Shown here: one piece after another, positions 1 through 62,660 of the stretch
Numbering within the stretch: position 1 is the first letter of the stretch
How the letters are laid out: the number at the start of each line of letters is the position of its first letter
From: a virus
Lineage: Duplodnaviria; Caudoviricetes
Length of the DNA: 62,660 bases
Reading direction: 5' to 3' (one strand)
IMG/VR virus record: IMGVR_UViG_3300001918_000027
Location: 1-62,660 of that record
Notes under the pieces: generated by a model
The model's input: the letters and a program-made list of their open reading frames with translations, nothing else
The model's database searches: none
Told to the model about the DNA's origin: nothing
Made by a program: the position numbers and the translations under genes

Positions 1-1080
1 ATGGACTTCAAAGACATTATTAAACAATTAAGCGACAGATTTCAAAAATCTAAGGACCTCGTCAAAACAGAAGAGGCAACAAAACACTCCTTAATCATGC
101 CATTCATCCAAGCTTTGGGTTATGATGTATTTAACCCTTTGGAGGTAGTACCTGAGTTTGTAGCTGATTTGGGTATAAAAACTGGCGAAAAAGTGGACTA
201 TGCAATTCTCAACAATGGCGACCCCGTTATTTTGATAGAATGCAAGCACTGGAGCGCTGACTTAAATCCTCATAACTCTCAATTGTTCAGGTATTACCAT
301 ACCACTAAGGCAAAATTCGGTTTGTTAACCAATGGATTTGAGTATCGATTCTATGCTGACTTGGTCGAGCCCAACAAAATGGACGAAAAGCCCTTTTTCG
401 TTTTCCAAATCAACGACCCAAAAGACAACCAAATTGAAGAATTAAAAAAGTTTCATAAAGCTTATTACGACTTTGAAACAATTGTAAATACAGCTAGTGA
501 ACTAAAATACATAAGCGAATTAAAACAATTGATTCACAATGAAATCAATAACCCATCGCCTGAATTTGTTAGGTATTTTGGCAAGCAAGTCTATCCCAGT
601 GTAATGACGCAAAAAGTACTAGACCAATTCACCTCTTTGGTTAGAAAAACTTTCAGCCACTACATTAATGACCTAATAACAGATAGATTGAAGTCTGCAT
701 TGAGTAAAGATGAACAAACTAAGCTCGAGGCTGCCGCTATTGAAAATGCTAGCATTGAGTCGGACCAATCTGAAAGCAAGATTGTTACTACCGTCGAAGA
801 AATGGAAGCATACCAGATTGTTCGATCTATAATTAGGAAGGTTATTCCTGTAGACAGGGTTTTTTATCGAGATGCACAAAGTTATTTTTCGATACTTGCT
901 GATGACAATAACAGGAAACCTATTTGCAGACTATATTTAAACTCGCAAACCAAAAAATACATTGGAGTCTTTGACGAAAACAGAGTAGAGAAAAAATTTG
1001 AAATAAAGGTTTTAGATGACATTTTTCAATACTCAGACAATTTAATCAAAACAAGCGAAAAGTTCAATGCGGAAAGCTAA
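1..1080 (+). CDS. HsdR N-terminal-like PD-(D/E)xK nuclease domain protein (prophage-associated)
   Basis: EEATK..LIMPF..LGYDVFNP.EV.PE, VDYAI...ILIECK, LLTNG motifs. Confidence 0.8.
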   Translation: MDFKDIIKQLSDRFQKSKDLVKTEEATKHSLIMPFIQALGYDVFNPLEVVPEFVADLGIKTGEKVDYAILNNGDPVILIECKHWSADLNPHNSQLFRYYHTTKAKFGLLTNGFEYRFYADLVEPNKMDEKPFFVFQINDPKDNQIEELKKFHKAYYDFETIVNTASELKYISELKQLIHNEINNPSPEFVRYFGKQVYPSVMTQKVLDQFTSLVRKTFSHYINDLITDRLKSALSKDEQTKLEAAAIENASIESDQSESKIVTTVEEMEAYQIVRSIIRKVIPVDRVFYRDAQSYFSILADDNNRKPICRLYLNSQTKKYIGVFDENRVEKKFEIKVLDDIFQYSDNLIKTSEKFNAES

Positions 1081-1083
1081 ATC

Positions 1084-1118
1084 AAAAACCCCCAGCATAG
1101 ACATGCCGGGGGTTTTTT
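1084..1118. terminator. Bidirectional intrinsic terminator
   Basis: AAAAACCCCCAGCAT-agac-ATGCCGGGGGTTTTTT between convergent genes. Confidence 0.8.
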
Positions 1119-1231
1119 AACCAAAACTAACTGCAAAAAATTTACCTGAAGCTGACTTCAATCCGGAATTCGATATCGACCTGTGCCGGGCAATCGCCAC
1201 CATAATATGGCTGATTGACGAAGGCGAACCA

Positions 1232-2632
1232 TCATATAAACGCCCCGATGGTCCAAGGTACCGTTTGCTCTTTAGTTACAACACTTGGAGGTGTTGATGC
1301 ATCGCCCCAATTAGCAGACAACATACCCAAACTATTTACTAAAGTAGCTCCAGAACCTATGCCAGGGCTACCGGATTGCAACCTCAGATCTGTAGGTACA
1401 GTTACAAAAAGAGGGTTGCCAGCAATTATATTTGTGTTGCTAAATGTACCTCCGTTTTGATTGATATTCACCGTTGTATTTCCGAATGTATTGCAATGGC
1501 TAAAAGTTACTATGCCACTTGCTCCATTTGGATTTACACACAAATTGAGTAATGAGAAAATCGTATTTCTAACATTTATTCTACCTTCTGCTTGAATTCC
1601 TCTGCCTACATTTGAGTTCCCAATGAATGTACAATTATTAATTGTTGATGTGCCAGTACCTGTGGTTCTAACAGAATAAACATTTGTTGAGCCCATGTGC
1701 CTAAATGTACAGTAATCCAAGTTAAATACTCCATTGTTGCTATTCTGTATTTTGACTGTCAGATTCATCTCGAAGTAGCAGCGTTGTATCTGTACTTTTG
1801 AAATATCAGTTGCAAAAGTTCCGATAAAACTGTTATTCAAATAACTACAATCAGATACTACAATGCTTCCTATGCTTGATATTCTTGTTTCCCCAGAAAT
1901 CATTACACAATTATTTAGCTTAGTAGCTACTGCGCTATTAGCTATAACTTGTGACCTTAAGAAACAGCGGTTTACAGTAAAATCCGATGAATCATCGGCC
2001 TTTACATCAATTACATTATTCAAGAAATTACAATCGTTGATCGTGCAAACACCAGTGCTGATTGCATTAACGCCTTGGTCATTATTTTGAAAGGTGCAAT
2101 TATTTGCTATAACTACGGTTGCAGTATCGTGCAGGCTTATGCCGTCATCGAATCCATTTTGGAAGGTGCAATTATTGTATGTAACTTGGCAATAAGTGCC
2201 TTGGTTTTGAACAGTTTGATTGGTGCTTGTATCAAAAATGCAACCATCATACACAATGCTAGATACAGTTTGGTTCATAGCGCATTCAGATAGTCCATTA
2301 CGCATTGTAAGTCCAACTACTGTAACATTGTTTCGATTAATTACATTCAGGCAACGCCTTAATGATTGCGCATTTATTGTACCTGCTTGAGCAGGATGGT
2401 TTCCCACAATTTGTAGTCCATCTTGAGTTACATCTAGTAGTTGTAAGTGCTCTCCACACACAGCCAGCTTTGCGCCTTGGCTGACTACCAATGCCTGATT
2501 TACAGCAGCAAACCCGCTCCAAGCGTTGGCATAGCTTGTGCCATCGCCTGTGCCGTAGGTGGTACCCGAAGGACGAACAAAGAAGAATCTTTCGGCCAAA
2601 GAATCGGAAATGAGTTTTTTACGATATGACAT
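1232..2632 (-). CDS. Right-handed parallel beta-helix protein (pectin-lyase-like; possible tailspike/depolymerase)
   Basis: Repeated (N/D)CxF.NN rungs, GDGTSYANAW N-terminal motif, DLRLQSGSPGIGSG C-terminal motif. Confidence 0.7.
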   Translation of the reverse strand: MSYRKKLISDSLAERFFFVRPSGTTYGTGDGTSYANAWSGFAAVNQALVVSQGAKLAVCGEHLQLLDVTQDGLQIVGNHPAQAGTINAQSLRRCLNVINRNNVTVVGLTMRNGLSECAMNQTVSSIVYDGCIFDTSTNQTVQNQGTYCQVTYNNCTFQNGFDDGISLHDTATVVIANNCTFQNNDQGVNAISTGVCTINDCNFLNNVIDVKADDSSDFTVNRCFLRSQVIANSAVATKLNNCVMISGETRISSIGSIVVSDCSYLNNSFIGTFATDISKVQIQRCYFEMNLTVKIQNSNNGVFNLDYCTFRHMGSTNVYSVRTTGTGTSTINNCTFIGNSNVGRGIQAEGRINVRNTIFSLLNLCVNPNGASGIVTFSHCNTFGNTTVNINQNGGTFSNTNIIAGNPLFVTVPTDLRLQSGSPGIGSGATLVNSLGMLSANWGDASTPPSVVTKEQTVPWTIGAFI

Positions 2633-2636
2633 TTTA

Positions 2637-3107
2637 TTACGATTCTTGTGTTATCCAATATTCAATTCTTGTAGGAGAACAGTATTCGGCATAAATTATA
2701 TTTAATTCATTATTCGCATATTCGACCGTTCCCAGCTTAACCCAATTCGTGGGCTCCACAAAAGTCAATCCTGTGTGGTATATTTTTTGAACTATCCCAA
2801 TTTTGGCATTAGTAAAATCTGTACTAATTGCTCCAGTTGCCGGTGTGCTAGGTGAATTATAAATTTTAGCAGAATCAAATGAAATTACTTCCCCTTGAAT
2901 TTGTTCGGTTTCAGGAATGGTACCTGGCTCTCCCTTAAGGCTATCAAGCCATTCCTCCTTAGTGCCTACAAACCCATTTTCAACTGCAATATCATAAGCA
3001 CTTTTTGAAACCGATTCGGCTATTGATTTGAGCCACTCCTCTTCGGTACCCTCAAACCCATTACTAACAGCTATGTTATAATTCCACCTGTACTTTATAA
3101 TATTCAT
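2637..3107 (-). CDS. Phage tail-fibre-associated protein
   Basis: Two copies of the (S)AYDIAVENGF.GT.EEWL.S motif common in fibre/collagen-like phage proteins. Confidence 0.6.
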   Translation of the reverse strand: MNIIKYRWNYNIAVSNGFEGTEEEWLKSIAESVSKSAYDIAVENGFVGTKEEWLDSLKGEPGTIPETEQIQGEVISFDSAKIYNSPSTPATGAISTDFTNAKIGIVQKIYHTGLTFVEPTNWVKLGTVEYANNELNIIYAEYCSPTRIEYWITQES

Positions 3108-3111
3108 AAAT

Positions 3112-3777
3112 TTAAATTTTTTCAGTTAAAAATCTGCTACTTACCCAGCCCACTATTTTTGTGTCACCTACCTGTACATAATGCCAGCCATTTGCATTGC
3201 CTAAAACCTGTACGACTGTGCCCCTTGCCAAAGCGGGTGCCACGGTTTTGAATTCAGTACCGGCACCTTCTCTTATATTTACCACGGCTGTTGTTTGCAG
3301 GTACGGTTTAGAAGCCTTACTCCTAAACCCGACTTCCTGAAGCCATTGTTTTACCGAAAACGAAGGGCAGGCCTTTAACCACTCAGAAGGCTCGATGACG
3401 CCGTTGCGGTTACGATCAGGAGAAAAATCGCGGTGGCCCTGGATGATGGCATTAGGGTATAAGTCATGCGCTTCTTCAACGAGCTCAAGCAAAGCCTTTC
3501 TTTGCTCAGGTGTTCGGGTATCATGTATTTGCCCATTGGCCAAAACGCCACCGGTATAGGCTATGTGGACGCATTGCCGATTAAATCCCTCTACTCCATT
3601 AGTTATGGAAGCCCACTGAGCTAAGACATGCTTATTGCCATTTGCGGAAACAAGCCTGTGATAGCCTGGATGAGTCCAACGCATAACCCTTCGCCAATGC
3701 TCCCTGATGGAAGCCACGCTTTGGCTCTTGGGGCCACCGGTGCAATGAATCACGATGAAGTTAACCTGCCTTGCCAT
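3112..3777 (-). CDS. Endolysin: N-acetylmuramoyl-L-alanine amidase (T7 lysozyme-like) with C-terminal SH3b domain
   Basis: IVIHCT, GYH, GHRDFSPD, KACPSF Zn-amidase motifs; VNIREGAGT...GWVSSRFL SH3b. Confidence 0.92.
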   Translation of the reverse strand: MARQVNFIVIHCTGGPKSQSVASIREHWRRVMRWTHPGYHRLVSANGNKHVLAQWASITNGVEGFNRQCVHIAYTGGVLANGQIHDTRTPEQRKALLELVEEAHDLYPNAIIQGHRDFSPDRNRNGVIEPSEWLKACPSFSVKQWLQEVGFRSKASKPYLQTTAVVNIREGAGTEFKTVAPALARGTVVQVLGNANGWHYVQVGDTKIVGWVSSRFLTEKI

Positions 3778-4225
3778 TTTTAAAACCTAGTTTTAATTGA
3801 GGTAAAAACAAACCCAGTACCAAGCCCAGGGCAGCAACACCGATGAGGTGCCAAAAAGAAAAGCCCTCCACACTTTCTTGCTTATCTTTTTCCTTAAGCA
3901 TTTCGGCAATGGCCACAATGGCTTGCCTGGCTGCGCTGTCTACAGTATTGCTCTGCTTACTTTCGGCCTTACTGCCTCGTTCATAAATTCGCTCAACCGG
4001 AAAGTTGAAAACGTTTGTATCTCCAGGTATTACAACCGGCTTAAACCTTTCAATGAGGCGCTCAAAATCTAAGCTACTGTTTTGCGAAACATTTGTCTTC
4101 CGAACCCCAATGCTGTCGACCTGCTGCAGTCCCTGCTTTTCACTTTCTGACTTCTTTACATCTTTGGACAAGCTGCAAGAAATCAGGAGTAATAGCAGAA
4201 TAAATAATTTACAATTTCGGAGCAT
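3761..4225 (-). CDS. Putative unimolecular spanin
   Basis: N-terminal lipobox LLISC plus C-terminal hydrophobic segment; lies between holin and endolysin. Confidence 0.7.
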   Translation of the reverse strand: MLRNCKLFILLLLLISCSLSKDVKKSESEKQGLQQVDSIGVRKTNVSQNSSLDFERLIERFKPVVIPGDTNVFNFPVERIYERGSKAESKQSNTVDSAARQAIVAIAEMLKEKDKQESVEGFSFWHLIGVAALGLVLGLFLPQLKLGFKNGKAG

Positions 4226-4640
4226 AGCCTTTGAGTTTTAAAATGAGTACATTATGCAATGGCTTCACCAAATATTTTACAACATCATTACTGGGGTGTG
4301 CCTCTATAATGTTTTCCAAAATACTTTTGAACTCGATATACATCGACATCAATAAGATCACATTTAGTAAATTATCCAAGGCTGTGTTAACTATGCCTGT
4401 ATTAGGTACGCCGGGCTTTGCAACATTGGCTATTACGAAAACCGCACTCAAAAAGGAGAAATACATGGTCCCCTTATTAATGGTCATCCTGAAGCCGTTG
4501 CTGCTGGTAGCAATCCGTTTCTTACTTGATTTATGTACACCGGTAATGAGGTCGATAACCATGAGGAAAAATAGCCCAAGTACAAGCCGGCCGTCGGGAT
4601 AAATAATGTTCTGAATTAAACTATACAAATACTCTTTCAT
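4209..4640 (-). CDS. Phage holin (holin_4-like)
   Basis: Three hydrophobic segments, DLITG..K and E..SI.EN motifs. Confidence 0.85.
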   Translation of the reverse strand: MKEYLYSLIQNIIYPDGRLVLGLFFLMVIDLITGVHKSSKKRIATSSNGFRMTINKGTMYFSFLSAVFVIANVAKPGVPNTGIVNTALDNLLNVILLMSMYIEFKSILENIIEAHPSNDVVKYLVKPLHNVLILKLKGYAPKL

Positions 4641-4685
4641 TGTAAAGATTTAAAAAAAGTGAATTTTCTGACTAAGAATTAATCA

Positions 4686-6305
4686 TCAATACCTATACTC
4701 CACTTCTCCATATTTTATTGGCTGCCCCGCATTTTCATTATCATTATTCCATCCTAAGATACTATTTAGGTAACGGTCAACCCAAGCAAAATAGTAAGGA
4801 ACTCTATTTTTAGGCAACTTTTTTAAGTCGTAAAAATTTGTTGTAACGTAACTTTCGGGGTAATTATTTATTGGGCTCATAGGGTTGCTGCTACCTACTT
4901 TAAGATGTGCAATTGAGGCATTAACCCCGGATTTTAAATCTAAATGATTTACTTCCATTACGTGAAAAGGCAATACACCCAGCTTACTAAAGGTAGGGTT
5001 ATAAAACCATGTATTTGCGTTTCCTGTAGGTTTTACAAAAGAAAAATTGCATCGGTAAACTATAGTACTATCATCTATCGAAGAGCTATTGTTATTGTCA
5101 TAACAACCTAGCATATAAATGCTAGTGTCTAAAACTGCAAATCTTATGTTTAAACTACCTAGAGAATTGTAATTAAATAAACCGTCTTGCCAAAAAGCAG
5201 TATCTGTGCCGGAATGCCTTTTATTAAAACTTACATACTCTTTTCCAGATGCTTGTTGAGACACTAAAGCAGTAATAGAGTAAAAACCAGAAGCATTATC
5301 ACCAAGGTTTCCTAAGTAAAAAGATTCCAAACTCCCTGAATAAAATCGTTTCTGTAAATCTATGACAGCGGAAGAACGAAATTCCTCTAATAAAGCACCT
5401 GTAGCAGAGGCAATGGAAATCATATTAATTTTAGAAAAAACATCTCTTGTAGATGTAGTACGTATTGTGTTTGAGCTACCTTGTGTTGTTGCGGAATCCC
5501 CGCAATACATGAAATACCCTAAGTATTCATTTATTTGCCCAAGTATATAAACATCAGAAAATTTAGTATTCTCCCTGACAGGAACTTCGGGAGAAGCTAC
5601 AAAATCTAAACTAGAATTATTGATGTAAAACATGACATACCTAGCATACCATGATCTAACATCATCAACATCAACTGCATAATTAAACAAAACACCATTT
5701 CCGACTTTATACACATCATTCATAGGTATTTTATCAGAAAGAATAGCGGTTCTCAAATTATCGGCATCAATTACAGTATTATAGTCCAAAGTATATTGCC
5801 ACCCATTGGAATAGTAAGTTGGTGGAAAGATAAAATACCCTCTTTGGGTTTGATTACTGATAAAAATAGAATGTAGTGGGGTCTGAGTAAAATAATCTGC
5901 CGAGCCAGAATTTATAGATAAATTGTAACGATAGGGAGGTTCATCCCAATTCATAAAATAAGTAATGCCGTACCTTAAAGTATCAACAGGCTTAAAAAAA
6001 GAAGTGGTTTTTAAGTTATTGGAACCTAATTGATTAGGGACATTCGTAGTAGATTGAGCTGCATTAACCCTTACCCAATTTGTATTATTAAAATTTCTTA
6101 CCCACACACCACTATCTGCCCCGCTGTGCACAAGGATTAAATTACCTGGTCTGCTACCTGCAGCTGTTGCATTACTCAGGCTCGAATAACGAGGTATTTG
6201 ATTGACTGTTACGGTGTTAAGCCTATCGATTTGAACAAACTGTGTGCTTGCAATAGATGCAAGAAATAAAGCCGTAAATAGTGTGAAAATCTTTCTAATA
6301 TTCAT
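4686..6305 (-). CDS. Hypothetical AT-rich protein with Sec-type signal peptide
   Basis: MNIRKIFTLFTALFLASIAS-TQ N-terminus; ATGA-coupled to upstream gene. Confidence 0.6.
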   Translation of the reverse strand: MNIRKIFTLFTALFLASIASTQFVQIDRLNTVTVNQIPRYSSLSNATAAGSRPGNLILVHSGADSGVWVRNFNNTNWVRVNAAQSTTNVPNQLGSNNLKTTSFFKPVDTLRYGITYFMNWDEPPYRYNLSINSGSADYFTQTPLHSIFISNQTQRGYFIFPPTYYSNGWQYTLDYNTVIDADNLRTAILSDKIPMNDVYKVGNGVLFNYAVDVDDVRSWYARYVMFYINNSSLDFVASPEVPVRENTKFSDVYILGQINEYLGYFMYCGDSATTQGSSNTIRTTSTRDVFSKINMISIASATGALLEEFRSSAVIDLQKRFYSGSLESFYLGNLGDNASGFYSITALVSQQASGKEYVSFNKRHSGTDTAFWQDGLFNYNSLGSLNIRFAVLDTSIYMLGCYDNNNSSSIDDSTIVYRCNFSFVKPTGNANTWFYNPTFSKLGVLPFHVMEVNHLDLKSGVNASIAHLKVGSSNPMSPINNYPESYVTTNFYDLKKLPKNRVPYYFAWVDRYLNSILGWNNDNENAGQPIKYGEVEYRY

Positions 6306-6778
6306 TTGTAAAAAATTTTAAAACCTAGATTTGAAATTATTCCAGTTACATTAATTGTAGTTGCCTCGGGATAGTACCTCGTAAACATTAAATACCTGAC
6401 ATCATCAATATTCCAATCAGTAATTAAGCCCTGAAATGTGACCGTCATTGCGGTTCCCTGGGTAATGGCTATGGCTTCAATAACTGTGTTTGCCGGTATG
6501 GTTATGGTACCATTTGCAGTAAGCAAAAAATCACGCTGGCCACTGAGTTGATAACCTGTTGAGGTCTGATGATTTTCATTGAATTCATAGGTTCTGAGGA
6601 AGCCGTTTTCCTTAACCCTGAATTGCAGTCCCTCGCACCTATACGCTGCCGGTATGGCGGCAAGAGCTGCTGCCACACTTGCATAAGGCACGCTGCGGCC
6701 CGCCTCCAGCTTACCGGCCCTTAAGTCGGCATACCTGGGGGTATTAAAACCAAAACCATCATTTACCTCTATTGCCAT
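6302..6778 (-). CDS. Putative virion accessory/fibre-associated protein
   Basis: Position in late operon; D.R...A.AAIPAAYR..GL motif. Confidence 0.5.
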   Translation of the reverse strand: MAIEVNDGFGFNTPRYADLRAGKLEAGRSVPYASVAAALAAIPAAYRCEGLQFRVKENGFLRTYEFNENHQTSTGYQLSGQRDFLLTANGTITIPANTVIEAIAITQGTAMTVTFQGLITDWNIDDVRYLMFTRYYPEATTINVTGIISNLGFKIFYK

Positions 6779-6788
6779 ATACTCCTCC

Positions 6789-7484
6789 TTAGCTTACCCT
6801 GAATTCAATTACTGTTTGTGTTTGCTGCGTGGCAAATGTGCTCATGTACACATTGTAGGTAATGCCACTTTGATTTACAGTACCACGGTACCGAAAAGCC
6901 TCGCTATCATTAGTAAGGCTTATGTTGCCCTGATTAATTACAGAGCCAAACCATTTAGTCTTTAATGGCTGCGCAATGGGCTCAAGCATGTAAAGCCATT
7001 TGGGCTGATTATTGGCCCGATAGTCGGCTACAACTGTGGCACCACTTGCAAAGCTGCCATTGCCCTGTGCACTACCAATGAGGGAAGATCCAACACTGTT
7101 GTCATCAGCCCAGCCCCAATAGGCGGTAAATGCCGGTGGCGCTGCCGTCGTTGCGCTGTCCGGTGTCCATGGGCTATCGGTGGCACCTGCAGCCACGCCC
7201 TTGTACCGGGCATAATAAAGTGTGCCGGGGTTTAGGCCTGTAACCTGAAATGAAAGCAGCGGGCCACTATAGGCCAACGTAGGCGATGTAAACCCGGGAT
7301 TGGTTGATACCTCGAGCACGTAAGAACTCGCGCCAGGAATGGCGGCCCAGCCCCAGGTAATCGCATTACCCGTGGTTGCGGTTTCCGCAAGGCTGGCACC
7401 GGCAGGCAATTGCGGTACAGAGGGAAATTCCTCGGGCCCGCATACACAATATTTTCCAAAATGAGCTTCGTGATTAGTTGACAT
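6789..7484 (-). CDS. Fibronectin type III domain virion protein
   Basis: W...GASSYVLEVS...VTGLNPGTLYYAR FN3 signature. Confidence 0.75.
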   Translation of the reverse strand: MSTNHEAHFGKYCVCGPEEFPSVPQLPAGASLAETATTGNAITWGWAAIPGASSYVLEVSTNPGFTSPTLAYSGPLLSFQVTGLNPGTLYYARYKGVAAGATDSPWTPDSATTAAPPAFTAYWGWADDNSVGSSLIGSAQGNGSFASGATVVADYRANNQPKWLYMLEPIAQPLKTKWFGSVINQGNISLTNDSEAFRYRGTVNQSGITYNVYMSTFATQQTQTVIEFRVS

Positions 7485-7487
7485 CGG

Positions 7488-7748
7488 TTACCATTTACTA
7501 AGTGGACAATTCTCAGCAGCTACAATTGCTTTTTGATAACAAGGACAGCTGCAGAGCTTACAATAGATTTGGGTTTCGTAATGACCTTGGCCATTGATTA
7601 CCTCCAGGGCTTTATGACTTTTACTTTCCGGGCAGGATTTACATTTTTCCAGTCGAAGATCAGCCATTTTTTTCTCAGCCATTGAAGTTGGCAACCAACC
7701 CAAGCGCTTACCCCAGCCAATGAAAATATGATTCAGTTTTTTCAACAT
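7488..7748 (-). CDS. Small Cys-rich phage protein
   Basis: RL..C..CP...C..CSC..K......CP..KW pattern. Confidence 0.65.
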   Translation of the reverse strand: MLKKLNHIFIGWGKRLGWLPTSMAEKKMADLRLEKCKSCPESKSHKALEVINGQGHYETQIYCKLCSCPCYQKAIVAAENCPLSKW

Positions 7749-8410
7749 CCGCAGCCCTCCTTTTCATCATCGTCATATATACCTAAAACAAAATCGGTTT
7801 TTCTTTTATAGGCCACGCCCTTGGAATCGCAATCACATTCTTTGTCATAAAGTGGGTAATCCGCTTTACGCTTGCAGATCCAACGATGCATTGCTTCAAT
7901 CAGGGGGTCGATTCTGTCCTGCATCTTTTTATCCATTGCCCAACGCACGGCTTTGAGCTCAGGGGTTACAACGTTTGAGCTTGTCATTACACCGGCCGTA
8001 GGGCTAGTATGTACGACGCCCTCGGCACCGAATTGAACAAAGCCTTCAGGCATTGCCAAAAGCATGACGCACTCCGCCGTGAGCTTCCATAGATGCATTT
8101 TCCAAAGCAAAAGATTTGCGGCACTGAGGCCTGTCATCGTATTGGCAATATCGCCAACTTGAAAAACCGGGTTGTTGCCTGCGGCCTCCTGTATTTGGTC
8201 AATATTGGCTTCTGTTACGTCAACATTTTTTTGCTCAAGAAGGCTTTCGTAAAACTCATAACCCAGGGCTTGTGCAACGAATCGTTCCTCGGCAACAATT
8301 ATGCTTTGCTCAATCGAACGAGTGTCGAAATCATGCTTTGTACTGGCATGGAAACAGACCTCAGGGGCTGTAATCAAAACCGGCCGCATTAAGTTGTTGA
8401 TGTTATACAT
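7742..8410 (-). CDS. Putative head-tail adaptor/connector
   Basis: Immediately downstream of portal; start taken at ATG 8410. Confidence 0.55.
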   Translation of the reverse strand: MYNINNLMRPVLITAPEVCFHASTKHDFDTRSIEQSIIVAEERFVAQALGYEFYESLLEQKNVDVTEANIDQIQEAAGNNPVFQVGDIANTMTGLSAANLLLWKMHLWKLTAECVMLLAMPEGFVQFGAEGVVHTSPTAGVMTSSNVVTPELKAVRWAMDKKMQDRIDPLIEAMHRWICKRKADYPLYDKECDCDSKGVAYKRKTDFVLGIYDDDEKEGCGC

Positions 8411-9794
8411 CCGGACCTCCTTCTTTGCTTTGCTGGCTGGCTTTTGCCGCACTCATGTAAACACCTTCTTTGCTGGGATCAGTTGGTAAGCCCTTAGCCT
8501 CTCGTACTTCGTTTACCTGAACCGCTGGCGTGATATCAACATCGGTTAAGCCGCTGATATCAATGCTGTTTTTAATACCGAGTTCGTATTTATCAAAGCC
8601 CAGGCCGGTCCATTTCTGACACTCGTAAAAAATGTCATTCCAAACATTTTGCATGACGTCCTCCTGGGCAGGCCTGATTACGGTGTTCAACTTCAGCTCA
8701 ATAATCTTTGTAACAAAGCCCGAACCCTTACCCAAGGTGCTGGCATTGACTAAACCGGCAAGCACGGCATCCCATTCATTAGCCAGGATGATTTTTTGCA
8801 TCCATTTGTCATCGGCCTCTATGAAACTGCCATCCTTTTGTGTATCGAAGGAATGAAAGCTGCTGCTGTCTATGCCTTCTTCACTGGCTACAACAGCAAC
8901 ACGGCCTCGTTTACCATCACCGGTATGGGTGTTGATGATTTGCTTTGCAATACGATTGGCTTCGGTTTGGCCTACCTGCCCCTTTAAGGCCAGCATACCA
9001 CCGATTACCATGTTGTTGTCAAAGTTGTCAAGGTCATAGCGAGCACCCTTGTATTCCAGTATTTGGTAAATCATACTGGCAACAGCGGAGGGTAAGCCGT
9101 AATGATCGAAGCCCGCTACGGGATTGCTGTACCAAATAATGGTGCGCTCAACATCGCCATCACGTAGCCAGTTGCTTTTCTCCTTATTGCCTGCGCGATA
9201 AATTGGAATTGGCTTAGCCTTAGCAAGTTGCTCACTGGTTGCAATCCCTTGCCTGCGAAATAACTTGCTGGAAATCGCCTCTGTTACATCGCCGTCCTCG
9301 TTTTCACTGCAGAGTCTCCACTCCAGGAAATTATGAACATAGACATAAAAGTATTTCTTACCACCAACTTTAAATCGAACTAATTCAATAGGCACATTAC
9401 CCCAGGTAAAAAAGGACTCAAATATTTTTTTATTCAAGCCCAAAGCCTTTTCACTCTTGCGGTTCATTTTTTTGAACCAGTCGACGATATCGACATCAAG
9501 CTCTCTGCCTTTGATATCGGCGAATCCCATCCCACTGCAGTAATCCTTTTTTGTAATGATACAGGCATTGTGAGTAGTGGATGCAAGCCGGGCCTCAAGT
9601 AATTGCTTGGCATAGTCATCGTCGGGGAAAAGGAAGGGTAAATACCGGTGGCCGCTAATGGTGGAATAACTCAAAGCATTTTCAAAAGGAACCGGGTTGC
9701 GGGCATCGATCTGCGCCACATTGGAAACACTATTTTTTTGGTGCTTCTGATTCGGATGATTCCTTTTGTTTTGTCTTGCCTTGGAGTTATTCAT
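8403..9794 (-). CDS. Portal protein
   Basis: 463 aa; S.TH.ACI..K, YGLP, NF.N.M, NEVRE..GLP portal motifs. Confidence 0.85.
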   Translation of the reverse strand: MNNSKARQNKRNHPNQKHQKNSVSNVAQIDARNPVPFENALSYSTISGHRYLPFLFPDDDYAKQLLEARLASTTHNACIITKKDYCSGMGFADIKGRELDVDIVDWFKKMNRKSEKALGLNKKIFESFFTWGNVPIELVRFKVGGKKYFYVYVHNFLEWRLCSENEDGDVTEAISSKLFRRQGIATSEQLAKAKPIPIYRAGNKEKSNWLRDGDVERTIIWYSNPVAGFDHYGLPSAVASMIYQILEYKGARYDLDNFDNNMVIGGMLALKGQVGQTEANRIAKQIINTHTGDGKRGRVAVVASEEGIDSSSFHSFDTQKDGSFIEADDKWMQKIILANEWDAVLAGLVNASTLGKGSGFVTKIIELKLNTVIRPAQEDVMQNVWNDIFYECQKWTGLGFDKYELGIKNSIDISGLTDVDITPAVQVNEVREAKGLPTDPSKEGVYMSAAKASQQSKEGGPDV

Positions 9795-9811
9795 TGCCGG
9801 GATGGATATAC

Positions 9812-10048
9812 TTACTTACTTTTTTGCTCTTGCCGCCTTTTCTGAATCTGGCCGTCTACTTTTTCCTTTACCAGGGTATCGGCATCGGGCAGATCGCCCT
9901 CAAACAGTTTAAGCAACGAGGCATCGCCACTCTGCTGTGCGATGATTGCGAGTTCGTCGATATCAGTACGCTCGCCCAAAGGCAAGGCGCTGCCATTGAA
10001 ACCAATGACAACGCCTCTGTACTCACTCCTTATTTTGGCTTTCGCCAT
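9812..10048 (-). CDS. Small hypothetical phage protein
   Basis: ORF from MAKAKIR in late operon. Confidence 0.55.
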   Translation of the reverse strand: MAKAKIRSEYRGVVIGFNGSALPLGERTDIDELAIIAQQSGDASLLKLFEGDLPDADTLVKEKVDGQIQKRRQEQKSK

Positions 10049-10082
10049 AGCTATAAAAATTATGAGTTTGGAAAAAAAATGA

Positions 10083-10667
10083 TTACTCAGACATGGCCTC
10101 AATAGCTGCCCAGCCACCGGTGAATTCATAAAGGGGCCTGCTGTAATCGCCGGTAAACAATACGTTCATACCGTTGAATTCTTCGAACAGCTTGCCGCTG
10201 GTACCATCGAAGTCACCGAGCTTAATTTTGAATTTCGGAATAGTGAGGCTGTTTACGAACTTCTCTCCCATTACGAAGATGCGGCCACTGTTAAGCCTTA
10301 CAACTATGCCGATACCGCAGCATATAGAAGCCGCATCTGCAGATTGCAAGAAAGTGGTAAGCGCATGACTGAGGTCGGGGAGCTGCGTGGTGATTGCATG
10401 GGTGTATTTAACACTGCTGCCGACGCTCTGCCTGCTGGGGGTGTACTCGGCTTCGTTTTCATTGAAGCCCAGCATGAAGATTTTGGCACCACCTTCAGCT
10501 GTGGCCCCATCCCTGCGGGATAACGCCGTATAGGGCTGGGCTACACCTGCTATGGGAGCCGCCTGCGTCCAGTTGAAATCGTTGGGATCGAATATGCCAA
10601 CATCGGATACCCCACCACTAACGGGGGCGCAGATGCGGTTATATTTTTTTAATACTACACAGACCAT
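10083..10667 (-). CDS. Putative major tail (tube) protein
   Basis: 194 aa, beta-rich, directly after capsid; C....GGV, G.SGK...E.NG motifs. Confidence 0.6.
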   Translation of the reverse strand: MVCVVLKKYNRICAPVSGGVSDVGIFDPNDFNWTQAAPIAGVAQPYTALSRRDGATAEGGAKIFMLGFNENEAEYTPSRQSVGSSVKYTHAITTQLPDLSHALTTFLQSADAASICCGIGIVVRLNSGRIFVMGEKFVNSLTIPKFKIKLGDFDGTSGKLFEEFNGMNVLFTGDYSRPLYEFTGGWAAIEAMSE

Positions 10668-10714
10668 TGATTACTGTTTTTATCGGTTAATAAAAATGTT
10701 AATGATTGCCGGCA

Positions 10715-11740
10715 TTATGTCCAATCAGACATTGCAACCACGATATGCTCGGGCAATGCAATCTGTGTACCGGCTTTCATGAATAATCTGTAGTACCACT
10801 TCATGTCCTTCTTTTCGTACCAAACCTCCAAAGCGGTACGGCCATCTTCGCCTTCGCCGTACTCCTTATCGGTTGCAAAAACGAAGTTTCCACGGAGGGT
10901 AAGCACAGCGGCATAACCAGGTGTACCACCTTTAATTTCTGTAATGATGGGCGTCCAGATGGGTTCATGCAGCACCGGTATACCTTTATAGGCCAACACC
11001 TTAATACCGGTTTCCAGCAGTGTATAGCCTTGCGCCTCAAGGCCAACGCTGATGAGGTAATCTTCGTAACCGTTAGCAATTTCTTTGCTCACGTAAAAGG
11101 CCTTTTGGCCATCTTCGAAGCTGTACATCAGCGGGTTCTGTTTGTCATACAAATCCTTGATAAGATTGTAGGCTGCAGCCGGGTTGGTTTGGTAGTTGGT
11201 GTTTGCCGCAATCACAGCGGTTTGGCCAGCGGGAATAACAGCACCGGATATGTACCGCTTAATCCACTTAAAGATACCATCAAATACATTGGTACTCCAG
11301 ATAGCCGTAGGTGAAGTTACACGATCTACATCACCAAAGTAGCTATTTGCAGCCACGTCGATGTTTACTGCGCCCTGGAAATACGGCAATATCTTGTTGC
11401 CAAACAGGGGATCACGGTTGCGCCAATCCTTCAGGGCTCCCTGATAGAATTCGTTTCGGCAGAGGGTTGTAGCACCGTAGATCTCATCTACAACGATTTG
11501 ACGGGTGGTGGCACCAACTACTTTTTTGTAATTCAAATCGCAGCTACCATCCCGGCGTTGCAATATGTTTTGTACCCTGCGGATGTCGATGATGGGGCGC
11601 TTGCTTACCACATTATCCATGATGGTGAATTCATTCAGGGTGCCGCGATAAGGGAAGCCCTGAGGTATGATGTCCTGAAAGGCCGGCTGAATTACGGCCT
11701 GATGGAACGAAAGCGAATCGATACTTACTGTTTCAAACAT
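10715..11740 (-). CDS. Major capsid protein
   Basis: 341 aa, follows protease and decoration gene; HK97-like C-terminal pattern (YKGIPV...). Confidence 0.75.
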   Translation of the reverse strand: MFETVSIDSLSFHQAVIQPAFQDIIPQGFPYRGTLNEFTIMDNVVSKRPIIDIRRVQNILQRRDGSCDLNYKKVVGATTRQIVVDEIYGATTLCRNEFYQGALKDWRNRDPLFGNKILPYFQGAVNIDVAANSYFGDVDRVTSPTAIWSTNVFDGIFKWIKRYISGAVIPAGQTAVIAANTNYQTNPAAAYNLIKDLYDKQNPLMYSFEDGQKAFYVSKEIANGYEDYLISVGLEAQGYTLLETGIKVLAYKGIPVLHEPIWTPIITEIKGGTPGYAAVLTLRGNFVFATDKEYGEGEDGRTALEVWYEKKDMKWYYRLFMKAGTQIALPEHIVVAMSDWT

Positions 11741-11780
11741 TTGTTATTGATTGAAAGCGTTAAAAAATTGGTTTACTTCA

Positions 11781-12170
11781 TTACTGCTTATCCCAGTTGG
11801 CAACTGCAGCAGTGGCACCGGCTAAGGCGAATATTTCGCCACGGCCGTCGGCTATGAGGCCATTGTTGGTAATCACGGTTACACACACGACAACGGGCTT
11901 GCTGGTGTTCAGCGTTGCCAAATCAATCGTTTTGGCACCCGGTGCACCGGTAGTGGTGATGGTGTCGCGCAGCTCCTTACCAAGGTAATCCGTTACCCGA
12001 ACATGCGCCTTCTTCAGGCCATCGGTTGAGGGATAAGTTGAGCTGTCGGTTACTACCAAATCGCCCGATGTAATGGCAAGGCCAACACTTGGATTGAAGG
12101 CCGCAACCGGTGTGCCTTCGAGGTGCAACTTGTCTCTTAGGCCGCTGTTATCAAATGCGTTTTGACTCAT
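11781..12170 (-). CDS. Putative head decoration protein
   Basis: 129 aa beta-rich protein between protease and capsid genes. Confidence 0.5.
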   Translation of the reverse strand: MSQNAFDNSGLRDKLHLEGTPVAAFNPSVGLAITSGDLVVTDSSTYPSTDGLKKAHVRVTDYLGKELRDTITTTGAPGAKTIDLATLNTSKPVVVCVTVITNNGLIADGRGEIFALAGATAAVANWDKQ

Positions 12171-12207
12171 TGTCTAAATTTTGCTGGTGAAAGAAATTTG
12201 TTATGAC

Positions 12208-13383
12208 TTAGGCAGTGGTTGGAATATTCCACCTGCCGATAGGCTCGTCGGTTTTTTCGTTTTTGGGCTTGGTTTCTTTGCCCTTGTTTTGAGCAATTTC
12301 TTCTTCCAAATCCTTTGCCTTTTGTTCGAGTTCCTTAACCTTTTGACTTAGATTGCTGACATCATCGCCCTTAGGCAGTTTGGCGTCCTGTATCGCCTTG
12401 TTAACAGCGTTGGAAATCAGGGTGGCAACATCCTGGCCTTTCAGGGCTTCGGTTACCGCATTTTTCGCCTGATCGGCCACAGAGGTTTCGAACTGTTCAG
12501 CCACGTTTTCAAATGGCTTACTTACGGCCTCAGCAATGCTGTTCACCAGGCTTTCCTGACTGCCATCTTCTGCCGGCTTTACTCCTTTAATGGCGTTCAT
12601 GATGGAGTTGCCCAAATCGGTGAAGAATTTCTTCATCTCATTAAATTGTTTGGTGATTAAATCGTGTTGGTTAGGTTCTTGCTGAGCTCGTGGCGATGTA
12701 GGCGGCTTGCCTACGGCAGAGTTGTACGCATTGAGTACAGCGATGTTGCTAAAGTTCCAGAGCTCTTTTGGAATAGCATTTGTGAAGCCGACTTCATCGG
12801 TTAGTGTTTTTACAAAGCCTTTGTTTACGGTTTCCTCACCGGTTAACCAGGTTTCCTGGTCCATTAGTTTGGTGATTTCCTCCTTCCGAAGCCCGGTGGC
12901 CTCTGCATAGAAGTCGCGAATCCTGTCATTGAATTTCCGCAGGGTTTTTGCGTAGTTTTCGATTACATAAACATCACCATATACACCACCGCTGGCATTA
13001 TGCACCATGAACCAGCTATTCTTTGTGATTTCGCTGTTGCGGCCTGCCATAAGTATGTAGGTGGCTGCACTGGCAATAATTCCCCGGCCAATGGTATTGA
13101 CGGTTTTGCCCTTTTTCTGAAGATCAACCAGGAGGTCGTACATAGCCATGGCATCGCCCACGTGCCCACCATAGCTATTGATGTAAATGTTAAAGGTCTT
13201 TGCCTCACTGGCCGTTAGTTGATCGCGGAGAGACTTGTAAGAAACGCTGGTTTCATCACCCCACCAATCCCGCAATATTTGCTGTGTTTCAGCATCTACA
13301 ATAACACCATCAATGTAAACATCAATGGCATCGTTGGCCTGATTCTGGATGGAGAAATTAAATACTTGTAGCTTCTTTTTCAT
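12208..13383 (-). CDS. ClpP-like prohead protease with C-terminal scaffold
   Basis: INSYGG, ASAAT, FMVHNAS, ETWL..EE..GF motifs; coiled-coil C-terminus. Confidence 0.92.
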   Translation of the reverse strand: MKKKLQVFNFSIQNQANDAIDVYIDGVIVDAETQQILRDWWGDETSVSYKSLRDQLTASEAKTFNIYINSYGGHVGDAMAMYDLLVDLQKKGKTVNTIGRGIIASAATYILMAGRNSEITKNSWFMVHNASGGVYGDVYVIENYAKTLRKFNDRIRDFYAEATGLRKEEITKLMDQETWLTGEETVNKGFVKTLTDEVGFTNAIPKELWNFSNIAVLNAYNSAVGKPPTSPRAQQEPNQHDLITKQFNEMKKFFTDLGNSIMNAIKGVKPAEDGSQESLVNSIAEAVSKPFENVAEQFETSVADQAKNAVTEALKGQDVATLISNAVNKAIQDAKLPKGDDVSNLSQKVKELEQKAKDLEEEIAQNKGKETKPKNEKTDEPIGRWNIPTTA

Positions 13384-13491
13384 CGCAGTACAAAGCTGCG
13401 AGGTATTTTTACTATTTTTTAGTTATAAAAACTATTTTGGTAACAAAGTTTGTAAGCGATTCCGAAAGCTCGTTGAAAAAAAAGTTTTTAA

Positions 13492-13527
13492 AAACATTTG
13501 TTTATTTACAAATGTTTACTATTTTTG
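13492..13527 (+). promoter_or_regulatory. Bacteroidota primary-sigma promoter with overlapping palindromic operator
   Basis: TTTG (13497-13500), 19-bp spacer, TATTTTTG (13520-13527); inverted repeat AAACATTTGT-N6-ACAAATGTTT at 13492-13517. Confidence 0.75.
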
Positions 13528-13574
13528 TACTCACAAACAGGGACGGCAATCCCTTCGGTCTAAAAAAATAAACT

Positions 13575-14345
13575 ATGAGTAAAGTAAAATGCTACAGCGT
13601 TCGACTCGCAGCGCTTACCTCAATTTCAGAAAAGGCCTACAAGGCCTCTGGCTTCGACGGTTCAGAAGCCATAATTCCAAAGTCTGCTGTATTTGGTCCC
13701 GATTGCGAAGTTCAAAAAAGTGATGCTTACTGGATTGCTGCCTTTGCCCTAAAAGGCAAGAGCTTGCAATACAGTGAGAAAAAGATTGAATGGTTCGAGA
13801 TGGAATTTGAACCCAAGCAGGAGGAGGCCAAAGCAGAACCGGAACCAATCGACGAAACACCGGTAAGGGGCTATTTCCTTCGCTGGCAGGAAGTAAGGAT
13901 TAAGATAAATGCTTACGGCAAATTAGCCACCCGGAACCGGCAACACATTTACACCTATGAGGGCCCTGCACATCAGGCTCCGAAAGGCTTTGTACCACTC
14001 CCCGATGATGAGTTTGAGATGGCGAAGAAGAAAGAGGGAGAAATGATTGAACCCTATACAACTCCTGATTTTGCAGCCATGATACAGGCCCAAAGGGATG
14101 CAGAAGAGAGGATTGCAAAACGTGAGCAGGACATGACTCAGCAAAGGGAGAAATGGGAAGCCAACGAAGCCGAAAAAGAAGCTAAGGTTGCTGCATTCAG
14201 GGCTAAACTCGAAACCATTACCGACCTGGAGGAAATGCTAAAAGAATGGAAAGCCGCTGGTGCACCACACCCTGCACCAAAACAGATATGTGAGGCCAAA
14301 AATGCATCAGGCCTCGGCTGGAGACCATTTATTGAATCAATTTAA
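13575..14345 (+). CDS. Hypothetical protein (first gene of plus-strand island)
   Basis: 256-aa ORF downstream of promoter. Confidence 0.7.
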   Translation: MSKVKCYSVRLAALTSISEKAYKASGFDGSEAIIPKSAVFGPDCEVQKSDAYWIAAFALKGKSLQYSEKKIEWFEMEFEPKQEEAKAEPEPIDETPVRGYFLRWQEVRIKINAYGKLATRNRQHIYTYEGPAHQAPKGFVPLPDDEFEMAKKKEGEMIEPYTTPDFAAMIQAQRDAEERIAKREQDMTQQREKWEANEAEKEAKVAAFRAKLETITDLEEMLKEWKAAGAPHPAPKQICEAKNASGLGWRPFIESI

Positions 14346-14441
14346 AACTAAGTGAGGCGTTGCATCCGGGCATTTTCTGTCTGGTAGCAATGCCTATTAA
14401 TCGCACCTTAAGGAATTCGATAACAATTCAAAAACGTTTTT

Positions 14442-15035
14442 ATGTCAAAGCAATCAATTCGCCTTATTGTTGAAGGCGATAAAGTAAAGGTAGTTACTCC
14501 TTATCATCCCGAATTCGTGCATCGGGCCAGGAAACTCAGAGGTGACTGGGATGGCAAAGCCTGGGTATTTGATGAAACCATGCTGGATTACGTGAAAGAC
14601 CTGATGATTAAGTGTTATGGTGTTACCGGTGAGGTGCCTTACGAAACCTGCATACTTGTGGTTACTAATTACAACGACAGCAACTATGGTGGGGCCTGCG
14701 AACTATTTGGACGCACTATTGCCAAGGCCTGGGGTAGGGATAGTGGCGCAAAACTCGGAGACGACATATTTCTCATTAACGGTAGCATTGGCTCCGGTGG
14801 TAGTGTGAAAAACTGGAAGACGGTGGTAACAGATGCCACGCTTGAAATACATGATTTTCCCTTACCTCGTACCGAATTCGAAGACGTGAAAAAAGCCTTG
14901 CAGGAGGGCTGGGTTACGATAAAAATGCCAAAGCCTAAGGCCAGGTCTATTCAGCAAATAGAAGCAGATCTTGCAGAAGCGGTGGCAAAAGTAGATGCCC
15001 TTCGTGAAGAACTTAAAAATGCACAACAACAATGA
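14442..15035 (+). CDS. Hypothetical protein with HARP-like N-terminus
   Basis: TPYHPEFV..ARKL.G.WD.KAW motif. Confidence 0.6.
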   Translation: MSKQSIRLIVEGDKVKVVTPYHPEFVHRARKLRGDWDGKAWVFDETMLDYVKDLMIKCYGVTGEVPYETCILVVTNYNDSNYGGACELFGRTIAKAWGRDSGAKLGDDIFLINGSIGSGGSVKNWKTVVTDATLEIHDFPLPRTEFEDVKKALQEGWVTIKMPKPKARSIQQIEADLAEAVAKVDALREELKNAQQQ

Positions 15036-16675
15036 CATTAGAGCAGCTTTCATATCGAATAAAAGGCTCTAAGTTGATAAAACTGGAAAAAACTGGCACC
15101 GAACGGCTTTATCTCCGTTTCGGTGCCAACAACCAGTACATGAGCACCACGGCTTACCTAACCGTGGTAAACGACAGGATTGATGCCGTTGTAAAGGTGG
15201 AAAACCGCAAGGCGCAGCAACTTCATGATCCCGAAAGAGCAACGAGGTACAAGCAGGACATCGTTGAACAATTTCACGAGTTGATTTACGATTGTGAACT
15301 TGAGAGGAAAAAGGTGCCCCTGCATGAAAGGCTTCGTGACAGCATAACTCCGGTTTACGAAAACAGCCTCCTCCATCAGGCTCAGGCATTGCGGTTCCTT
15401 TGCAGCATGAAAGTATCTGCCCTATTTGCAGACACTGGTACCGGCAAAAGCAAAATCATTTTAGACCTAATAAACAGCAGGTATGAAGCCACTCAAATAC
15501 GAAAGGCTTTGATTTTTTGCCCGGTTGCCACTAAAAAGAACTTCGACGATGAAATAAAAAAGTGGCACCCAAAAACCAAAGTGGAATTCAAAATCGTTGG
15601 GATCGAGAGCATGGGCTCCAGTGACAGAATATTTTTGGAGGCCCTGAATTGGGTTTGTGATGAGACCCAAATCGTAATTGATGAAAGCCATTTTTGCAAA
15701 AACCCATTTGCAAAACGTAGCCTAAGGATACAGAAATGCTGCGACAAAACCAGCTACAAGGCAATACTTACCGGCACACCATTTGAACATCCGAAAGATA
15801 TATATCAGCAATTCGCTTTGCTGTCGCCACTTATAACTGGTTGTAGTAACTACATAAAGTTTGAGCAAAAATACCTCATCATGGGAGGTCCGGCAATGGA
15901 TGAAGTCATTGGTTACAAAAACCTTGACCACCTGTTGGGATTGATAGAACCATACACTTATCAGGTAAGAAAGGAGGATGTATTGAACCTCCCTGCCAAA
16001 CAGTTCCATGAGCGGTACTGCGGGCTCAATGCCAGGCAAGAAGAATTATATAACATTGAGAAAGAAAACCTGCTAAAGGAAATCGAAAACGAGAACATTG
16101 ACGCTCACACTATTTTCAGGTATTTTACCCTACTCCAGCAAATCAGCTGTGGGTTTTACAAACCGAGCCGTGATGCTGAGGTAGAAGATATTGGCAGTAA
16201 TAAACTCGAATTGCTTACTGCGACTGGAATATCGGAGGGGCAAACCCTGTTTTTCTGTAAATACTTATTTGAAACCGAGAAGCTGATAGCATACCTTGGT
16301 AAAGAAAACTGTGCTGTGTTTACCGGGCAAAACACCAAAACCCGGGATGATGAAAAAAACTTATTTGCAACCGGTGAAAAGCGCTATTTTGTAGCCACGA
16401 TGGGCAGCGGAGGCGTTGGTCTCAACGGCCTTCAGGTATGCAGCAGGATAGTTTTCTATTCTAACAGCTTTGCCTGGATGCAAAGAAAGCAATGCATTGG
16501 CAGGATAGACAGACAGGGTCAGGTGAATGGAATGAATATCTATGACCTCATTACAAATTCCGGTATTGATTACAGGATCCAGGCGAACCTTAGCCGAAAA
16601 GGCAACTTAGCTGATGAAATCAGGTCCTTATTGATAGATAAAACTAAATTGAAGCAATATGTCGAAAAATTATAA
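15032..16675 (+). CDS. SNF2-family (DEAD/DEAH-like) helicase
   Basis: DTGTGKS Walker A, IDESH, LTGTP, GGVGLN, QCIGRIDRQGQ. Confidence 0.9.
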   Translation: MTLEQLSYRIKGSKLIKLEKTGTERLYLRFGANNQYMSTTAYLTVVNDRIDAVVKVENRKAQQLHDPERATRYKQDIVEQFHELIYDCELERKKVPLHERLRDSITPVYENSLLHQAQALRFLCSMKVSALFADTGTGKSKIILDLINSRYEATQIRKALIFCPVATKKNFDDEIKKWHPKTKVEFKIVGIESMGSSDRIFLEALNWVCDETQIVIDESHFCKNPFAKRSLRIQKCCDKTSYKAILTGTPFEHPKDIYQQFALLSPLITGCSNYIKFEQKYLIMGGPAMDEVIGYKNLDHLLGLIEPYTYQVRKEDVLNLPAKQFHERYCGLNARQEELYNIEKENLLKEIENENIDAHTIFRYFTLLQQISCGFYKPSRDAEVEDIGSNKLELLTATGISEGQTLFFCKYLFETEKLIAYLGKENCAVFTGQNTKTRDDEKNLFATGEKRYFVATMGSGGVGLNGLQVCSRIVFYSNSFAWMQRKQCIGRIDRQGQVNGMNIYDLITNSGIDYRIQANLSRKGNLADEIRSLLIDKTKLKQYVEKL

Positions 16676-17075
16676 AATCATCGAGCAAAAAGGCGAAAAC
16701 ATAGGAATAACAACCCTTATTGGTCGCTTTGCAATGAGCCCTGAAGTGATCCGTGAAATGGGAGGTTTCCCAATCCTTACCAGTGATAAATTTCATTGGT
16801 GGGTGGCTTTGGATGGCAAAAAAGTCGTTTCTTTTGCAGCCATCAAGGTTCAAGCTAAATCAGCTGTACTAACCTATGCCTATACCGTACCAGAACACAG
16901 ACGTAAAGGATTGCATAAGCGCCTTTTAAATGAACGGATTCAATGGGCTATGGCAAATGGCATAACAATCCTAAAGGCTGATTGCACACCGGCAAGCCTG
17001 CCAAACTTTAAAAAGTTAGGCTTTACTGTTATAAAAGAATTCACAGGTTGGACTAAAGTAGAAAAGAAGTTATGA
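16659..17075 (+). CDS. GNAT-family acetyltransferase
   Basis: YTVPEHRRKGL motif A, F.KLGF motif B. Confidence 0.88.
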   Translation: MSKNYKIIEQKGENIGITTLIGRFAMSPEVIREMGGFPILTSDKFHWWVALDGKKVVSFAAIKVQAKSAVLTYAYTVPEHRRKGLHKRLLNERIQWAMANGITILKADCTPASLPNFKKLGFTVIKEFTGWTKVEKKL

Positions 17076-18346
17076 AAAAATATATTGACATCGATGTGTA
17101 TCAAGCTTTCAGAAATAGATTAAAGTTTGTGTTCGACGAATTCGAAGCCGTATATCTTTCGTTTTCCGGAGGCAAGGACAGCAGCGTCATGCTACAACTT
17201 ACAAATCAATATGCAAAAGAAATTGGGCGAAAGTTTGATGTTTTTTTCCTCGATTTTGAGGCTCAATATACTATGACGATAGCCCATGTATATGAATTAA
17301 AGCAGCTCTCACAAATACGCAACTTCTACCACTATTGCCTACCGCTGGAAAACGAGGACAACCCAAGTAGCATATTTCGTCCAACATGGATACCATGGGA
17401 TGAAAGTGAAAAACATTTGTGGGTCCGCCAGATGCCCGAGGATGCAATAGACATCACAACGGTACCCACAGAAGTATTTAAAAAAGGGCAAGAATGGGAA
17501 GACCTCTTGAAACAGTTTCCTCAATTCCTAAAGGCCAAATACAAAACCGACAAAGTTGGCTGCCTTGTAGGAATTCGTACCGATGAAAGCTACCATCGCT
17601 TCCGCTCTGTTGCTTTCGGTATAAACCGCTACAAAGAACAAAACTGGAGCACAGACTTGGGTAAAGGTGTTTACAATTTTTACCCACTTTACGACTGGAG
17701 TACCCAAGATATATGGCATGCCGTCTGGCGGTTCCGTTTGGCATACAACAGGGTATATGAATACATGTGGCAAATGGGTATCGGTATCCATGAGCAAAGA
17801 ATTTGCCACCCATTCGGACAAGATCAGCGAGTATCTCTAAACCAGTGGGCAGTGATAGAGCCGGAAACCTGGGCTAAAGTAGTAAATAGGGTTAGTGGTG
17901 CCAATTTTGGCAACATCTATGCTAAAACCAGCCTATTGGGTCACAACGGCACCAGCAAGCCAGAATACATGAGTTGGGAACAATACGCAGTATTTCTGCT
18001 TGAAAGCATCGGCCTTTATTCCCCTGACCTTCGCGATCATTACGTTAGGAAGATCAGAATATTGTTTGATTACATAAAAGAGCAAGCGGATATAGATAGA
18101 AGGGATATAACTGAAGACCATTTGGCAAAACCTGAAAAGCTAAAAGATTGGGTAAGTTGGAAACGGATTGCCCGTACAATTGAGAAAAACGATTTTCAAT
18201 GTAGAGGGTTAAGTTATGGGCTTACGCAGGAGGATAGAAAAACCATGCAGAAACTCAAAACCAAATGGGGCAAGCTGTTAGGCCTTGAACACTACACAGA
18301 CAAAGCAATGAAAGAACTTTCAAAACAAATTGATTATGAAATTTAA
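17072..18346 (+). CDS. ibrA: IbrA/YbdN-like PAPS-reductase-family PP-loop protein (DUF3440)
   Basis: SFSGGKDS, D.EAQY, GIRTDES..R, PLYDW, QRICHPFG, RVSGANFG, NDF.CRGL. Confidence 0.85.
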   Translation: MKKYIDIDVYQAFRNRLKFVFDEFEAVYLSFSGGKDSSVMLQLTNQYAKEIGRKFDVFFLDFEAQYTMTIAHVYELKQLSQIRNFYHYCLPLENEDNPSSIFRPTWIPWDESEKHLWVRQMPEDAIDITTVPTEVFKKGQEWEDLLKQFPQFLKAKYKTDKVGCLVGIRTDESYHRFRSVAFGINRYKEQNWSTDLGKGVYNFYPLYDWSTQDIWHAVWRFRLAYNRVYEYMWQMGIGIHEQRICHPFGQDQRVSLNQWAVIEPETWAKVVNRVSGANFGNIYAKTSLLGHNGTSKPEYMSWEQYAVFLLESIGLYSPDLRDHYVRKIRILFDYIKEQADIDRRDITEDHLAKPEKLKDWVSWKRIARTIEKNDFQCRGLSYGLTQEDRKTMQKLKTKWGKLLGLEHYTDKAMKELSKQIDYEI

Positions 18347-19007
18347 TTACACCGAAATCGTAATAAAGCAAATTACCGAAAACTTAATTGAGCAAATCAA
18401 TAGTATTGAAGACACCGAAAGTAAGGTAAATTCATTAAACTATGTTAGGTCTGCTTTGCATGCAGTAAGCCCTTTTAAGGATAATCCTGTTGACTTTGTC
18501 GAATGGGTACCGGCTGAATATGTAAGGGCAAATGACTACAATCCAAATGCAGTTGCACCTCCTGAAATGAAGCTACTAAAGCTGTCTATCGATGAAGACG
18601 GATATACCCAGCCAATAGTTTCTGATAAGGTTACGATTAACGACAGGGAGGTTGTTGACGGATTCCACAGGAACAGAATAGGCCGGGAGTTTCCCGATGT
18701 TAAAAAGCGGCTGCATGGCTACTTGCCTCTAGTAACTATTCGCAATAGCCAAAAAGATAAGCAAAACAGAATTGCGGCTACCATCAGGCATAACCGGGCT
18801 AGAGGCACCCATTCAATAAAGGGTATGAGTGATATTGTTTTATCACTTATAGAAATGGGTTGGAATGATACCCAAATAGCGAAACACCTTGGAATGGATC
18901 CTGAGGAAGTCATGAGGCTAAAACAAATTACAGGCCTTCCCCAGGCATTTTCAAACCATGAATTCAGCAAAAGCTGGGAGGAATTCGAAAGCAAGCATAC
19001 AAAATAA
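18336..19007 (+). CDS. ibrB: IbrB/YbdM-like ParB N-terminal-domain protein
   Basis: ANDYNPNAVAPPEM.LL..SI..DGYTQP, VDGFHR, ATIRHNRARG.H, C-terminal HTH. Confidence 0.88.
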   Translation: MKFNYTEIVIKQITENLIEQINSIEDTESKVNSLNYVRSALHAVSPFKDNPVDFVEWVPAEYVRANDYNPNAVAPPEMKLLKLSIDEDGYTQPIVSDKVTINDREVVDGFHRNRIGREFPDVKKRLHGYLPLVTIRNSQKDKQNRIAATIRHNRARGTHSIKGMSDIVLSLIEMGWNDTQIAKHLGMDPEEVMRLKQITGLPQAFSNHEFSKSWEEFESKHTK

Positions 19008-19084
19008 AAAATGCCCCCTCGGTCGGCAAACCTTGGGGGCGGTTCATCTTTCGGTCTAACAAAAAATAAACAGGAGGCAAAACT

Positions 19085-20122
19085 ATGTTTAAAATCTTTA
19101 AGGCACAAAAAAAGGCCTTTCTTCCGCTGTACAAAGCCATTGCGGACAAAATCAGTAAGGGTGAGGTACTTACCCCGGATGGCAGCAAGTTCACTAAAAA
19201 CACGATTTATAACTACAAAAGCGGAAGCTACCGCTTCAGTCAGTACGAAGCCGAAAACGGAATAATTTACCTCGAAGACATCAATCCCCAATGGGCTGAA
19301 CAGTTCTCGGTGTTTTTGATGAAAAAGGGTTATTGCAAAAACACTATTGCTGTAACGCTGGCAAGGTTAAAAGCCGTTTTGAGGAGGCTTTATGACCAGG
19401 GTGTATCGAAGTACAACGGCAATGGCATAAGGGCTAGTTCTGAACTAACAACCGCTGTTTATAGCAGTATTGAAGACATACGGCAGCTGATGGAGTATGA
19501 TTTTTCCAATACGCCGGGATTGGAAAGAGTAAGGGATATCTATGTTCTGCAATGCTTTATAGGGCTTAGATATAGTGATTTGGCTTCCATTCTGGAGGAG
19601 CCCAAGCGTTTCCTTAGGGACATCGGAGGCAATTTGTTTTTTGATATCAAAACCCAGAAAACCGGGGAGGTGGTTGTAATTCCTGTGGCTCAAGTAGTAA
19701 AAAAGATCCTGGAGAAATATGGCTATACCTTTGGCAAATGCTTTAGCTATCAGTACTACAATAAGTCCATAAAGGAAATCGGCAGGCTTGCTGGCCTCAA
19801 TCAGGAAATTTCCTGCAGCAGGACGGAAGGTGGCACCCGGGTAGATACAGTTAGGCTAAAATGGGCGATGATGAGCAGCCACACCGCAAGGCGAACCTTT
19901 GCCACTAATGCTTTTTTAGCCGGGCTGCCGGAAAAAAGCATTATGGTCATTACCGGCCATAAAACACATTTGGCATTCAATAAATACATCCGGTGCTCCA
20001 GCCTCGACAACGCCATAAAATTGGCAAATCATGACTTTTTCCACCTTGATTTACCCGTAATAATTACCTTGCCGCCACCAAATCAACCGAAATTAACAGA
20101 TGAAAACAGCGACGACAGATGA
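19085..20122 (+). CDS. Tyrosine recombinase/integrase (Bacteroidota type, SAM-like plus catalytic domain)
   Basis: GLRYSD, TQKT, SSHTARRTFAT, TGH, YIR catalytic residues. Confidence 0.92.
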   Translation: MFKIFKAQKKAFLPLYKAIADKISKGEVLTPDGSKFTKNTIYNYKSGSYRFSQYEAENGIIYLEDINPQWAEQFSVFLMKKGYCKNTIAVTLARLKAVLRRLYDQGVSKYNGNGIRASSELTTAVYSSIEDIRQLMEYDFSNTPGLERVRDIYVLQCFIGLRYSDLASILEEPKRFLRDIGGNLFFDIKTQKTGEVVVIPVAQVVKKILEKYGYTFGKCFSYQYYNKSIKEIGRLAGLNQEISCSRTEGGTRVDTVRLKWAMMSSHTARRTFATNAFLAGLPEKSIMVITGHKTHLAFNKYIRCSSLDNAIKLANHDFFHLDLPVIITLPPPNQPKLTDENSDDR

Positions 20123-20321
20123 AGCCTTTGAGCAGATGATACACACCAGAGGCATATATAAGCAACTAAATTTGGCTCAATATACGGTAATGAGAATAAG
20201 GCTTGACCTCAAGAAAGGGGCCCTAAGCATGTCACTTGATCGCAAAATTGAGCTATTGAAATTGGCAGGCTGGCACATTGCTCAGGAAATGAAATGGGCA
20301 AAAAAGGTTAAGCAGTCATGA
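20100..20321 (+). CDS. Small putative DNA-binding protein
   Basis: 73 aa, basic, overlaps recombinase stop. Confidence 0.5.
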   Translation: MKTATTDEAFEQMIHTRGIYKQLNLAQYTVMRIRLDLKKGALSMSLDRKIELLKLAGWHIAQEMKWAKKVKQS

Positions 20322-20334
20322 GTACCTTTGCCAA

Positions 20335-20700
20335 ATGGCTACAAAACTAACAACATACAGTCTTCCGGAATTCGTTTTTCTAGATGGTAACTCGCATCAA
20401 GGCGATAGTTTAGAAGGTAGAACTGTTATACAACATATCAGAACCTATACGATTATTGAGGTCATAGCGGTAGATGAAGTAGGACTGCTGGGCCTAAAGG
20501 ATAATACTAAGACCTTTGAATTTGAATACATCAATGCCTTTGACACCGTGGAAAGGCATGTTTTTGCTCTTCATTTCAGCTTAGCAGATGACGATGAAAT
20601 CTTATCGCAAGTATTTGAAAAAGCAGCTCAGTGGTACTGCGATTATTTAAGATGGGAGGACGAAATCATCGCTTCAGACAACAAAGAGATTTTAAACTAA
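20335..20700 (+). CDS. Hypothetical Bacteroidota mobile-element protein
   Basis: LPEF.F.DG...L.GR.VI.H...A.WYC.YL.WED pattern. Confidence 0.65.
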   Translation: MATKLTTYSLPEFVFLDGNSHQGDSLEGRTVIQHIRTYTIIEVIAVDEVGLLGLKDNTKTFEFEYINAFDTVERHVFALHFSLADDDEILSQVFEKAAQWYCDYLRWEDEIIASDNKEILN

Positions 20701-20702
20701 CC

Positions 20703-20903
20703 TCAGCCCTCACATTTCTGACAACCGTATTGGGCCTGCCGCTCTGTAACACCGAGCCGCATGCTGATTTGCCCGTAGCTTGCTTTTTGCTTCCGGAGCA
20801 TACAGATTTTGGCCTTCAGGACGGCGTCGTCACCAATAAGGCTCACAAACTGATCCCAATTTGTTAAGGCCATTTCCCGAAGCCTTTTATCAAGTTCTGT
20901 CAT
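20703..20903 (-). CDS. Small HTH protein of late operon
   Basis: SYGQISMRLGVTERQAQY HTH; start taken at ATG 20903. Confidence 0.6.
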   Translation of the reverse strand: MTELDKRLREMALTNWDQFVSLIGDDAVLKAKICMLRKQKASYGQISMRLGVTERQAQYGCQKCEG

Positions 20904-20910
20904 TACTTTT

Positions 20911-21024
20911 TCACCCATTGAAAAGCCATTTAAACAATTCAACAATCGCTATGATTACGACTATAATCAAGCCAATGAATAAATTTCCCTTTACACGGTT
21001 CCAGTATTGATCATTGTATGCCAT
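20911..21024 (-). CDS. 37-aa single-TM peptide (not in ORF track)
   Basis: MAYNDQYWNRVKGNLFIGLIIVVIIAIVELFKWLFNG; fills gap 4 nt after tape measure stop. Confidence 0.5.
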   Translation of the reverse strand: MAYNDQYWNRVKGNLFIGLIIVVIIAIVELFKWLFNG

Positions 21025-21028
21025 AGTG

Positions 21029-24000
21029 CTACAAAGTTCCGATTTCTGACTGAATTGCAGCCTTTTTTTGAGCACTGGTTACCGTACTGGTAACTTGTAC
21101 AACTTCGAGCCTGTCTATCCTTTGATTTACTGCTGCATTGCTTTGGTCGATGCGCTGCAGCAGCTCGCCGAACATATCCAGGGTTTGGCCAATGGCTCCG
21201 GGTGCCGTACTGCCAGCCGGAGTAAAAACCGGAGCTTGCAGGCTTTCGCCCAAACTGCCTCCATATTCGAAGCGGGCCACCTTAGCCCCGGAAAAGAAAT
21301 CACGGCCGCCACCGAGCTTGTTTAAAGCCGATGCAATCTGAGTATGGGTACCGCTGATGGTGTACCTGCCCTGGCCTGCGTTCTTGGTTCGGACGATGGC
21401 CAGCTCTCCACCCTCGGCTTCGTAATTAAAGGGTACGCCACCGGCACTATGTGAGGGCCCCGTTATTTTGCCACCGGTTTCCGTGGGCACTTGGCCACCG
21501 TACTCAAACTCGGCCCGATTGATTTCATTTACCCTGAGGGCATACCGACCTACAGCAAGCCCGGCAAGGATGCCATACATCGCTATGCCAGCGGCACCCA
21601 GGGTAATACCATTTAGGGGGTTCTGCGCAGCGGCAACGGCTATGTTTGCCAATTCTGTAGCAAGGGCAACTTTGGCCTCAGCTTTCCTTACCTTTTTGAT
21701 GCGCTCACCGGCCCTGCGTTCCTCCTCCTCTTTTTTTGCCTGATATTCTTTGTCGATTGCAAGTTCTTCATCGCGGCTTTGGGCCCTTGCCAACAGCTGG
21801 TTTCGCTCGAGGTCAAGCCTTTCGAGATTAGCCTCTTTGCTTTGCTGAATCCGCTGTATTTCGGCATCATAGTAGGCATTCATGGCGCCTCGGGCAAGGT
21901 CATAGCTTTGCGATATGGCGTCACCAAGCAGGCCATCTTCCAGGCTGCCTTCCTGGAAATTAAACAGGTTCTTGAGGCCCTGGCGGAGCTGATCGCCAAG
22001 GCTGCGAATTCGGCCGACGGTTTCGTCAACTTTTGCAACGGTGGTGTCATTCAGCTGTGCGGCTTTATCATTTAAGTCTTTAGCTAATAGCAAGTACTCT
22101 TCATCGGTTTTGACCTTGGCGTCGACAAGCTCTTTATAAATCGGTAACTGCTTATTCAGGCTTTCGACCTCAATACCCAATATGCCACGGGTTTCGGCCT
22201 GATTGAGGTCGGCTTCCGCTCTCCTCCTCTCCCTTCCGGTTTTACCCGAAAGCTCAAGCCTCGCCGCCGATATCTGTTCCTGAAACCGGGCAATTGCATC
22301 TCTGCCATCCTGTTGTATTTTTTGCAACTGGGATTGCAGGCTTTCGACCTGGTCCTTGCTTAGATTGCGGTTGATGGTTTTGATGGCCTCGGCTCTTTCA
22401 AAAGCTTTTTCAACCGATTGCCGGCTGTATTGCGCCTCCAAGGCATCCATGTCTTTATTGAATTGTTCCTGCAGCAGCAACAATTGCTTATCGGCATCAA
22501 GCCGGGCCTGTGCCCTTGCCAAAGGGCTGGTGGCGGGATCATCATCAACTGCAGTAAGGTTGGCTTCAATTTCTCTTTTGCGCTGGGCAAAACTGTCCTG
22601 TATTGCTTTCTCCCTGATGTCAAAAATTTGATTACTGGTATCGATTTCGAGCTGTTTTTGCGCTGCCTTTAGTTCCGCGATGGCTGCGAGCTCCTCAGCA
22701 CTGCTGCCCTTTACCAGGTTTAGCTTTTCCCTATATGCCGTCCGGTTGGCCTCAAGTACATTATTGAGGTATTGCTCCTCGGTGATTTCCTGATTCAGGA
22801 AAGAAAGCCTGAGGTCTGCCAATTGCTGCTTAAGGACTTCCTCAATGAGCTTTCGACGCTTCTCTTCGGGGTTTTCGGACTTCGAGGCCCGGCCGCTGCC
22901 CCGGGTTGATGACTTGCTGCCATTTAATAAATCATCCAGCTGTGCATCAATCTTAGCTCTTTCTGCCTTTAAAGCATTAAATTTTTGACTGGTACCCTGA
23001 AAACCAGAGATTTGGTCATCTAATGCCTTTTTGCGCTCCTGAAGGGCTTTGATATCGATATCAAAACTTTGTGTAGCCACAGCAGTTGTTTTGCCTGTCA
23101 AACCAGCCAGTTCAGCCTCGGCCTTTGCCTGAACATTTAAGTACTCCTGGTAGGTTCGAATCCTTTTCTCCTCCTCCTTCTTTAGGGTTGTAATGATTTC
23201 TTTAAAATCATTACCGGTAAAAACAATACCTCCACGGCCATTATTGCGGATGGCCTCACCAAGCACATCATTGGCCAATTGCCTTTCGTTTTCAGAAAGC
23301 CTAACTACAGTGGCACCCTGCCCTCTTGGCGTAAGAGCTGCTTCCTGTTCTATTCTTTGTCGAAGGGTGGACACCGCAATGACCTCGGCATTTTTTTCAG
23401 CACTAAGGGCTGCACTTGCCTCTGCATTAGCCTTTACCCTAATGGCTGCGGTAACCTGCCTGTAGGCTTGCTCCAATTTGGTTAGACTTATGGTCTGTCC
23501 ATCAAGTGCTGAAACAAATGCGGGATTAATCTTTATCAATTCATCAAGCGCTTTCCGCTTGGTGTCGATGGAGGTTGCCGTGCTTCTTATAATGTTTCGA
23601 AGTGCATCTATCCGGCCTATTTGTTGCGATGATATCTGATTCGACCTTCTTTGAACATCTGTTAAAGCATCCAACCTGGCCCTTGCATCTGAAACCTTGG
23701 CAGCAAAAACAGCCAATACCGGAATTACTAACCCCAAGGTGGTTAAAAGCAACCCCAAAGGGCTTACCCTGATGGCACCGTTAAAAAGTACTATTTGCGC
23801 TGTTGCTGCCCTTACAGCTAAAGAATAAGCCAACATTGCGGCCCTTTGGGCCAATAAAACTGTGTTGTAAATAAGGCCTTGCTGACTGGCTATTTGAGTT
23901 GCCACATAGGCCCTGATTTGCTCTGCTTTATAAAGTGCAAGTGCAGTTGTCGCAGCTGTTAGTCCACCTATAAGTATGGGGAAAGGTAAACCCGTTATGA

Positions 24001-25540
24001 ATCCGATTATGGCAAATAATCCACCTCCGATGGCAACGAGTAATTCGAAGAACTTTGTTAGGCCTTGTTGGTTTTCCCGAACTAAGTCCGTAAACTGATT
24101 TTTAAGCCTGTTGATACCGGCCTGCAACCCCTCTACCCTTTCTGTGGTATTGCCTCCAAAAGTGCGCTGAAGTTCTGCAGCGAATTTTGGTAGAAACTCG
24201 GATGCAATGACTTCGCCGTTTTCCAGCATTTTATTTAGTTGCTGCTGGGTTACCCCGATGGCTTTGGCCGCGATGCTAAAGGCACCCGGTACTCTTTCGC
24301 CAATTTGGCCCCGGAGTTCTTCGGCCTGTACCTTACCCTTCGATGCTATTTGCCCAAAGGCAAGTAATACCGAATTCGTGTCTTCCTGGCTTAATTTTAG
24401 CCTTGCAGCAGAAGCCACCGCTGCTTCGAAAATATCCCGGGTTTCCTGAGCGCCAATACCAGCAAGTGTTGATGCAGCATAAAAATTCTTAAAGGCTTGC
24501 GCTGTTTGGACATATTGAACCCCTAATCGTTCCGTTATCCTTGTTAAAAACTCCTGATTAATTGCGAGTTCCTGTGTGCTTCCACTAACGAGCTCAAGGG
24601 AGGCATCAAGGCTATCTAACTGAACAGTGTTATCAAAGGCTTGCTGCCCTGTTGTAAGCAGGGCCTGTAGGCTGAGGTAAGTAAGTGCAAATTGGGCAAC
24701 CTGACCTTTGAGGTCGCGAAAACCCCGGCCAAGGGCAGCGGTAAGCCTATCGCCAACATCACCTGCGCTGCGGAATTCTTTCTCCAGATTGCCTACCTGC
24801 TGCTGTAGTGCAATGGCTTCCCTCCGGTTTTCAATTAACTGCTTTTCGATTGCCTCAAAACTGCCCTCACCGGTAACCCTGATTTTAGACAAGGACTGTT
24901 GCAAATCATTGAATTCGTTGTCGAGTGCCCCCAGACGATCGTTTGCTTTCTGTATTTGCCCACCAACGAGGTCATCAAGGCCCATCTGCTTAAACGCCTG
25001 GACAATACCCGATGTGTATTCCCCAACCAGGAGACTGTCGCGGCTAAACTGCCGACGAAAATCCTGCTCAGCGGCAGCCAGTTCTTTTAACTTGGCTATG
25101 GCTTGGTCATATTGCAGCGTTTGGCCCCGGAAATCAATGGGTGTAACCTTGTCGCTGTCCTTAACCAGTTTGTAAAGCTGCTTATATTCGTTGTAAAGTG
25201 CGGTATAGCTACCCGCAGCTCCCTGAGCGCTGGCCTTCTGCTGCCTCAGTTGGTTTATTTCCTGCTGCCTGGCGAGTTGCAAAGCCTTGGCCTCTTTCAT
25301 CAGCTGCTGGCGTTCAACCTTTAGCTTTTGTTCCTCTACCCGGAGGGCAGCAACGGCTTCTTTCTGCTTTTTGATTTCCTCGGACTCGGTTTTTTGCGTA
25401 CCGGTACCGCTAACCTTACCGGCTTCTTGCTTCGCTTTTTTGATTTCCTGAAACCGTTTGGCGATGTCCTGAAGCTCTTTATTTATTTCGCCATAACCCA
25501 GCGTCCGGAGTTCGTAGATTTTTGTTACCTGATCACTCAT
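21029..25540 (-). CDS. Tail tape measure protein
   Basis: 1503 aa helical; QIASKGKVQAEELRGQIGER motif; hydrophobic central segment. Confidence 0.95.
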   Translation of the reverse strand: MSDQVTKIYELRTLGYGEINKELQDIAKRFQEIKKAKQEAGKVSGTGTQKTESEEIKKQKEAVAALRVEEQKLKVERQQLMKEAKALQLARQQEINQLRQQKASAQGAAGSYTALYNEYKQLYKLVKDSDKVTPIDFRGQTLQYDQAIAKLKELAAAEQDFRRQFSRDSLLVGEYTSGIVQAFKQMGLDDLVGGQIQKANDRLGALDNEFNDLQQSLSKIRVTGEGSFEAIEKQLIENRREAIALQQQVGNLEKEFRSAGDVGDRLTAALGRGFRDLKGQVAQFALTYLSLQALLTTGQQAFDNTVQLDSLDASLELVSGSTQELAINQEFLTRITERLGVQYVQTAQAFKNFYAASTLAGIGAQETRDIFEAAVASAARLKLSQEDTNSVLLAFGQIASKGKVQAEELRGQIGERVPGAFSIAAKAIGVTQQQLNKMLENGEVIASEFLPKFAAELQRTFGGNTTERVEGLQAGINRLKNQFTDLVRENQQGLTKFFELLVAIGGGLFAIIGFITGLPFPILIGGLTAATTALALYKAEQIRAYVATQIASQQGLIYNTVLLAQRAAMLAYSLAVRAATAQIVLFNGAIRVSPLGLLLTTLGLVIPVLAVFAAKVSDARARLDALTDVQRRSNQISSQQIGRIDALRNIIRSTATSIDTKRKALDELIKINPAFVSALDGQTISLTKLEQAYRQVTAAIRVKANAEASAALSAEKNAEVIAVSTLRQRIEQEAALTPRGQGATVVRLSENERQLANDVLGEAIRNNGRGGIVFTGNDFKEIITTLKKEEEKRIRTYQEYLNVQAKAEAELAGLTGKTTAVATQSFDIDIKALQERKKALDDQISGFQGTSQKFNALKAERAKIDAQLDDLLNGSKSSTRGSGRASKSENPEEKRRKLIEEVLKQQLADLRLSFLNQEITEEQYLNNVLEANRTAYREKLNLVKGSSAEELAAIAELKAAQKQLEIDTSNQIFDIREKAIQDSFAQRKREIEANLTAVDDDPATSPLARAQARLDADKQLLLLQEQFNKDMDALEAQYSRQSVEKAFERAEAIKTINRNLSKDQVESLQSQLQKIQQDGRDAIARFQEQISAARLELSGKTGRERRRAEADLNQAETRGILGIEVESLNKQLPIYKELVDAKVKTDEEYLLLAKDLNDKAAQLNDTTVAKVDETVGRIRSLGDQLRQGLKNLFNFQEGSLEDGLLGDAISQSYDLARGAMNAYYDAEIQRIQQSKEANLERLDLERNQLLARAQSRDEELAIDKEYQAKKEEEERRAGERIKKVRKAEAKVALATELANIAVAAAQNPLNGITLGAAGIAMYGILAGLAVGRYALRVNEINRAEFEYGGQVPTETGGKITGPSHSAGGVPFNYEAEGGELAIVRTKNAGQGRYTISGTHTQIASALNKLGGGRDFFSGAKVARFEYGGSLGESLQAPVFTPAGSTAPGAIGQTLDMFGELLQRIDQSNAAVNQRIDRLEVVQVTSTVTSAQKKAAIQSEIGTL

Positions 25541-27824
25541 TGCTTGTAGGTATATCTGATGATAAAACTTTTAACGGTACATACTTTACATCGAATTCAC
25601 CCTCTGTGGTATCGATTAGAATAGATGCAGGGGAGGGATAACAAGCCCGGTCATCTTCCTGCATGATGGGCACCCATTTGCGTAAAACAGTGTTTGTAGT
25701 TTTCTCCTCTAAAGGCCTGTAGTCATTAATTTCTATTAGCTCCCAGCGTTGCCCCCTGGCAATAATGTGTTCGCGATGAAACCAATTACAGGCATCGTTA
25801 TTGTTGAGGTAAAAAAAGGTGTCGTAATGCTGGCCATTCCTCGTAATGGCAAACCGCTGCAGGTAGAACTTTTTCAATAAGCCCGCAGCACGAAGGGCCC
25901 CGGGACCGGTACCTATGCGTTCATCGCTGTAGGAAAGCACGGGATCGTTTTCGCCACCGGGTTTATAGTTTACGGCAAACATGAAAGGAAGGGTGGTGTA
26001 GTCCTGGCCATCGAAACGCCAGCCACCAAAACCGGAAACATTGCCCTTGTAGTACGCCAGCTTTGGCGCAAAGGTGTTCTGTGCTTCATCCCGGCTTGTA
26101 TTGCTGATGTTTTCCGGAATTATTACCGGCAGCTGTGGGGCTTCTCCAGTAATGCCTTGCCACTGCACGGCGTCGTAGTGCACCATAGGCGAAAAGAACC
26201 TATTGGTGGCCTCACGCTTACCTGCCTTAAACCTTGATGGAAAAACATATTTTGCCGTGGCCAATTCTGAGCTATATCTATCCCTGAGTTTCTTTACCAA
26301 GCCATCGTTGCCGTCTTCTTTATAATTCAAAATCATCTCCCGTTCGTGGTCGCTGAAAATTGAAAGCTTCGATGTCTTAAGAAAATCCTGCTTATCCTGC
26401 CAATCGACAAAATCACCATTGAAGTACCCTGGTCTTGGCACCGTTTCGCCCGGTAGTAAGTAGGGATGTTGAGGCTCCAGTACAACTACTTTGTTGATGC
26501 TATCGGTTTGAGGTATGATATTGAATTCATCAATAATGCCTCTTAGCAAGTCAAGCCATTTGTATTTTTTAAAGGCAGGATAGTTTTTAAAATCTATACG
26601 GCCACCAACCGGTATCCGGAAGTAAGCAATACTGAATTCATCAACCCTCAGCTTTACCCTTGCACGGCCGAGGTTACTATCGAAAGTCCGTAGCCATAGC
26701 CGGGCAGTAATAACGTCGCCGGGATCAGCTGAAATAAGCTGCCAGTCTTCAACGCTGCCGTAAAATCTGCGCTTGTTTACCAAACCCGGAGGAGCACTCA
26801 GTGATTTAAGCGAGGTTTCCGCTATTTGGGTACCGTTTTTAAACCACCGCACCCAGAGATGCATATCGGAATTGGAGTTGACCTCTGTTTCTAAAAAAAT
26901 GCTTATAAAAAACCCGGCCTCAATGGTTCCGAAGTTATAAGCCGGCAGATATGTCCACCGCATGGCCTTGTTGGCAACATCGTAATCATAGCTGCCGTTG
27001 TTATCAAAGCCACCGGCAGTGCTGTCATTGCTTACGTCTGCATCGATGTACTCCGTCCGGGAAATACCTGATCTATTGAACTCATTTACTGATTTGGCAA
27101 GAAAATCGAGTTCATCCAATTGCGTGCCTTCGCTGAATTGAAAATTACCCCATGTCCACGGCATCACCAGCCTGCGGAAGAAGTCGGTATCAAGGAATTG
27201 GCTCTGTATTCGATAGCCGGCCTTTTTAAAGCCCTGAAACAGGCAATACCAGGGCGATATCGAAGGCCTCATGTAGTCAACGGCTACATCGGTATCATTT
27301 GCCGCAAAGGCATCGCGGTACCGCACAGGAGCAAACACATAGGGTAGACTGATATCTCTGCCATCATAGGCCCAGCTGGCTACTATCGTGGCTTTATCAA
27401 AGACTAAGTTTATGTCTTTAAGAATATCGTATAAGGTGGTTTCCTCGAGGTCGATTTTCCAGTCTGCGTTGTTGCCAAAAAAATCTACTTCATAACCAAG
27501 TGGCCGCCAGTTATGACTAGCTTCTTTCAGGAATGCTTTACCAACGAGTAGCTCCTGGCCGTTAGCCTCGATGAGAGCCTTTCTAAAATTGGAATAAATT
27601 TTTTCCGGCGTAAGGTCTTCGTTTGCGGGGTTATGGTATGCGTTAAAGACTTGGTCATTTACTGCTGTAGCAGGCAAGCCAATACCCAGGCTTTCGCTCG
27701 ACTTCTTTTTTTGAAAGTCGCTGGCGTCCTCGAGTTTGTAATTGATTGATACCGCGATGTTTTCCTCCGGCAGGTCAACCTCGGTGTCATCAACAACTAT
27801 CCTTATGTAACGAGACTTTGGCAT
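25533..27824 (-). CDS. Tail tip/hub protein
   Basis: 763 aa adjacent to tape measure; S.S....LPAT..N..F motif. Confidence 0.7.
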   Translation of the reverse strand: MPKSRYIRIVVDDTEVDLPEENIAVSINYKLEDASDFQKKKSSESLGIGLPATAVNDQVFNAYHNPANEDLTPEKIYSNFRKALIEANGQELLVGKAFLKEASHNWRPLGYEVDFFGNNADWKIDLEETTLYDILKDINLVFDKATIVASWAYDGRDISLPYVFAPVRYRDAFAANDTDVAVDYMRPSISPWYCLFQGFKKAGYRIQSQFLDTDFFRRLVMPWTWGNFQFSEGTQLDELDFLAKSVNEFNRSGISRTEYIDADVSNDSTAGGFDNNGSYDYDVANKAMRWTYLPAYNFGTIEAGFFISIFLETEVNSNSDMHLWVRWFKNGTQIAETSLKSLSAPPGLVNKRRFYGSVEDWQLISADPGDVITARLWLRTFDSNLGRARVKLRVDEFSIAYFRIPVGGRIDFKNYPAFKKYKWLDLLRGIIDEFNIIPQTDSINKVVVLEPQHPYLLPGETVPRPGYFNGDFVDWQDKQDFLKTSKLSIFSDHEREMILNYKEDGNDGLVKKLRDRYSSELATAKYVFPSRFKAGKREATNRFFSPMVHYDAVQWQGITGEAPQLPVIIPENISNTSRDEAQNTFAPKLAYYKGNVSGFGGWRFDGQDYTTLPFMFAVNYKPGGENDPVLSYSDERIGTGPGALRAAGLLKKFYLQRFAITRNGQHYDTFFYLNNNDACNWFHREHIIARGQRWELIEINDYRPLEEKTTNTVLRKWVPIMQEDDRACYPSPASILIDTTEGEFDVKYVPLKVLSSDIPTSNE

Positions 27825-28390
27825 TACCTCAGTGTGAACTTAGAATGTGAAAGTGTGAATTCAATACCTACCCTGTATATGTATCTGTCCTCGGCTTTCA
27901 GCTTTTCAAAATCGGTATCGGAGATAACAATTGGCAAATAGGAATCGGGCTGGCCCTGAATGCCTTTATGCTCTATCCAGGCCCGAGGCGATAGAAACAA
28001 TTCCTCAATCCAGGGCATTGCTGACTCCGGATAGAAATCAGAAACCGCAGAATAGGTATCATTGGAATCAACATTAAACCTCATGACGGCATGCTCAGGC
28101 TTAGAAACCGGAGCCGATGGCGACCGCCTCCAACGCTCGGAGCTCTGCTGATTCATAACCCTGACTTCGTGAAAATTGAGGCCATCAATGGTACCGCATC
28201 CACTGAGGAAATGAATCCTGAGGTCTTCGCAGGGCTTACCAACGGCGTAGTTTACCGTGGTCGCAATGGTAGCAGGTATTGCATTCCTGAGTTGAATAAA
28301 GTATTCGCCTACTTCATCAAAATTGATTGCGGGAAAAAGCGCCTTTAAATTCTTTGGCCCCGATGGTATGTAGATAAGTTTCATTAACAA
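27824..28390 (-). CDS. Minor tail protein
   Basis: F....G.ID, W.EELF.SP motif; position. Confidence 0.6.
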   Translation of the reverse strand: MLMKLIYIPSGPKNLKALFPAINFDEVGEYFIQLRNAIPATIATTVNYAVGKPCEDLRIHFLSGCGTIDGLNFHEVRVMNQQSSERWRRSPSAPVSKPEHAVMRFNVDSNDTYSAVSDFYPESAMPWIEELFLSPRAWIEHKGIQGQPDSYLPIVISDTDFEKLKAEDRYIYRVGIEFTLSHSKFTLR

Positions 28391-29832
28391 ATAAATTCGG
28401 TTTGATTACCAACTGTACCCGTGCTGCTATCAAGGATATAAATTGGCCCGGCTGTAAATCCGGTATCGCTTACGAAATTGAAGCCAAGCACGGGCTGATT
28501 GAGGTCCTCGTTTGGATAAAGAACCATACCGGTTTCAAAGGTTGCCGATGTGCTGTAAACCGTTGTTGCGGACTCACTACAATGTGCCTGAGCCTGATTG
28601 CTAAGCCTTACTTGATAACTATAGATTTGAGGCCCGGATTGATTTACCACGGTAAACTGCTGTTCATCACCTTGGCCAATTTGCTGATCACTACAAACAG
28701 GCTCAATAACAATTGTAAATTCCCCAAAGCCGAGGTCATCCAAGACAATAGTAGTGGCTGATGTCAACACATTGCTGCCCCCATTTATGCGATACCTAAA
28801 GTTGGTGGCCGAACCCGTACTGCTAAATTGTATAGTTACCTGCCGGTTGCCGGTTTGGGTAATGGAACCAATTGTAACCACTGAGTTGCACAGGCTCGAC
28901 AGCGGCATCACCGTAAATGATTTAATTAGCCCGGTACCGGTTGCACAGCTGCAAACCGGCTCTACCTCAATGTTGTGTATTCCCGGACTGAGGTTATTAA
29001 TGGTTACGGACTTACCGGTGACCTGAAGCCAAACGCCACCATCGACACGGTATTGAAAAAAGTTCGTAGCACCAACGGACACCCAGGTAACTAAAACGTT
29101 TGTTGATATCGGTAACTGTTTAACGGTTATCGACGTAATGGTATCAGTACATACCTCGGTTATATTGGCACTGGCCACAAGATATTCTGATGAATTGATT
29201 GGCCTGTAGTGTAATTGCAGCGTTCCTAAGCAAATGTCATCGGGCAGCAAAACCGGGAAGTAATCGCTTTGATCCTGATTGATTACCTGATTTGGCCTGC
29301 GGGTTGCCGGTAAACAGTTATTTGCCCAGGTGCCGGTGCGATAAGTCGTCAGGTTGGCGGCAAGGTTTTGATTGTCTTCGTGCTGTAGTACAGCATTTAA
29401 TACGAAGAAAGCATTTGATTCGAATCCGGTACCAGCGGTGGCCGGATTACTGCCCGTGGCCTGCACCGGCACAACACCCTCGGGAATAATGAAGCCGTTG
29501 GAATCATAATTGCTGGTTCTAAACCGACAAAAAGCCCTAAGCAGGGGCCCTTGGGCAAAGATGATCTCAGGGCTACCGTTTTGCGCTAAGAACGGCTTCA
29601 GGAATTCCTGAGCCGCATCTTGGATGTCGAACACCCACTCACTGCGCTCACCTTCCTTCTTTCTAAACGCTGTCTTCGATATGGTTCGGTAAAAGATCCC
29701 ATTGAAATAGATATCGCAATACAGTACGGCTGGCGTCACTGCGCTTTCGTCAACTGCAGTAAGCAATACAGGCCTGTAGGCTGCATGTAGGCTATTGGAT
29801 GTGGGTTGCTCTATGATTGCTGTTATTGCCAT
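28384..29832 (-). CDS. Tail protein with two Ig/FN3-like repeats
   Basis: Duplicated ATNF.YR..GG...L..G...I..EPVCS units. Confidence 0.65.
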   Translation of the reverse strand: MAITAIIEQPTSNSLHAAYRPVLLTAVDESAVTPAVLYCDIYFNGIFYRTISKTAFRKKEGERSEWVFDIQDAAQEFLKPFLAQNGSPEIIFAQGPLLRAFCRFRTSNYDSNGFIIPEGVVPVQATGSNPATAGTGFESNAFFVLNAVLQHEDNQNLAANLTTYRTGTWANNCLPATRRPNQVINQDQSDYFPVLLPDDICLGTLQLHYRPINSSEYLVASANITEVCTDTITSITVKQLPISTNVLVTWVSVGATNFFQYRVDGGVWLQVTGKSVTINNLSPGIHNIEVEPVCSCATGTGLIKSFTVMPLSSLCNSVVTIGSITQTGNRQVTIQFSSTGSATNFRYRINGGSNVLTSATTIVLDDLGFGEFTIVIEPVCSDQQIGQGDEQQFTVVNQSGPQIYSYQVRLSNQAQAHCSESATTVYSTSATFETGMVLYPNEDLNQPVLGFNFVSDTGFTAGPIYILDSSTGTVGNQTEFIC

Positions 29833-30320
29833 TAAATAGTTTCGCTTTTTTCTTTGATGTATTCCTTATGTATGGCGTTGTCAAAACTTTTGCTCATGTA
29901 GGCATTAAGCCTTTCGCTCACTTTCTTAATTGCGTCTTCAATCATTTCCTGCCGCTTCTTATTTTTACTAAACCGGCTACTTGCTTTCGTTGGCATTCCC
30001 TCCTTTTGCCATACCCTTATTGTGGCTGCTGCAGCTCGCTTGGCTTCTTCCTCCTGCAATCCCCGGAGCTTGAAGTATTCCACTAAAAAAGGGAATTGCT
30101 TAAAGCTGGCTGATTCCTTTGGCAGGCCCTGGTTGACGTACTCCGTGTATTTAACGGCAACTCCCTCGAGGATATCTGCTCCTTTCTCCTTTCGGTTTTC
30201 GGCGTCAAGACTTTCCTCCATTGCCCCGGTGAGGTAGTGGCCCTGGTCGCGGCTCTCCTTCCGAATACCGGCCTCAATAATCTTTTGGGCCCCGCGATAT
30301 ATGGTTTCAATTGATTGCAT
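29832..30320 (-). CDS. Putative tail completion/neck protein
   Basis: QGH.LTG....S, Y.EYV..G motifs; basic. Confidence 0.55.
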   Translation of the reverse strand: MQSIETIYRGAQKIIEAGIRKESRDQGHYLTGAMEESLDAENRKEKGADILEGVAVKYTEYVNQGLPKESASFKQFPFLVEYFKLRGLQEEEAKRAAAATIRVWQKEGMPTKASSRFSKNKKRQEMIEDAIKKVSERLNAYMSKSFDNAIHKEYIKEKSETI

Positions 30321-30570
30321 CGAGGAGCTGCTTTTTTCTTTCGAGTTCGATAAACACGGGCTTCAATTGCTTGAAGTTATTTAGAACCCTGGAAATGCAA
30401 AGGCCGCAATCCATTGCCAACCCGGGTTCAACATAGTTTTCCCAGACGGTAAACAAGTAATGCATACTTTCATCGCTGTGCACGGCCTGTGCAGTATCAA
30501 TCATCTTCAGGTCTAATATCTCTTTACGATATGACTGAGGTATCAGATTTGCTATATCGGTATTGCTCAT
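30307..30570 (-). CDS. Hypothetical protein with CxxC
   Basis: 87 aa, coupled in operon. Confidence 0.55.
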   Translation of the reverse strand: MSNTDIANLIPQSYRKEILDLKMIDTAQAVHSDESMHYLFTVWENYVEPGLAMDCGLCISRVLNNFKQLKPVFIELERKKQLLDAIN

Positions 30571-30788
30571 ACTAGTTTTATTTTGAACTTTTCCGCAACC
30601 TTACGCATGATTCTTTCGGTTTTCATGTGGGGATGCTTTGTCTTCAATTGCCGGGCCATTTTTTGCATGGCTTCAACCTTTTCCGGAGGCAATTCATTAG
30701 CCGATTTGATTTGCTTTTCTTCTTTTACATCAGTTCCCAAGGCAGCCTCTAAGACCTCAGGTGGCAAGTGGCAGCTATTAGCAGTCAT
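30567..30788 (-). CDS. Hypothetical protein
   Basis: Coupled ORF starting MTANS. Confidence 0.5.
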   Translation of the reverse strand: MTANSCHLPPEVLEAALGTDVKEEKQIKSANELPPEKVEAMQKMARQLKTKHPHMKTERIMRKVAEKFKIKLV

Positions 30789-31359
30789 TGTTTTTAAATT
30801 TTGGAAGGTTATCGATATCGTAATCCCGTATTTCACAGGGCTGCATTATTCGTGCCCTGAAATCAGCTCTTACACCTGATACCCTATCGATGCCAACGAA
30901 GGAAACCGGTACGGTGAAATACTTGGTTTCGGGCAGCTGCATGGTGTCCTCAAAGAGGCGCTCCCGATCGTGCAAGAGTTTGAGAGCTTTAAAGAAATCA
31001 GCACTCGCGGCTTTCATTCGGTCCCAGTCCTCGGTCACCGGCCGCTGCGATGTTCCGGTTTTGGGGTTTCGGCGTGCCACCTGTTGTCCGTCGTAATACG
31101 TTGTGGTAAGGAAGAACATCGTGATATTAAGTTCCTCCCAGTTGGCTTTCCGGCTTTCGTTACTGCCGGTGCCCCTCGGTGGAAGAAGGAGAACGAGTGG
31201 ATACCGCTTCTCAATAGCGTTTTCGCTGAAAACCTGTGACAGGCTATCGGTATTTAACTCAAGCCCATTTTGCGGTGCCCAAAACAGTCGCCCCCCAAAG
31301 GTTTGGCTGCCATTGAGCACCGCTTTAAAAACATTGTATATCGTACCGTAGTGCTGCAT
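30778..31359 (-). CDS. Putative tail terminator
   Basis: YP.V.L.PP, D.VSGVR..F pattern; position. Confidence 0.5.
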   Translation of the reverse strand: MQHYGTIYNVFKAVLNGSQTFGGRLFWAPQNGLELNTDSLSQVFSENAIEKRYPLVLLLPPRGTGSNESRKANWEELNITMFFLTTTYYDGQQVARRNPKTGTSQRPVTEDWDRMKAASADFFKALKLLHDRERLFEDTMQLPETKYFTVPVSFVGIDRVSGVRADFRARIMQPCEIRDYDIDNLPKFKNNDC

Positions 31360-31790
31360 TATGCCTGCGCCGAAATGGGTTGAATACTGGCCTGTGCTAA
31401 ACTGGCTCTAATTTTTTCTTCTTCGTTAATGCGTTTCTGTACGCTTACACGAATAACCTGTGTTCTCGCTGTCCAGTCCTCGGCCAAGCGAATTACTTCG
31501 TGCTGTAGCCTTATGTATTCCGACATGCTGATGTCCAGGCTTTTCTTGCTTTGGTTTTCCAGCAGGTTGTTACAAACAGCGAATTCAAAAAGCGACAGCT
31601 GGTTTTTCGCCAACAGCAATTTTTGATAAAGCAGGTCAAAGTCTTTTATACCTATACCCAGCGTTGAGGGCGAAACGGTTTGAAGCATCGCCACTGCATT
31701 ATCCCTCCAAAAACCGGAGACATAATCAAGGGGTAAAAACTGTGACCTGAGGTCCTTTGCAAATTCTTGATTGAATTTTTCTGCAATCAT
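31359..31790 (-). CDS. Hypothetical protein
   Basis: 143-aa coupled ORF. Confidence 0.6.
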   Translation of the reverse strand: MIAEKFNQEFAKDLRSQFLPLDYVSGFWRDNAVAMLQTVSPSTLGIGIKDFDLLYQKLLLAKNQLSLFEFAVCNNLLENQSKKSLDISMSEYIRLQHEVIRLAEDWTARTQVIRVSVQKRINEEEKIRASLAQASIQPISAQA

Positions 31791-32281
31791 GATGTAGATT
31801 TTATTTGTGAGTGAGTACTAAATGACTTGTTATTGTTATGGTGTTTTAGGCTCCATATCCTCATGCATCCGAGCCGGAGTAATTCAGCATATTGGGATAG
31901 GGTAATAGCAGGGTTGCCGTTCTTCTTACTTATCCTTACCCATTCGGCTCTGAAACCGGTCTTGCCCTGCCTTACTGCAATCAGTCCGGTATGCTTTGGG
32001 CAAAGTGTCTTTGCCAAATCAATAAGGTTTTCGGGCACGGCATAAACCAGGCGATGAATTCTTTTGCTTTCGTGGCGGTGTCCTTTTTTAAAATCAGCCC
32101 TGAGGTCGGATGCACTAATTTTGATTTCAACTTCGGTGACGTACATATCCCGATTTACGTAGATAAGATCGGCTTCGTGTCGCAGGTTCCAACCAAAGCT
32201 TACATTGGGCACAATGGTATAAACCCGGTAATCTAACAGGGCGACAACGGCAGATTCTATATGTCCGGCATGCAATTTCAT
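31787..32281 (-). CDS. MmcB-like PD-(D/E)xK nuclease
   Basis: HEADL...EVEIKIS.SD..ADFKK. Confidence 0.75.
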   Translation of the reverse strand: MKLHAGHIESAVVALLDYRVYTIVPNVSFGWNLRHEADLIYVNRDMYVTEVEIKISASDLRADFKKGHRHESKRIHRLVYAVPENLIDLAKTLCPKHTGLIAVRQGKTGFRAEWVRISKKNGNPAITLSQYAELLRLGCMRIWSLKHHNNNKSFSTHSQIKSTS

Positions 32282-32550
32282 TTCCGGTTCTTAGCTGGCC
32301 TGCTCCAAGGGCATTGCCTCCAATGCTTTCGGTTTTGGCGTTGGTTGCCCATAACCCACTTTGACGGCTTCCAAAGGCTGCGGTTGGCATTTAACATTTT
32401 GCGTTCATGTTTTACAGCTGGCCTATTTGAGATCACTTTTGTAGCTGTGTCGACTACACCCATAGAAGCCTGATTGGCCTGTGCTGAGGGTGCCCCAGCC
32501 AAAGCAATTAAACCCATAAAAGCGGCCAATTTTCTTAACCCTGATTTCAT
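32278..32550 (-). CDS. Small basic protein with signal-peptide-like N-terminus
   Basis: MKSGLRKLAAFMGLIALAGAPSAQA; ATGA-coupled on both sides. Confidence 0.55.
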   Translation of the reverse strand: MKSGLRKLAAFMGLIALAGAPSAQANQASMGVVDTATKVISNRPAVKHERKMLNANRSLWKPSKWVMGNQRQNRKHWRQCPWSRPAKNRK

Positions 32551-33460
32551 CTTTTTGATTTTTGATTTGAACGTTGTTTTATAATTTCTGCTTCCTGATC
32601 CAGGGCTTGGGCTTCGCCGAGTTCTTTTTCCTCCGAGGCATAAAGGAGGACATCGAAGGCCCTGGCCTGCCTGGCGCTTTCGATACTGTTTAGCCCGCTG
32701 CTGGGGATGTCGAATACCTTGGTTTTGGCAATGGTCTTGAGGAAATTAATCCAGCCGAAGCGGTCGAAATGTTGCTGGCTGTATTTACCTGCTTTTGGCC
32801 CGCGGCTTGGGAAAAAGACGGGGAAGTTTTCATGTACAAATGCACAGAAGCGGTCAAAAAAAAAGCGACCTGAAGGGCGATATCCATTGGCAACTCCAAC
32901 ATCATGGCCAGCCTTTCACTATTGGGGTAAAGAAAGGATTCCTGATAGGGTTCACCTTTTTTTCGTAAATAGATTGCAGCCAGCTTTTGCATTGCCTCCC
33001 ATTTACCGGCACCGAGGTCAGCCATGTCCTTAATCATCTGCTTGCTGTCAATGAATTCTCCAAAAGCCATTTTACTGCCATGTTGCAGCTCCGGTGGGTG
33101 TAGCTCCCACTCGCAGTCCTTCCAAAAGAATTGTTGCTGAGGTTCAATGGTTTCCTCGTCATGCATCAATACCGCAAGGCTTGAAAAATAGATATTGGCA
33201 ATGTCATCAATGTACTGGCTTTGCTTCAATGCCTCGGGTGTGGTACCGGTAAAAAAAGCGAAAACGCAAAACATTTTCTCAAACTGCAGCTCTGATACTT
33301 CTAACTCTTTTTCGATACCATCAGGCATGGCGAGAACCGCTTTGACCTTTTCGTCAAGGTTGCGACCGTACTGATTATAGAAATCAATACGCTGCCCCAG
33401 GGTGATATCCCTGAGGCAGCTGGGCAGTACAAGATGTTTACCGTTGATGACTACACGCAT
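32547..33460 (-). CDS. Tail assembly chaperone gpGT-like -1 frameshift product (~304 aa)
   Basis: After GCT TTT TTT the -1 frame is open (FDRFCAFVHENFPVFF...FGWINFLKTIA...KSKR) to TGA 32547-32549, which overlaps the next ATG. Confidence 0.75.
32690..33460 (-). CDS. Tail assembly chaperone (gpG-like, unshifted product)
   Basis: LP....DITLGQ, FGEFID motifs; T9 slippery run at 32856-32864. Confidence 0.65.
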   Translation of the reverse strand: MRVVINGKHLVLPSCLRDITLGQRIDFYNQYGRNLDEKVKAVLAMPDGIEKELEVSELQFEKMFCVFAFFTGTTPEALKQSQYIDDIANIYFSSLAVLMHDEETIEPQQQFFWKDCEWELHPPELQHGSKMAFGEFIDSKQMIKDMADLGAGKWEAMQKLAAIYLRKKGEPYQESFLYPNSERLAMMLELPMDIALQVAFFLTASVHLYMKTSPSFSQAAGQKQVNTASNISTASAGLISSRPLPKPRYSTSPAAG

Positions 33461-33462
33461 GA

Positions 33463-34263
33463 CTAAGGCTTTGGTTTAGGTTTAGGTCCTGGCTTGACTT
33501 TTTCCTGCGGTTTGTTGACCGGCGTGGCTTGTTGCTCCTGTTGAGCATTTTTTTCGGTAGCGGCCACTGCTGCTTTCAAGGAGTTACGAAATATTGCATC
33601 GGCAGCAGCCCTTTCTGATTCAGTAAGTGGGGTATACTCGCCTTCTTCGAATTCTTCCTCTTCGAATTCATCCAAGAAGTTTTCTTCGAATTCATCCCGC
33701 AGGATAACGCCGTCCTGACCTTTGATATTTACCTTTTCGGCCTCTGCCTTTATGCGTTCCTCTAATTCCAGGGCTTCGCGTTGCGTTGCTTCATTTTCCC
33801 TTACGGCTTCCTGAATAGCCTCAACGAATTCAACGGTAAGCTCGGCGTCCTCAAAGTTTTCAAGGCCGGCCTTTTTGGCAACACCACGCAATACCATTTC
33901 GTCCTCAGGCAGCCTGACATCGGTAAGAAGCCCACTGGGGTCAATGGTTATTATGTTGAGGTAAAGCTGTTCTACTTTATGAAGAAAGAGCTGCTTTTCA
34001 TCACGGTCAATGTTGTGGTCGATAGGTGCATGCTGTTCGCCTATGATTATAGGTGGCAACGGTTTGAACTCAGTTGAGTGCGTAATACCGGCAAGAAAAT
34101 TGAGCTTGTTAAGCAGTTTTCTAAGTGCAGCCTTTACCCCTGTGATAATAAACTGGTTATCGGGATGGCTGGCGATTTTATCGGCATTGTCATGTATGTC
34201 CTGAAGTTTAGTAGCAAGGGTTTTCAAACCTTCCTGTGATGGTGATTCCTGTGTCATAGGCAT
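33463..34263 (-). CDS. Hypothetical acidic protein
   Basis: Long ORF with Glu-rich tract; TACCTTTG -7 box on minus strand near 34306-34313. Confidence 0.6.
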   Translation of the reverse strand: MPMTQESPSQEGLKTLATKLQDIHDNADKIASHPDNQFIITGVKAALRKLLNKLNFLAGITHSTEFKPLPPIIIGEQHAPIDHNIDRDEKQLFLHKVEQLYLNIITIDPSGLLTDVRLPEDEMVLRGVAKKAGLENFEDAELTVEFVEAIQEAVRENEATQREALELEERIKAEAEKVNIKGQDGVILRDEFEENFLDEFEEEEFEEGEYTPLTESERAAADAIFRNSLKAAVAATEKNAQQEQQATPVNKPQEKVKPGPKPKPKP

Positions 34264-34322
34264 TTTTTTTAGATGAGAAAAATTGAATATCGACTGATTG
34301 GAATTCAAAGGTAAGGGTAAAA

Positions 34323-34371
34323 GTTTTTTTTACTATTTATTCGTTTTTTTTACTAAATCAATTTATATTTG
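34323..34371 (+). promoter_or_regulatory. Promoter of second plus-strand island with direct repeats
   Basis: TATATTTG at 34364-34371; GTTTTTTTTACTA at 34323 and 34343. Confidence 0.6.
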
Positions 34372-34396
34372 CAGCATACAATTCAAACGACAAAAA

Positions 34397-34681
34397 ATGG
34401 CAAAAATCACATTTGAACAGCCCTTCGCCAGCGACAGCGAAGCCAAGCTGGCAGAGAGCATTAAGGCGTTACTGGACAACGCCTCATTCGCAAACAAGTA
34501 CGGCGAACCGGATTGCAGAAAGGCGGCACCCGCAATCAGAACCTTGGTTGGCAGCTTCGACCTCAACATGATAGTGGGTTGCGGAGGTAGCCACATCTGG
34601 ATTCATCGCAGCAATGAATTCAAGATGGGGCAGCACACCAGCATGGAGAACAAACGCTGGGCAATTGTAACCGAACATTAA
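34397..34681 (+). CDS. Hypothetical protein
   Basis: ATG 34397 after promoter; G.GGSHIWI motif. Confidence 0.6.
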   Translation: MAKITFEQPFASDSEAKLAESIKALLDNASFANKYGEPDCRKAAPAIRTLVGSFDLNMIVGCGGSHIWIHRSNEFKMGQHTSMENKRWAIVTEH

Positions 34682-34732
34682 TTTTCTAACCGCTCCCGGT
34701 GTAAAAGCCGGGAGCATTAAAAAGAACCACAA

Positions 34733-34984
34733 ATGCAAACGCCAACGCCAAACACGATTAAAGTAAGGGTAACCTGGAGTAGCAAAATACCTAATGTAAT
34801 ACAGGCCCCCTATCAGTTCAGCTACGAACTGACTGATAAAACAAAGCTGGAGTTGATAGAACGGTCTGACCTGGACATCAGGACCTTCTTTATAAATCTC
34901 TGGAGCGTGCAAATCATAAAGCAGCAGCATCCCGAGCACTGCAAGCTGTACGAACCCACCATTATAAAAACAGAAATCATTTAA
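34733..34984 (+). CDS. Hypothetical protein
   Basis: 83-aa ORF between hairpins. Confidence 0.55.
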   Translation: MQTPTPNTIKVRVTWSSKIPNVIQAPYQFSYELTDKTKLELIERSDLDIRTFFINLWSVQIIKQQHPEHCKLYEPTIIKTEII

Positions 34985-35024
34985 TCATCGCCCCGGCTTC
35001 GGCTGGGGCATAAATAACTTTTTT

Positions 35025-35378
35025 ATGAGTGAGATGAAACACACATCGGAGCCTTGGATTTATCAGGAAGGGAGCAAAACTATTCGATCGAAAAAACAAA
35101 ACTATTGGATTGCGTCAATGAATAGTTGGGATAACGCAGTTGACAATGAAGCCAACGCAGCCCGCATCGTTGCCTGCGTAAACGCTTGTAAAAACGTACC
35201 CAATGAGTGGCTGCAAGAAAACTCCATTAAGGCAAGAATTCAAGAAATCAGCCTTTTAAAAAAACAAAATCAAATTCTAATAGATACGATCATGGCGATA
35301 GTTGAGGAAGGGATTGATGAATTAAGTATATCTCAACTTCGGGAAGCCGTTGACCACTGTAAAAAAATAAGTCTTTAA
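35025..35378 (+). CDS. Phage protein of 'HTPGPW...EANARLIAA'-type family
   Basis: KHTSEPW...EANAARIVACVNAC. Confidence 0.65.
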   Translation: MSEMKHTSEPWIYQEGSKTIRSKKQNYWIASMNSWDNAVDNEANAARIVACVNACKNVPNEWLQENSIKARIQEISLLKKQNQILIDTIMAIVEEGIDELSISQLREAVDHCKKISL

Positions 35379-35431
35379 TCTACAGCCTCTCACATATCAA
35401 AATGTGAGAGGCATAAATTTCCATTTATCAT

Positions 35432-36115
35432 ATGAACACCTACAGCAAGTACGTACCAAATGTATTCCTCGCGAAGTGCGAGCAGGCCTATGAAAAAGGC
35501 GAAGTAATCGAAGTAACCACTAAGTACGGCAAGGAAAATGAGTGCATAGTCCATAATCTCATCTACCAGAAGGATGGCTACTATTACTACTCCATCACCC
35601 GTGCCGATGGCTTCGACCGGCAGGAATGGGCACGCCGGAAAGCAGAGCGCCTCCAAGGCTTTGCCGCCACTGCAGAGGCAAAGAGCAACCAATACTACGA
35701 AGCCTCCAACGAGGGCAAGGAGTTCCTGCGGTTGGCAGAGCCCATCAAGATCGGCCACCACAGTGAGAAACGCCACAGGGCCCTGATAGATCGCAACTGG
35801 AACCGGATGGGTAAGAGCGTGAAATTCAGCAAAAAGGCTGAGGGCTACGAGAGCAGGGCAGCATATTGGGAAAACAAAGCCAATGACATAAACCTGAGCA
35901 TGCCGGAAAGCCTGGAGTACTATGCCTTTAGGCTGGAGCAAGCCCAGGCTGAGCACCAGCGGCTAAAGGATAACCCCGAGCTGCGGAGCCATTCCTACAG
36001 CCTTACCTATGCCAAAAAAGCTGTGAATGAGGCGCAAAAGAACTTGGAACTGGCAAATAAGCTTTGGGGAGAATGCTCCCCATGTGAATCAAGCGAGGAT
36101 GTCGAAAATGATTGA
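35432..36115 (+). CDS. DUF3560-like protein
   Basis: EPIKIGHHSEKRHR motif. Confidence 0.8.
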   Translation: MNTYSKYVPNVFLAKCEQAYEKGEVIEVTTKYGKENECIVHNLIYQKDGYYYYSITRADGFDRQEWARRKAERLQGFAATAEAKSNQYYEASNEGKEFLRLAEPIKIGHHSEKRHRALIDRNWNRMGKSVKFSKKAEGYESRAAYWENKANDINLSMPESLEYYAFRLEQAQAEHQRLKDNPELRSHSYSLTYAKKAVNEAQKNLELANKLWGECSPCESSEDVEND

Positions 36116-36181
36116 TTACTAATACCAAATCTTTTCTAAAACCGGCCTGGGGTTTCGGCCTCAGGCCATAAAAATTACTTT

Positions 36182-36421
36182 ATGAAAGCACAATTAAACT
36201 ACGCCTCAGGCTGGGTAATGACCTTTCCCAAGCATTCCCTCGGGCCAATGCTATTTATGGAATGGCTGCAAAACAACCCGAGACACCCCAGGGATTTTAG
36301 GATAGAAAGCCATGCATCAGAGGAGGATGTATTGGATGACCACTTCGTAATTCGGTGGAAAAGCGGAAGCAAGGAAAGTATCACAGATTGTTTTGAGTAC
36401 ATTAAAGGAAACCTTATCTAA
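36182..36421 (+). CDS. Hypothetical protein
   Basis: 79-aa ORF, TAATG-coupled to GNAT. Confidence 0.55.
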   Translation: MKAQLNYASGWVMTFPKHSLGPMLFMEWLQNNPRHPRDFRIESHASEEDVLDDHFVIRWKSGSKESITDCFEYIKGNLI

Positions 36422-36828
36422 TGACCACACGCACACTATACCACACCTGGGAGGCAGCACCGGTAAACGAAATCAACGACCTTAAACTGGTCTGCTTCCC
36501 TCACTTACACCTTGCAACTGAGGAGGAGCGCATGTATGACACCATGTCAATGCATTTAGTAGTAAGGGTAAGCGGCCGGGTTGCCGGTTATGCCCGGCTA
36601 AGGCACATCAGCAACAAACGTAATCATGTCTACATCGACCGGGTTTGTGTTAACCCTGAATTCAGGGGAGCCGGCATATTTTCCGGCATGATGGCATTCA
36701 TTGAGCGGAGGTACCCGAAGGCCTGCCTGCGGCTAAAGGCCCGCTTCCATCTCGCCCAGGCATATAAGAAGATGGGTTACCAGCCAGTGGCGAGGGATGA
36801 GGCCTTTGAGTATTTGCAGAAGGTGTAG
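36421..36828 (+). CDS. GNAT-family acetyltransferase
   Basis: IDRVCVNPEFRGAGI, YKKMGY. Confidence 0.85.
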   Translation: MTTRTLYHTWEAAPVNEINDLKLVCFPHLHLATEEERMYDTMSMHLVVRVSGRVAGYARLRHISNKRNHVYIDRVCVNPEFRGAGIFSGMMAFIERRYPKACLRLKARFHLAQAYKKMGYQPVARDEAFEYLQKV

Positions 36829-36863
36829 GGGAGCCATTTTTAAACCAAGTTAATAAATTTATC

Positions 36864-37109
36864 ATGCATCATCAAATTAAGGTATTTCGAAACACAGCAG
36901 GAATTGAGGCCTTTCTTGCAGAAAACAATGTTGAGGTTATCGATATAAAATACATATTTACTCAGAATGTAGTGACGGGCCCTTATTTTAATACTGTAGA
37001 CCATAGTGGCCAGCCCGTTTGTCTAAGAAAGGGAGATATCTATGGCGATAGTCAATACATACTGGTTTTTAAAATTATAAAAGAATTGCCCAAAGAAGTC
37101 CTGGGTTAA
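36864..37109 (+). CDS. Hypothetical protein
   Basis: 81-aa ORF. Confidence 0.5.
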   Translation: MHHQIKVFRNTAGIEAFLAENNVEVIDIKYIFTQNVVTGPYFNTVDHSGQPVCLRKGDIYGDSQYILVFKIIKELPKEVLG

Positions 37110-37285
37110 ACTATAATACTTGCAATGTTGCAAATTTTTTACGTCGATATATTGATTATCAACGGATTGTGCATTTGTAAGGTTGCAAGTATTTTACTAG
37201 AAAAGTCTAATTTTAAAGTCAGAATACCAGAATCAAATAATCGGAATCAAGGTAATCCATATATTAGCACCCAAAATCTTATAAA

Positions 37286-37846
37286 ATGGCAACCTTTGAA
37301 GACGTACAAAAATTTGCAAACTCATACGGATTTAAACCTATTCAATCAATTCCGGAATTTAAATCGCTTAATACATTGCTGCTACCTGGGGAAAATTTAA
37401 AGGCGATAATTGAAGGACTCCTTAAAGATGTAATGGGCCGGTCCATTAATGGAAATGGAGTAGTTATTTGCACCGATCGAAGGCTTATATTTTACCGAAA
37501 AACAATTTTAGGTACAACCACTAAGGAAGAATATGCTATAGAAAATATATCCTCCGCTTCCTCTAGGATGGGTATTTTGAATGCTTCGGTCGAGGTAAGA
37601 GCTGGCTCAAATAAAGCTACAATAGAATACCTCAATAAAATTGAAGCAGAGAAATTTGTGAAAATCTTACAGGAGGTAATATATAATAAGGCTTCAAAAG
37701 AAGCCTTATCGGCAGCAAGCCAGCCACCTTCACAGAATCAAGGGCCCTCAATCCCGGAGCAACTCGAAAAACTTTTCGACCTTATGCAAAGAGGAATTTT
37801 AACGGAAGATGAATTCAGGGAACAAAAAGCAAGGCTTTTAAAGTAA
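37286..37846 (+). CDS. Bacterial PH-domain protein with C-terminal SHOCT domain
   Basis: L.PGE...CTDRRLIF PH motif; QLEKL..L...GILTEDEF..QKARLL. Confidence 0.85.
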   Translation: MATFEDVQKFANSYGFKPIQSIPEFKSLNTLLLPGENLKAIIEGLLKDVMGRSINGNGVVICTDRRLIFYRKTILGTTTKEEYAIENISSASSRMGILNASVEVRAGSNKATIEYLNKIEAEKFVKILQEVIYNKASKEALSAASQPPSQNQGPSIPEQLEKLFDLMQRGILTEDEFREQKARLLK

Positions 37847-37857
37847 AGATAATCCGG

Positions 37858-37881
37858 AGGTACCCAAGCGGTACCTTTTTT
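37858..37881 (+). terminator. Intrinsic terminator
   Basis: AGGTACC-caagc-GGTACCT followed by T-run. Confidence 0.6.
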
Positions 37882-38006
37882 CTTTAGGTAAATCAAATAT
37901 GTAATTTTTTATAATTTGCTCCCATTTTTGCTCCCAAATCCTTCGAAACCCTTGTCATTGCTGGTTGGTATACAGATAGGAAGGGATTAAAACCTAAAGA
38001 ATGAGA

Positions 38007-38636
38007 TTAATGTATACTTAGGTACAGATCGCTATATAGTTTATGAATTTCACTTTTAAGAACATTGAAGTCCCTTTTCGGAAAATCATTTACTACATGA
38101 TTTCTGCTCCCATCTTGTAGGTAAAGAAGCCAACCTTCCAACATTTTACAATAAATATCTTCAAAATGCTCCATTGGAATAAAATATCCAGATGGGGATT
38201 TCGATAAAACCCTCTCGACATTCTTAAAGATTGATATAATGTTTTTTCTATCATAAAGGATATCTGATTGGGAAACAACATCAAAACCGAAATCAAATTT
38301 TAATACTAAGTCAGTATCTATATCTAAATCAGGTATAGGAAAAATTGATTCAAGGGAATGGTTATTTAAATTTCTTGCCCATGCATTCTGGGGATTATCA
38401 TTAAGTTCTGCTTCGATTGCATGAACCAACTTAGTATCTATATGCTTAGGTACGGATTTAACTCCTATATTAAAACTACTATAATAACAAAAAAAAGAGG
38501 TATTTAAAGTTAAAATAGGCTCCACACAAATTTTTCTATAAAATCTTGGATCCATATCTGAACCCTCTTCGGGCAAACTTCTTACTAAATTAACCAGCAC
38601 TGAACGACCTTCGTAATTGATTATAAGGTTTTTCAT
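38007..38636 (-). CDS. Hypothetical AT-rich protein (moron)
   Basis: 209-aa ORF, visibly lower GC, after terminase. Confidence 0.6.
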   Translation of the reverse strand: MKNLIINYEGRSVLVNLVRSLPEEGSDMDPRFYRKICVEPILTLNTSFFCYYSSFNIGVKSVPKHIDTKLVHAIEAELNDNPQNAWARNLNNHSLESIFPIPDLDIDTDLVLKFDFGFDVVSQSDILYDRKNIISIFKNVERVLSKSPSGYFIPMEHFEDIYCKMLEGWLLYLQDGSRNHVVNDFPKRDFNVLKSEIHKLYSDLYLSIH

Positions 38637-38661
38637 AGATTTTTTTTGCTAAATTAATACA

Positions 38662-40023
38662 CTACACCCAATCCAGCATACTTTTTTTTCCAGGCCTTTC
38701 TTCCTGACCACCTCCGGCAACGACCATTTTGCGCTTCCGCTTCAGCTGCCGGTGGGTAGTAACGCCATACCTGATACCATCTTTTGCGTGGTTGTTCTTA
38801 TCCTTGGGTACGTTGGTGGGTTCCTTATTGGCATCGAGCTGCCATTTGTACTCCTGGTTTTCGAACCAAATATTCTTACTGTCCTCCGTGATGTAGTTCT
38901 CCATGGCACTGATTTGCTTTATACCATAGAGCACGCTGTCGGGTCCCTTTTCTGCCGGTAAAACATTGAATCCCAAATCTTTGAGCTCCTTTATGCTTTT
39001 CGGCTCGCTGCTATCGGCATATATGGGCGCCTTGCGGCTTACACCCCGGACCCGCATCAAATCAGCAAGGCCGGGGTTCGTAAGCCCTACTTCATAAATT
39101 ACCTCCCGGTAAAAGTTGCGGTTGTTATGGCTTTTAATTTCAATCAAGGCAACGGGGTCTTCACTATATCCAAAGTCCAGGCCGTAATAGCTCTGGTATG
39201 GCAGGCTCTCGAAGAATGCCCTGCTGATGGCTTTCCAACCCCGGTAAATTCTGCCCTTGGCGCCTTCCGGTACGAGGCCCAAGACGTCAATGTAGTATTT
39301 CTCCGGATTGTAGAAATTGCTGGCAGGGTTGCCATAGGCCCGGTACTTATTGATGGTTTTGTCGTTGAGGTTCTTTAGGTTCTGCTCATATGTACTGTGG
39401 ATTGCCAACAGCTCGGGGATCTGCTTTGGATGGGCTTTATAATATGGTAATGGCTTGCCCTGGTCATCAAACAGCCCGCAGTCCTCGAGATTGAAGAACC
39501 GCTTCATCAGCCAGTGGTTTTTGCTGGGCGGGTTAAAAAGCAGGATGATTTGAATGTTCTCCACCTTATTGGTCCGGATGGAGTCATCGAGCTTATTGAA
39601 GTCTTCTTCATCAACTTCCTCGGCCTCCTCGATGATGATGTGGGTAATACCGGCTAAGGATTTAAGCTTTGCGGACTGGCTGCCGCTGGACTTCTTAAAG
39701 CCCTTGGCTATGAAGCCATTGCCGGTGGGCTTATAAATGGCGGACTTCTTACTGTCAGTGATGGCAAAGTCTTCTTCGGGAAAATCGCTGCTCTCCAGCC
39801 TGTCCTTCCAGTCCTGGTAAAGGCTGTCTTTGATATCTGAGTACACCGAGCGCATGATGACACCACGGAAGTACTCAGGCTGTGTCATTCGATACAGAAA
39901 GTAATCTGTAGCGAAGTGGGAGCCACCCCGGGCACGGCCACCCCAAACGCAGATATACCGGGCCTTTGTAGTAAAAACCGGTTTATAAATACGGTTGAAG
40001 CGAGATCGTACCTCATGCACCAT
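38662..40023 (-). CDS. terL: Terminase large subunit (PBSX family)
   Basis: GGRARGGS Walker A variant, IIEEAEE, FNPP, GLDFG, ADS.EP, NHAKDGIRY. Confidence 0.95.
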   Translation of the reverse strand: MVHEVRSRFNRIYKPVFTTKARYICVWGGRARGGSHFATDYFLYRMTQPEYFRGVIMRSVYSDIKDSLYQDWKDRLESSDFPEEDFAITDSKKSAIYKPTGNGFIAKGFKKSSGSQSAKLKSLAGITHIIIEEAEEVDEEDFNKLDDSIRTNKVENIQIILLFNPPSKNHWLMKRFFNLEDCGLFDDQGKPLPYYKAHPKQIPELLAIHSTYEQNLKNLNDKTINKYRAYGNPASNFYNPEKYYIDVLGLVPEGAKGRIYRGWKAISRAFFESLPYQSYYGLDFGYSEDPVALIEIKSHNNRNFYREVIYEVGLTNPGLADLMRVRGVSRKAPIYADSSEPKSIKELKDLGFNVLPAEKGPDSVLYGIKQISAMENYITEDSKNIWFENQEYKWQLDANKEPTNVPKDKNNHAKDGIRYGVTTHRQLKRKRKMVVAGGGQEERPGKKSMLDWV

Positions 40024-40432
40024 AGTCTTCGAATATCACCCGATGGGTGGTTTCCTGCTGTATTGGGCCACCGCCTTTACCGGTATGCTCCAGTTTAATT
40101 GCGGGGTCAAGGCTTTCCAACTTAATGATTCTGTCCTCCACAGCAAGGATGGCCTTGATGCCTTCGGGTGTTCCTTTGAATTGTTCCTTTAGTGACCGCT
40201 TAAGCTTTTTGAGTGCCTCAATTCGAAGTACACGCTTTTCCTCCAGAGCCTGGTCGGACTTCTGCATCCAGCGTTGCCTTGCTTGCTGAATGTATCGCCT
40301 GGCTTGCCTTTCGCTCACCTTCCACGTCTTTACGATATTGGCCCGGATATCGGCTTCTGGCCAATCATCAATAATCCACTCCTGGACAAGGCGAACCCGT
40401 TTTTCCATTTCTGTTTTGTCGAGTAGTGCCAT
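40013..40432 (-). CDS. terS: Terminase small subunit
   Basis: HTH, C-terminal EHTGKGGGPI, overlaps terL start. Confidence 0.75.
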   Translation of the reverse strand: MALLDKTEMEKRVRLVQEWIIDDWPEADIRANIVKTWKVSERQARRYIQQARQRWMQKSDQALEEKRVLRIEALKKLKRSLKEQFKGTPEGIKAILAVEDRIIKLESLDPAIKLEHTGKGGGPIQQETTHRVIFEDYGA

Positions 40433-40671
40433 TATGTCTTGGGGAAAAGCATGTTAAGTAGTTCGATGATGTCTTTTTGCTCATTGATGACTGCCCGGGT
40501 TTTCTCCGCTTCGCGTTCCCTGAGCTCCTGCACCTTTTCCGGTAGGCCATCCATGGGGCTTGTTGCCAAGGTATCCAGCATGGTAATGCGGTGGTTGAGC
40601 CTTTTTGTAAGCAAGTCCTTTACGTTTTCGATTGTAGCTGCCATAACCTTAAGTTTTTCTTCTTCGTTCAT
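40432..40671 (-). CDS. Hypothetical coiled-coil protein
   Basis: 79 aa, TAATG-coupled to terS. Confidence 0.55.
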   Translation of the reverse strand: MNEEEKLKVMAATIENVKDLLTKRLNHRITMLDTLATSPMDGLPEKVQELREREAEKTRAVINEQKDIIELLNMLFPKT

Positions 40672-40893
40672 ATCCGGCCTGTTTAAGCCGGCAAAAATAT
40701 TGTTTCCCTATTAACCGGTACGGTGGTCACCTTTCGGTACCACCGTTCTTTTCAAAGCGTTTTGTTTTTTAACCAGGTAAAACCTCTCAAAAGACTACAG
40801 CCTCAGCTGTAGGAGAAAATGTAGTATAAACTCCTGGATGGCTCTCGGGGCACCTTGCGCTATGCGCTGTCCGCACTTGGCCAGTTATTTAAA

Positions 40894-40929
40894 ATCCCAG
40901 CGGCCTGCCGGTTGGTAAGCCGCTGGGGT
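40894..40929 (-). terminator. Hairpin/terminator after 86-aa gene
   Basis: CCCAGCGGC...GCCGCTGGG followed by ATTTT on minus strand. Confidence 0.55.
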
Positions 40930-40934
40930 TGTTG

Positions 40935-41195
40935 TTAATCTTCATCCTCTTCTCTGTCTTGGCCATCTTCGAACCACTTGCTTCCTTCGCTCTCAATCAT
41001 TTCCTGCAGGTTGGTGTCTCTGGTCATGTAGTAGTTACTGTTGTCGCTGAACTTGTTAAGCTCCTGAGCAACGATTAACAGGCTATAGCCGTAGTAGCTC
41101 TTTAGTGACTTGTTTTCCTCTTTGGCTTCGTTCACCAGCTGCTCTGCTTCCTTCATCAGGTCAAGCGCTTTCTGTAGTTTTTCCGTTGTGTTCAT
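40935..41195 (-). CDS. Hypothetical protein with own promoter and terminator
   Basis: 86-aa ORF; promoter at 41221-41252. Confidence 0.6.
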   Translation of the reverse strand: MNTTEKLQKALDLMKEAEQLVNEAKEENKSLKSYYGYSLLIVAQELNKFSDNSNYYMTRDTNLQEMIESEGSKWFEDGQDREEDED

Positions 41196-41220
41196 TGTGT
41201 TGCGTTTGAATTGTTATAAG

Positions 41221-41291
41221 GCAATGATAGAAAGCTAGTGGTGGTTAATCAAGGCTTTTTGAAAGTTTATTATTAATAGTTAACCACCACT
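41221..41291 (-). promoter_or_regulatory. Promoter (TTG...TTTCTATCATTGC) with 12-bp inverted repeat
   Basis: 13-mer identical to 52420-52432; AGTGGTGGTTAA (41237) / TTAACCACCACT (41280). Confidence 0.6.
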
Positions 41292-41297
41292 TTTTGC

Positions 41298-41459
41298 TTA
41301 ATTAATCCTCCTCCAGAGGTGAAAAACATCGCCACTTTGAAGGGTGAATTTTGTCTCATCCACCTTTACAACCTCCGACTTGATAGTTGTAAACCCTTTG
41401 CCGGGAACCAGCTTTTCAAACTCAATCATGTCCCCTACTTTGATTTCAATTGCGCCCAT
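41298..41459 (-). CDS. Small hypothetical protein
   Basis: ORF starting MGAIEIKVGD. Confidence 0.45.
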   Translation of the reverse strand: MGAIEIKVGDMIEFEKLVPGKGFTTIKSEVVKVDETKFTLQSGDVFHLWRRIN

Positions 41460-41528
41460 ATTGTTATTTTTTGTAATGCAATATTGGGGAGACATAACGA
41501 CCTTATCAAGTCAATACGCAACTTTCTT

Positions 41529-41879
41529 TTAACTATTTTCAAGTATTTGCCAGTCCTCAGCAAGCATATCGGTTTGACTTGCAAGCCAACCATTAACGAT
41601 TGACCCATCGGCAGCTTTCATGCACAAATACGCAGTAAACTTTACAGGCGCTCCATTGTCAAGAGGTATAGGTTCCCCATCAGCATTGTTGCAATTAAAA
41701 TGGAAATAATCCTTTACTGCTTGGGGTAATGATTTAACCTGTTGCACTACCATTTTTAGTGGTAATACATCGGCTGGCCTCATAAACACAAACATACCTT
41801 TACCATTCCACCCACTTCTTGCTACCAATTTACCGGCTTTTACGGCTTCAATAGCCTGGCCAAAATTTAAATTTTCCAT
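41529..41879 (-). CDS. tad2: DUF2829 / Tad2-like anti-defence nucleotide-sponge protein
   Basis: [22 protein letters not shown] and [13 protein letters not shown] signatures. Confidence 0.8.
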
Positions 41880-41896
41880 ATCAAATACTGCGCTCC

Positions 41897-43366
41897 TTAC
41901 GCAGGGTTAAACATTTCTTCGCTTACTTCAATTTTTGGGAAAAGTTCCTTTACTTTTTTCCAATCACCTTTAAAGAAAACCAACACGTTTTGATGCGTCC
42001 GGCAAAGCTTTCTGTTGGTTTCAAACATCCGCCTGGCCCTGATGGCACCGCTGCCGATCTGATTAATCAGCACCGCATCGTTGTAAAACTTTGCCCCAGC
42101 GTCTTCGAAAGCTGCCACGGTATCGGCCACAAAACCTTTATTAAATCCCTCCTTCCCTCTGATCTCCGTTACTACGAAGCAGGCAAAGCGGTTTTCCTTT
42201 AGCCGGGCAACGGCTTTGCGGATGATGGAAGAGTATATGTCCCTGAATTCTTCGTAACTCATATTGCTCAGGTCTGCTGGATCATCGCTATATTGTTCCA
42301 GGTCATGGTATGGTGGGCAGGAGAAAATGAAGTCATAACTCCCCTGGATTGCATCCAGCACCTTATTACTATCTCCTTCCTTCCAATAAACTGATAGCTC
42401 CCTGTCCTGGGCCTTTTCAATCAATTTCGCATGCTTTCTGTTGACTTCAACTTGGTCGGCCCTTAAATCTACCCCTAAATATCCCATACCCAGCAGCCCG
42501 GCTGTTATACCCCTCACGCTGCCACCGGCAAAGGGGTCGAGGATATTCCCTCCGGGTAAATTGAACCACCGGTATGCGATTTCACACAACACGGGGTCGA
42601 AGATGCTGGCACCCTTGTAAAGGCTCATGCCCTTCCGCTTGGCTTCCTCCAGGATTTCCTCCCAGCTGGGGTCGCGGCCAAGCAAAGCCCGCATCTTATT
42701 GCGGAGTTCATAGACCTCGCTATTTTGGGCACTGTCAGCCATCAGCTCGACGTCTTCCCGGGTTTCCTGGCTGTCAGGCAACAATTTATCCCACATGGCC
42801 CTGCGGTCCTGCCAATAGCCCTGCCGGGTATCTAGTACCGAGAATGGCGGCACAATGAAGTCATCCTGCAGGCTCCGTTTGGCTTCCTCAATACTGGCTT
42901 CGTCGGGGCCTTTCATGCCGAGCTCAAACTCCATCATGTCGAAGTCCGGGAGGTCAATTTTCATTTTCATGGCTTCGAAGTCGAGCTCGAAGGCTTGCAT
43001 AAAGTCCAGCAGACCCTCCTCCCTTACTCGGGCATAAATTGAGGAGTACTGCAGCACGAGTTCCGCTGCCTCCTTTTTATTCATGCAGTCAATGAAAGTC
43101 GCGGGCAATTGTTCCGGAACTGAAAAGCCCTCGGCTACGAGCTCCATTAAGATGAGATACCGGTGGCGGCCGTCGAGGCACCACACCGGGCCATCCATGT
43201 CCTGCCATACATAAAACGGCTGGGTAAACTTATTGCCAATAACGCTTTGCCGGAGGCGCTGCTTTGCGGACTCGCTCCAGCCTTTGAAATCTTCCTGCTG
43301 CAGAAACTTTAACTGCTTCCATTCTATGTCCTTGGTACCTACTACTTTGCTCCTAATTGCCTCCAT
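41897..43366 (-). CDS. ParB-like N-terminal domain fused to amino (N4C/N6A) DNA methyltransferase
   Basis: LDGRHR; PPFSVLD.R.G.WQ; DPFAGGS; SCPPY. Confidence 0.85.
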
Positions 43367-43547
43367 TTGGTCATATTATGACACGAAGTTAGTTATTTTT
43401 ACTTTTTATGCGTTATTTTAACTAATTTCTTAGCAAAGAACTACGGTGCCCGCACTAAATGTCGGACGTTAAATAAGATGCTACATGAAAAATCAAGCGC
43501 CTTAATTCAATCCTTAAAACTTTTTTGTCACCAAAAAATCACAGTTT

Positions 43548-43850
43548 CTATCTCTCCTCGGGTGGAATTCGGGAAAAAGCTTTATCAACCATGGCTTGAG
43601 CCACAAGGGAGCGGACATCATCAGGAGGGAAGCAGTGGAAAAGGCGGCACAGCTCCAGGCACTCGGTTACGATTTCATCACAGGTTTTGTACGCCGGGAA
43701 AAGGAATTGAACGCCATAGTGTATTAGTTCTTTGCTGAGCTGGCGCTTGTTTCCGGGCAGGTTTAGCAAATCATCAGTTGCGGAATGCAGGAAGGTATAA
43801 AGCTCTGCTTTTGCTTTGATTCGGTCGCGGTGTGCTGTGTGGTTTGCCAT
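43548..43850 (-). CDS. Hypothetical protein
   Basis: 100-aa ORF. Confidence 0.5.
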   Translation of the reverse strand: MANHTAHRDRIKAKAELYTFLHSATDDLLNLPGNKRQLSKELIHYGVQFLFPAYKTCDEIVTECLELCRLFHCFPPDDVRSLVAQAMVDKAFSRIPPEER

Positions 43851-43927
43851 TGGGTAAATGTAACAAAAATTTTAAAAAAAAAACACCAAATAGCCTGATT
43901 TCTTTGTATCTTGTTAAAAATTTCGAA

Positions 43928-44656
43928 ATGAAAGCAGGGGTTTACAAAATTTCAAACTTTTTAAATAAAAGGTGCTATATCGGGTCTAGCATTAATCTAA
44001 AGGCACGACTTGCAGAGCACAAAAACGACCTACGGAAAGGCAATCATCATTCTTTATTTATGCAACGTGATTTTGACGCTTGTGGTGAAGCTTTTTTCGA
44101 TTTTGATGTACTCGAAACTATCAATGACATAAAAGATTTAATTAAAAGAGAACAATATTATATTGACAAAATCAATCCAGAATACAACACTTTGAAATTT
44201 GCAGGCAGTTCATTAGGGGCAAAAGCGTCACCTGAGGCCATAGAAAAAAATAGGCTAAGAAACACCGGCTTTGGTAACGGAAATTGTAAGATAAAAGGTG
44301 AGGTATTTGAAGCCATGAAGCACTACCGACAAACACATACTCAAAAACAAACTGCTCAAAAGTTTGGAGTAAACATATCGACAATTCAAAGAATCGAAAA
44401 GAGGGAGGGCCTTTCATTTTCTACTAAAATTTATTCTAAGGAAGGTAAACAGATTCTTTCTAAAAACGCTAAAACAAGGAAAAGTGCTGTAGCAAAAAAA
44501 GTCGAATACATTTCCCCGGATGGGGTTGTAGTAGTTTTTTGCTCAATAACTCAAGCAGCAAAAGCTCTTAATATTTCAAAATGTACTGTTTTTTCCTTGT
44601 GTAGAAATATTTGTAAGACTAGAAAATATGATATTAGATATGCAGAATTAGCATAA
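43928..44656 (+). CDS. Free-standing GIY-YIG homing endonuclease with HTH/NUMOD1-like tail
   Basis: GVY...YIGSS.NL..R..H, REQYYID, PEYN..AGSSLG; F.SI..AAK.L. Confidence 0.88.
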   Translation: MKAGVYKISNFLNKRCYIGSSINLKARLAEHKNDLRKGNHHSLFMQRDFDACGEAFFDFDVLETINDIKDLIKREQYYIDKINPEYNTLKFAGSSLGAKASPEAIEKNRLRNTGFGNGNCKIKGEVFEAMKHYRQTHTQKQTAQKFGVNISTIQRIEKREGLSFSTKIYSKEGKQILSKNAKTRKSAVAKKVEYISPDGVVVVFCSITQAAKALNISKCTVFSLCRNICKTRKYDIRYAELA

Positions 44657-45194
44657 TGGCATCACGCATATCCTGGTTTATTCTGCCTTTCCAGAGGTTT
44701 AGCCGTTTGAATTCTTCTGCTGAAACTTTGGCCTTACTTGGTTTAACTTCATGATATTCAATGCGTTTCCTTTGTAAATAGCTGCAAATCAGTTTACCTA
44801 CCTGATGGCAGGCTCCGACATTCTTTGCGATCTTTTCCCGGCTGCCAGCTCCTCGGGCTTGGTGCCAATTGCTTTTGTCTATAAGCCAACCGGCGTCGAT
44901 GTAAACCCTCAGGTCTGCGTCTTTGCTGAGGTGGTTGATGAGGTTGAGGACGTCGTAAAAATGCAAGGCCTTGACATCCAATATCTTAGCCGTGCCCATT
45001 TCTTTTATGGCGACTCCGCAGCGGTCAACGTCGGGATCGATTCCCAGGAGGAAAACTTTTTTTTCATTTCCAGTCGATTCGTTGGCCGGGATTTCGGGCA
45101 AATGATTTACTTGCTGGACCGGGACGGTTGCTTTAGCTCTTATGCCCTTGGTCTCTAGGCGCTGAATGTCCTGTAGTGTGAATCTCTTACTCAT
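44634..45194 (-). CDS. RuvC-like Holliday junction resolvase
   Basis: LLGIDPD...GVA, D.RDA motifs. Confidence 0.7.
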   Translation of the reverse strand: MSKRFTLQDIQRLETKGIRAKATVPVQQVNHLPEIPANESTGNEKKVFLLGIDPDVDRCGVAIKEMGTAKILDVKALHFYDVLNLINHLSKDADLRVYIDAGWLIDKSNWHQARGAGSREKIAKNVGACHQVGKLICSYLQRKRIEYHEVKPSKAKVSAEEFKRLNLWKGRINQDMRDAIMLILHI

Positions 45195-45231
45195 GTGTGT
45201 AGTTCAGTTGCGTAAATGCAGGCGTTATGCG

Positions 45232-45657
45232 TCAGGCTAAAAGACCATTCCATTTCAACATATCACGGACAACAGACCAGTCAACAAACGGACGTTCCGA
45301 AAATTCTTTGTCATATTTTAACGGACAACCTAATGCAGCATCATCAATATACATTTGAGCATAAGCCTTTGGGCTTGTAGTCCAAGTGTGTTGAGTTGGA
45401 TTAGTTTGTATTCCATAAAGTGGTATTTCATTTTCTTTAAACCAATTAACAGCATCGCTTAAATAATTGCCACTTTCAAGGTGTAATTCGTTATCCTCAC
45501 CAGTAGGATTAACTATGTCGCTTCTCATTGTGAATAAGACCAATTGGTGTCCATTTTCAACCAATGCTTTTAGTACAGGAACGGCCTTTATATCCTTTCC
45601 TACTTTTGGAAATTCGTGAGTTACACACGTTCCATCGAAATCAATTGCTATTATCAT
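45232..45657 (-). CDS. HAD-superfamily phosphatase-like protein (BT0820-like)
   Basis: IAIDFDGT, LFTMR, K..A.MYIDD. Confidence 0.85.
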   Translation of the reverse strand: MIIAIDFDGTCVTHEFPKVGKDIKAVPVLKALVENGHQLVLFTMRSDIVNPTGEDNELHLESGNYLSDAVNWFKENEIPLYGIQTNPTQHTWTTSPKAYAQMYIDDAALGCPLKYDKEFSERPFVDWSVVRDMLKWNGLLA

Positions 45658-45694
45658 TTTTTAAAATTTTAATTCGTTAAACAAAAGCCCGAAC

Positions 45695-45825
45695 GCATAA
45701 CAAGGGTTTGTAGCAATAGGGGCAGAAGTGCAAGTTTTAAGCCGTTTACTTCTATTGGGCTGTGGTGGTGGTTTGAACAGTAGTGCTATAAATCCCCTAC
45801 TGCTACAAGCCCCGAACCGTTAGCG
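45695..45825 (+). repeat. attC-like recombination site 1 (131 bp)
   Basis: GCATAAC...GTTAGCG with arms GGGTTTGTAGCAATAGGGG / CCCCTACTGCTACAAGCCC. Confidence 0.8.
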
Positions 45826-46617
45826 GCAATACCGTGACACCCTATTAACGGCAATGTCGTAATATTCCTGCTCCATTTCTATCCCTATGAATTTTCTACC
45901 TGTTAACGCACAAGCGACACCAGTTGAGCCAGAACCCATGCAGTTATCCAAAACCGTTTCGCCTTCATTTGTATAGGTTTTGATTAAGTACGCCAGTAAT
46001 GCAACAGGTTTTTGAGTTGGGTGTAAACTGCTGTTTTGCGTATCGGTTGAAAACTCTTGAATGCTTCTTGGGTATCGCTCTGTGCTTTCATATGTGTAGT
46101 CATTATTCATATCGCCATAAACATCCGTTTGCAAGTGCTTTGCCCTAAAACTTTTCTTCTTTACATGCCCGGAGGTTTTTTGCGGGTTGTAAGTACATTG
46201 CTGCTTGTAAAAAACACTTATCACTTCATGGTTTCTCATTGGCTGTTTTTTGGCATTTAAGAAGCCTGTGCCTTTTATTTTGTCCCAAATCCAATCGTAT
46301 TTGAATAACTTAATGTTGCTCAATCGTAAGTAAGAACTAAAAGGCTCTGCACCAAAAAGAACTATTGCTCCATCATCTTTTATCACTCTTTCATACTGCG
46401 GCCAAAGTTCATCGAATGGTATAACGGCATCCCAGGCACATTGCGTTGTGCCATAGGGCAAATCACATAAAATCATATCAACCGACTTAGAAGAAATCTT
46501 GTCCATTTCTTGTATGCAGTCACCGTGATATAATGTACTGCCGCTAACAGTGCATTGCTGCAATGCTGGCTGACGTACATCACTCATCGGTATATTTTCA
46601 AATAAACTTTTCTGCAT
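45820..46617 (-). CDS. Site-specific DNA methyltransferase (N6A/N4C, beta class)
   Basis: LYHGDC, CDLPYG, HPTQKPV, LDNCMGSGSTG. Confidence 0.92.
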   Translation of the reverse strand: MQKSLFENIPMSDVRQPALQQCTVSGSTLYHGDCIQEMDKISSKSVDMILCDLPYGTTQCAWDAVIPFDELWPQYERVIKDDGAIVLFGAEPFSSYLRLSNIKLFKYDWIWDKIKGTGFLNAKKQPMRNHEVISVFYKQQCTYNPQKTSGHVKKKSFRAKHLQTDVYGDMNNDYTYESTERYPRSIQEFSTDTQNSSLHPTQKPVALLAYLIKTYTNEGETVLDNCMGSGSTGVACALTGRKFIGIEMEQEYYDIAVNRVSRYCR

Positions 46618-46674
46618 AGTTTGAACTTCGGTTTTTCAAATTCCAGCACTGACAGCAATGCTTTTACGTTAGTG
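46542..46674 (+). repeat. attC-like recombination site 2 (133 bp)
   Basis: CGCTAAC...GTTAGTG with arms GCATTGCTGCAATGCTGG / CCAGCACTGACAGCAATGC (one bulged base). Confidence 0.8.
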
Positions 46675-46899
46675 ACTATTGCCAACCTCAATCTCAGCCA
46701 CTATATCAAAACCGGTTTGGTGGCTGATGTTATAAATTCCCGATGAAGTCCACATACAAATAGCCCTTGTTACCTCTCCGCTATCGTCAGCAACAAAGCC
46801 CTTCCATACATACATTCTATAAATGAAGGAGAGGTCCTGTGTTATAGTCGCTACTTGGCCGCTCCGTGTCCTGTATTGTTTCCCAAGTTGTAATTCCAT
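46669..46899 (-). CDS. Hypothetical phage protein
   Basis: L..GK.YRTRSG..A.I...W...G......FDIV motif. Confidence 0.65.
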   Translation of the reverse strand: MELQLGKQYRTRSGQVATITQDLSFIYRMYVWKGFVADDSGEVTRAICMWTSSGIYNISHQTGFDIVAEIEVGNSH

Positions 46900-46924
46900 T
46901 TCTGTAGATGACTTAGTTATGAAT

Positions 46925-47209
46925 TTAATTTAGCTGAGCCTGCTTGTATTGCTCTGCTATGGGCTGAAAGGCTTTTGTATCACTGTAGCATTCCTGAAAC
47001 AGGGGATTCCGGATCCAGGTCATAAATGCCATGTGGGTGATGTCATCTTCTTTCTCCGGCGGGCAATCAATCCAGTAATGCAGGAGCTCGCAGCACTTAA
47101 GTTCGACTACCTTGGTTACCCTGCAGCCCGGCTGCTGTTCTACCAAGGCTCTAAATTCAAGGTGTAGTTTGTAATTCACATGCAATGTGAGGGGGTATGT
47201 CTTTGTCAT
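46925..47209 (-). CDS. Hypothetical protein
   Basis: ATGA-coupled ORF starting MTKTYP. Confidence 0.5.
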   Translation of the reverse strand: MTKTYPLTLHVNYKLHLEFRALVEQQPGCRVTKVVELKCCELLHYWIDCPPEKEDDITHMAFMTWIRNPLFQECYSDTKAFQPIAEQYKQAQLN

Positions 47210-47469
47210 AATTTCGAATTTGTTTGCATAAAACCTAAATCTATCTCCCTGACCAAATAGGCCTCCCATTTCACCAAATCAAGCCGGTACTGCTGCTTCC
47301 ATTCAGCAATTTTTTCGTACACAGCCTCGATGTCGGCAACGTTGGCTTCATCAACCTGTCTGCCAGCGATATAGAGCTCAAGCCTTGGCAATGGTGTTAT
47401 TTTTTTGTGGTTCAAATTTTTCAATGATGTAGATGTAGTTACCATCAACATTTTCTTCGGGCAAATCAC
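47206..47469 (-). CDS. Hypothetical protein (start uncertain)
   Basis: ORF in operon. Confidence 0.4.
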   Translation of the reverse strand: MICPKKMLMVTTSTSLKNLNHKKITPLPRLELYIAGRQVDEANVADIEAVYEKIAEWKQQYRLDLVKWEAYLVREIDLGFMQTNSKL

Positions 47470-47731
47470 GACTAATTGTGTCGCTGGCTTCGTCTCTTAT
47501 TCTGAACCGTTCAATAAACTTGCCATCTCTAAAAAGCTGAATCCAATGTTTCCACCAATCCTGCGAAGGCCCTTTTGTATCAATCAGCAGCCTGATGGTG
47601 GCGGTTTTGTTGCTGTTTTTCTTAAAGTACAATTTCTTCCAGGCCTTTATCCTCATGTATGCATGGTCAAGACCTGCTTCGTACTCTCCATCAAGCGCCT
47701 GCCATTGTCCGTTTACTAAAATGTTTTTCAT
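47378..47731 (-). CDS. Hypothetical protein
   Basis: ATGA-coupled 117-aa ORF. Confidence 0.5.
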   Translation of the reverse strand: MKNILVNGQWQALDGEYEAGLDHAYMRIKAWKKLYFKKNSNKTATIRLLIDTKGPSQDWWKHWIQLFRDGKFIERFRIRDEASDTISRDLPEENVDGNYIYIIEKFEPQKNNTIAKA

Positions 47732-48516
47732 TCCTTACGTGTTTTGCTAGTGGCTCTTTCATTTTCAATCAATTGCTCGACATAGTGAATAATTGCCATC
47801 CTTTTGCTCTCGGCCTGAATTCTTGCCGTGGTAGTACCGGATTTACTGGCTTCGATGTCGGCTAGGATATCGTTGATACTTTTACCGGCTTGCTTAGCAT
47901 CGTGTTTTTCCTCAGCCAACCGGGCTAACACTGCCGCTCTGGCGTTGGCAACGAATTGTTCTGCAGGTACGGTTATCCTGCCGGCTTTAAGCAAATAGTC
48001 ATAAATGGCTGTCGGCAGGATTTTGGGCCTTTTTCCGGCTACGATTTCGTTTTTGATAGCCAAAACGTGGGGCCACCAATCCGCAGGCGGTGGCGGCAAT
48101 TGGATTGCCGGTTCTTGCCGTCTGTGGCGCTCGATATCGGTGTTTTTTTGTACACGGCCGGCATTGATCAAATAGGCCCGGTAACCCGCCATAATTCGGC
48201 CGAAATATTCGCAGCTAAAATTTTCATAGCACCCGCTGTCATTGATTGGCAGCTGGCCAGTGATGGCGAGGTCAAAGGCTTCGCTGATTTGCTCTGTCGT
48301 GTAGTTCCCGTAATACTTCATTATAAATTCTGCCAATACCGCCTGCTCTTCATCCGTTGGCATGTTAGCCTTCCTAAGGCCAACTTTTACCATAATTTTA
48401 CGAATTGTGTGGTTGAATAAATCGAGCGAGGTCAATTTGCTTAACGCCATCAATTCTGGCTTCACTTGTACCTGGCTTTGTACTACCGCTGGCTGAATTT
48501 CCATTTTGTTTTCCAT
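47728..48516 (-). CDS. Putative helicase loader/replication accessory protein (start uncertain)
   Basis: Follows initiator; T.E.I..AF.LA..G...YENFSCEYF motif. Confidence 0.55.
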   Translation of the reverse strand: MENKMEIQPAVVQSQVQVKPELMALSKLTSLDLFNHTIRKIMVKVGLRKANMPTDEEQAVLAEFIMKYYGNYTTEQISEAFDLAITGQLPINDSGCYENFSCEYFGRIMAGYRAYLINAGRVQKNTDIERHRRQEPAIQLPPPPADWWPHVLAIKNEIVAGKRPKILPTAIYDYLLKAGRITVPAEQFVANARAAVLARLAEEKHDAKQAGKSINDILADIEASKSGTTTARIQAESKRMAIIHYVEQLIENERATSKTRKE

Positions 48517-49246
48517 TCGCTGTAATTGAATTAAATTTTGACAATAGATTTTGGAGCTCAAAGTTTTGCCGCATCCATTCATCGTGATTCCAGGCCTTTT
48601 TCAGGAAATAGGCAAAAATCTTTACCGCATAGTCTTCGTCCCAGTCATGATTTTTCGCCTTAGCGAGTTTTTGAAGTGCGGCAAGAATTTTTTTAAGGTG
48701 GGCTCCTTGGGTGGAATTAAAAAGCGGAGTAATTGGCTGGCCGTTTTCATCCCGGAAATTGGCTTTATAAAAATCAAACCAACATTCAACGATTTTTTTC
48801 CAATGGGCCGGTTCGTCAGAACCGGAAGAAGAATTGTTTCGTTTAGTTTTGTTTTGTTTAGATATAATGTTCGCCTCAATACTGGCCTCATTACCCCCGT
48901 CAATACTTACGCCATTACTTACCGGATTACTTACGCCATTACTTACCGGATTACTTACTTTATTCCAGTAATCATTTAAAAAATATTGCGGCGCCTTTTG
49001 TTTTGTAACGCCATTTTTAAAATCAATCAGGCCTACTTGCTTCAGTACATTTCGGGCATCAATCAGCGTTTTTTCAGTAACACCTATGCCTGAGCAGACC
49101 AAGCCATTGGAGCAATAGAAGGGATTTTCCCAGTTCCGCTGATTACTTTCCTGCAAGAGAAAAAAGTATAAATCGGCTTGAACATTGGTTATTTTCCTGC
49201 TTCTTCTCAGCTGCCAAAACCTGTTGATGAATTCGATATAGTTCAT
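48398..49246 (-). CDS. Phage replication initiator protein
   Basis: N-terminal wHTH (LYF.LL...N..W...ARN.L.Q.GLI.F..G), low-complexity iteron linker, SKQNKTK. Confidence 0.75.
   Translation of the reverse strand: MNYIEFINRFWQLRRSRKITNVQADLYFFLLQESNQRNWENPFYCSNGLVCSGIGVTEKTLIDARNVLKQVGLIDFKNGVTKQKAPQYFLNDYWNKVSNPVSNGVSNPVSNGVSIDGGNEASIEANIISKQNKTKRNNSSSGSDEPAHWKKIVECWFDFYKANFRDENGQPITPLFNSTQGAHLKKILAALQKLAKAKNHDWDEDYAVKIFAYFLKKAWNHDEWMRQNFELQNLLSKFNSITANGKQNGNSASGSTKPGTSEARIDGVKQIDLARFIQPHNS
48904..48958. repeat. 12-bp tandem iterons (putative origin of replication)
   Basis: TACTTAC at 48904, 48916, 48928, 48940, 48952 with alternating GCCAT/CGGAT. Confidence 0.75.
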
Positions 49247-50916
49247 GCCAATGCCTTGGTATTAAATAATGATTCCGCAATCCTGTCTATGATTTCCTTC
49301 TGTACATTCTCCTCATTACCGGTGATGGTATTGGCTACCTCGCGTTTCTTCTCGATGATTTTGTAGATGTCTTCATCGATGGTACCCGAGCCCAGGAAAT
49401 AAGTACATTGCACACTATCTTTTTGGCCTATGCGATGGCAGCGGTCCTCGCACTGATTAGCATCTGCGGCATGCCAGGGGAGCTCAACAAAGGCTACCCG
49501 AGACGAAGCCGTAAGGGTAATACCCACACCACCGGCCTTGATGTTGCAAATAATAACATTGGTTCTGGGGTCCTTCTGAAAGCTATCCACAGCTTTTTGC
49601 CGACTTTCTGTGGAGTCACTGCCGGTAACCGTTACGGCATGAGGGTATTGCTTAATCAAGGCCTGTGCAATTTCTTTCTGATGAATAAAGATTACAATCT
49701 TTTGCCCAGCCTCAATGATTTCATCTACGTGTTCAACGACTTCATTGAGTTTACCCCTTGCACTGATGTTTTTACAGATACCGATTTTAACCATGAGTTC
49801 GCCCCGCATACTGCGCTCAACTTCGGGGTCGCTTTTTGCCTTGTACTCCTTTAGGTACCCGGCGAGGTCAGCGATGGCGTCTTGATACTCCTTTTTGGTA
49901 CTGATGTCACAGAGCACGATTTGCCGCATCTTATCGGGCAGGTCTGAAAGCACATCCTTTTTCCGGCGTTGATAAAAACAGGTAGTGGCCAACTTGTATT
50001 GCAATTCCTTAAGGTTGGTGGCTCCACTACCATTGCCCCCACAATAGCGGTTCATAAAGAACTTGTATCCACCTAAATCAGGCAGGCGCTCAATAATGGC
50101 CAATTGACTTATGAGGTCCTTTGGCTTGTTAACAACAGGGGTACCGGTAAGCCCTAAGATGTATTTCTTCCCGCTTGCAATACCCTTTGTGAATTTAGCC
50201 TGCTGAGTACCTGCATCCTTTACTCGGTGTAGCTCATCAATTATAACCGAGTTAAAAAGCTTGATATGCTCTTTAAACTTTACGTATTTCAAACTCAGTG
50301 CCTGTCCCTCGGGAACATTGATTTCGGCAACGAAGAACTTCTTAAGGCTTTCGTAATTCACAATGAGTACATCGGCCAACCCAGTGCGCAGGTATTGATG
50401 CCAGGTATTCTTCATGGAGTCGCGCATAACCAAAGCCTTTCTGTCCGTCCAAAGTGCCCATTCACGGGCCCAGTTTTCCTTTAGCGATGTTGGGCAAATC
50501 ACGAGGCAGGGAAACGGCTGTTCGCCCTTTATTGCGGCTCCGTGGATGGTAGCAATACCCTGGCCAGTCTTACCCAGGCCTGGTTCATCGCCCATGATCA
50601 CCCGTTTCTTCTGAACACTATAGGCGACGCCTTTGCGCTGATAGGCGAACAAATTGCGCTTTAGGGGCACGTCGAAATCGAGATCCGGGAGTTCGGGAAT
50701 CTCGCCCAATTCATCTGCAGTAACTGAATTCGTTACAGCCAGGTAGTTGTACTTCTTCCTGAAGCTCTCGATGGCGTCTGCCTCCCTGAGTGGCACATGC
50801 CAAACCCTGGTATTGCGGTCAAACCAGCGGCCGGGTATCGCCTTGATATCTTCTACCATTCCGGCATGAAAACCAAAGCTAACCATGTAGTCAGTACTTG
50901 TTTTGGTTATGGTCAT
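49243..50916 (-). CDS. SNF2/SMARCAL1-like helicase with HARP-like N-terminus
   Basis: DEPGLGKT, IIDELH, LTGTP, GGVGITL, QCEDRCHRIGQ. Confidence 0.92.
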   Translation of the reverse strand: MTITKTSTDYMVSFGFHAGMVEDIKAIPGRWFDRNTRVWHVPLREADAIESFRKKYNYLAVTNSVTADELGEIPELPDLDFDVPLKRNLFAYQRKGVAYSVQKKRVIMGDEPGLGKTGQGIATIHGAAIKGEQPFPCLVICPTSLKENWAREWALWTDRKALVMRDSMKNTWHQYLRTGLADVLIVNYESLKKFFVAEINVPEGQALSLKYVKFKEHIKLFNSVIIDELHRVKDAGTQQAKFTKGIASGKKYILGLTGTPVVNKPKDLISQLAIIERLPDLGGYKFFMNRYCGGNGSGATNLKELQYKLATTCFYQRRKKDVLSDLPDKMRQIVLCDISTKKEYQDAIADLAGYLKEYKAKSDPEVERSMRGELMVKIGICKNISARGKLNEVVEHVDEIIEAGQKIVIFIHQKEIAQALIKQYPHAVTVTGSDSTESRQKAVDSFQKDPRTNVIICNIKAGGVGITLTASSRVAFVELPWHAADANQCEDRCHRIGQKDSVQCTYFLGSGTIDEDIYKIIEKKREVANTITGNEENVQKEIIDRIAESLFNTKALA

Positions 50917-50917
50917 C

Positions 50918-51163
50918 TTAGTCCTCCGATTTGTCGTAAATCAACTTTATATCCTTCTTGCTTACTCCACCTCTGGAGAGCAGTTTTGCCGCATCCACGG
51001 TAACCTTCGCTGCATTAACGATAGGCGTTGCCAAGGCTGCTATAGCCTTACCACGGGCTATTTCGTTTTTGAGGTCTTCGCCTTTGAGGTCTTCATCGTT
51101 GAGCCTTTCGATTTGGAGGAAGAGGTGATCTGTGAGATCTCCGACTTTGTTTTTTGTTCCCAT
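50918..51163 (-). CDS. Conserved phage protein
   Basis: KN...DL..HLF.Q.ERL.DEDL....L..EI.R.KA. Confidence 0.7.
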   Translation of the reverse strand: MGTKNKVGDLTDHLFLQIERLNDEDLKGEDLKNEIARGKAIAALATPIVNAAKVTVDAAKLLSRGGVSKKDIKLIYDKSED

Positions 51164-51948
51164 ACTGAGATTTTTTTATTTAGTTTACTTAATGAATGAA
51201 TTGCTGATATCAGTTCGGAAGGGAACCGCATGATTGAATTCCTGAGCATGTTTTCCTTCCTGGTTATGAGTTCGAGGTTACCAAGCTTAGTATTGAGGCT
51301 GTTACCATCTTTAAACACAAGGCAAAGGCCATCGGGTATGGGTCCCCTGAACATCTCCCACCGGTACCGATGGTAGGGCTCCCATACACCCGGGGATGTT
51401 CTGATGTATTTATACGGAACGCCTCGATTATCTTTCCTGATGGATATAATGCCCTCCCGGCTATAGGTATTGGCTGGAAGCTGGCCTTTTTGAAACATGG
51501 TGGCCTTGCATTTCTTATACTGGGCTCTTGACATCGGCTTGCCTTTATTCGCTGGTTCGTGACCAGGCTTGAACAAGGCAAGCTGTTTATTACGCTGTAT
51601 CACTTCTTCCGGAATAACCAAGCCCAGCTGCCTTAGCCTGCATCTAATGAAGGAATCGCTTCTACCCAATTTCTGGGCCATAGTTTTTGATGGCATCTTT
51701 AAGTAGTTCCGCTTCAGGAAAGCATCTGTGCGTTTATCGCTTGTGGTGCGGCCGGTCATTTTCTTAGCCCTGAGTTCAGCAATGGTTTCCATTGGTACCT
51801 GCAAGCCCTCTCTGCGGAGGAAACCCGTAACCACGGATTTACCTACACCAAGCCTTGCGGCCATATCAGACCCGGAAAACTTCATCCGGTTTTTCCGGAT
51901 GAAGTTTTGCTGAGCCCTGGTTAGCGATATTGGCTTACCCTTAGGCAT
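51058..51948 (-). CDS. HNH endonuclease-family protein with N-terminal HTHs
   Basis: FKPGH.P.NKG, HR..WE...GPIP.G..L.FKDGN..N....NL.LITR.ENM. Confidence 0.8.
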   Translation of the reverse strand: MPKGKPISLTRAQQNFIRKNRMKFSGSDMAARLGVGKSVVTGFLRREGLQVPMETIAELRAKKMTGRTTSDKRTDAFLKRNYLKMPSKTMAQKLGRSDSFIRCRLRQLGLVIPEEVIQRNKQLALFKPGHEPANKGKPMSRAQYKKCKATMFQKGQLPANTYSREGIISIRKDNRGVPYKYIRTSPGVWEPYHRYRWEMFRGPIPDGLCLVFKDGNSLNTKLGNLELITRKENMLRNSIMRFPSELISAIHSLSKLNKKISVWEQKTKSEISQITSSSKSKGSTMKTSKAKTSKTK

Positions 51949-52387
51949 TTGCCTGCGCCTCCTGTGTCGCTGCCTCAGCCGGCTTTGGTTCGTTAATGCG
52001 ATACTCAGCGGTATCGATTTTGTAAAGCAGCTGCTTTTCGAATTTCACCGGCTCGGTGTTGAGCTTGAACCTTACCGCATTTTCGGTTTTGATACCGAGG
52101 CTGGCCAACAGGGTAGTTACTACCTTTTCGTTTTGGCAAACCAGCGTGGGGCTGGTCTTTCCCGAGGTACGGAGTTTGAATCCGTCTTTGTCCTTTACGA
52201 TAAACCAGGTCTTGGGGTTCTCACTGTCCTGTAGCAGGGCGATGGTATCACCGGCCTTAAGGCCCAACTTGGTGAATGCTTCACCATTAATCACGATTTG
52301 GCCCTCTGCCTTGAGGGTAATTGCTGCTTGCTTGGTGCGAACTGTTGCGCTGTTTGTGCTGTCAAATTTTACGAGTTTCATCGTCAT
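51941..52387 (-). CDS. Hypothetical protein
   Basis: Start after promoter at 52420-52451. Confidence 0.6.
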   Translation of the reverse strand: MTMKLVKFDSTNSATVRTKQAAITLKAEGQIVINGEAFTKLGLKAGDTIALLQDSENPKTWFIVKDKDGFKLRTSGKTSPTLVCQNEKVVTTLLASLGIKTENAVRFKLNTEPVKFEKQLLYKIDTAEYRINEPKPAEAATQEAQANA

Positions 52388-52419
52388 TCCGTTTTTTGTT
52401 GTTAAAAAATTATTGTACT

Positions 52420-52451
52420 GCAATGATAGAAACCTATACACCCCTGTGCAA
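52420..52451 (-). promoter_or_regulatory. Promoter sharing TTTCTATCATTGC element
   Basis: Same 13-mer and same TTG spacing as 41221-41252. Confidence 0.6.
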
Positions 52452-52456
52452 GTCTT

Positions 52457-54346
52457 TTAACCGTCTTTGCTTTTCTTTTGCTTTTGGCCTTTTTTAAAGG
52501 CGTTAACAATGTTTTCCGATAGCTCACCGCTGATTTGTTGTGCCGGTGGAAACCCCTGATCAGCCAATGTTAGATCATCGTCAACACCTACATCGTCAGG
52601 CTCATTTTTTGCCACCGACGCCCTTATGGCAGCAATGCGTTTCTGTAGGCGCTCATTGCGGGCCTCAGCCTTTTCCATTTGGGCCAACTCGATCTGATTT
52701 ACCTCATCAACGAAATAGGACTTAATAACGGGATAAGCAACGCTATTCTTGCCGCCTTTAGTAAGGTGGCTACCAAAACCGGTTGCCATCACATCAAGCA
52801 TAAAGATGCGGCTCATTTGCATCAACATGCCCTCGGTAAAAAAGTCCTTCTCTTCGTAATCTTCGCCAAACACTTCCTTAACTATGCGCTTGGTGCTGTA
52901 ATCCAGCTTATCAACCATGGCGAGAAACAATGCCTTTCTTTCGGCCTTACTAAGGCCAGCATTGTTGCTATAAATCCGGATCTTGGCATCATCGGTATTA
53001 AGGAGTTGGCGAACTCCTGACCATACCTTTTCACCATCTAATTGCTTGTTGCGTACCTCTTTGACTTCGAGGCTTGCTATTTCAGCACTTGCGGCTATTT
53101 CCTCAGCATTACCACCGGCTACAGTTGCTTTTACCACGGCCGCAGCATTGGGGTTAAGCTTTACAAAGATTTCTCTGCCCAAATCACTCCCAGCAATAAT
53201 TGTGGCCTTAACAATGCTTCCATTACGGAGGCCTTCTTGATGCTGGTCAATCTCCTTTTTCCAGTCCTGCAATAGCTCATTGTATTCGTCACGAGCCTCT
53301 TTTTCATCAAGGTCTTCGTCTTCCCGCCAATCATCCCCATATTCATCACAAGCCCAGGTCTCAAAATCGGGAAAAGATTCATCAGGCTCCCAGTGCCGGT
53401 TGTATTGATTATCTTCAATTACATTTATACCCATCTGCTTGGCCTCTTCCAATTTGCGTTTATCAGCATTGCTGGAGGCATAGGGAGCCACGGCTAACAT
53501 TTTGGGATTGGTTGCGAGTTCTTCGAGGCGCCTTTTGTAAAACCGCTGTTCCTTAATCGCAAAGCAGCTGGGTTTCAAACAATTACTCTCTTTAAGGTCA
53601 TCAAAAAGCAGGGGTTGATTTCCGCTATTATGAGGGCACTTTGAACAGGCACCTGCTTCAGGGTACAAACTGGCGTCTTCAGCATCAAAATTGGCGTTGT
53701 CAATTCTCTCCAGATTTTGTCTAACATAGTAGGTGATATTACCAATCGACCAGTTTTTACCCAAACGTGTGCGCCAATCTCCAGGGCAAGCCTCTTTAAT
53801 AATTTCTTCCTGAGCCGATGGTGAAAGCCGGCAAATCTTCATGGCGTCTTCGAGGTCCATGTGGCCATTGAAATAGATTTTTTGACCATCCTCAATGAGG
53901 TCGGCAAGCTTGATGCGCTTGGCCACAAAGGACGGGCTCTTCCCCACCCGATTGGCGATTTGCTCAATGGTAAAGCGTTCATGCAGCTTTGCAAACGCGA
54001 TACCCTCCTCAAGGGGGTGCACATCTTTACGGATGAGGTTCTCCGTTATTTGTATTTCCAGGGCTTCTTCATCACTGAGGTTGCGGATGATAGCAGGGAT
54101 AGTGTTTCTTCCACTAAAAGCGGCAGCAACAGCAAGAGCAGCGCGATATCTTCTCTCCCCGGCCACTATCATGAAGCCATCGGCATCAGGCCTTACTAAA
54201 ATGGGTTGAAGCACGCCCTGCTCCCGAACTGAATTAATGAGTTCATCCATAGCGACGTCATCAAATGTTTTCCGTGGCTGATTGGGGTCTGGAGCTATTA
54301 TGGCCAGCTCCAGATCGTGAAATGTTGTCTTTGTTGGTGTTGACAT
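52457..54346 (-). CDS. ParB/RepB/Spo0J-family protein with Cys-rich extension
   Basis: PNQPRK.F, GVLQPILVR, IVAGERRYRA, ENL.R.D, C..CP.NS...C....CF. Confidence 0.9.
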   Translation of the reverse strand: MSTPTKTTFHDLELAIIAPDPNQPRKTFDDVAMDELINSVREQGVLQPILVRPDADGFMIVAGERRYRAALAVAAAFSGRNTIPAIIRNLSDEEALEIQITENLIRKDVHPLEEGIAFAKLHERFTIEQIANRVGKSPSFVAKRIKLADLIEDGQKIYFNGHMDLEDAMKICRLSPSAQEEIIKEACPGDWRTRLGKNWSIGNITYYVRQNLERIDNANFDAEDASLYPEAGACSKCPHNSGNQPLLFDDLKESNCLKPSCFAIKEQRFYKRRLEELATNPKMLAVAPYASSNADKRKLEEAKQMGINVIEDNQYNRHWEPDESFPDFETWACDEYGDDWREDEDLDEKEARDEYNELLQDWKKEIDQHQEGLRNGSIVKATIIAGSDLGREIFVKLNPNAAAVVKATVAGGNAEEIAASAEIASLEVKEVRNKQLDGEKVWSGVRQLLNTDDAKIRIYSNNAGLSKAERKALFLAMVDKLDYSTKRIVKEVFGEDYEEKDFFTEGMLMQMSRIFMLDVMATGFGSHLTKGGKNSVAYPVIKSYFVDEVNQIELAQMEKAEARNERLQKRIAAIRASVAKNEPDDVGVDDDLTLADQGFPPAQQISGELSENIVNAFKKGQKQKKSKDG

Positions 54347-54364
54347 TTTTTTAAAATTGAATTG

Positions 54365-54619
54365 TTATTTAAGATTTTCAAGAAACCGGATTGCCGTTAC
54401 GGCCACCTGTACAGCCTCCGCTCTAATGCGCCTGCGGTGTTCATCATCGCTGTATTTACTGCGTTCGTATTTGCGCTCTAGGCAGGCCTGCATTAGCTCC
54501 CCGGCTTCCTCCACCACGATCCCAGCCTGACCAGCGGGATGCACGGGCCATTTGGGATGCAGGCGTTTGGCCTTAGCCAACTCTTTGAAGATATCGTCCA
54601 GAATATCAGGAGTTGTCAT
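54365..54619 (-). CDS. MazG-like nucleotide pyrophosphohydrolase
   Basis: EEAGEL..A...EAVQVA..AIRF. Confidence 0.65.
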   Translation of the reverse strand: MTTPDILDDIFKELAKAKRLHPKWPVHPAGQAGIVVEEAGELMQACLERKYERSKYSDDEHRRRIRAEAVQVAVTAIRFLENLK

Positions 54620-54621
54620 GG

Positions 54622-55161
54622 CTAAAATTCTTCATCGGTTTCAGGAAAATCAAAACCGAGTTGCTGATCGGGTGCATGCTTTTTCTCAAAGAGGTAAAGT
54701 AGCGTCTCTTGCTTAGCCACATTCACGGCATGCTCAAGCTCACCGTTGTCTTCAAACCTGACATAAGGTGCAGTAAGGTTAAGCACGGATCCGCTTTCGA
54801 GGTCGCGGAAACCAATGAGGGTGGCACCATCTTCGTTGGTACCGATGGTGAATCCGGTACACTCCACTTTGCTTTCCTCGGGCTGCTCAGTTATCTCCAG
54901 GAGAATATTATTCATCCTGCGAAATGCGGCTTTGAGGTCATCGTGAACGGGTGCGGTACAATCCTTTTTTACCTTGTTGCTGCTGTCATCCAGGGTTTCG
55001 CTATACTCAACTTCGATAGCGATGTCCTTTAGCTTTGCCTTTTTTACGCTGTACTTTTTCTCCAGTTTTTGTAGTGAGCGGGCCATGCCTTCGAGGTCGC
55101 TCATCTCAATGGTGGCTCCGTTTTCATCTGCGGCCACAACTTTCATTTTTGATTTTGCCAT
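54622..55161 (-). CDS. Conserved Bacteroidota phage protein
   Basis: VH.DL..AF, L.G...L.SG..LNL.AP, E..LYL...K.A. Confidence 0.65.
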   Translation of the reverse strand: MAKSKMKVVAADENGATIEMSDLEGMARSLQKLEKKYSVKKAKLKDIAIEVEYSETLDDSSNKVKKDCTAPVHDDLKAAFRRMNNILLEITEQPEESKVECTGFTIGTNEDGATLIGFRDLESGSVLNLTAPYVRFEDNGELEHAVNVAKQETLLYLFEKKHAPDQQLGFDFPETDEEF

Positions 55162-55185
55162 TTGTATTTGATTTATGTGAAAAAA

Positions 55186-55467
55186 TTAAAGTGCGTCGAA
55201 TTGGGCCTGCAGTTCGGCTATTTTGTTTTTGACTGCCTTAACATAGAGGCTATGGACGTAGTTAATATCAAAAAGATCTGGCCACATCTTATAGCCGCCG
55301 TTGGTAATCCCGGGAAGTTCTAGAACTAAAAATGGCTCGAATTCGGGTTTCATTTTTTGGGCATGAGTAACCCGATCCGGGAGTTTAGTTACCAATTCAA
55401 GGTGCTCCGTTAAATGATCAATTTCTCGCTTCAACTTAAAAGCCTTTTCGAATGTTTGCTTATTCAT
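55186..55467 (-). CDS. Hypothetical protein
   Basis: MNKQTFEKA..L..EI...F.AL. Confidence 0.6.
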   Translation of the reverse strand: MNKQTFEKAFKLKREIDHLTEHLELVTKLPDRVTHAQKMKPEFEPFLVLELPGITNGGYKMWPDLFDINYVHSLYVKAVKNKIAELQAQFDAL

Positions 55468-55493
55468 TAAAACATAGTTTATAGTGAAAAAAT

Positions 55494-55610
55494 TCAGTAC
55501 TCTTCCGGGTCCTCGGGTGGCCATGGCTTACGATTAAATGCTGCCATAATTAACAAAGCCGTGCATAACAGTATTGCCGCCATTACTGAGGGTATATGAG
55601 GTAGTTTCAT
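55494..55610 (-). CDS. 38-aa single-TM peptide (not in ORF track)
   Basis: MKLPHIPSVMAAILLCTALLIMAAFNRKPWPPEDPEEY; ATGA-coupled. Confidence 0.5.
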   Translation of the reverse strand: MKLPHIPSVMAAILLCTALLIMAAFNRKPWPPEDPEEY

Positions 55611-55810
55611 ATTGGCACCTCTTTCTTGATACGAAACCAGTTTTTACCCAGAGGCAAAACAACGATACCCTTTGCCCTTAGGACTTCTACGACGTCGCCA
55701 TATTGTTTCCGGTAATCCCTGAGGCTTTGCCTGCTGATGATGTATTGCCCTCTGCGGTTTACTACGAGTTCAAACAAGTAGTCAATTTTGCTTTCAACTG
55801 TGTGTGTCAT
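55607..55810 (-). CDS. Hypothetical protein
   Basis: 67-aa ORF. Confidence 0.5.
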   Translation of the reverse strand: MTHTVESKIDYLFELVVNRRGQYIISRQSLRDYRKQYGDVVEVLRAKGIVVLPLGKNWFRIKKEVPI

Positions 55811-55963
55811 GATGTGAATTAAATTTTGTGCTAATAGCGGTAATGATTAGGGTTTATTCAAGGCCTGCCGGCTTTATTGGCTTTAGATTTGCTTTTGTAT
55901 AAACTACCTCAAAATCGCCGCCATCAATTAGTTCAATTTCCCAGTTATTCATATAGCAAGTTT

Positions 55964-56380
55964 TTAAAACGATTGTGAAAAACCGGCAAGCTTGGCCTCC
56001 TCCCGTAGCTTACCAATAATGGTTCGTTGAAATTCGGCACTGTGCGTACAGCCTCTATTAAGTCGCTCACACCAATCAACCAGGTAGGCATAATCACGGG
56101 TTAAGCTATCAATGTATTTATTCAATGTAGAGGGTGTCATCTTCTTACGCTGCGCCTCAATCAGAGCCTTTATGATACTGCTTTCTTCCAGCTCCCTGAG
56201 TCGATGTTTGGCATCGGCTAAGAACTTACCACTTAGGGCCATATAGTTCTCGCAGGCCTGTAGTCTGCAAATGCAGGCATCTACATTGTCGGCTTCGTAA
56301 TGGCTCTGCAGTAGGGCCTGTATTTCATTGCAGGCTTGAAAGATTTCTTCCGGTGTGGCGATATTTGTTGGTGTGAACAT
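55964..56380 (-). CDS. Hypothetical helical phage protein
   Basis: 138 aa; W.ER.N..C.H...RT.I...EE. Confidence 0.6.
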   Translation of the reverse strand: MFTPTNIATPEEIFQACNEIQALLQSHYEADNVDACICRLQACENYMALSGKFLADAKHRLRELEESSIIKALIEAQRKKMTPSTLNKYIDSLTRDYAYLVDWCERLNRGCTHSAEFQRTIIGKLREEAKLAGFSQSF

Positions 56381-56522
56381 TGGTGATGATAAAAAGTCTT
56401 AAAATAGTGCTCTCGGGATTTTTTTTTGTCCGCGTAACTTCGATACCCGAGAGCACCCTTGTTCTAAAATCTTAAATGAAAGTTTGCTTTACTGCTTCAT
56501 AACTACCTCCCTTTTATTTTAG

Positions 56523-56595
56523 AGACCACAGAGGGATTCGAACCCCCGCTTTCCACGATCTGCAATCGCGTGCCTTACCGCTCAGCCATGTGGTC
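56523..56595 (-). tRNA. tRNA-Cys(GCA), CCA not encoded
   Basis: GACCACA/TGTGGTC acceptor stem, U73, CGCGA-TTGCAGA-TCGTG anticodon arm, GGTTCGAATCC T-arm. Confidence 0.9.
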
Positions 56596-56647
56596 ATGTA
56601 AGCAAGGGCAGCTTGTTGACAGTGTCCCCGGCGTCCCGGTCTTGTTG

Positions 56648-56684
56648 CTTATCTGCTTTGCACCCTTACTTATCTGCTTTGCAC
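56648..56684. repeat. 16-bp direct repeat between tRNAs
   Basis: CTTATCTGCTTTGCAC at 56648 and 56669. Confidence 0.8.
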
Positions 56685-56693
56685 TCTTGGTTG

Positions 56694-56765
56694 TTGCGGG
56701 AGATGGAATCGAACCACCGACTTCCGGGTAATGAGCCCGGCACGCTACCTCTGCGTCACCCCGCA
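56694..56765 (-). tRNA. tRNA-Met(CAT), initiator-type, CCA not encoded
   Basis: TGCGGGG/TCCCGCA acceptor, CCGGG-CTCATTA-CCCGG arm with three G:C pairs, GGTTCGATTCC. Confidence 0.9.
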
Positions 56766-56821
56766 GTGATGAAAAACCGGCCCGCATAGACATACCACCC
56801 GGTTCAATTCAAAACGACGAC

Positions 56822-56989
56822 TTACCCTTGTAAAGAACTTACCTTATCTTTTTTTACGGGAAACTTGCCGGTTAAACCTTTCACAATCAATACATCACCA
56901 TGATCAGCTATGAGCTCAACCCTTTCACCCTTTTTGCCATAGAACTTTTTGGGGTTTATTACGCTTTTGATATCGTCAAGCAAAATCAT
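56822..56989 (-). CDS. 55-aa hypothetical protein (not in ORF track)
   Basis: MILLDDIKSVINPKKFYGKKGERVELIADHGDVLIVKG...; ATGA-coupled. Confidence 0.55.
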   Translation of the reverse strand: MILLDDIKSVINPKKFYGKKGERVELIADHGDVLIVKGLTGKFPVKKDKVSSLQG

Positions 56990-57198
56990 AATTTAATACC
57001 ATCGGCTTGCTTGCTTATCTGGCTCCTCACTTTTTCCGGCAACAGGGTAAAAGGCATCATGACTTTGTCGTCATCCATTTCGAGCTCGCACATGGTTTTA
57101 GCCTTTACATTGCTTAGCTTCCTGATGATGTAGCTTTCGCCATCAAGGCGAAAACTAACAGGATCTTTGAGTTCAAATCTCTTCCATTCTGTATTCAT
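56986..57198 (-). CDS. Hypothetical protein
   Basis: 70-aa ORF. Confidence 0.55.
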   Translation of the reverse strand: MNTEWKRFELKDPVSFRLDGESYIIRKLSNVKAKTMCELEMDDDKVMMPFTLLPEKVRSQISKQADGIKL

Positions 57199-57215
57199 AA
57201 AGAAGGCCTCCTTAG

Positions 57216-57590
57216 TTAAAAATCAGGATTTAAAAATGGATCATCATCGTCGTCTTCGGTCAGCATAGCGATTTGCTTTACCTCCTCCCTGGCGTGTTCT
57301 TCGGCTCTGAGTTTTTTTACAAACTCTTCGGCCTGCCATACTTGTACAGGTGCCGACTGTATGCTTTGTGCCGCCATTGTAGCCGTGGCTTGGTCAACTG
57401 GGTTAATGGCATAGATGGCAGCAGAACCAAAATATCTGGTAAAGGCTTGCTGCGACTTGGTTTCGGGTACGTCAACCCGGAGCATGTTTGTACCCGCAAT
57501 GTTTTCCTCCGTACAAAAGCCGGCAATTTTCTGATGGCCAAAGAGCTCAACGATGGCCCACTGCTTAAATGCTTGTTTTTCTGTTTGCAT
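57216..57590 (-). CDS. Conserved phage protein
   Basis: WAIVELFGH..IAG...RVDVP...TRYF...AIY.I.P. Confidence 0.7.
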   Translation of the reverse strand: MQTEKQAFKQWAIVELFGHQKIAGFCTEENIAGTNMLRVDVPETKSQQAFTRYFGSAAIYAINPVDQATATMAAQSIQSAPVQVWQAEEFVKKLRAEEHAREEVKQIAMLTEDDDDDPFLNPDF

Positions 57591-57802
57591 TACAATTTAT
57601 ATTTTAAGTTTTTCATGATTTTCTGAATTTCACCAGCTAGTATACCGGAGCCATCAAGCATATTTAATCCTTTGTCAATTGCTTTTATTCCAGCCATAAG
57701 CATGTCATGGTCGCTTTGCAATTCTGCTATTTTAGCCTGTATGGCTCTTGCTGCTTCGTCGATATCAAGCTTTTGCCTGCTTAATGTTACTGTGTCTGAC
57801 AT
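57590..57802 (-). CDS. Hypothetical coiled-coil protein
   Basis: 70 aa, coupled. Confidence 0.5.
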   Translation of the reverse strand: MSDTVTLSRQKLDIDEAARAIQAKIAELQSDHDMLMAGIKAIDKGLNMLDGSGILAGEIQKIMKNLKYKL

Positions 57803-57807
57803 GGTAC

Positions 57808-58065
57808 TTATTTTTTAGATTTCGGTCTATTAATTAATTTACTGTGAAAAAGATATTCCTTTTGGGGCTCAGCTGGAAAGTGTGTTCGCCACCAATGAAG
57901 TCCTTTGGTAACCTGCTTTAATCTTTGAACCACTATTGCACAGTTTACTGCTTCGGCATTCATGAGCCATGCAGAAATACCGGCCTGATAGTAATCCCTG
58001 CCGCTTCTTTTATCCCTGTTGTAATTGCGGTCTAGCCTAAGTAATTTATTTATCCTGATTTTCAT
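57808..58065 (-). CDS. Hypothetical basic protein
   Basis: 85 aa, ATGA-coupled. Confidence 0.5.
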   Translation of the reverse strand: MKIRINKLLRLDRNYNRDKRSGRDYYQAGISAWLMNAEAVNCAIVVQRLKQVTKGLHWWRTHFPAEPQKEYLFHSKLINRPKSKK

Positions 58066-58733
58066 GCTGCTTCTTTTTTAATGTCACCAAATAATGTCCA
58101 GTATTTGAAGGCGAGGTCCTGGTATTGACTTTGCCCCAATTTGTGGTATTTATCACCCCGGGTAATTGGTATTTTGAATACCTGCAAGTTCTTCTTACTT
58201 ACACCAATTAGCATATCCTTACTGGTGCCCTCCATATCCATGTACCAAGCTCTTTGCCTGAAGTATTGGAAGTGGTAACAAGCATCTTCGAACTGCTTTT
58301 GTGTAGTAGCTGTTGTGCTTTTGAGGTCAGCGCATATCTTAAGCAAAGGCTGAGCATAGAAATCCCATTTACAACGAGCATCTAATACGAACTCAAAGCC
58401 ATCATGCTGTAGCTTCCAATTGTGCTTTATGCTCACCTTTTGAGTTTCACTTTTTTCAAATAGCATCTTGCAAAGTGGGTCACGGAGGAAGGCTTTCTTC
58501 ATATCCTCCGCGAGCTTGAATTCTTCCGGCAGATACTTCCATCCGGCACAAGTGAAAGTGTAGTAATTAACCTTTTCGGGCTCGGTAAGCATGCAATCAA
58601 TAAGGGTACCGAACCTATATGCCTTCTCCAGGTCATAGGTAATAGCCGGTGGCTGAAAGTACTTCAGTACCCAGCTGAGGTCGCTATTGCTAACCTCAGG
58701 CCTGCTGTAATATGGGTCCTTAATTGCTTCCAT
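58062..58733 (-). CDS. PD-(D/E)xK exonuclease (RecE/DUF3799-like)
   Basis: VSNSDL, FGTL.D, RCKWD, DLKST, Y.RQ.AWY. Confidence 0.8.
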   Translation of the reverse strand: MEAIKDPYYSRPEVSNSDLSWVLKYFQPPAITYDLEKAYRFGTLIDCMLTEPEKVNYYTFTCAGWKYLPEEFKLAEDMKKAFLRDPLCKMLFEKSETQKVSIKHNWKLQHDGFEFVLDARCKWDFYAQPLLKICADLKSTTATTQKQFEDACYHFQYFRQRAWYMDMEGTSKDMLIGVSKKNLQVFKIPITRGDKYHKLGQSQYQDLAFKYWTLFGDIKKEAA

Positions 58734-58734
58734 C

Positions 58735-59124
58735 TTATTTGCCGATTGCTCGCTGTTTAATAGAAATGTTAATTGCTGCCTTAGCCTTTTCAATTGCGGG
58801 CTTATCATCTGCGAGTTCACCATTACCGCCATGAATGCAGGATTGGAAGCGCTGGATGATATCCTGAAGACACTCGAGCAATTCATTGCGCTCAGATTGT
58901 ATTGTTTGAAAAGCATCGAGTTCAAGATGCCTAACCACCTCCATGAATGCCTCAGGGTTTTCTATGCCTTTCATAGCGTTGACACATTGCACAGTTCTTA
59001 GAGCATCATGTTCGCTTCGGAAGGATGCTATATGTCTTTCAAAGTCCTTGTCGCTGGTACCATCAACTATCTCTGTTGGAAGTCTGAGTTTCCAAGCCTC
59101 CGGAGTATGTCTTATTTGGCTCAT
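58735..59124 (-). CDS. Phage protein of HTP..W family (related to 35025-35378)
   Basis: HTPEAW...V.CVNAM.GI, ELLE.L...A.AAI. Confidence 0.6.
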   Translation of the reverse strand: MSQIRHTPEAWKLRLPTEIVDGTSDKDFERHIASFRSEHDALRTVQCVNAMKGIENPEAFMEVVRHLELDAFQTIQSERNELLECLQDIIQRFQSCIHGGNGELADDKPAIEKAKAAINISIKQRAIGK

Positions 59125-59184
59125 AGTGTCTTAATTATGGCCTCCATGGTTTTACCCACGGAGGCCGTGTGAGTAATGAGTGTG

Positions 59185-60582
59185 TTACTTCCGGTTTACC
59201 GCCTTTATACTGTTTTGGTAAACAAGGAATTTGCTGTTGATTTTCTCGCCGGTTTTCTTTGCATGGTTTTCAGCCCAGGTTTTCATCTGATTCAGGCTTT
59301 TCTTGCCCATGTCCTCAATGCCGAGTTTTACTCCTTCGCTTTGATACCACAGCTGGAAGATTTCAACCCAACCGGCTTGATGCTTTACAACGATATCAAA
59401 GCCGGTGCGGGTTTCCGGAGCCGGTGCATCCGGAGTCGCTTCTATTGCTGCATCGAATAAAGTAGCTGCCTTTGCGCTGGCTGCGGCAAGGTCAGCGGCC
59501 TCCTTGGCCTTGCGGTCGGCTTCGGCCTTTTGGGCTGCGAGTTGAGCCTGCTCCTGCGCCTCTCGGTCGGCTTTCTCCTTAGCCAGTCTGTCTTGTTCGG
59601 CCTTGGCCTCTGCGGCTTTTTGAGCAGCTTGTTCACGAGCTATTTTGGCCTGGGCTTCCAGTCTTTCTTTTTCCGCTGCGCTGGCCTTTGCAATGGCTGC
59701 CTGCCTTTCGGCCTCAGCCTTTCGTGCTGCTTCCTCAGCCGCTATGCGTTGCCTTTCGGCCTCGGCTTCGGCTTCGAGTTCGGCTTTCTTACTTCCAAGG
59801 CGGTCAACCAGGCTTTGCTTTAATTCTGTGCACTCGAGGTTATGCTTTGCAATCCAGGTAGCGAAGTCGTACTCTGTATGAGCTTGTGCCCTTACCTCGA
59901 TAATGTTTTCCTCGGTAAGCAATGGGAACCGAGAAAGCGGTAAATCGTAATGCAGTATTTCGCCCAACTTCGCCTGATTAAAACCTGTGCTTAGGTTACG
60001 AAGCTTTGTGCTACGCTCATCGAAGTCCGCAAGGCTGATGGCATTGAAAGCATTCTGCCATTGCTGCATTTTCTTAAACAGATAGTCTGAAAGAAGCAAG
60101 CCAATCTTTTCCGTAATCCAGGCTTTGAGGTCTGCTTTGGCGGTTTCAATTGCGGCTTTGCGTTCGGCTTCCTTGCGCTTGCGTTCGGCTTCCTCATGTA
60201 ACCACTTTGCGTAATCATCACGGTAAATCTGCAGGGGATTCAGGAGCTCTTTAATCTCGCCCTCTGCTGTGGTAAACATTTTGCTGATCTGGGTGAAAAT
60301 CTGCGTGATGGGCTTTCTGGCTTCCTCCCTGGTTTTGATTGTTTTATTAATTTTTAAAATCATGTCCTTGGTTTCGTTATCAAGGCTTTCATTAAGGCGG
60401 TTGCCATTGGCTCCAATTTTGTCAATCAAGGCTTTGCTGGCTTGCTTAGCCCTTGCCACGCTGGCTTGATGCTGTGCAAGTGTTGCCGGCAATTGTTGAA
60501 TCAGTTCCATACTGCCTTGCACCAGCATGAGGTCTTTATTTTCGGTGGCTGCTTGGGGTGCAGCCTGTATCGCTGTTGTCAT
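59185..60582 (-). CDS. Coiled-coil recombination-module protein with Ala/Glu/Lys-rich tract
   Basis: RKP.TQ.F..I...F motif; lies between RecT and exonuclease. Confidence 0.65.
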   Translation of the reverse strand: MTTAIQAAPQAATENKDLMLVQGSMELIQQLPATLAQHQASVARAKQASKALIDKIGANGNRLNESLDNETKDMILKINKTIKTREEARKPITQIFTQISKMFTTAEGEIKELLNPLQIYRDDYAKWLHEEAERKRKEAERKAAIETAKADLKAWITEKIGLLLSDYLFKKMQQWQNAFNAISLADFDERSTKLRNLSTGFNQAKLGEILHYDLPLSRFPLLTEENIIEVRAQAHTEYDFATWIAKHNLECTELKQSLVDRLGSKKAELEAEAEAERQRIAAEEAARKAEAERQAAIAKASAAEKERLEAQAKIAREQAAQKAAEAKAEQDRLAKEKADREAQEQAQLAAQKAEADRKAKEAADLAAASAKAATLFDAAIEATPDAPAPETRTGFDIVVKHQAGWVEIFQLWYQSEGVKLGIEDMGKKSLNQMKTWAENHAKKTGEKINSKFLVYQNSIKAVNRK

Positions 60583-60619
60583 GTAATTCCGTGTTTATTC
60601 GTTATTGAAATCGGGTTGG

Positions 60620-61633
60620 TTAAAAAACACCGTCGTCATCATCGGCAACAACTGTTGCGGCTGCAGGCGGCTCAGGTGAGAAATGATTATTGCTGTATGT
60701 TTCTGCTGCGGCTTTTTGAGCAGGGCTTGCAGGATGTGCCTGATTGGCAGCTGTGCCCATCTGCTGGTATTCGCCAGCAGGGGTAACAATCATGGTTGGC
60801 GCATAGTGGCCTTGGGCCTGCGGGAGGGCTTGATGCGGCTCCGCTGATGGTATCTGCGGCAAATCATCGCTATCTATTTCGATGTCCTCAAATACTTCAA
60901 CTTGTGCAGGGGTGGTACCTGTGGCCCAGCATTTTTCTTTTGCTGCATGCTTGATTATTTTTGTCCGGAGGAAATTGGGCTCGGGCTGTGTGCCGCCAAT
61001 TATGCCGTTATCCCACAGGCTTTCGGAAAGGTACTCCCTGCCATCCTTAGTTTTCTTCATTATGGTAGCCGGGTTCGGGCTTTTCTTCCTCCATGCCTCC
61101 CAATCACTTTTGCGGTAAATAAAATAAAGGTCTGAACCATTTTCTTTTACTATCACCCTTACATACCCAGCGATAATGATATCACTTTGAAAGTTTTCTA
61201 TATGGTCAACTACTCTTCCATTTCGTACCGGAAAAGTATCACCGTGGTAAACCAGCTTTGCCTGCTCAAATAGCAGAACCTGTCCTGTCCTCATTAGCCT
61301 TTTTACGTAAGCGCCTGCCTGACGATCGAGGCAGGCTTTGCCACCGCGAGCTATGAGGTAAACCTCGTTGTCATTCGGGTCCAGCGAATAACCGTTTACC
61401 GCAGCGGTTGCAAAGCAGGCATACAGACTAAACGGGTCTGCTTTTGCTAAAGCCTCACTCGATGCAATTGCTTGCTTGAAGTGGATCACATTGCGGTGAT
61501 ACATGAGGTCTCCCACTTTTTCTCGGTGGCAAGCATTGTAGTTCTGAATGTAGCGGTCGCGGACAATGTCGAGGTCTGCGATCTTAGCCGGTGGAGTCTT
61601 CTGAATCACCTCCATTACGTTGTTTTTTGTCAT
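60620..61633 (-). CDS. recT: RecT-family single-strand annealing protein
   Basis: SL..C...A..G.SL.P....VYLI.R, LVY.GD.F, KI.KHA.K; acidic C-terminal tail. Confidence 0.8.
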   Translation of the reverse strand: MTKNNVMEVIQKTPPAKIADLDIVRDRYIQNYNACHREKVGDLMYHRNVIHFKQAIASSEALAKADPFSLYACFATAAVNGYSLDPNDNEVYLIARGGKACLDRQAGAYVKRLMRTGQVLLFEQAKLVYHGDTFPVRNGRVVDHIENFQSDIIIAGYVRVIVKENGSDLYFIYRKSDWEAWRKKSPNPATIMKKTKDGREYLSESLWDNGIIGGTQPEPNFLRTKIIKHAAKEKCWATGTTPAQVEVFEDIEIDSDDLPQIPSAEPHQALPQAQGHYAPTMIVTPAGEYQQMGTAANQAHPASPAQKAAAETYSNNHFSPEPPAAATVVADDDDGVF

Positions 61634-61671
61634 CTGAATTGAATTGAATTGTTATTGAAAAATTGAAAAAA

Positions 61672-61845
61672 TTAGTTTAAATATTGAGCGAGGCTGGCGT
61701 ACCTCCTCAGGGCTTCGGTTTGGGCTTGCTCTGATTGTGGGGGCCTTTCTCCCAGCCCTTTGATCCAGTTCGAAACGAAGCAGAGCAAGGCCGTCTGAAG
61801 CTGATATTCGGGCAGTTTTCCTACCCATAGTTTTACGCTGCGCAT
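61672..61845 (-). CDS. Small hypothetical protein (frame uncertain)
   Basis: ORF starting MRSVKLWVGK, fills gap. Confidence 0.35.
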   Translation of the reverse strand: MRSVKLWVGKLPEYQLQTALLCFVSNWIKGLGERPPQSEQAQTEALRRYASLAQYLN

Positions 61846-62231
61846 ACATTTTCTTCCTGTATTTTGAGGCCACATTTTGCAGCCAGTTCTCTGAATTCAA
61901 TTTGCTTCCCGAGGTGGAGGATAAGGGCCCATTCCTGAAGCCCAATTGCCGCAAACCTGTAGCTTGGCAACTCAAGCCTTAGGGTTTCATGCCAGCGCTC
62001 CTCATTGTGGTTGTCGTTCCACACGTTGCACTGTATTTCAAAAGGCTTTACTACAATTCGATACCGGTTGGCGGGATCTATTGATTTTTTGAATACAATG
62101 TGGTTGAGCGATTCGCTGATTTCATACCCGAGGGCTGCCATGAGCTCAGGTATTTCTTCCCCGAGGAGGAAAACAGTGAGATTTTTTTTGTTCATTTGCA
62201 TCGAATTTGAATTGTTATTAAATACCGTCAA
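61833..62231 (-). CDS. Hypothetical protein (start uncertain)
   Basis: 132-aa ORF. Confidence 0.55.
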   Translation of the reverse strand: MTVFNNNSNSMQMNKKNLTVFLLGEEIPELMAALGYEISESLNHIVFKKSIDPANRYRIVVKPFEIQCNVWNDNHNEERWHETLRLELPSYRFAAIGLQEWALILHLGKQIEFRELAAKCGLKIQEENVCAA

Positions 62232-62251
62232 GGGGGTCCAGCCCTTGGCGG

Positions 62252-62446
62252 TTATTTTTTTGCAAGTCGTTTTTGTCTGCCGGCAAGTACAGATGCCAGC
62301 TTTTTTTGAAATTGCTGCGATGCGGCCGGAGTAGAAACACTGGCCTTACCTATCAGCAGGCTCTCCAGCCTTGTAGCTCTTTCCGCAAGCACCTCAGCAG
62401 TTGCCCTTATGCTTGCCAATTCGTTTATGATGGCCTCAGTGCTCAT
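62252..62446 (-). CDS. Hypothetical protein
   Basis: 64 aa, overlaps cro-like gene. Confidence 0.55.
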   Translation of the reverse strand: MSTEAIINELASIRATAEVLAERATRLESLLIGKASVSTPAASQQFQKKLASVLAGRQKRLAKK

Positions 62447-62660
62447 TTAGCCGCTCCATTCTTAAATGAAAAAATCTAATCAACCTCTCTGTGAGGTCGA
62501 TATCTACGCCCTTGCCATGGACGTAGTTATTAACCTTTTCAAATGGTATGGTCAGGGCATCCGCTGCAGCCCTTAGGTCGCTTATCCTCAGTTCGTCTGC
62601 CATTTTTTGAAGGCAGGCCGATAGTCCCTTTAGTTTGATTATTTGGGTGATGTCTCGCAT
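62436..62660 (-). CDS. Putative Cro-like HTH regulator
   Basis: First gene of early operon; AA..L.I....V.NY..G.G pattern. Confidence 0.5.
   Translation of the reverse strand: MRDITQIIKLKGLSACLQKMADELRISDLRAAADALTIPFEKVNNYVHGKGVDIDLTERLIRFFHLRMERLNEH

Follow-up and report, generated by a model that had tools for sequence, protein, structure and literature searches.

An SNF2 motor, a GNAT protein and an IbrA/IbrB pair on an inserted block of a temperate Bacteroidota phage: a candidate DNA-modifying cassette

IbrA and IbrB form a widespread enzyme pair that most likely acts on DNA but is usually mislabelled as a sulfur-metabolism gene. In E. coli, the IbrAB island of strain ECOR-9 and the YbdN/YbdM paralogues of K-12 belong to these families, with a PAPS_reduct plus DUF3440 protein encoded beside a ParB-like protein. 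In the accessible parts of the IbrAB literature, the sole functional record is genetic, namely that IbrAB raises expression of the prophage eib genes (PMC7649339, citing Sandt 2002). The available portions of two further papers describe precedents for a ParB-fold NTPase working with a DNA-modifying enzyme, DndB/DndC and DpdB/DpdA; in the former, as also with BrxP of type 4 BREX, a PAPS-reductase-like PP-loop ATP pyrophosphatase and a ParB-superfamily partner act on DNA (PMC10853773, PMC12839542). In the 7-deazaguanine DNA modification system, a ParB-like ATPase (DpdB) aids the modifying enzyme DpdA, and SNF2-type helicases such as DpdE are part of the system. SMARCAL1-type HARP-SNF2 annealing helicases carry a small HARP-like beta-beta-alpha domain on an SNF2 motor.

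The locus described here lies in a virus genome of 62,660 nucleotides (IMG/VR record IMGVR_UViG_3300001918_000027), the whole of which was analyzed and is referred to as the window. Here, IbrA/IbrB is coupled to a motor protein, as an inserted extra block in a prophage; a literature search for the SNF2/IbrA/IbrB gene set found no paper. Compared with the E. coli IbrAB sets by description rather than by sequence, this locus adds an SNF2 motor of the IbrA-linked lineage, a separate HARP-like protein, a dedicated GNAT, a phrog_5809 protein and an integrase-bearing block in a phage. We propose that this accessory cassette is a DNA-tracking enzyme machine, probably a DNA-modifying one, and put the probability of this reading at about 0.45, a little short of even. 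It is supported by gene linkage, gene fusions, mosaic descent, an IbrA-IbrB co-fold, the folds involved, the accessory nature of the block and the precedents for ParB-like partners.

The block was delimited by blastn against the sibling phage L217, in which backbone homology extends up to position 13454 and resumes at 20728. The intervening ~7.3 kb (13455–20727, + strand) lie on the strand opposite to the phage structural genes and are bounded by the stop of a tape-measure-like gene on one side and the head-protease start on the other. Because the same slot in siblings L217 and L218 holds ~1 kb and none of the block genes, 13455–20727 is an accessory insertion; the whole stretch, with its own integrase, sits in a temperate Bacteroidota phage or prophage. 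The first block gene (13575–14345, +) encodes a 256-aa protein with an N-terminal phrog_5809 domain (1.7e-30), which found no Pfam family and only unnamed phage clusters in the ESM Atlas. The same domain is also present upstream of SNF2-IbrA-IbrB in L172, L006, L082 and L075 (54–68% identity). A promoter-like motif, TTTG..TAnnTTTG (13497–13527, +), stands 48 bases 5' of this gene and fits what we take to be the Bacteroidetes-type consensus; the motif matches three times in the window against a chance expectation of 3.07, and only its position favors this site. The single promoter named in the first pass is accordingly no more than putative. At the other end are a tyrosine recombinase, or integrase (19085–20122, +; Phage_int_SAM_5 3.5e-11, phrog_1 5.4e-17), and two small ORFs of 73 and 121 aa that close the block (20100–20700, +), neither with a Pfam match and the second belonging to phrog_18499. 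An integrase homologue (39% identity) comes after IbrB in L174, and the siblings G403 and G404 yielded none. The unit is therefore larger than the five genes to which the first-pass annotation had confined it, with the phrog_5809 gene upstream and the integrase and two small genes downstream in one inserted block.

Those five genes are themselves real: they are consecutive + strand ORFs running from 14442 to 19007, overlapping by 4, 17, 4 and 17 bases in order, and their domains and motifs matched the earlier description. The first encodes P0001 (14442–15035, +; 197 aa; phrog_18108 4e-24), with a HARP-like N-terminal domain, a beta-rich domain and a C-terminal helix (AF2 model, pLDDT 95.1). 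The family numbers 94 proteins, and the beta-rich-domain motif AWGRDSGAKLG...SGGSVKNWxT is invariant in the alignment. The name HARP-like, already given to this protein in the first pass, is a lead only. The N-terminal 66 residues of the model resemble the N-domains of XPB and UvsW weakly (Z 4.5–5.6, below the level that would go beyond a common fold), and the ESM Atlas includes clusters automatically named HARP, but a protein scan of P0001 for HARP at E <= 0.01 gave no match, and the sole match of the Pfam HARP model across the window (50782–50883) falls in the other SNF2 protein of the phage, where it exceeds the cut-off. Compared with SMARCAL1, the HARP-like module here stands apart from the motor in its own protein, which has an additional beta-rich domain; the Pfam model misses the module. 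P0001 is also found 5' of SNF2-IbrA-IbrB in L171, L172 and L174.

The second gene encodes P0002 (15032–16675, +; 547 aa), an SNF2-family ATPase/translocase (SNF2-rel_dom 2.5e-19, Helicase_C 2.6e-6, phrog_62 2.6e-81) in whose translation the motifs GTGKS, DESH and GRIDRQGQ are intact. With the SNF2 half of P0218, a fusion protein, it shares 33% identity (E 1e-54), and by sequence comparison we assign it to an IbrA-linked SNF2 lineage. A search at E <= 1e-10 among 1274 candidates returned 10 longer IbrA relatives (870–903 aa), all of which carry SNF2-rel_dom, Helicase_C, PAPS_reduct and DUF3440; domain order in these SNF2-IbrA fusions was checked on 3 of the 10. An SNF2 protein could act on protein-DNA complexes instead, which speaks against a role as DNA presenter. 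P0002 was also considered as the replication helicase of the phage and ruled out, the replication module having a separate, HARP-bearing SNF2 to which P0002 is 22% identical (E 4e-11).

The cassette as a whole might still serve replication, recombination or packaging, with a fork-remodelling SNF2, the HARP-like subunit and a ParB-like binder acting on intermediates and IbrA as a nucleotide-handling accessory. The HARP-like N-domain of P0001 would suit such a factor, as would the ERF, NinG, DnaB, AAA_24 and DUF2800 genes that neighbor many of the loci and the location of the IbrA/IbrB pair between terminase and portal in phage FCL-2. We consider it improbable, however, because the replication module of this phage is already complete and includes its own HARP-SNF2 and a ParB-like protein, sibling phages live without the block, and the PP-loop enzyme is given no role.

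Linkage was examined, with tblastn among the searches, in 159 IbrA-related loci taken from IMG/VR and from the genomes of species in many phyla. IbrB was present in 152 of these, and SNF2 adjoined IbrA/IbrB in 31, leaving 128 without it, a majority that counts against the proposed machine. The third gene of the set encodes P0003 (16659–17075, +; 138 aa), a GNAT-fold protein (Acetyltransf_1 6.3e-10) with the acetyl-CoA motif RRKGLHKRL in its translation. An HMM built from P0003 and seven relatives detected the subfamily in 28 of the 159 loci, and P0003 is thus a member of a dedicated GNAT subfamily that travels with IbrA/IbrB. Since the alignment shows the acetyl-CoA motif to be lost from the GNATs of Clostridia copies, the family must be able to do without an acyl step. 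As a GNAT-fold member of a phage accessory set that may modify DNA, P0003 presumably parallels Mom of phage Mu, although the searches run brought up no similarity to Mom; compared with Mom, the cassette GNAT is of a subfamily linked to IbrA/IbrB, and its cofactor motif is lost in some lineages.

All four genes, whose co-occurrence elsewhere the first-pass annotation had made decisive, were found together in 8 of the 159 loci (L003, L004, L017, L024, L031, L033, L044 and L154). Sequence identities point to mosaic descent, with partners swapped and linkage retained: P0001 and SNF2 are nearest to those of L171, L172 and L174 (50–56%), where IbrA is only 29–33% identical, and IbrA and IbrB are nearest to those of L006 and L082 (55–67%), where SNF2 is 28–31% identical. 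Sampling of 401 genomes within the class to which G001 belongs turned up IbrA in only 5, and it occurs in 134 of 50,697 phage records. The earlier view of these genes as one functional set acting on DNA is supported by their co-occurrence, by the SNF2-IbrA fusions and by the predicted binding of IbrA to IbrB.

The fourth gene encodes the IbrA-like P0004 (17072–18346, +; 424 aa; PAPS_reduct 5.8e-16, DUF3440 1.4e-28, phrog_2302 2.6e-83), which has 6566 relatives and combines a PP-loop PAPS-reductase fold (residues 1–235; motif SFSGGKDS in the translation) with a helical DUF3440 domain. Foldseek related the core of P0004 (AF2 model, pLDDT 72.7) to PAPS/APS reductases, the tRNA thiolases NcsA/TtuA, FMN adenylyltransferase and CysD at E of about 1e-5 to 1e-3. 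The Pfam family and the phrog_2302 label, 'phosphoadenosine phosphosulfate reductase', would agree with an auxiliary role in sulfur metabolism, in which IbrA, as a PAPS reductase of CysH type, would raise sulfate assimilation by the host, and phage PAPS reductases are so interpreted in papers, as the available text of one indicates (PMC12323421). Such a role is extremely improbable here: the NCBIfam CysH/CysD matches all lie far under the thresholds set for them (26.6 bits where 154 are required, to take one), there is no other cys gene nearby, and the protein has an obligate ParB-like partner (152/159 loci), SNF2 fusions and an extra DUF3440 domain.

The analogy with DndC drawn in the first pass proved apt as a description of how the pair may work, a PAPS-reductase-like enzyme with a ParB-like partner, but the DNA thiolation proposed along with it was not borne out. 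The block holds no sulfur or amine donor gene; the PADLOC models of DndC and BrxP matched IbrA partially and weakly (2.6e-6 and 5.1e-6), and TIGR03183 gave 18.6 bits against a cut-off of 290. The several cysteines remarked on earlier are indeed present, four in number, of which C245 alone is nearly invariant from phylum to phylum. Compared with Dnd, DndA, DndD and DndE are lacking here and IbrA does not have multiple conserved cysteines; a cysteine dyad is called unique to DndC in the accessible text of the Dnd papers (PMC10853773 / PMC12839542). Compared with Dpd, the locus has neither a tRNA-guanine-transglycosylase homologue nor preQ0 pathway genes, and its enzyme is a PP-loop protein.

The fifth gene, with a TTG start, encodes the IbrB-like P0005 (18330–19007, +; 225 aa; phrog_2159 6.8e-70), which consists of a ParB-N domain, an HTH and a conserved C-terminal tail (residues 202–219) and has the motifs DGFHR and RHNRARG in its translation. 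ParB_N matched P0005 at only 3.7e-4 (20.9 bits against a cut-off of 26.3) and was matched by 19 of the 22 aligned family members, and the family profile found solved structures of ParB (3.8e-6), Noc (1.1e-4) and SbnI (9e-4). Co-folding of IbrA and IbrB gave an ipSAE of 0.69 (runs of 0.71, 0.69 and 0.65), the best of three controls giving 0.00; 116 of 157 solved complexes attain the mark applied, as do 2 of 215 mismatched pairs. The runs agreed in at least 82% of contacts with a partner pLDDT of at least 68, and there is no solved relative from which the model could have memorized the complex. The contacts fall on invariant columns, namely D208, D213 and W215 of IbrA and G202, F207, F212 and W216 of IbrB. 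IbrA and IbrB are thus predicted to bind, with the tail of IbrB docking on IbrA.

An expression regulator would account for several of these features. IbrB would then be a ParB/KorB-type, nucleotide-switched clamp with an HTH that switches on silent phage or host genes and leaves the DNA unmarked, SNF2 would strip silencing proteins or remodel transcription complexes, and IbrA would tune the clamp by nucleotide chemistry. Among solved structures, those closest to IbrB are of ParB and Noc, which bind CTP; an HTH is present, the block has its own promoter-like site beside an integrase, and the one genetic result in the accessible literature is that ibrA/ibrB raise prophage eib expression (PMC7649339). 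We nevertheless judge this reading to be unlikely, because a PP-loop enzyme as strongly conserved as IbrA (~50% identity of Bacteroidota copies to those of Listeria or Clostridia) is more than a regulator requires, the IbrA-motor fusion is left unexplained and the eib result could be put down just as well to an epigenetic mark.

In the DNA-modifying machine that we favor, P0002 would track along or open DNA, aided by P0001 as a separately encoded HARP-like subunit recognizing DNA structure, and would pass the DNA to an IbrA-IbrB heterocomplex. There, IbrB would be the ParB-fold, nucleotide-binding, HTH-bearing DNA binder whose conserved tail anchors IbrA. IbrA, a PP-loop enzyme of the PAPS-reductase/CysD/FMN-adenylyltransferase/DndC fold group, would spend ATP adenylylating a target oxygen and so make it replaceable, with the dedicated GNAT as acyl-group supplier or adaptor. 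The net result would most likely be that DNA, mainly that of the phage itself, carries a covalent mark and is read differently by host nucleases or silencing proteins. We infer DNA as the substrate, covalent modification as the outcome, the identity of the mark and its beneficiary.

A system of this kind could also be prophage-encoded anti-phage defence, expressed through lysogenic conversion, in which the marking or depletion of something makes superinfecting phages fail, as with Dnd, type 4 BREX or Dpd. The block is opposite-strand cargo that brings a promoter-like site of its own and neighbors an integrase, and one sibling phage keeps different cargo in this slot. In phages phiCs5676-1 and CHPC1230, the set lies 3' of the lysis genes, toward an integrase or cro-like gene, and the stretch after the lysis genes is the usual home of lysogenic-conversion genes in temperate phages. 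In PADLOC, the best match of P0002 was DpdE (4.6e-17, C-terminal part only), with others, likewise weak, to ZorD, DrmD and BrxH, beside those of IbrA to DndC and BrxP. The available text of a 2026 preprint also predicts defence clusters that combine a nucleoid protein, a PAPS reductase and a ParBc protein (10.64898/2026.04.06.716658). Defence, which the first-pass annotation offered as one half of its proposal, emerges as the weaker half and is unlikely: the set is not a known defence system, PADLOC having found no system-level match and nothing for IbrB (E <= 0.01), GNAT or P0001, the block has no dedicated nuclease or other effector, and the genes that surround 80 IMG/VR loci serve phage replication and recombination rather than defence. 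Moreover, the authors who described FCL-2, with its pair between terminase and portal, report that it has neither an integrase nor a repressor and that they detected no lysogeny (PMC4541368). Placement of the pair among phages varies from the end of the lysis genes to the vicinity of replication and recombination genes or the terminase-portal gap, a range that fits any accessory function.

Gene calling returned five open reading frames on the plus strand, at 14442–15035, 15032–16675, 16659–17075, 17072–18346 and 18330–19007, overlapping by 4, 17, 4 and 17 bases, exactly where the first-pass annotation had placed its five consecutive genes. Four of its five labels (SNF2, GNAT, PAPS_reduct/DUF3440 and ParB-N) were borne out by Pfam and PHROG profile searches. 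The product of the second gene (P0002) scored 69.9 bits against SNF2-rel_dom (PF00176; 2.5e-19; cut-off 24.9) and 28.1 bits against Helicase_C (PF00271; cut-off 23.5) and matched phrog_62 at 2.6e-81; its translation carries intact ATPase motifs (GTGKS, DESH, TGTP and GRIDRQGQ). Having both lobes and these motifs, P0002 is classed by sequence as an SNF2 family ATPase. The product of the third gene (P0003) matched Acetyltransf_1 (PF00583; 6.3e-10; 39.8 bits, cut-off 20.7). The acetyl-CoA-binding motif of GNAT proteins has the form R/Q-x-x-G-x-G/A, and translation and alignment place it in P0003 as RRKGLH; by fold and by this motif, P0003 is a predicted GNAT acetyltransferase.

The fourth product (P0004) matched PAPS_reduct at residues 28–230 (PF01507; 5.8e-16; 59.4 bits, cut-off 22.5), DUF3440 from residue 236 (PF11922; 1.4e-28; 100.3 bits, cut-off 25) and phrog_2302 (2.6e-83), and its translated PP-loop is intact (SFSGGKDS). 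The fifth (P0005), encoded at 18330–19007 in the same direction as P0004 and overlapping it by 17 bases, matched phrog_2159 at 6.8e-70 and retains the motifs DGFHR and RHNRARG in translation. ParB_N scored 20.9 bits in this copy, under the Pfam cut-off of 26.3, and was matched in 19 of 22 aligned relatives in the family. A PAPS_reduct domain followed by DUF3440, with an adjoining co-directional ParB-N protein, marks P0004 and P0005 as IbrA and IbrB, members of the IbrA/IbrB (YbdN/YbdM) families. Because the motor, PP-loop, ParB-N and GNAT motifs are all intact, the window copy is a good specimen of this gene set, of which it is not a unique example. The functional data found for these families are confined to two results: YbdO represses ybdNM (PMC9068703), and ibrAB increases eib expression, as relayed second hand in PMC7649339. 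Activation of prophage genes is the phenotype from which the pair takes its name. What is new here relative to the known IbrA/IbrB kind is the HARP-like subunit, the GNAT gene 5' of IbrA, and an integrase-bearing cargo block.

The window comprises a complete IMG/VR provirus record (62,660 bases) whose phage genes are nearly all encoded on the minus strand, with the operon on the opposite strand. From the high end, the backbone encodes RecT, a ParB-like protein, HARP-SNF2, a replication initiator, methyltransferases, terminase, a tape-measure-like protein (21029–25540, minus strand), a head protease (12208–13383, minus strand), capsid and lysis genes. The operon is flanked on one side by the stop of the tape-measure-like gene and on the other by the protease start. 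The proteases of two sibling phages, L217 and L218, are 79% and 52% identical; in both phages, the tape-measure-like and protease genes are ∼1 kb apart and the operon genes are absent. Blastn comparison with L217 showed that backbone homology stops at 13454 and restarts at 20728. The intervening block of ∼7.3 kb holds nine genes: a phrog_5809 protein, the five reported genes, a tyrosine recombinase and two small ORFs. The unit is larger than the first-pass annotation reported and is cargo. The gap between the tape-measure-like and head protease genes is a cargo slot in this phage lineage (window 13455–20727 versus L217:9258–9929), and in L217 it holds a 163-residue membrane protein on the opposite strand (9322–9813). 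A distant blastn search with 13349–20800 against the phage collection found matches over just 74 and 99 bases and no others.

The first gene of the block (13575–14345, plus strand) encodes a 256-residue protein with a phrog_5809 domain, which precedes SNF2-IbrA-IbrB in four other loci (L172, L006, L082 and L075) and had no named relative in the ESM Atlas. The tyrosine recombinase (integrase) is encoded at 19085–20122 on the plus strand. A 39% identical integrase follows the P0001-SNF2-IbrA-IbrB set in locus L174, and the two sibling records G403 and G404 carried no homologue. It is the only tyrosine recombinase among the 65 ORFs scanned and sits mid-record, not at a provirus end. This recombinase might move the block itself. 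A search for direct repeats (att sites) bounding the block, at 13455 and 20727, was negative. A promoter-like motif of the Bacteroidetes type (13497–13527, plus strand) precedes the phrog_5809 gene; since such motifs occur in the window at chance level, only its position supports it. Scans for sigma-70 promoters and terminators gave sites no more frequent than in shuffled sequence. The gap separating the IbrB stop from the integrase start holds a GC-rich hairpin (GCCCCC, 16-nt loop, GGGGGC; 19013–19040). At 13554–13568 and 19050–19064, ∼20 nt 5' of the start codons for the block's first gene and for the integrase, respectively, lies a 15-nt repeat, TTCGGTCTAA(A/C)AAAA, which may be a shared control element.

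We collected 80 loci around IbrA relatives from IMG/VR and 80 from species genomes, the latter spanning Bacteroidota, Clostridia, Fusobacteria, Enterococcus, spirochaetes, Verrucomicrobiota, Lentisphaeria, Fibrobacterota, Planctomycetota, Alphaproteobacteria, Helicobacter and haloarchaea. One locus (L096) was left out because it had no intact called IbrA ORF, and 159 were scored with HMMs built from the loci. IbrB was present in 152, SNF2 was adjacent in 31, and a GNAT of the same subfamily was found in 28. The first-pass annotation had named a failure of the four genes to co-occur elsewhere as a ground for refutation; all four occur together in eight of the 159 loci (L003, L004, L017, L024, L031, L033, L044 and L154), so this ground falls away. 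When the count is limited to the 112 loci with flanks of 1.8 kb or more on each side, SNF2 was present in 26, GNAT in 21 and both in seven. IbrA and IbrB usually enclose the GNAT gene; L033, like the window, has it between SNF2 and IbrA. Alignment showed that the GNAT copies of Clostridia are without the acetyl-CoA motif.

The strongest link in the set is the fusion of SNF2 with IbrA. A search for longer IbrA relatives (870–903 residues, E <= 1e-10) returned 10 proteins out of 1274 candidates, and all 10 carry SNF2-rel_dom, Helicase_C, PAPS_reduct and DUF3440, with the domain order verified in three. P0002 is 33% identical to the SNF2 half of one fusion (E = 1e-54), compared with 22% (E = 4e-11) to the phage's own replication SNF2. 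The closest IbrA relatives (P0006–P0027) share 63–83% identity. P0001 and SNF2 are nearest to those of L171, L172 and L174, and IbrA and IbrB to those of L006 and L082, the other halves being distant each time; the module is a mosaic in which partners are swapped and linkage is kept. A scan with the single IbrA protein gave no match in IMG/VR and one 1075-base locus in the metagenome collection.

Other small genes occupy the position directly 5' of IbrA. A protein family of ∼130 residues (consensus ...YSCEHNLTN...IAYIGQAACC...) lies there in 27 other IbrAB loci (e.g. L011, L021 and L039) and is fused to IbrB in three (L038, L042 and L054), and a phrog_26647 protein holds the same place in 15 loci. 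Neither was found in the window. That these two are hidden GNATs was ruled out by hhalign (probability 0.1%).

The HARP-like label given to the first gene product, P0001, is a lead and not a result. The protein had no match to Pfam HARP (PF07443) at E <= 0.01, and a six-frame scan of the window with the same model gave a sole match, at 50782–50883 (26.9 bits, above cut-off), at the N-terminus of the other SNF2. That second SNF2, in the replication module at 49243–50916 on the minus strand, has an SMARCAL1-type annealing-helicase architecture. The structure model of P0001 (pLDDT 95.1) returned nothing from the PDB by Foldseek at E <= 0.001. With VIA-align, residues 1–66, the only part aligned, matched the N-domains of XPB (Z 5.6 and 5.5) and UvsW (Z 4.5) and many other small alpha/beta domains, all below Z 8. 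ESM Atlas rows, which like these fold matches serve as leads only, gave clusters auto-named HARP and N-termini of phage SNF2 proteins. The P0001 family has 94 members with an invariant motif, AWGRDSGAKLG...SGGSVKNWxT, within a beta-rich domain (residues ∼67–165). P0001 is followed by SNF2, IbrA and IbrB in L171, L172 and L174 also, with other small genes interposed, and 42 of 46 loci of more distant relatives do not adjoin SNF2, IbrA or IbrB. Kinship with cluster c7 (phrog_16123), the gene 5' of SNF2 in other loci, was not found (hhalign probability 4.9%).

Functionally, the set most resembles DndC/DndB, and DpdA/DpdB with SNF2-type helicases, as these are described in PMC10853773 and PMC12839542. 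In the Dnd comparison, P0004 scored 18.6 bits against the DndC equivalog TIGR03183 (cut-off 290.4), its PADLOC DndC match (2.6e-6) is restricted to ∼90 residues, and no DndA (or IscS), DndD or DndE family was found among the Pfam, PHROG, PADLOC and NCBIfam matches of the block genes. P0002 gave partial PADLOC matches to the helicases DpdE (4.6e-17), ZorD (7.8e-15), BrxH (3.7e-10) and DrmD (2.5e-9), and NCBIfam DrmD models scored 17.8–20.1 bits against cut-offs of 610–950; PADLOC found no PglZ, BrxC, DpdA, ZorAB or DrmA/B in the block. The set thus does not match BREX type 4, Dpd, DISARM or Zorya, the helicase hits being partial and the core genes missing from the block. As a CysH, P0004 falls short of an equivalog-level match (NF002537, 26.6 bits versus a cut-off of 154). 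By PADLOC and NCBIfam, the set failed the tests for Dnd, BREX, Dpd, DISARM and CysH and had no system-level match to known defence systems. In the literature searched, which includes only a minority of subscription journals, neither the SNF2-IbrA-IbrB trio nor its chemistry was described, and no paper found or solved structure gave a chemistry for IbrA-type proteins.

The core of the IbrA model (pLDDT 72.7) matched PAPS/APS reductases, CysD, FMN adenylyltransferase/FAD synthase, LarE and the tRNA thiolases NcsA and TtuA by Foldseek (E from 1e-5 to 1e-3), whereas its DUF3440 domain is helical and had no structural match. Enzymes with this fold spend ATP on adenylylating a phosphate, sulfate or carbonyl oxygen, or cleave such an adenylylated bond. 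Only one IbrA cysteine, C245, is nearly invariant across phyla, which makes a conserved iron-sulfur site unlikely; a step through one persulfide or thiol may occur. Against solved reductases, the IbrA profile aligned only over the FYP..DW..DIW stretch (E 0.066–0.21); these alignments, inspected for a match of C245 to the catalytic Cys of CysH, ended before that residue. Sequence searches of solved structures gave nothing for IbrA beyond a marginal CysD match (E = 0.0043) and, with single sequences, nothing for IbrB or P0001. The IbrB family profile matched ParB (3.8e-6), Noc (1.1e-4) and SbnI (9e-4), and IbrB has an HTH-like stretch at 145–181.

Co-folding of IbrA with IbrB from purpose-built alignments gave an ipSAE of 0.69 (runs 0.71, 0.69 and 0.65), against 0.00 for the best of three controls. 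Among solved complexes, 116 of 157 attain this ipSAE mark, as do 2 of 215 mismatched pairs. The three runs shared at least 82% of contacts, with a partner pLDDT of at least 68, and recall of a known complex is unlikely because no similar complex has been solved. The co-fold supports binding of IbrA to IbrB and is not proof of it. In the predicted interface, the conserved C-terminal tail of IbrB (202–219, GLxxAFxxxxFSKSW) packs against IbrA residues 1–12 and 208–239, with invariant columns at IbrA D208, D213 and W215 and at IbrB G202, F207, F212 and W216.

IbrA-type proteins span bacterial phyla and haloarchaea, with 6566 relatives from one search. A sample of 401 genomes from the class of genome G001 yielded IbrA in 5, and 134 of 50,697 phage records carry it, among them 88 for Flavobacterium and 21 for Streptococcus. 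Clostridium phage phiCs5676-1 has an endolysin gene followed by a hypothetical gene, SNF2, IbrA, a ParB-like gene, several small genes and integrase, and in Streptococcus phage CHPC1230 lysin is followed by IbrA, IbrB and a cro-like gene. Flavobacterium phage FCL-2 carries the IbrA/IbrB pair between terminase and portal; its authors report neither an integrase nor a repressor and detected no lysogeny (PMC4541368). Neighbors in many IMG/VR loci include ERF, NinG, DnaB, AAA_24, DUF2800 and a C5 methylase. This distribution fits an accessory function serving the phage itself more than a defence island of the lysogen.

The interpretation first offered is supported in part: a helicase-coupled, DNA-directed enzyme set holds, thiolation or acylation stays hypothetical, and defence is the less likely half. 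The SNF2-IbrA fusions, the predicted docking of the IbrB tail, the dedicated GNAT subfamily and the removable cargo together lead to a concrete hypothesis, a DNA-tracking adenylylating complex with named candidate residues in IbrA (S32, G34, K35 and D36 of the PP-loop, and C245), IbrB (R114 in DGFHR) and SNF2 (K139 and the DESH motif). Tentatively, at about three chances in ten, we propose that SNF2-IbrA-IbrB, with GNAT as an optional fourth member, is an undescribed and very widespread motor-driven DNA-modifying machine of phages. An oxygen of a DNA phosphate or base would be adenylylated by IbrA, with chemistry akin to CysD, FMN adenylyltransferase or DndC; the substituent then installed would not be sulfur, as it is in Dnd. 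Such a mark would shield the phage DNA or reset transcription. If this is so, the old 'co-activator' phenotype of IbrAB would be explained as an epigenetic effect. IbrA-type proteins are routinely labelled PAPS reductase and taken for viral sulfur-metabolism genes, and thousands of 'viral cysH / PAPS reductase' labels, now serving as sulfur-cycle markers, would then be wrong. If the set modifies DNA, the phage-host arms race would gain a new class and non-canonical DNA a new source; should it instead be a regulator, it would represent a new use of the ParB fold.

Two DNA methyltransferase genes lie at 41897–43366, which also matches phrog_498, and at 45820–46617, both on the minus strand, and the phage therefore already marks its DNA by methylation. 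A second opposite-strand island (35025–37846, plus strand) holds phrog_17519 and phrog_2700 proteins and a GNAT (36421–36828) without similarity to P0003. Two tRNA genes, for tRNA-Cys(GCA) and tRNA-Met(CAT), are located on the minus strand at 56522–56595 and 56693–56765.

Follow-up and report, generated by a model that had tools for sequence, protein, structure and literature searches.

What are the two genes, each bordered by a long imperfect hairpin, that lie between a RuvC-like resolvase gene and a 76-aa gene in the prophage record IMGVR_UViG_3300001918_000027 (62,660 nt, analysed in full and hereafter called the window)? The original prediction had read 45225-46668 as an integron-type cassette array inserted at a stop codon. 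We consider it probable that this segment is a two-unit, recombinase-less mobile cassette array, belonging to an integron-like system of Bacteroidota and their phages. All four genes of the locus are on the minus strand in the ORF list, and its features are as follows (a slash within a motif marks the crossover point):

44634..45194, minus strand: RuvC-like Holliday junction resolvase gene (phrog_1770, E 2.9e-14)
45195..45224, no strand: 30-nt spacer, whose last base is the G of the left junction G/TTA
45225..45819, no strand: cassette A, consisting of TTATGCGT..., the HAD-like gene, ACGCATAAC, hairpin 1 and G
45232..45657, minus strand: HAD-type phosphatase-like gene, 141 aa (phrog_1238, E 1.6e-30)
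45698..45822, plus strand: hairpin 1 (attC-like), TAAC...GTTA, with inverted repeat 45704-45722/45794-45812
45820..46668, no strand: cassette B, consisting of TTAGCGGCAATA..., the methyltransferase gene, TACTGCCGCTAAC, hairpin 2 and G
45820..46617, minus strand: N6/N4 DNA methyltransferase gene, 265 aa (PF01555, E 5.4e-31, domain from residue 46)
46545..46671, plus strand: hairpin 2 (attC-like), fold z -2.8/-2.9
46669..46899, minus strand: 76-aa backbone gene from the ORF list, stop at 46669-46671

The HAD-like product also matches NF046079 (BT0820-family HAD phosphatase) at E 3e-19, under the cut-off of that model, and family searches with the 76-aa protein return no match. Pfam and NCBIfam searches with the RuvC-like protein (44634..45194) return no match either, and viral contigs searched for its close relatives yield none. 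This backbone gene adjoins the array and occupies the place held by a recombinase in related arrays.

The predicted hairpin, box and gene coordinates were all checked in the sequence and are borne out. The cores at the feet of the hairpins are TAAC at 45698 with GTTA at 45819, and TAAC at 46545 with GTTA at 46668. At the cassette borders, GTTATGCGT (45224-45232) is complementary to ACGCATAAC (45693-45701) at 9/9 positions, and GTTAGCGGCAATA (45819-45831) to TACTGCCGCTAAC (46536-46548) at 12/13, the latter pair growing to 17 nt at 88% in a repeat search that also gives hairpin 1 a 19-nt stem at 89%. Among the 95 TAAC...GTTA pairs spaced 50-170 nt apart in 62.7 kb, hairpins 1 and 2 rank first by stem, at 14 and 12.5; the next-best stem in the window scores 9, and the maxima in 10 shuffled windows are 7.5-11. 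Alignment of hairpin 1 to hairpin 2, both in the same orientation, scores 76, against a mean of 27 (sd 9, maximum 58) in 200 shuffles. The thermodynamic stability of the integrated hairpins is by itself modest (z -1.2 to -2.9), and an Rfam scan of 44500-47500 at E<=10 returns two chance matches only. A single GTTA + 9/9 + TAAC pair in 62.7 kb is not unusual by count, 6/20 shuffles having one; the weight of this pair comes from its position at the feet of both hairpins and from the comparative data.

Insertion at a stop-codon TAAC holds as predicted: the target TAAC takes its TAA from the stop codon (46669-46671) of the 76-aa gene, and the stop TAA of the methyltransferase gene is the TAA that ends its cassette. 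Read on the minus strand, the junction at 45195..45224 is TAA/C GCCTGCATTT..., and the spacer is the insertion junction. Deleting 45225-46668 leaves the stop of the 76-aa gene 30 nt from the RuvC-like ATG, the clean join that had been anticipated.

Copies in other contigs confirm that both cassettes are real and that their predicted borders are exact. Cassette A is ~92% identical over 592-606 nt in three unrelated viral contigs (L181, L182, L183), where the matches span 45219/45223 to 45813/45822. Cassette B recurs in an otherwise unrelated, complete DTR phage contig of 34.6 kb (L045), at 94.8% identity over 858 nt, and in a further contig (L020) at 83.7%, and its homology stops at TAA/C on either side. 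A different cassette at the same junction in a close relative, which had also been expected, is present in metagenome contig L357, where a 95% identical RuvC-like protein lies beside a cassette comprising a 97-aa ORF and a hairpin scoring 57.9 bits; homology of the window to this contig starts at 45229 (CATAAC). The precise empty site expected in relatives did not appear among the viral contigs, in which the predicted 16-mer has 10 matches, none otherwise similar to the window and all attributable to chance. Hairpins accompany only those 6 of 80 viral methyltransferase homologues that cover the N-terminal residues (5 match from residue 1-2 and one, in L088, from residue 19), and among bacterial-genome homologues only 2 of 79 loci (L114 and L155) have them. 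The segments 45225-45819 and 45820-46668 are confirmed as two discrete mobile cassettes.

Both window genes are antisense to their hairpins, which precede or overlap the gene start. In the direction of transcription, hairpin 1 comes 41 nt ahead of the HAD start; the start codon of the methyltransferase gene (ATG 46617) sits in the loop of hairpin 2, which is therefore partly coding, ~28 N-terminal residues being encoded by its arm and the R box. We also considered that each hairpin might belong to the gene on its right (plus strand), and rejected this because the methyltransferase start is inside hairpin 2, because no hairpin lies left of 45224, and because the filifjonk and mumin insertions have their hairpin at the right end. 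The hairpin thus goes with the gene on its left on the plus strand, and the predicted antisense arrangement stands. It recurs in other viral loci (32/32 and 37/39 matches), and inverted gene polarity is a property of phage cassettes of this hairpin family. Chromosomal arrays of the same family, by contrast, have the usual sense polarity, gene then hairpin, with 20/28 ORFs on the hairpin strand.

The family itself was defined from an alignment of 20 hairpins from 5 phages. Double compensatory changes occur in 17/20 stem pairs, and 75% of the cells are paired; shuffles reach 58%, and slid controls 31-47%. A covariance model of the family, R1, yields 50 same-strand sites (E<=5.4e-5) across the window and four Flavobacterium phages, with 21 bits on the reverse strand versus 112. 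The window hairpins score 78.8 (hairpin 1) and 74.6 bits (hairpin 2) as members of the training set; homologues of both in non-training contigs score 62.8-86.1 bits, the hairpin 1 homologue in L181 reaching 86.1, and hairpin 2 homologues in Flavobacterium phages show compensatory stem changes. Cultured Flavobacterium phages carry arrays of 9-15 hairpin units and differ by whole-cassette insertions or deletions at G/TTA, each consisting of a gene and the hairpin on its right. The four phages contain 7, 7, 11 and 12 GTTA + 9/9 + TAAC pairs, compared with 0-2 in shuffles of one of them (L007). In the family the paired box reaches 13 bp, one fixed mismatch or wobble included; the spacer is asymmetric, 1 nt versus 5-6 nt (A against about GAAAC), with conserved A.C and T.G positions. 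The box of cassette B fits this pattern, fixed mismatch included, and that of cassette A is shorter, reaching 5 nt past the core. When circular junctions are folded, the gene-sense strand is the more stable in 21/21 cassettes, and the T.G wobble of the box lies on that strand in 20/21. R1 also matches 44/151 sampled Bacteroidota genomes. The window hairpins belong to this Bacteroidota hairpin-cassette family, for which we found no published name.

That the hairpins occupy the transcribed strand immediately upstream of gene starts or across them, and that the sense strand folds better, could also suggest that they are RNA or transcription elements (for processing, termination or translation control) at which modules are exchanged by homologous recombination, as has been proposed for the promoter stem-loops of T4-like phages. 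Given the overlap with gene starts, the hairpins may have a role at the RNA level. As an explanation of the cassettes themselves this is very unlikely: the stems covary with little shared sequence and so offer no substrate for homologous exchange, the gene-flanking boxes can pair only once a circle has formed and have their wobble at a constant position, the borders fall exactly at TAA/C, and the same hairpins follow genes in bacterial arrays.

A small Xer-like tyrosine recombinase stands at the end of arrays of this family in 32/80 viral loci and also in bacterial chromosomes; the viral loci were selected for similarity to the recombinase and were not sampled at random. Since a single-sequence search with the recombinase found only 2 loci, an alignment was used as the query instead. 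All 97/97 hairpins in the 32 loci lie upstream of the recombinase and antisense to it. In 15/26 loci the distance from the end of the last cassette to the recombinase ATG is 54-57 nt, and the motif TAYTATATGTA follows that cassette; phage loci have this attI-like site ~55 nt ahead of the ATG. Downstream of the recombinase, contexts are unrelated (a shared protein in 5/136 locus pairs). A recombinase of this type also adjoins chromosomal arrays; in G089 and G050 the hairpins detected are 11.6 to 650 kb away from the closest one, and 4/6 of the stretches beyond bacterial arrays are without one within 5 kb (in G133 and G050 it lies further on). Muminvirus gp003 was considered as a remnant of the recombinase N-terminus and rejected, its likeness being confined to spacing and the first codons.

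The window, over its 62.7 kb, has no array-type recombinase and no IntI (no TIGR02249 match); its only tyrosine recombinase, at 19085-20122, is a weak, ordinary integrase-like match 25 kb away. Nor does the spacer 45195..45224 align to the attI-like consensus, leaving the window junction without an attI-like motif. Because the array-type recombinase is missing from the window, we take the locus to be an orphan array that occupies a secondary TAAC. The hairpin sites and tetranucleotide target might bring to mind single-strand transposition by an HUH enzyme of the IS200/IS605 type that recognizes the hairpins. This is extremely improbable, as the window has no match to the Y1 transposase (PF01797), each unit has one long hairpin and not two small subterminal ones, and the linked enzyme is a tyrosine recombinase.

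The array-linked enzyme is a simple Xer-like recombinase and not IntI. Two such proteins score 154.8 and 202.8 bits on TIGR02249 in a two-piece match (cut-off 265); when such a protein is aligned to IntI4 (2a3v), 25 query residues stand opposite chain residues 180-247, ~43 residues being absent, and the best solved relative is XerA (4a8e). The IntI-type recombinase of the original prediction is accordingly replaced by an Xer-like one that falls below the integron-integrase cut-off and has no IntI insertion. This finding bears directly on the proposal that the cassettes are canonical integron cassettes, their hairpins being true attC sites recombined by the classical IntI of the host. The AAC/GTT cores, the G/TT crossover and the complementarity of each cassette end with its inverse core all speak for that proposal, and IntI1 recombined attC sites of other phages, including Polaribacter phage P12002L, as described in the accessible parts of PMC9892861; the P12002L methyltransferase is a homologue of that in the window. 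We nevertheless judge it unlikely, because array-linked recombinases reach only 155-203 bits on TIGR02249, gene polarity is inverted, and the P12002L locus has no R1 match at E<=1 and no box signature. Furthermore, the phage list of Qi et al. (PMC9892861), in the portions available, contains no Flavobacterium phage, and IntegronFinder 2.0, in what is accessible of its published results, records hardly any Bacteroidetes integron, an indirect contrast with the 44/151 genomes matched by R1.

Alternatively, the cassettes might hijack host XerC/XerD, the dimer-resolution recombinases acting at dif, and have no dedicated enzyme. CTX-type phages and other IMEX elements do use XerC/XerD at dif via folded single strands. 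In keeping with such hijacking, complete array phages are without a tyrosine recombinase (0/4 cultured records, and none in the complete DTR contig G005), and crossover after ...TAA at the inner end of a ~13-bp box may resemble Xer cleavage at the border of arm and central region. Set against this is a dedicated clade of array-linked recombinases with a fixed attI-like site, which makes hijacking of the host enzymes quite improbable.

Returning to a mobile cassette array with an array-linked type of recombinase, we infer a single-strand mechanism. On the gene-sense (minus) strand each unit runs C, ~125-nt imperfect hairpin, GTTA and short box, gene, complementary box, TAA. In the excised circle the hairpin would become one long stem, closed by the two boxes and the TAAC/GTTA cores; a tyrosine recombinase of the Xer/IntI clade would then exchange one strand at TAA/C between this folded site and a target TAAC, with replication resolving the product. 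Because the TAAC used in the window is the stop of the 76-aa gene, the cassettes at this secondary site are part of the minus-strand operon and leave it undisrupted. The enzyme would presumably act in trans, coming from the host or from a phage infecting the same cell. An orphan DNA methyltransferase and an HAD phosphatase make a cargo that fits phage counter-defence and accessory functions.

On balance we favour, with some reservation, a broader reading in which these arrays represent a second, unrecognized integron lineage common to Bacteroidota and their phages. It would be characterized by a simple Xer-like recombinase without the IntI insertion, ~125-nt attC-like hairpins and a 13-bp box, with the usual polarity in bacteria and a mirror-image one in phages, where the site leads each cassette and cassettes are co-transcribed towards the recombinase. 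Phages and hosts would share a single pool of cassettes, in which methyltransferases and other counter-defence genes belong to the phage side, and orphan arrays would be serviced in trans. The system is widespread in Bacteroidota and their phages and apparently undescribed: the only published account we found is that of phage CALINs by Qi et al. 2023. Standard tools, going by the published surveys, detect almost no integrons in Bacteroidota and few small attC clusters in phages.

The usual view treats integrons as devices of bacteria, with IntI as the defining feature. If our reading is true, an Xer-like cassette system that occurs in about three of every ten Bacteroidota genomes sampled and in many of their phages would widen the term 'integron', would bear on the origin of IntI from Xer, and would offer a testable mechanism by which phages exchange single accessory genes, anti-restriction methyltransferases among them. 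Differences of single cassettes among cultured Flavobacterium phages make the idea testable at the bench.

Among known systems, CTX and other IMEX elements are similar in a folded single strand, an Xer-type recombinase, exchange of one strand and resolution by replication, a likeness that is presumed for our arrays and established for theirs; they differ in that a whole phage genome enters dif, whereas here many small cassettes are served by a recombinase clade of their own. Also related are the 17 phage CALINs reported by Qi et al. 2023 (Front Microbiol, PMC9892861), which in the accessible parts of that paper have 2-3 sites each by canonical attC models, several carrying N6_N4 methyltransferases and one being from a flavobacterial (Polaribacter) phage, with no Flavobacterium phage listed in those parts of the main text and supplement. 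Both sets are recombinase-less clusters of attC-type sites in phage genomes; a dedicated recombinase, an attI-like site and inverted polarity are not described there, as far as the same parts go (PMC9892861). With two sites 849 nt apart and no IntI or array recombinase, the window would itself class as a CALIN if its hairpins are counted as attC-type. Integrons proper (IntI integrase, attI and attC-bounded cassettes), above all the sedentary chromosomal ones, share arrays of single-gene units, ~60-130-nt imperfect hairpins, AAC...GTT cores and G/TT crossover, a cassette start complementary to its own inverse core, and an Xer/IntI-clade tyrosine recombinase with a non-hairpin attachment site at the array end where units enter. 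In attC sites the choice of strand is set by extrahelical bases and an unpaired central spacer, features to which the asymmetric spacer, the A.C/T.G positions and the better sense-strand fold may correspond. Unlike integrons, these arrays have a simple Xer-like recombinase under the family cut-off and without the IntI insertion, a box of up to 13 bp with a fixed mismatch or wobble, and a spacer of 1 versus 5-6 nt; and in phages the genes, that of the recombinase included, are flipped relative to the sites, so that the hairpin leads the gene and often holds its start codon.

The two-cassette array proposed at 45224-46674 exists and is built in the way the original prediction set out, with each coordinate proving correct when checked in the sequence. 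The locus contains the following features.

44634-45194, minus strand: RuvC-like resolvase (phrog_1770)
45232-45657, minus strand: HAD-like phosphatase
45698-45822: hairpin 1, imperfect, with TAAC...GTTA feet
45820-46617, minus strand: N6/N4 DNA methyltransferase (PF01555, E 5.4e-31)
46545-46671: hairpin 2, imperfect, with TAAC...GTTA feet
46669-46899, minus strand: 76-aa gene

Cassette A (45225-45819) holds the HAD-like gene and hairpin 1, cassette B (45820-46668) the methyltransferase and hairpin 2. Each cassette gene is flanked by short complementary segments we call boxes: in cassette A, GTTATGCGT (45224) is complementary at 9/9 positions to ACGCATAAC (ending at 45701), and in cassette B, GTTAGCGGCAATA (45819) at 12/13 to TACTGCCGCTAAC (46536-46548), a pairing that stretches to 17 nt at 88% in a repeat search. 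By count alone, a lone box pair in a sequence of 62.7 kb is nothing unusual (6/20 shuffles contained one). The two stems, scoring 14 and 12.5, rank highest among the 95 TAAC...GTTA pairs spaced 50-170 nt apart in the window (third, 9; best stem in ten shuffled windows, 7.5-11), and same-orientation alignment of hairpin 1 with hairpin 2 scores 76, versus 27 +/- 9 (maximum 58) in 200 shuffles. Fold z-scores of the window hairpins are modest (-1.2 to -2.9), and an Rfam scan of the locus gave no relevant match. The methyltransferase ATG (46617) lies inside the hairpin 2 loop, the left arm and box coding for the first ~28 residues. Nearby, a GIY-YIG homing-endonuclease-like gene (43832-44656, plus strand; PF01541 plus HTH/NUMOD domains) sits in a low-GC island (0.34-0.36), antisense to the minus-strand operon that surrounds it, and shares 23 nt with the 3' end of the RuvC-like gene. 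A 489-aa protein (41897-43366, minus strand) joins a ParB-like N-terminal part to a second N6_N4 methyltransferase domain, so the phage has at least two methyltransferases, one alone being a cassette.

The window methyltransferase matches Flavobacterium phages at ~72% DNA identity, and the four scanned (mymlan6-1, mumin6-1, filifjonk9-1, hemulen6-1) carry serial TAAC...GTTA hairpins, on one strand throughout, with all annotated genes on the opposite strand. When the 2 window hairpins are aligned with 18 from these phages, both-sided changes appear in 17/20 variable stem pairs and 75% of cells are paired, versus 58% in shuffles (0/500 reach 75%) and 31-47% with slid partners, which supports a conserved structure. 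The covariance model built from this 20-hairpin alignment, R1, identifies 50 sites at E<=5.4e-5 (two of them the window hairpins, the others spread 9, 11, 15 and 13 over the four phage loci), every one on the same strand; because the top site's score drops from 112 bits to 21 when the reverse strand is read, hairpin polarity is well defined. Beyond hairpins 1 and 2, R1 located no site in the window, and the locus of Polaribacter phage P12002L gave no match. A 44-kb contig from a Nitrosotalea MAG (L114, archaeal bin) bears 10-12 hairpins in two opposed blocks, and is probably a wrongly binned phage contig.

In the Flavobacterium phages every GTTA is followed by 9 nt that are complementary to the last 9 ahead of the next TAAC, always at 8/9 positions, with the lone mismatch at a fixed position (C.A as read on the hairpin strand, equivalent to a T.G wobble on the gene strand). 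These phages contain 7, 7, 11 and 12 such pairs, and 50 shuffles of one of the four loci (L007) contain 0-2. The window cassette B box has exactly this form, fixed mismatch included; the one in cassette A is shorter and reaches 5 nt past the core. Differences between the four phages consist of entire cassettes bordered at G|TTA: filifjonk has an extra unit (1652-2063), a gene with a hairpin at its right end, inserted at the extreme array end with no hairpin to its left, as well as a three-unit insert, and mumin has one additional unit (4193-4698) with a chimeric hairpin. The arms of that hairpin (L006 4570-4698, mumin6-1 gp008 cassette) resemble two different hairpin types and hence pair poorly. 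The assignment is settled by the phage indels, by the methyltransferase start within hairpin 2 and by the fact that no hairpin lies to the left of 45224: each phage-type cassette has its hairpin upstream of its own gene, in the direction of transcription.

Both window cassettes recur in unrelated surroundings. Cassette B occurs in L045, a complete contig of 34.6 kb that has terminal repeats (94.8% over 858 nt, window 46671 to 45815) and, over about the same span, in L020 (83.7%); cassette A occurs in three loci (L181, L182, L183) at ~92% over 592-606 nt, with ends at 45219/45223 and 45813/45822. Compared with window positions 43000-49000, these five loci have no resemblance outside the matched cassette, and homology ends at TAA|C on either side. 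Judged from these alignments, cassettes A and B are mobile units. The original prediction also anticipated differing cassettes at the same site, and a metagenome contig (L357) bears this out: its RuvC-like protein is 95% identical to that of the window, similarity starts at CATAAC (45229), and upstream lies another cassette, whose 97-aa ORF has its start inside a hairpin of 57.9 bits. The precise empty site that was likewise expected did not materialize, a 16-mer search giving chance matches alone. Hairpins accompany 6/80 viral methyltransferase homologues, all 32 R1 matches being antisense to the genes; these six are the homologues covering the hairpin-encoded N-terminus (five from residue 1-2, L088 from residue 19). 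Among HAD homologues 11/80, the closest, have hairpins, with 37/39 R1 matches antisense. Directly past the HAD cassette of L182, 23 nt (5431-5453) are identical to the start of window hairpin 2; cassettes A and B may be neighbours there also, or this hairpin type may be common to both.

Profile searches of the window detected no integron integrase, HUH transposase or recombinase of the array-linked family described below. Its sole tyrosine recombinase (19085-20122, plus strand, 345 aa; weak Xer-like and phrog_1 integrase matches) lies far from the array, falls outside that family in searches, and is probably the prophage integrase. No tyrosine recombinase was found in the four cultured phage records or the complete cassette B contig. 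The array-linked recombinase was first seen in a viral contig of 169 kb that carries 13 hairpins and in a phage-like Pedobacter MAG contig, in both after a methyltransferase gene, which in the Pedobacter contig is a cassette with its start codon within a hairpin. An alignment of four such recombinases was used to collect 80 viral loci, 32 of which (31 sites) contain 97 hairpins, every one (97/97) antisense to the recombinase and upstream of it, with 0 downstream. Hairpins are absent from 14 loci with recombinase identity of merely 27-33%, and several other hairpin-free loci have no DNA upstream of the recombinase. Downstream contexts are unrelated (a shared protein in 5/136 locus pairs), which argues against conserved synteny with some lysogeny integrase as the sole explanation of the linkage. 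The enzyme resembles Xer proteins: NF040815 is the best-matching family (206-216 bits, cut-off 220), TIGR02249 matches in two pieces at 155-203 bits (cut-off 265), and the closest solved structures are, in order, XerA 4a8e, XerA 5hxy, IntI4 2a3v and XerD. Relative to IntI4 it lacks ~43 residues of chain region 180-247, which we take to be the location of the IntI-specific segment.

The array/recombinase junction was inspected in 26 viral loci, where the last cassette terminates in TAA|C preceded by its box. From there to the recombinase ATG the distance is 54-57 nt in 15 loci and 45-50 nt in 4; in the remaining 7 the script chose a farther TAAC or ATG, and 3 of these have the same arrangement by eye. 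An alignment of the junctions (A3) places the motif TAYTATATGTA after the TAAC. Muminvirus arrays (L006, which is mumin6-1, 1592-1651; L007) finish with this attI-like motif, TAAC TACAATAT..., and a 65-aa gene (gp003) starts at the 57-nt spacing in place of the recombinase ATG, an end that looks like a platform after recombinase loss. The motif is absent at the window junction. We therefore read the TAAC there as a secondary site, occupied by an orphan array of two cassettes.

R1 at E<=1e-6 matches at least 44 of 151 evenly sampled Bacteroidota genomes (22 candidates scored per genome). Hairpins number 22 over 19.9 kb of contig G022:C12 and 9 over 19.8 kb of G133:C1, each set on a single strand, with 20/28 and 16/24 ORFs on the hairpin strand in the order gene then hairpin, the usual integron polarity. 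The box signature, with the identical fixed mismatch, recurs in 14 and 4 pairs (shuffles, 0-4 and 0-2). A recombinase of the array-linked type (346-362 aa) is encoded less than 2 kb from the array end in two genomes (G022, G133) and less than 12 kb from it in two more (G050, G023); in G089 it is distant from the array. By hairpin polarity the recombinase occupies the same array end in bacteria and phages; what is flipped relative to the hairpins, on the phage side, is the orientation of the recombinase gene and of the cassette genes. The claim that the window genes are antisense to their sites is thus upheld within the family, by comparison with sense-polarity bacterial arrays. One chromosomal cassette (L384, from G022:C12, 4018-4672) has two small adjoining ORFs (103 and 112 aa), recalling, in ORF layout alone, the toxin-antitoxin pairs of large integrons. 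A Salinivirgaceae MAG (G010) has 27 R1 matches over ~25 small contigs, frequently at contig ends, which suggests one large array fragmented in assembly at repeated hairpins; a recombinase of the array-linked family lies on a 1-kb contig.

The available text of Qi et al. (2023, PMC9892861) describes 17 small phage CALINs that canonical attC tools detected, among them P12002L with methyltransferase cassettes, and IntI1 recombination of 5/6 sites tested; its CALIN list, supplement included, contains no Flavobacterium phages. Flavobacterium phages and their variable methyltransferases were described by Nilsson et al. (2020, PMC7077304), in whose main text 'hairpin', 'palindrome', 'integrase' and 'variable region' never occur and the four displayed uses of 'repeat' refer to repeated bench steps. 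For Bacteroidetes, the available text of the IntegronFinder 2.0 paper (PMC9024848) reports In0 elements and one complete integron only. A literature search outside subscription journals found no description of the system.

Circular-junction forms were made by script, joining each cassette's own two ends, and both strands were folded. The gene-sense strand is the more stable in 21/21 cassettes (mean -21.6 versus -18.2 kcal/mol, Wilcoxon p 6e-5), and the sole non-Watson-Crick box pair is T.G on that strand in 20/21. Because boxes are adjacent in the circle only, selection on them points to a folded DNA intermediate and not to RNA structure. Crossover would fall at 5'-TAA|C, the 5' foot of the folded sense strand, and the Xer-like enzyme may recombine the cassettes as single strands, presumably reaching the window array in trans.

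In integrons, crossover on the attC bottom strand is known at the corresponding position, with which the deduced TAA|C crossover agrees. What stands of the integron-type assignment is the workings: the window array would function as an integron cassette array does, yet the enzyme linked to such arrays does not qualify as an IntI and the polarity is inverted, which together very probably place the system outside the classical integron family.

Follow-up and report, generated by a model that had tools for sequence, protein, structure and literature searches.

The attC sites of integron cassettes have a 7-bp R box, follow the full 7-mer consensus RYYYAAC / GTTRRRY, and have extrahelical bases by which the strand to be recombined is distinguished. 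Clusters of such sites without an integrase (CALINs) are described in phage genomes by Qi et al. 2023 (PMC9892861), who place five methylases in phage cassettes, two of them in Polaribacter phage P12002L, and show that an attC site of P12002L recombines with IntI1. The main text of that paper does not contain the string 'Flavobacteri', and its list of 17 CALINs is in the supplement. In Baltic Flavobacterium phages, the presence or absence of particular methylase genes tracks plating efficiency on another host (Nilsson et al. 2020, PMC7077304). The PeSLs (promoter-early stem-loop cassettes) of T4-type phages (Arbiol et al. 2010, PMC2839356; Comeau et al. 2014, PMC4122927) are short stem-loop modules that separate small accessory genes where the phage genome is plastic, and they are known for modular shuffling and mini-circles; genes are gained, lost and replaced at these modules, and circles and host adaptation are thought to be served. 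They are conserved sequence repeats with a sigma-70 promoter and a terminator, exchanged by homologous recombination. In fused integron cassettes, e.g. gcuF1/blaOXA-28, translation depends on DNA upstream of the gene (reviewed by Fonseca and Vicente 2022, PMC8876359), and the fusions of this type discussed there are sporadic and formed with a neighbouring cassette after attC loss.

Here we analyse a methylase gene that begins inside an attC-like hairpin in the window, i.e. the whole 62,660-nt stretch of viral DNA under study. In the literature searched we found no account of this hairpin family or of attC loops that contain a start codon; these phages could be listed in the supplements of Qi et al. 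and Nilsson et al.

The methylase cassette and its upstream hairpin

The ORF (45820..46617, minus strand; 265 aa in the ORF list) encodes an N6/N4 DNA methyltransferase, begins MQKSLFENIPMSDVRQPALQQCTVSGSTLYHGDC and ends with the stop TAA at 45822-45820. It matches PF01555 over residues 46-257 (5.4e-31, 108.7 bits against a gathering cut-off of 26.7) and contains the motifs GDC, DLPY, TQKP and a FxGxG-type SGS. In this full-length match it is like the beta-class N6/N4 methyltransferases of PF01555 and the orphan methylases of phages, among which PF01555 relatives are plentiful. Unlike the family profiles, it has a leader of 25-27 residues; the PHROG and NCBIfam methylase profiles start at residue 26-28.

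The upstream hairpin, attC2 (46545..46671, minus strand), was delineated from inverted repeats, the DNA fold and a covariance model match at 46540-46676 (-) of 85.5 bits. Read on the minus strand, it runs from the 5' box TAACG (46671-46667) into an 18-pair stem, whose 5' arm (46661-46643) has one bulged T at 46652, through a 73-nt loop (46642-46570) and the 3' arm (46569-46552) to TGTTA, with the 3' box GTTA at 46548-46545; inverted repeats I15 (46552-46560 / 46653-46661, 9/9) and I20 extend the stem. A sequence-only reading of the locus had proposed this hairpin at 46542-46668; the hairpin is borne out, and its limits from box to box are 46545-46671. The same reading took GTT AGC GGC for an inverse core site, and although GTT AGC GGC does read V S G at 46548-46540, the element is the 3' box of the coding strand. 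The 5' box in turn supplies the stop TAA of a 76-aa ORF upstream (46669..46899, minus strand). A partner box GTTAGTGAC for the 5' flank of attC2 was not found on the expected strand.

Both in-frame ATGs, 46617 (first) and 46587 (second), lie in the attC2 loop, as had been proposed, and an in-frame TGA stands 7 codons upstream of ATG 46617. From the hairpin to the conserved GDC motif the frame has no ATG, GTG or TTG, and therefore any start that keeps the conserved core lies inside the hairpin; ATG 46617 is probably the one used. The minus-strand reading and the ORF list agree with the earlier claim that the N-terminus is read across the recombination site, as the frame continues across the attC2 3' arm and GTTAGCGGC, with about 25-27 leader codons supplied by hairpin DNA. 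At the other end, the stop TAA was said to be the cassette's own core-site box, and it does fall in the TAAC box of a second hairpin, attC1, within GCCGCTAAC, the exact reverse complement of GTTAGCGGC. The ORF spans nearly the whole cassette, from the hairpin loop to the final cassette bases, and recombination-site DNA provides both ends of the protein. The 14-nt start-of-cassette box GTTAGCGGCAGTAC (46535..46548, minus strand) encodes V S G S T, and the 14-nt end-of-cassette box GTATTGCCGCTAAC (45819..45832, minus strand), with the likely crossover TAAC|G, encodes Y C R stop; the former pairs with 45832-45819 at 14/14 positions, 13 of them Watson-Crick and one G:T.

The downstream hairpin attC1 (45698..45822, minus strand; inverted repeat I2) has arms of 19-20 nt and a 71-nt loop, is matched by the model at 45693-45827 (-) with 101.4 bits, and belongs to a second cassette; the two sites are 723 nt apart. 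The ORF of that cassette (45232..45657, minus strand) starts 41 nt past the hairpin and encodes a 141-aa HAD-type phosphatase-like protein (NF046079, 3e-19; phrog_1238, 1.6e-30) that had no relative in the 11 loci searched. Beyond it, a terminal junction, GACGCATAAC then G (45224..45233, minus strand), is complementary at 9/10 positions to GTTATGCGTT after attC1, and since no hairpin follows, it marks the end of a two-cassette array. The site ends in the window are CTAACG/TGTTAG and CTAACG/TGTTAT, and the coding-strand 7-mers, CACTAAC/GTTAGCG and CGCTAAC/GTTATGC, each depart from the attC consensus at one or two positions.

A family of hairpins with covarying stems

Folded as DNA, the minus strand of attC2 forms its 18-pair stem at -19 kcal/mol (z -2.75; 2/200 shuffles equal it), the plus-strand fold is weaker (z -2.01), and the attC1 region has a folding z of only -0.83. 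Folding energy was rejected as the sole test of the hairpins, values of -2.75 and -0.83 being too weak, and so was an exact-stem scan, which was swamped by 9-bp chance stems. These modestly unusual energies, and the frequency of exact 9-bp long-range stems in the window, are the case for a chance inverted repeat over an ordinary gene start, an explanation that the comparative data refute and whose probability we consider negligible. A scan for TAAC..stem..GTTA returned only two sites in the 62.7 kb, scoring 40 and 42, whereas 10 shuffles yielded no score above 36. Covariance model R1 gave exactly two matches, one of 85.5 bits (E about 1e-16) and one of 101.4 bits (E about 1e-19), and no further sites when run with filters off on 42-50 kb; these only two sites of the window flank one gene. 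Relatives at 53% protein identity show compensatory stem changes, and R1 found no site in 73/80 viral and 77/80 bacterial control loci, whose related methylases are without the N-terminal extension. Sequence comparison thus confirms that the hairpin is more than chance because it belongs to a family recovered by scan and covariance model, folding energy alone not being decisive.

R1 was built from 31 hairpins, for which RNAalifold predicts 22 pairs, with compensatory changes at 15. The second stem, beyond an unpaired spacer, is a 17-pair helix in which 15 pairs show compensatory change, and loops range from about 18 to 90 nt. The paired fraction is 92.8%, against 67.0% in shuffled and 38-46% in slid alignments, a height that is partly by construction because the hairpins were first chosen by a stem-requiring scan. 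The covariation score is 0.597 against 0.142, and 0/500 shuffles reached 0.597. TAACG/TGTTA is invariant in 31/31 aligned sites, and a G:T pair occupies columns 30/123 in 30/31. Across the family, the asymmetry takes the form of a conserved 1x1 mismatch and the fixed G:T pairs; attC2 of the window has one bulged T. An Rfam scan of the window, with a database that holds no attC model, reported two tRNAs only.

The model matches place the site family in Bacteroidota phages and in one or more Chitinophagales MAG contigs. R1 finds 15 sites on one strand in the early region (1940-10233 of 38 kb) of Flavobacterium phage filifjonk9-1, 19 sites in a 169-kb viral contig (L168), and matches in 7/80 IMG/VR loci and 3/80 GTDB loci (882 kb). 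Weak single scan matches in L026 and L077 were not confirmed by R1. Polaribacter phage P12002L likewise gave one weak scan match and none with R1, and by that model therefore is not of the same site family, which sets the present sites apart from its published CALIN.

Cassette ends and the nature of the exchange

The complementarity of the two boxes around the methylase extends to the family. Over 71 consecutive box pairs, a mean of 13.1/14 positions are paired and 60/71 reach at least 12, against a mean of 9.4/14 and 13% for random box pairs; box position 11 is G:T in 63/71 cassettes and never Watson-Crick. Homology also breaks at the boxes. In an unrelated complete 34.5-kb phage (L029), only window positions 46671..45815 match within 6.5 kb, at 94.8% over 858 nt, with sharp ends and homology stopping at 45815. 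Alignments A2 and A3 (7 loci) show homology from the upstream TAACG to the downstream TAACG. Contigs from 4 public metagenome runs break at 45229, 45697/45698, 45818, 45830, 46667 and 46671; contig X1 ends at 45818, X5 diverges at 45229, and a 351-nt contig has just 45698-45830 in common with the window, its flanks being unlike. Contig joints with short sides (20-55 nt) at 88% likeness were left out of the evidence. Among 45 pairs of similar hairpins, the flanks are alike downstream only in 20, upstream only in 1, on both sides in 2 and on neither in 22, and one hairpin-encoded leader was found fused to different proteins. A single crossover point does not account for the 22/45 pairs with unrelated flanks or for one leader on different proteins.

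These data bear on whether the stem might be selected purely in the mRNA, for instance because it exposes the AUG in an open loop or stabilizes the transcript, with the cassette patterns as by-products of shared ancestry. R1 scores the coding strand far above its complement (101 vs 19 bits and 85 vs 8 bits), three G:T (G:U) pairs are conserved on the coding strand, and the start codon lies in the loop, all of which would suit such an element. Nevertheless, unrelated flanks meet exactly at the boxes, the end complementarity bridges 150-1600 nt of ORF, and the sites of L167 are antisense to the neighbouring genes. A role in RNA may coexist with recombination, yet it leaves the flanks, the complementarity and the antisense sites unexplained, and as the whole explanation we consider it very unlikely.

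We instead favour, with a probability of about three in four, that attC2 is a member of an attC-like family of recombination sites that fold as single strands and delimit mobile cassettes. On the coding strand, a cassette would consist of a G and a 5-7-nt spacer, a stem of ~17-20 pairs with a variable loop, a 1-3-nt spacer, the box GTTAnnnnnnGnnn, the ORF and the box nnnTnnnnnnTAAC, with exchange at or beside TAAC|G. As the two 14-nt boxes are complementary, an excised or looped-out cassette would close a long stem under the hairpin. Read on the opposite strand, the unit would be laid out like an integron cassette (start TTR.., ORF, attC, G) whose gene is reversed, and attC2 would therefore be the 5' end of the methylase's own cassette and not part of its neighbour's. 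At sites with long loops, the loop would carry the start codon and the ribosome would go on to translate the 3' arm and the GTTA box; in this way the methylase would gain a leader of ~27 residues dictated by DNA pairing and not by the enzyme.

The likeness to attC, as published descriptions present it, includes the imperfect palindrome, the conserved ..AAC / GTT.. boxes, the unpaired spacer, the second stem and the variable loop, as well as complementarity between the end box of a cassette and that cassette's own first bases, and one strand that folds better. Unlike attC, the present sites have an end stem of 14-15 bp with a fixed G:T in place of the 7-bp R box, a strongly asymmetric spacer (5-7 nt vs 1-3 nt), and a conserved 1x1 mismatch and G:T where attC has regular extrahelical bases; moreover, the phage genes are reversed, with the site ahead of the gene and the start codon inside it in about half of the cassettes. 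The attC label of the earlier reading therefore stands for a recombination-site-like element bounding a mobile cassette. Strict membership of the attC family would be a further claim, which the end stem, the spacer and the lack of an integron integrase in the window leave unsupported. With two cassettes, for the methylase and the HAD-like protein, and no cognate recombinase, the window resembles a CALIN, and it falls under the definition (at least two close sites, no integrase) provided that its sites count as attC-like. Tandem arrays that occur also in virulent phages without an integrase, and a cargo rich in orphan DNA methylases, are further traits in common with the phage CALINs as published.

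Candidate recombinases lie beside some arrays. A 298-aa tyrosine recombinase starts 19-47 nt past the last TAAC|G of the 19-site array in the 169-kb contig (G001), a 76%-identical recombinase follows the array of L173, and a 377-aa relative lies 3.7 kb from three sites in the Chitinophagales MAG contig, these 3 linked arrays being the basis of the association. The 377-aa relative has the integron integrase model TIGR02249 as its top NCBIfam match, yet the scores of the candidates, 223 bits for this protein and 155 bits, fall below the cut-off of 265, and model positions 182-238 are left unmatched; they may therefore be Xer-like and not IntI. Neither the window nor the candidate records contain an intI gene adjoining the array above the family cut-off. 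The window has no match to TIGR02249 and no integron integrase or close relative; its sole tyrosine recombinase (19085..20122) is generic (PF00589, 20.6 bits) and 25 kb from the array. PF00589 was found in 1/5 array-bearing records, and 2 of the 4 without it are complete genomes. A Holliday-junction-resolvase-like ORF beside the array (44634..45194, phrog_1770) has no match in 5 other array-bearing records and therefore is not a shared recombinase. Whereas the anatomy of the sites, their covariation, the complementary ends, the cassette boundaries and the co-occurrence of leader and hairpin are established at the level of sequence, we infer that the enzyme responsible for exchange is an Xer/IntI-like tyrosine recombinase, which would be supplied in trans and use the coding strand in its folded form.

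The scarcity of recombinases is one argument for regulatory cassettes of the PeSL kind, in which intergenic stem-loops would serve as promoters, terminators or translation controls and be shuffled by homologous recombination between repeats with no site-specific recombinase. Most array-bearing records are indeed without a tyrosine recombinase, and in L102 the genes flanked by the divergent arrays encode a PD-(D/E)XK nuclease and an HNH endonuclease, not an integrase. The phage sites sit between co-directional early genes, all on the coding strand, their A-rich loops often contain a start codon (38/73 cassettes), and shuffling and mini-circles are what PeSLs are known for. Unlike PeSLs, however, the stems differ and covary, and the boxes alone are invariant; the roughly 5 invariant bases per side would thus make a poor substrate for homologous recombination. 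The 14-nt end complementarity with its fixed G:T has no role in a promoter or terminator, and neither a sigma-70-type promoter nor a stem-plus-T-run terminator was detected inside 45698-45822 or 46545-46671, in a scan that omits Bacteroidota-type promoters. The ORFs of the Chitinophagales contig lie on the strand opposite to the hairpin sense, and a tyrosine recombinase is linked to arrays in three records, at the array end in some. We consider this explanation unlikely.

Non-autonomous transposons that move as single strands, like the PATEs of IS200/IS605, rely on an HUH/Y1 transposase that cuts next to a conserved tetranucleotide by the hairpin foot; such an element would share the strand specificity of the present one, its subterminal hairpin, the invariant TAAC at the boundary and ends able to pair. 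Against it, the Y1 transposase PF01797 was found in 0/5 array-bearing records, with a control positive in 6/14 genomes; each unit has a single hairpin and not one per end, and the units form tandem arrays with a tyrosine recombinase at the array end. Such a transposon is highly improbable here.

A wider reading of the attC-like family is tentative, its odds falling a little short of even. Bacteroidota and their phages may have an integron-like system of their own, in which an Xer/IntI-like tyrosine recombinase devoid of the integron-integrase insert would act on the folded coding strand and the end stem would measure 15 bp and include a fixed G:T. Its self-contained expression cassettes would have a hairpin loop that presents the start and writes a leader onto the following ORF, and virulent Flavobacterium phages would maintain the entire accessory early region, chiefly the sets of anti-restriction methylases, in the form of arrays, swapping cassettes to change host range. 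The methylase genes of Baltic Flavobacterium phages lie in such cassette arrays, which may offer a mechanism for the methylase-linked plating phenotype reported in PMC7077304. The data extend phage CALINs to arrays of 15-19 sites not highlighted by standard reports and add a candidate cognate recombinase, opening cassette exchange in phages to experiment. If there is such a separate system, the recurrence of one hairpin and leader with unrelated ORFs would be a vestige of the process that makes new cassettes, and the same hairpin on different ORFs may bear on cassette origin, a question for integrons too.

The hairpin-encoded leader

That the N-terminal peptide might be a conserved methylase feature in homologues without the hairpin is contradicted by the length preceding the GDC motif, which is just 5-12 residues in 38/41 scored hairpin-less loci and 22-32 residues in 7/7 hairpin loci; among the methylase loci compared, the leader occurs solely alongside the hairpin. 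In the AF2 model, residues 1-25 have a pLDDT < 50 and the first strand is at 28-31, a low confidence that is in part due to the leader being present in only 6/29 alignment rows. The peptide, missing from hairpin-less homologues and predicted to be disordered, therefore looks like a passenger, and is presumably neutral in function. As in the fused integron cassettes of PMC8876359, sequence at a cassette boundary supplies the translation start or N-terminus; unlike those sporadic fusions, the start here is found within the loop of a site that is intact and part of the gene's own cassette, as a regular design.

Recombination-site DNA thus appears to double as coding sequence in a regular, family-wide manner, with stem pairing setting about 25 codons and compensatory stem changes surfacing as amino-acid changes, which would make it a natural example of a constraint on DNA structure writing a peptide. 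Between the window and L004, one compensatory stem change alters a codon through its 3'-arm partner (Q20R). The suggestion that the peptide could be used as a protein-level tag for such cassettes holds only loosely. The part 'PALQQC' is variable, being encoded by a stem arm that covaries with its partner, and relatives have PTLHKT or PAIAKP in its place. V-S-[GRC]-S from the end box recurs, also on ORFs that do not encode methylases (PQLNIGAVSGS, PQLNIPAVSCS).

The methylase reading frame and the leader written by its hairpin

The methylase (265 aa, minus strand, 46617..45820), which the profile match places among the PF01555 N6/N4 DNA methyltransferases, begins inside the loop of its own upstream hairpin, attC2. 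Read along the minus strand, attC2 comprises a 5' box TAACG (46671-46667), a 5-nt spacer, a 19-nt 5' arm with a bulged T at 46652 (46661-46643), a 73-nt loop, an 18-nt 3' arm (46569-46552) and, three bases on, the start-of-cassette box GTTAGCGGCAGTAC (46548-46535); the TAA of the 5' box is also the stop of the 76-aa ORF upstream (46899..46669, minus). As the sequence-only reading had claimed, both in-frame methylase ATGs, at 46617 and 46587, lie inside attC2, and it is the loop that holds them. An in-frame TGA stands 7 codons 5' of the first, and from the hairpin to the conserved GDC motif the frame holds no ATG, GTG or TTG. The claim that the stop codon comes from site DNA is borne out as well, as the ORF terminates with GTATTGCCGCTAAC, whose TAA is the stop and which pairs with GTTAGCGGCAGTAC over 14 bases through 13 Watson-Crick pairs and one G:T.

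The downstream hairpin, attC1 (45822..45698, minus), follows directly after the methylase ORF and has the same build, with 19-20-nt arms and a 71-nt loop. It is followed by GTTATGCGTT and by an ORF of 141 aa with HAD-phosphatase-like profile matches (45657..45232, minus), and the last box, GACGCATAAC then G (45233..45224, minus), is 9/10 complementary to GTTATGCGTT; no hairpin lies beyond this box of the window array. The ORF adjoining this last TAAC/G junction (45194..44634, minus; the slash marks the likely crossover point) matches a Holliday-junction-resolvase PHROG (phrog_1770, 2.9e-14); a search with this ORF in 5 further records that carry arrays gave no match. Just past this resolvase-like gene, on the opposite strand, is a GIY-YIG homing-endonuclease-like ORF (43832-44656, plus; PF01541 2.4e-12) with HTH and NUMOD-like domains, and elsewhere the phage region carries tRNA-Cys(GCA) and tRNA-Met(CAT) genes (56522-56765, minus).

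The sequence-only reading had asked whether the hairpin-encoded N-terminus (the leader, about 25-27 residues) is also found in homologues that lack the hairpin. In 7/7 hairpin loci 22-32 residues precede GDC, versus 5-12 in 38 and 19-28 in 3 of the 41 hairpin-less loci scorable by regular expression; 32 more loci, with motif variants or other arrangements, fall outside this count. Profile matches to the methylase start at residue 46 (Pfam), 27 (PHROG) and 26 (NCBIfam), and an AlphaFold2 model from a 29-row alignment (mean pLDDT 82.4) has its first strand at 28-31 and scores below 50 over residues 1-25, where the presence of the leader in only 6/29 rows lowers confidence anyway. Compared with the relative at locus L004 (proteins 90% identical), the leader differs by four amino-acid substitutions, plus one change that is silent. 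The substitution Q20R belongs to a compensatory change in the stem, of which it is the coding-side partner. Because the first ATG is kept in 7/7 hairpin loci and the second in 5/7, 46617 is the likelier predicted start.

A family of attC-like hairpins

Folding energy by itself is weak evidence for the hairpins: the z-scores are -2.75 for attC2 and -0.83 for attC1, and 9-bp long-range stems are common in the window. A scan of the 62.7 kb for TAAC-stem-GTTA arrangements returned just these two sites, with scores of 40 and 42, versus at most 36 in 10 shuffles. It is the comparative evidence that is decisive over chance. The methylase of Flavobacterium phage snork9-1, 53% identical, shares the leader (MQKSLFEN..V..P.L...VS.S) and has a hairpin at the equivalent position, whose arm sequences differ from those of the window yet pair. 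Among 80 IMG/VR loci with methylase relatives, the scan together with R1, a covariance model built from 31 such hairpins, found hairpins in 7 (L004, L021, L029, L041, L058, L061 and L069), and these are the loci with the long methylase N-terminus. One weak scan match each in L026 and L077 was rejected, as R1 did not confirm it.

TAACG and TGTTA are invariant in the alignment of the 31 hairpins, for which RNAalifold predicts 22 pairs; compensatory changes occur at 15 of these. The covariation score is 0.597, versus 0.142 for shuffled alignments (0/500 shuffles as high), and 92.8% of alignment cells are paired, versus 67.0% when shuffled and 38-46% when slid, a fraction that is high partly by construction since a scan for stems had selected the sites. 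That selection does not account for the fixed wobble (G:T at columns 30/123 in 30/31), the register common to the sites or the specificity of R1. In the window R1 gives 2 matches; their minus-strand scores are 101.4 and 85.5 bits, versus 19 and 8 bits for the plus strand. It finds 15 in the 38-kb phage filifjonk9-1 (L085, MN812206), on a single strand and all within 1940-10233, 19 in L168, which covers 18 kb of a viral contig of 169 kb, 14 and 12 in the phage-like MAG contigs L102 and L114, and 1 in L147; the other 77 GTDB loci (882 kb covered in all, these last three included) and Polaribacter phage P12002L gave no match.

In the virulent filifjonk9-1 the leftward early region (1940-10233) is almost wholly a cassette array, its 15 sites accompanied by cargo with five annotated methylases, and the 28 kb of replication and structural genes hold 0 of the 15. 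On contig L102 (1-20729), labelled a Nitrosotalea MAG in GTDB, a terminase and a VapE-like primase are encoded, and genes for a PD-(D/E)XK nuclease and an HNH endonuclease lie between two divergent hairpin arrays of 7 sites each. The archaeal bin has apparently taken up a contig of a Bacteroidota-type phage here.

Our literature search did not find the hairpin family described, nor start codons in attC loops as a rule. Qi et al. (2023; PMC9892861) report 3 integrons and 17 CALINs (clusters of attC sites without an integrase) from 10,705 phage genomes, among them a CALIN from a Polaribacter phage that holds two methylases and an attC that was recombined by IntI1; the word Flavobacterium is absent from the main text of that paper. 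According to Nilsson et al. (2020; PMC7077304), 15 methylase genes vary among these Flavobacterium phages, one being linked to plating efficiency; the terms hairpin, stem-loop, palindrome and integrase are absent from the article. The closest functional analogue described is the promoter-early stem-loop (PeSL) of T4-type phages, whose mechanism is different (PMC2839356, PMC4122927).

Cassette ends and the predicted mobile unit

The hallmark of integron cassettes is an inverse core complementary to the first bases of the cassette that carries it. The phage cassettes show the same type of end complementarity, here over 14 nt: in every array the 14-base box that closes with TAAC before one hairpin is the reverse complement of an equally long box that opens with GTTA after the preceding hairpin. 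Across 71 consecutive pairs of end boxes a mean of 13.1/14 positions pair, with at least 12 in 60/71, versus a mean of 9.4 in random pairings, 13% of which reach at least 12; position 11 is G:T in 63/71 pairs and Watson-Crick in 0. The site family can be called attC-like, and the outright attC assignment in the sequence-only reading goes beyond this.

Homology among 7 aligned methylase loci starts at the upstream TAACG and stops at the downstream one, and the match between the window (6.5 kb compared) and L029, from a complete phage genome of 34.5 kb that has terminal repeats, is confined to 46671..45815 (94.8% over 858 nt). Among 45 pairs of alike hairpins, flanks are shared downstream only in 20, upstream only in 1, on both sides in 2 and on neither in 22. 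Together, the locus alignments, the L029 match and the flank sharing indicate that the predicted mobile unit is the hairpin plus the gene 3' of it, cut at TAAC/G. The hairpin thus bounds a methylase cassette, as had been proposed, with attC2 now the gene's own site and the gene reversed. The usual integron cassette runs from a start TT.. through the ORF and attC to a G, and the complementary strand of the phage cassettes has this geometry, but with the gene reversed. The phage coding strand accordingly corresponds to the integron 'bottom' strand, established as the strand that is recombined (see also section 3.4, PMC9892861).

Contigs from public runs (four runs, four studies) give independent support, as they too break at the boxes. 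One of 2084 nt equals window 45818-46680 with 3 differences, stopping at 45818 and being unlike the window past 46680; another departs from the window at 45229, in a third the match starts at 46667, and one of 351 nt holds just 45698-45830 with unlike sequence on either side. Two runs have loose contig ends at 45697/45698, and short contigs end at 46671.

Dual use of the hairpin extends beyond this methylase. Of 79 hairpins surveyed, 73 precede an ORF of at least 40 aa, and the first in-frame ATG lies within the hairpin in 38/73 and after it in 35/73; a crude motif test classes 17 of the former and 5 of the latter as methylases. The suggestion that the leader could serve as a protein-level tag survives to the extent that similar hairpin-written segments occur on some non-methylase ORFs (PQLNIGAVSGS, PQLNIPAVSCS), the tag itself being loose. 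Overall, the observation made in the sequence-only reading is confirmed. Its interpretation holds in large part, once amended on three points: the site belongs to the methylase gene itself, which is reversed, its family is attC-like, and the tag is loose. One hairpin (95% identical over 129 nt) places the same 15 residues on two methylases that are 31% identical, and two in filifjonk9-1 (6558-6696 and 3082-3219, 91% identical) place the same 16-residue leader on ORFs of 142 and 92 aa with unrelated flanks. A single crossover point cannot explain these shared leaders or the 22 pairs with neither flank in common; a second breakpoint at GTTA, hairpin conversion or a cassette-making process are possible explanations. 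End boxes of the GTTATG type carry an ATG of their own (L061 3291-3389, L102 and others), and in some cassettes the longest ORF begins within the end box (leaders MCRF..).

Candidate recombinases

The window, whose record is classed as a provirus, has one tyrosine recombinase, a generic integrase (19085..20122, plus; phrog_1 5.4e-17) that scores 20.6 bits with PF00589, below the cut-off; the integron integrase model TIGR02249 has no match in the window. Among five array-bearing records PF00589 is present in 1 and a Y1 transposase in 0. On the 169-kb contig the last cassette ends tgcacaTAAC/G, and a 298-aa tyrosine recombinase (NF040815 206 bits, TIGR02249 155 bits) begins 19-47 nt on, on the same strand. 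Three further viral contigs encode relatives at 76-79% identity. An array precedes the one in L173; L170 and L172 (IMG/VR) each end <100 nt from the array-linked gene on its upstream side, perhaps a sign of assemblies breaking in hairpin arrays. A 35% identical relative of 377 aa lies 3.7 kb from three hairpin sites in L167, a contig from a Chitinophagales MAG that carries ordinary bacterial genes; its best match is TIGR02249, at 223 bits against a cut-off of 265 and with model positions 182-238 unmatched. Considering the array-adjoining enzymes of the 169-kb contig and L173 together with this bacterial relative, an Xer/IntI-like enzyme acting in trans is the best candidate for recombining the phage cassettes. 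The ORFs between the L167 sites, including an RloB/AAA_21 pair, lie on the strand opposite to the hairpin sense, which is the usual integron orientation. The integron-like locus of this bacterial contig spans 116-8880, and its opposite-strand cargo also includes duplicated proteins of 299 aa that bear a T9SS sorting tail.
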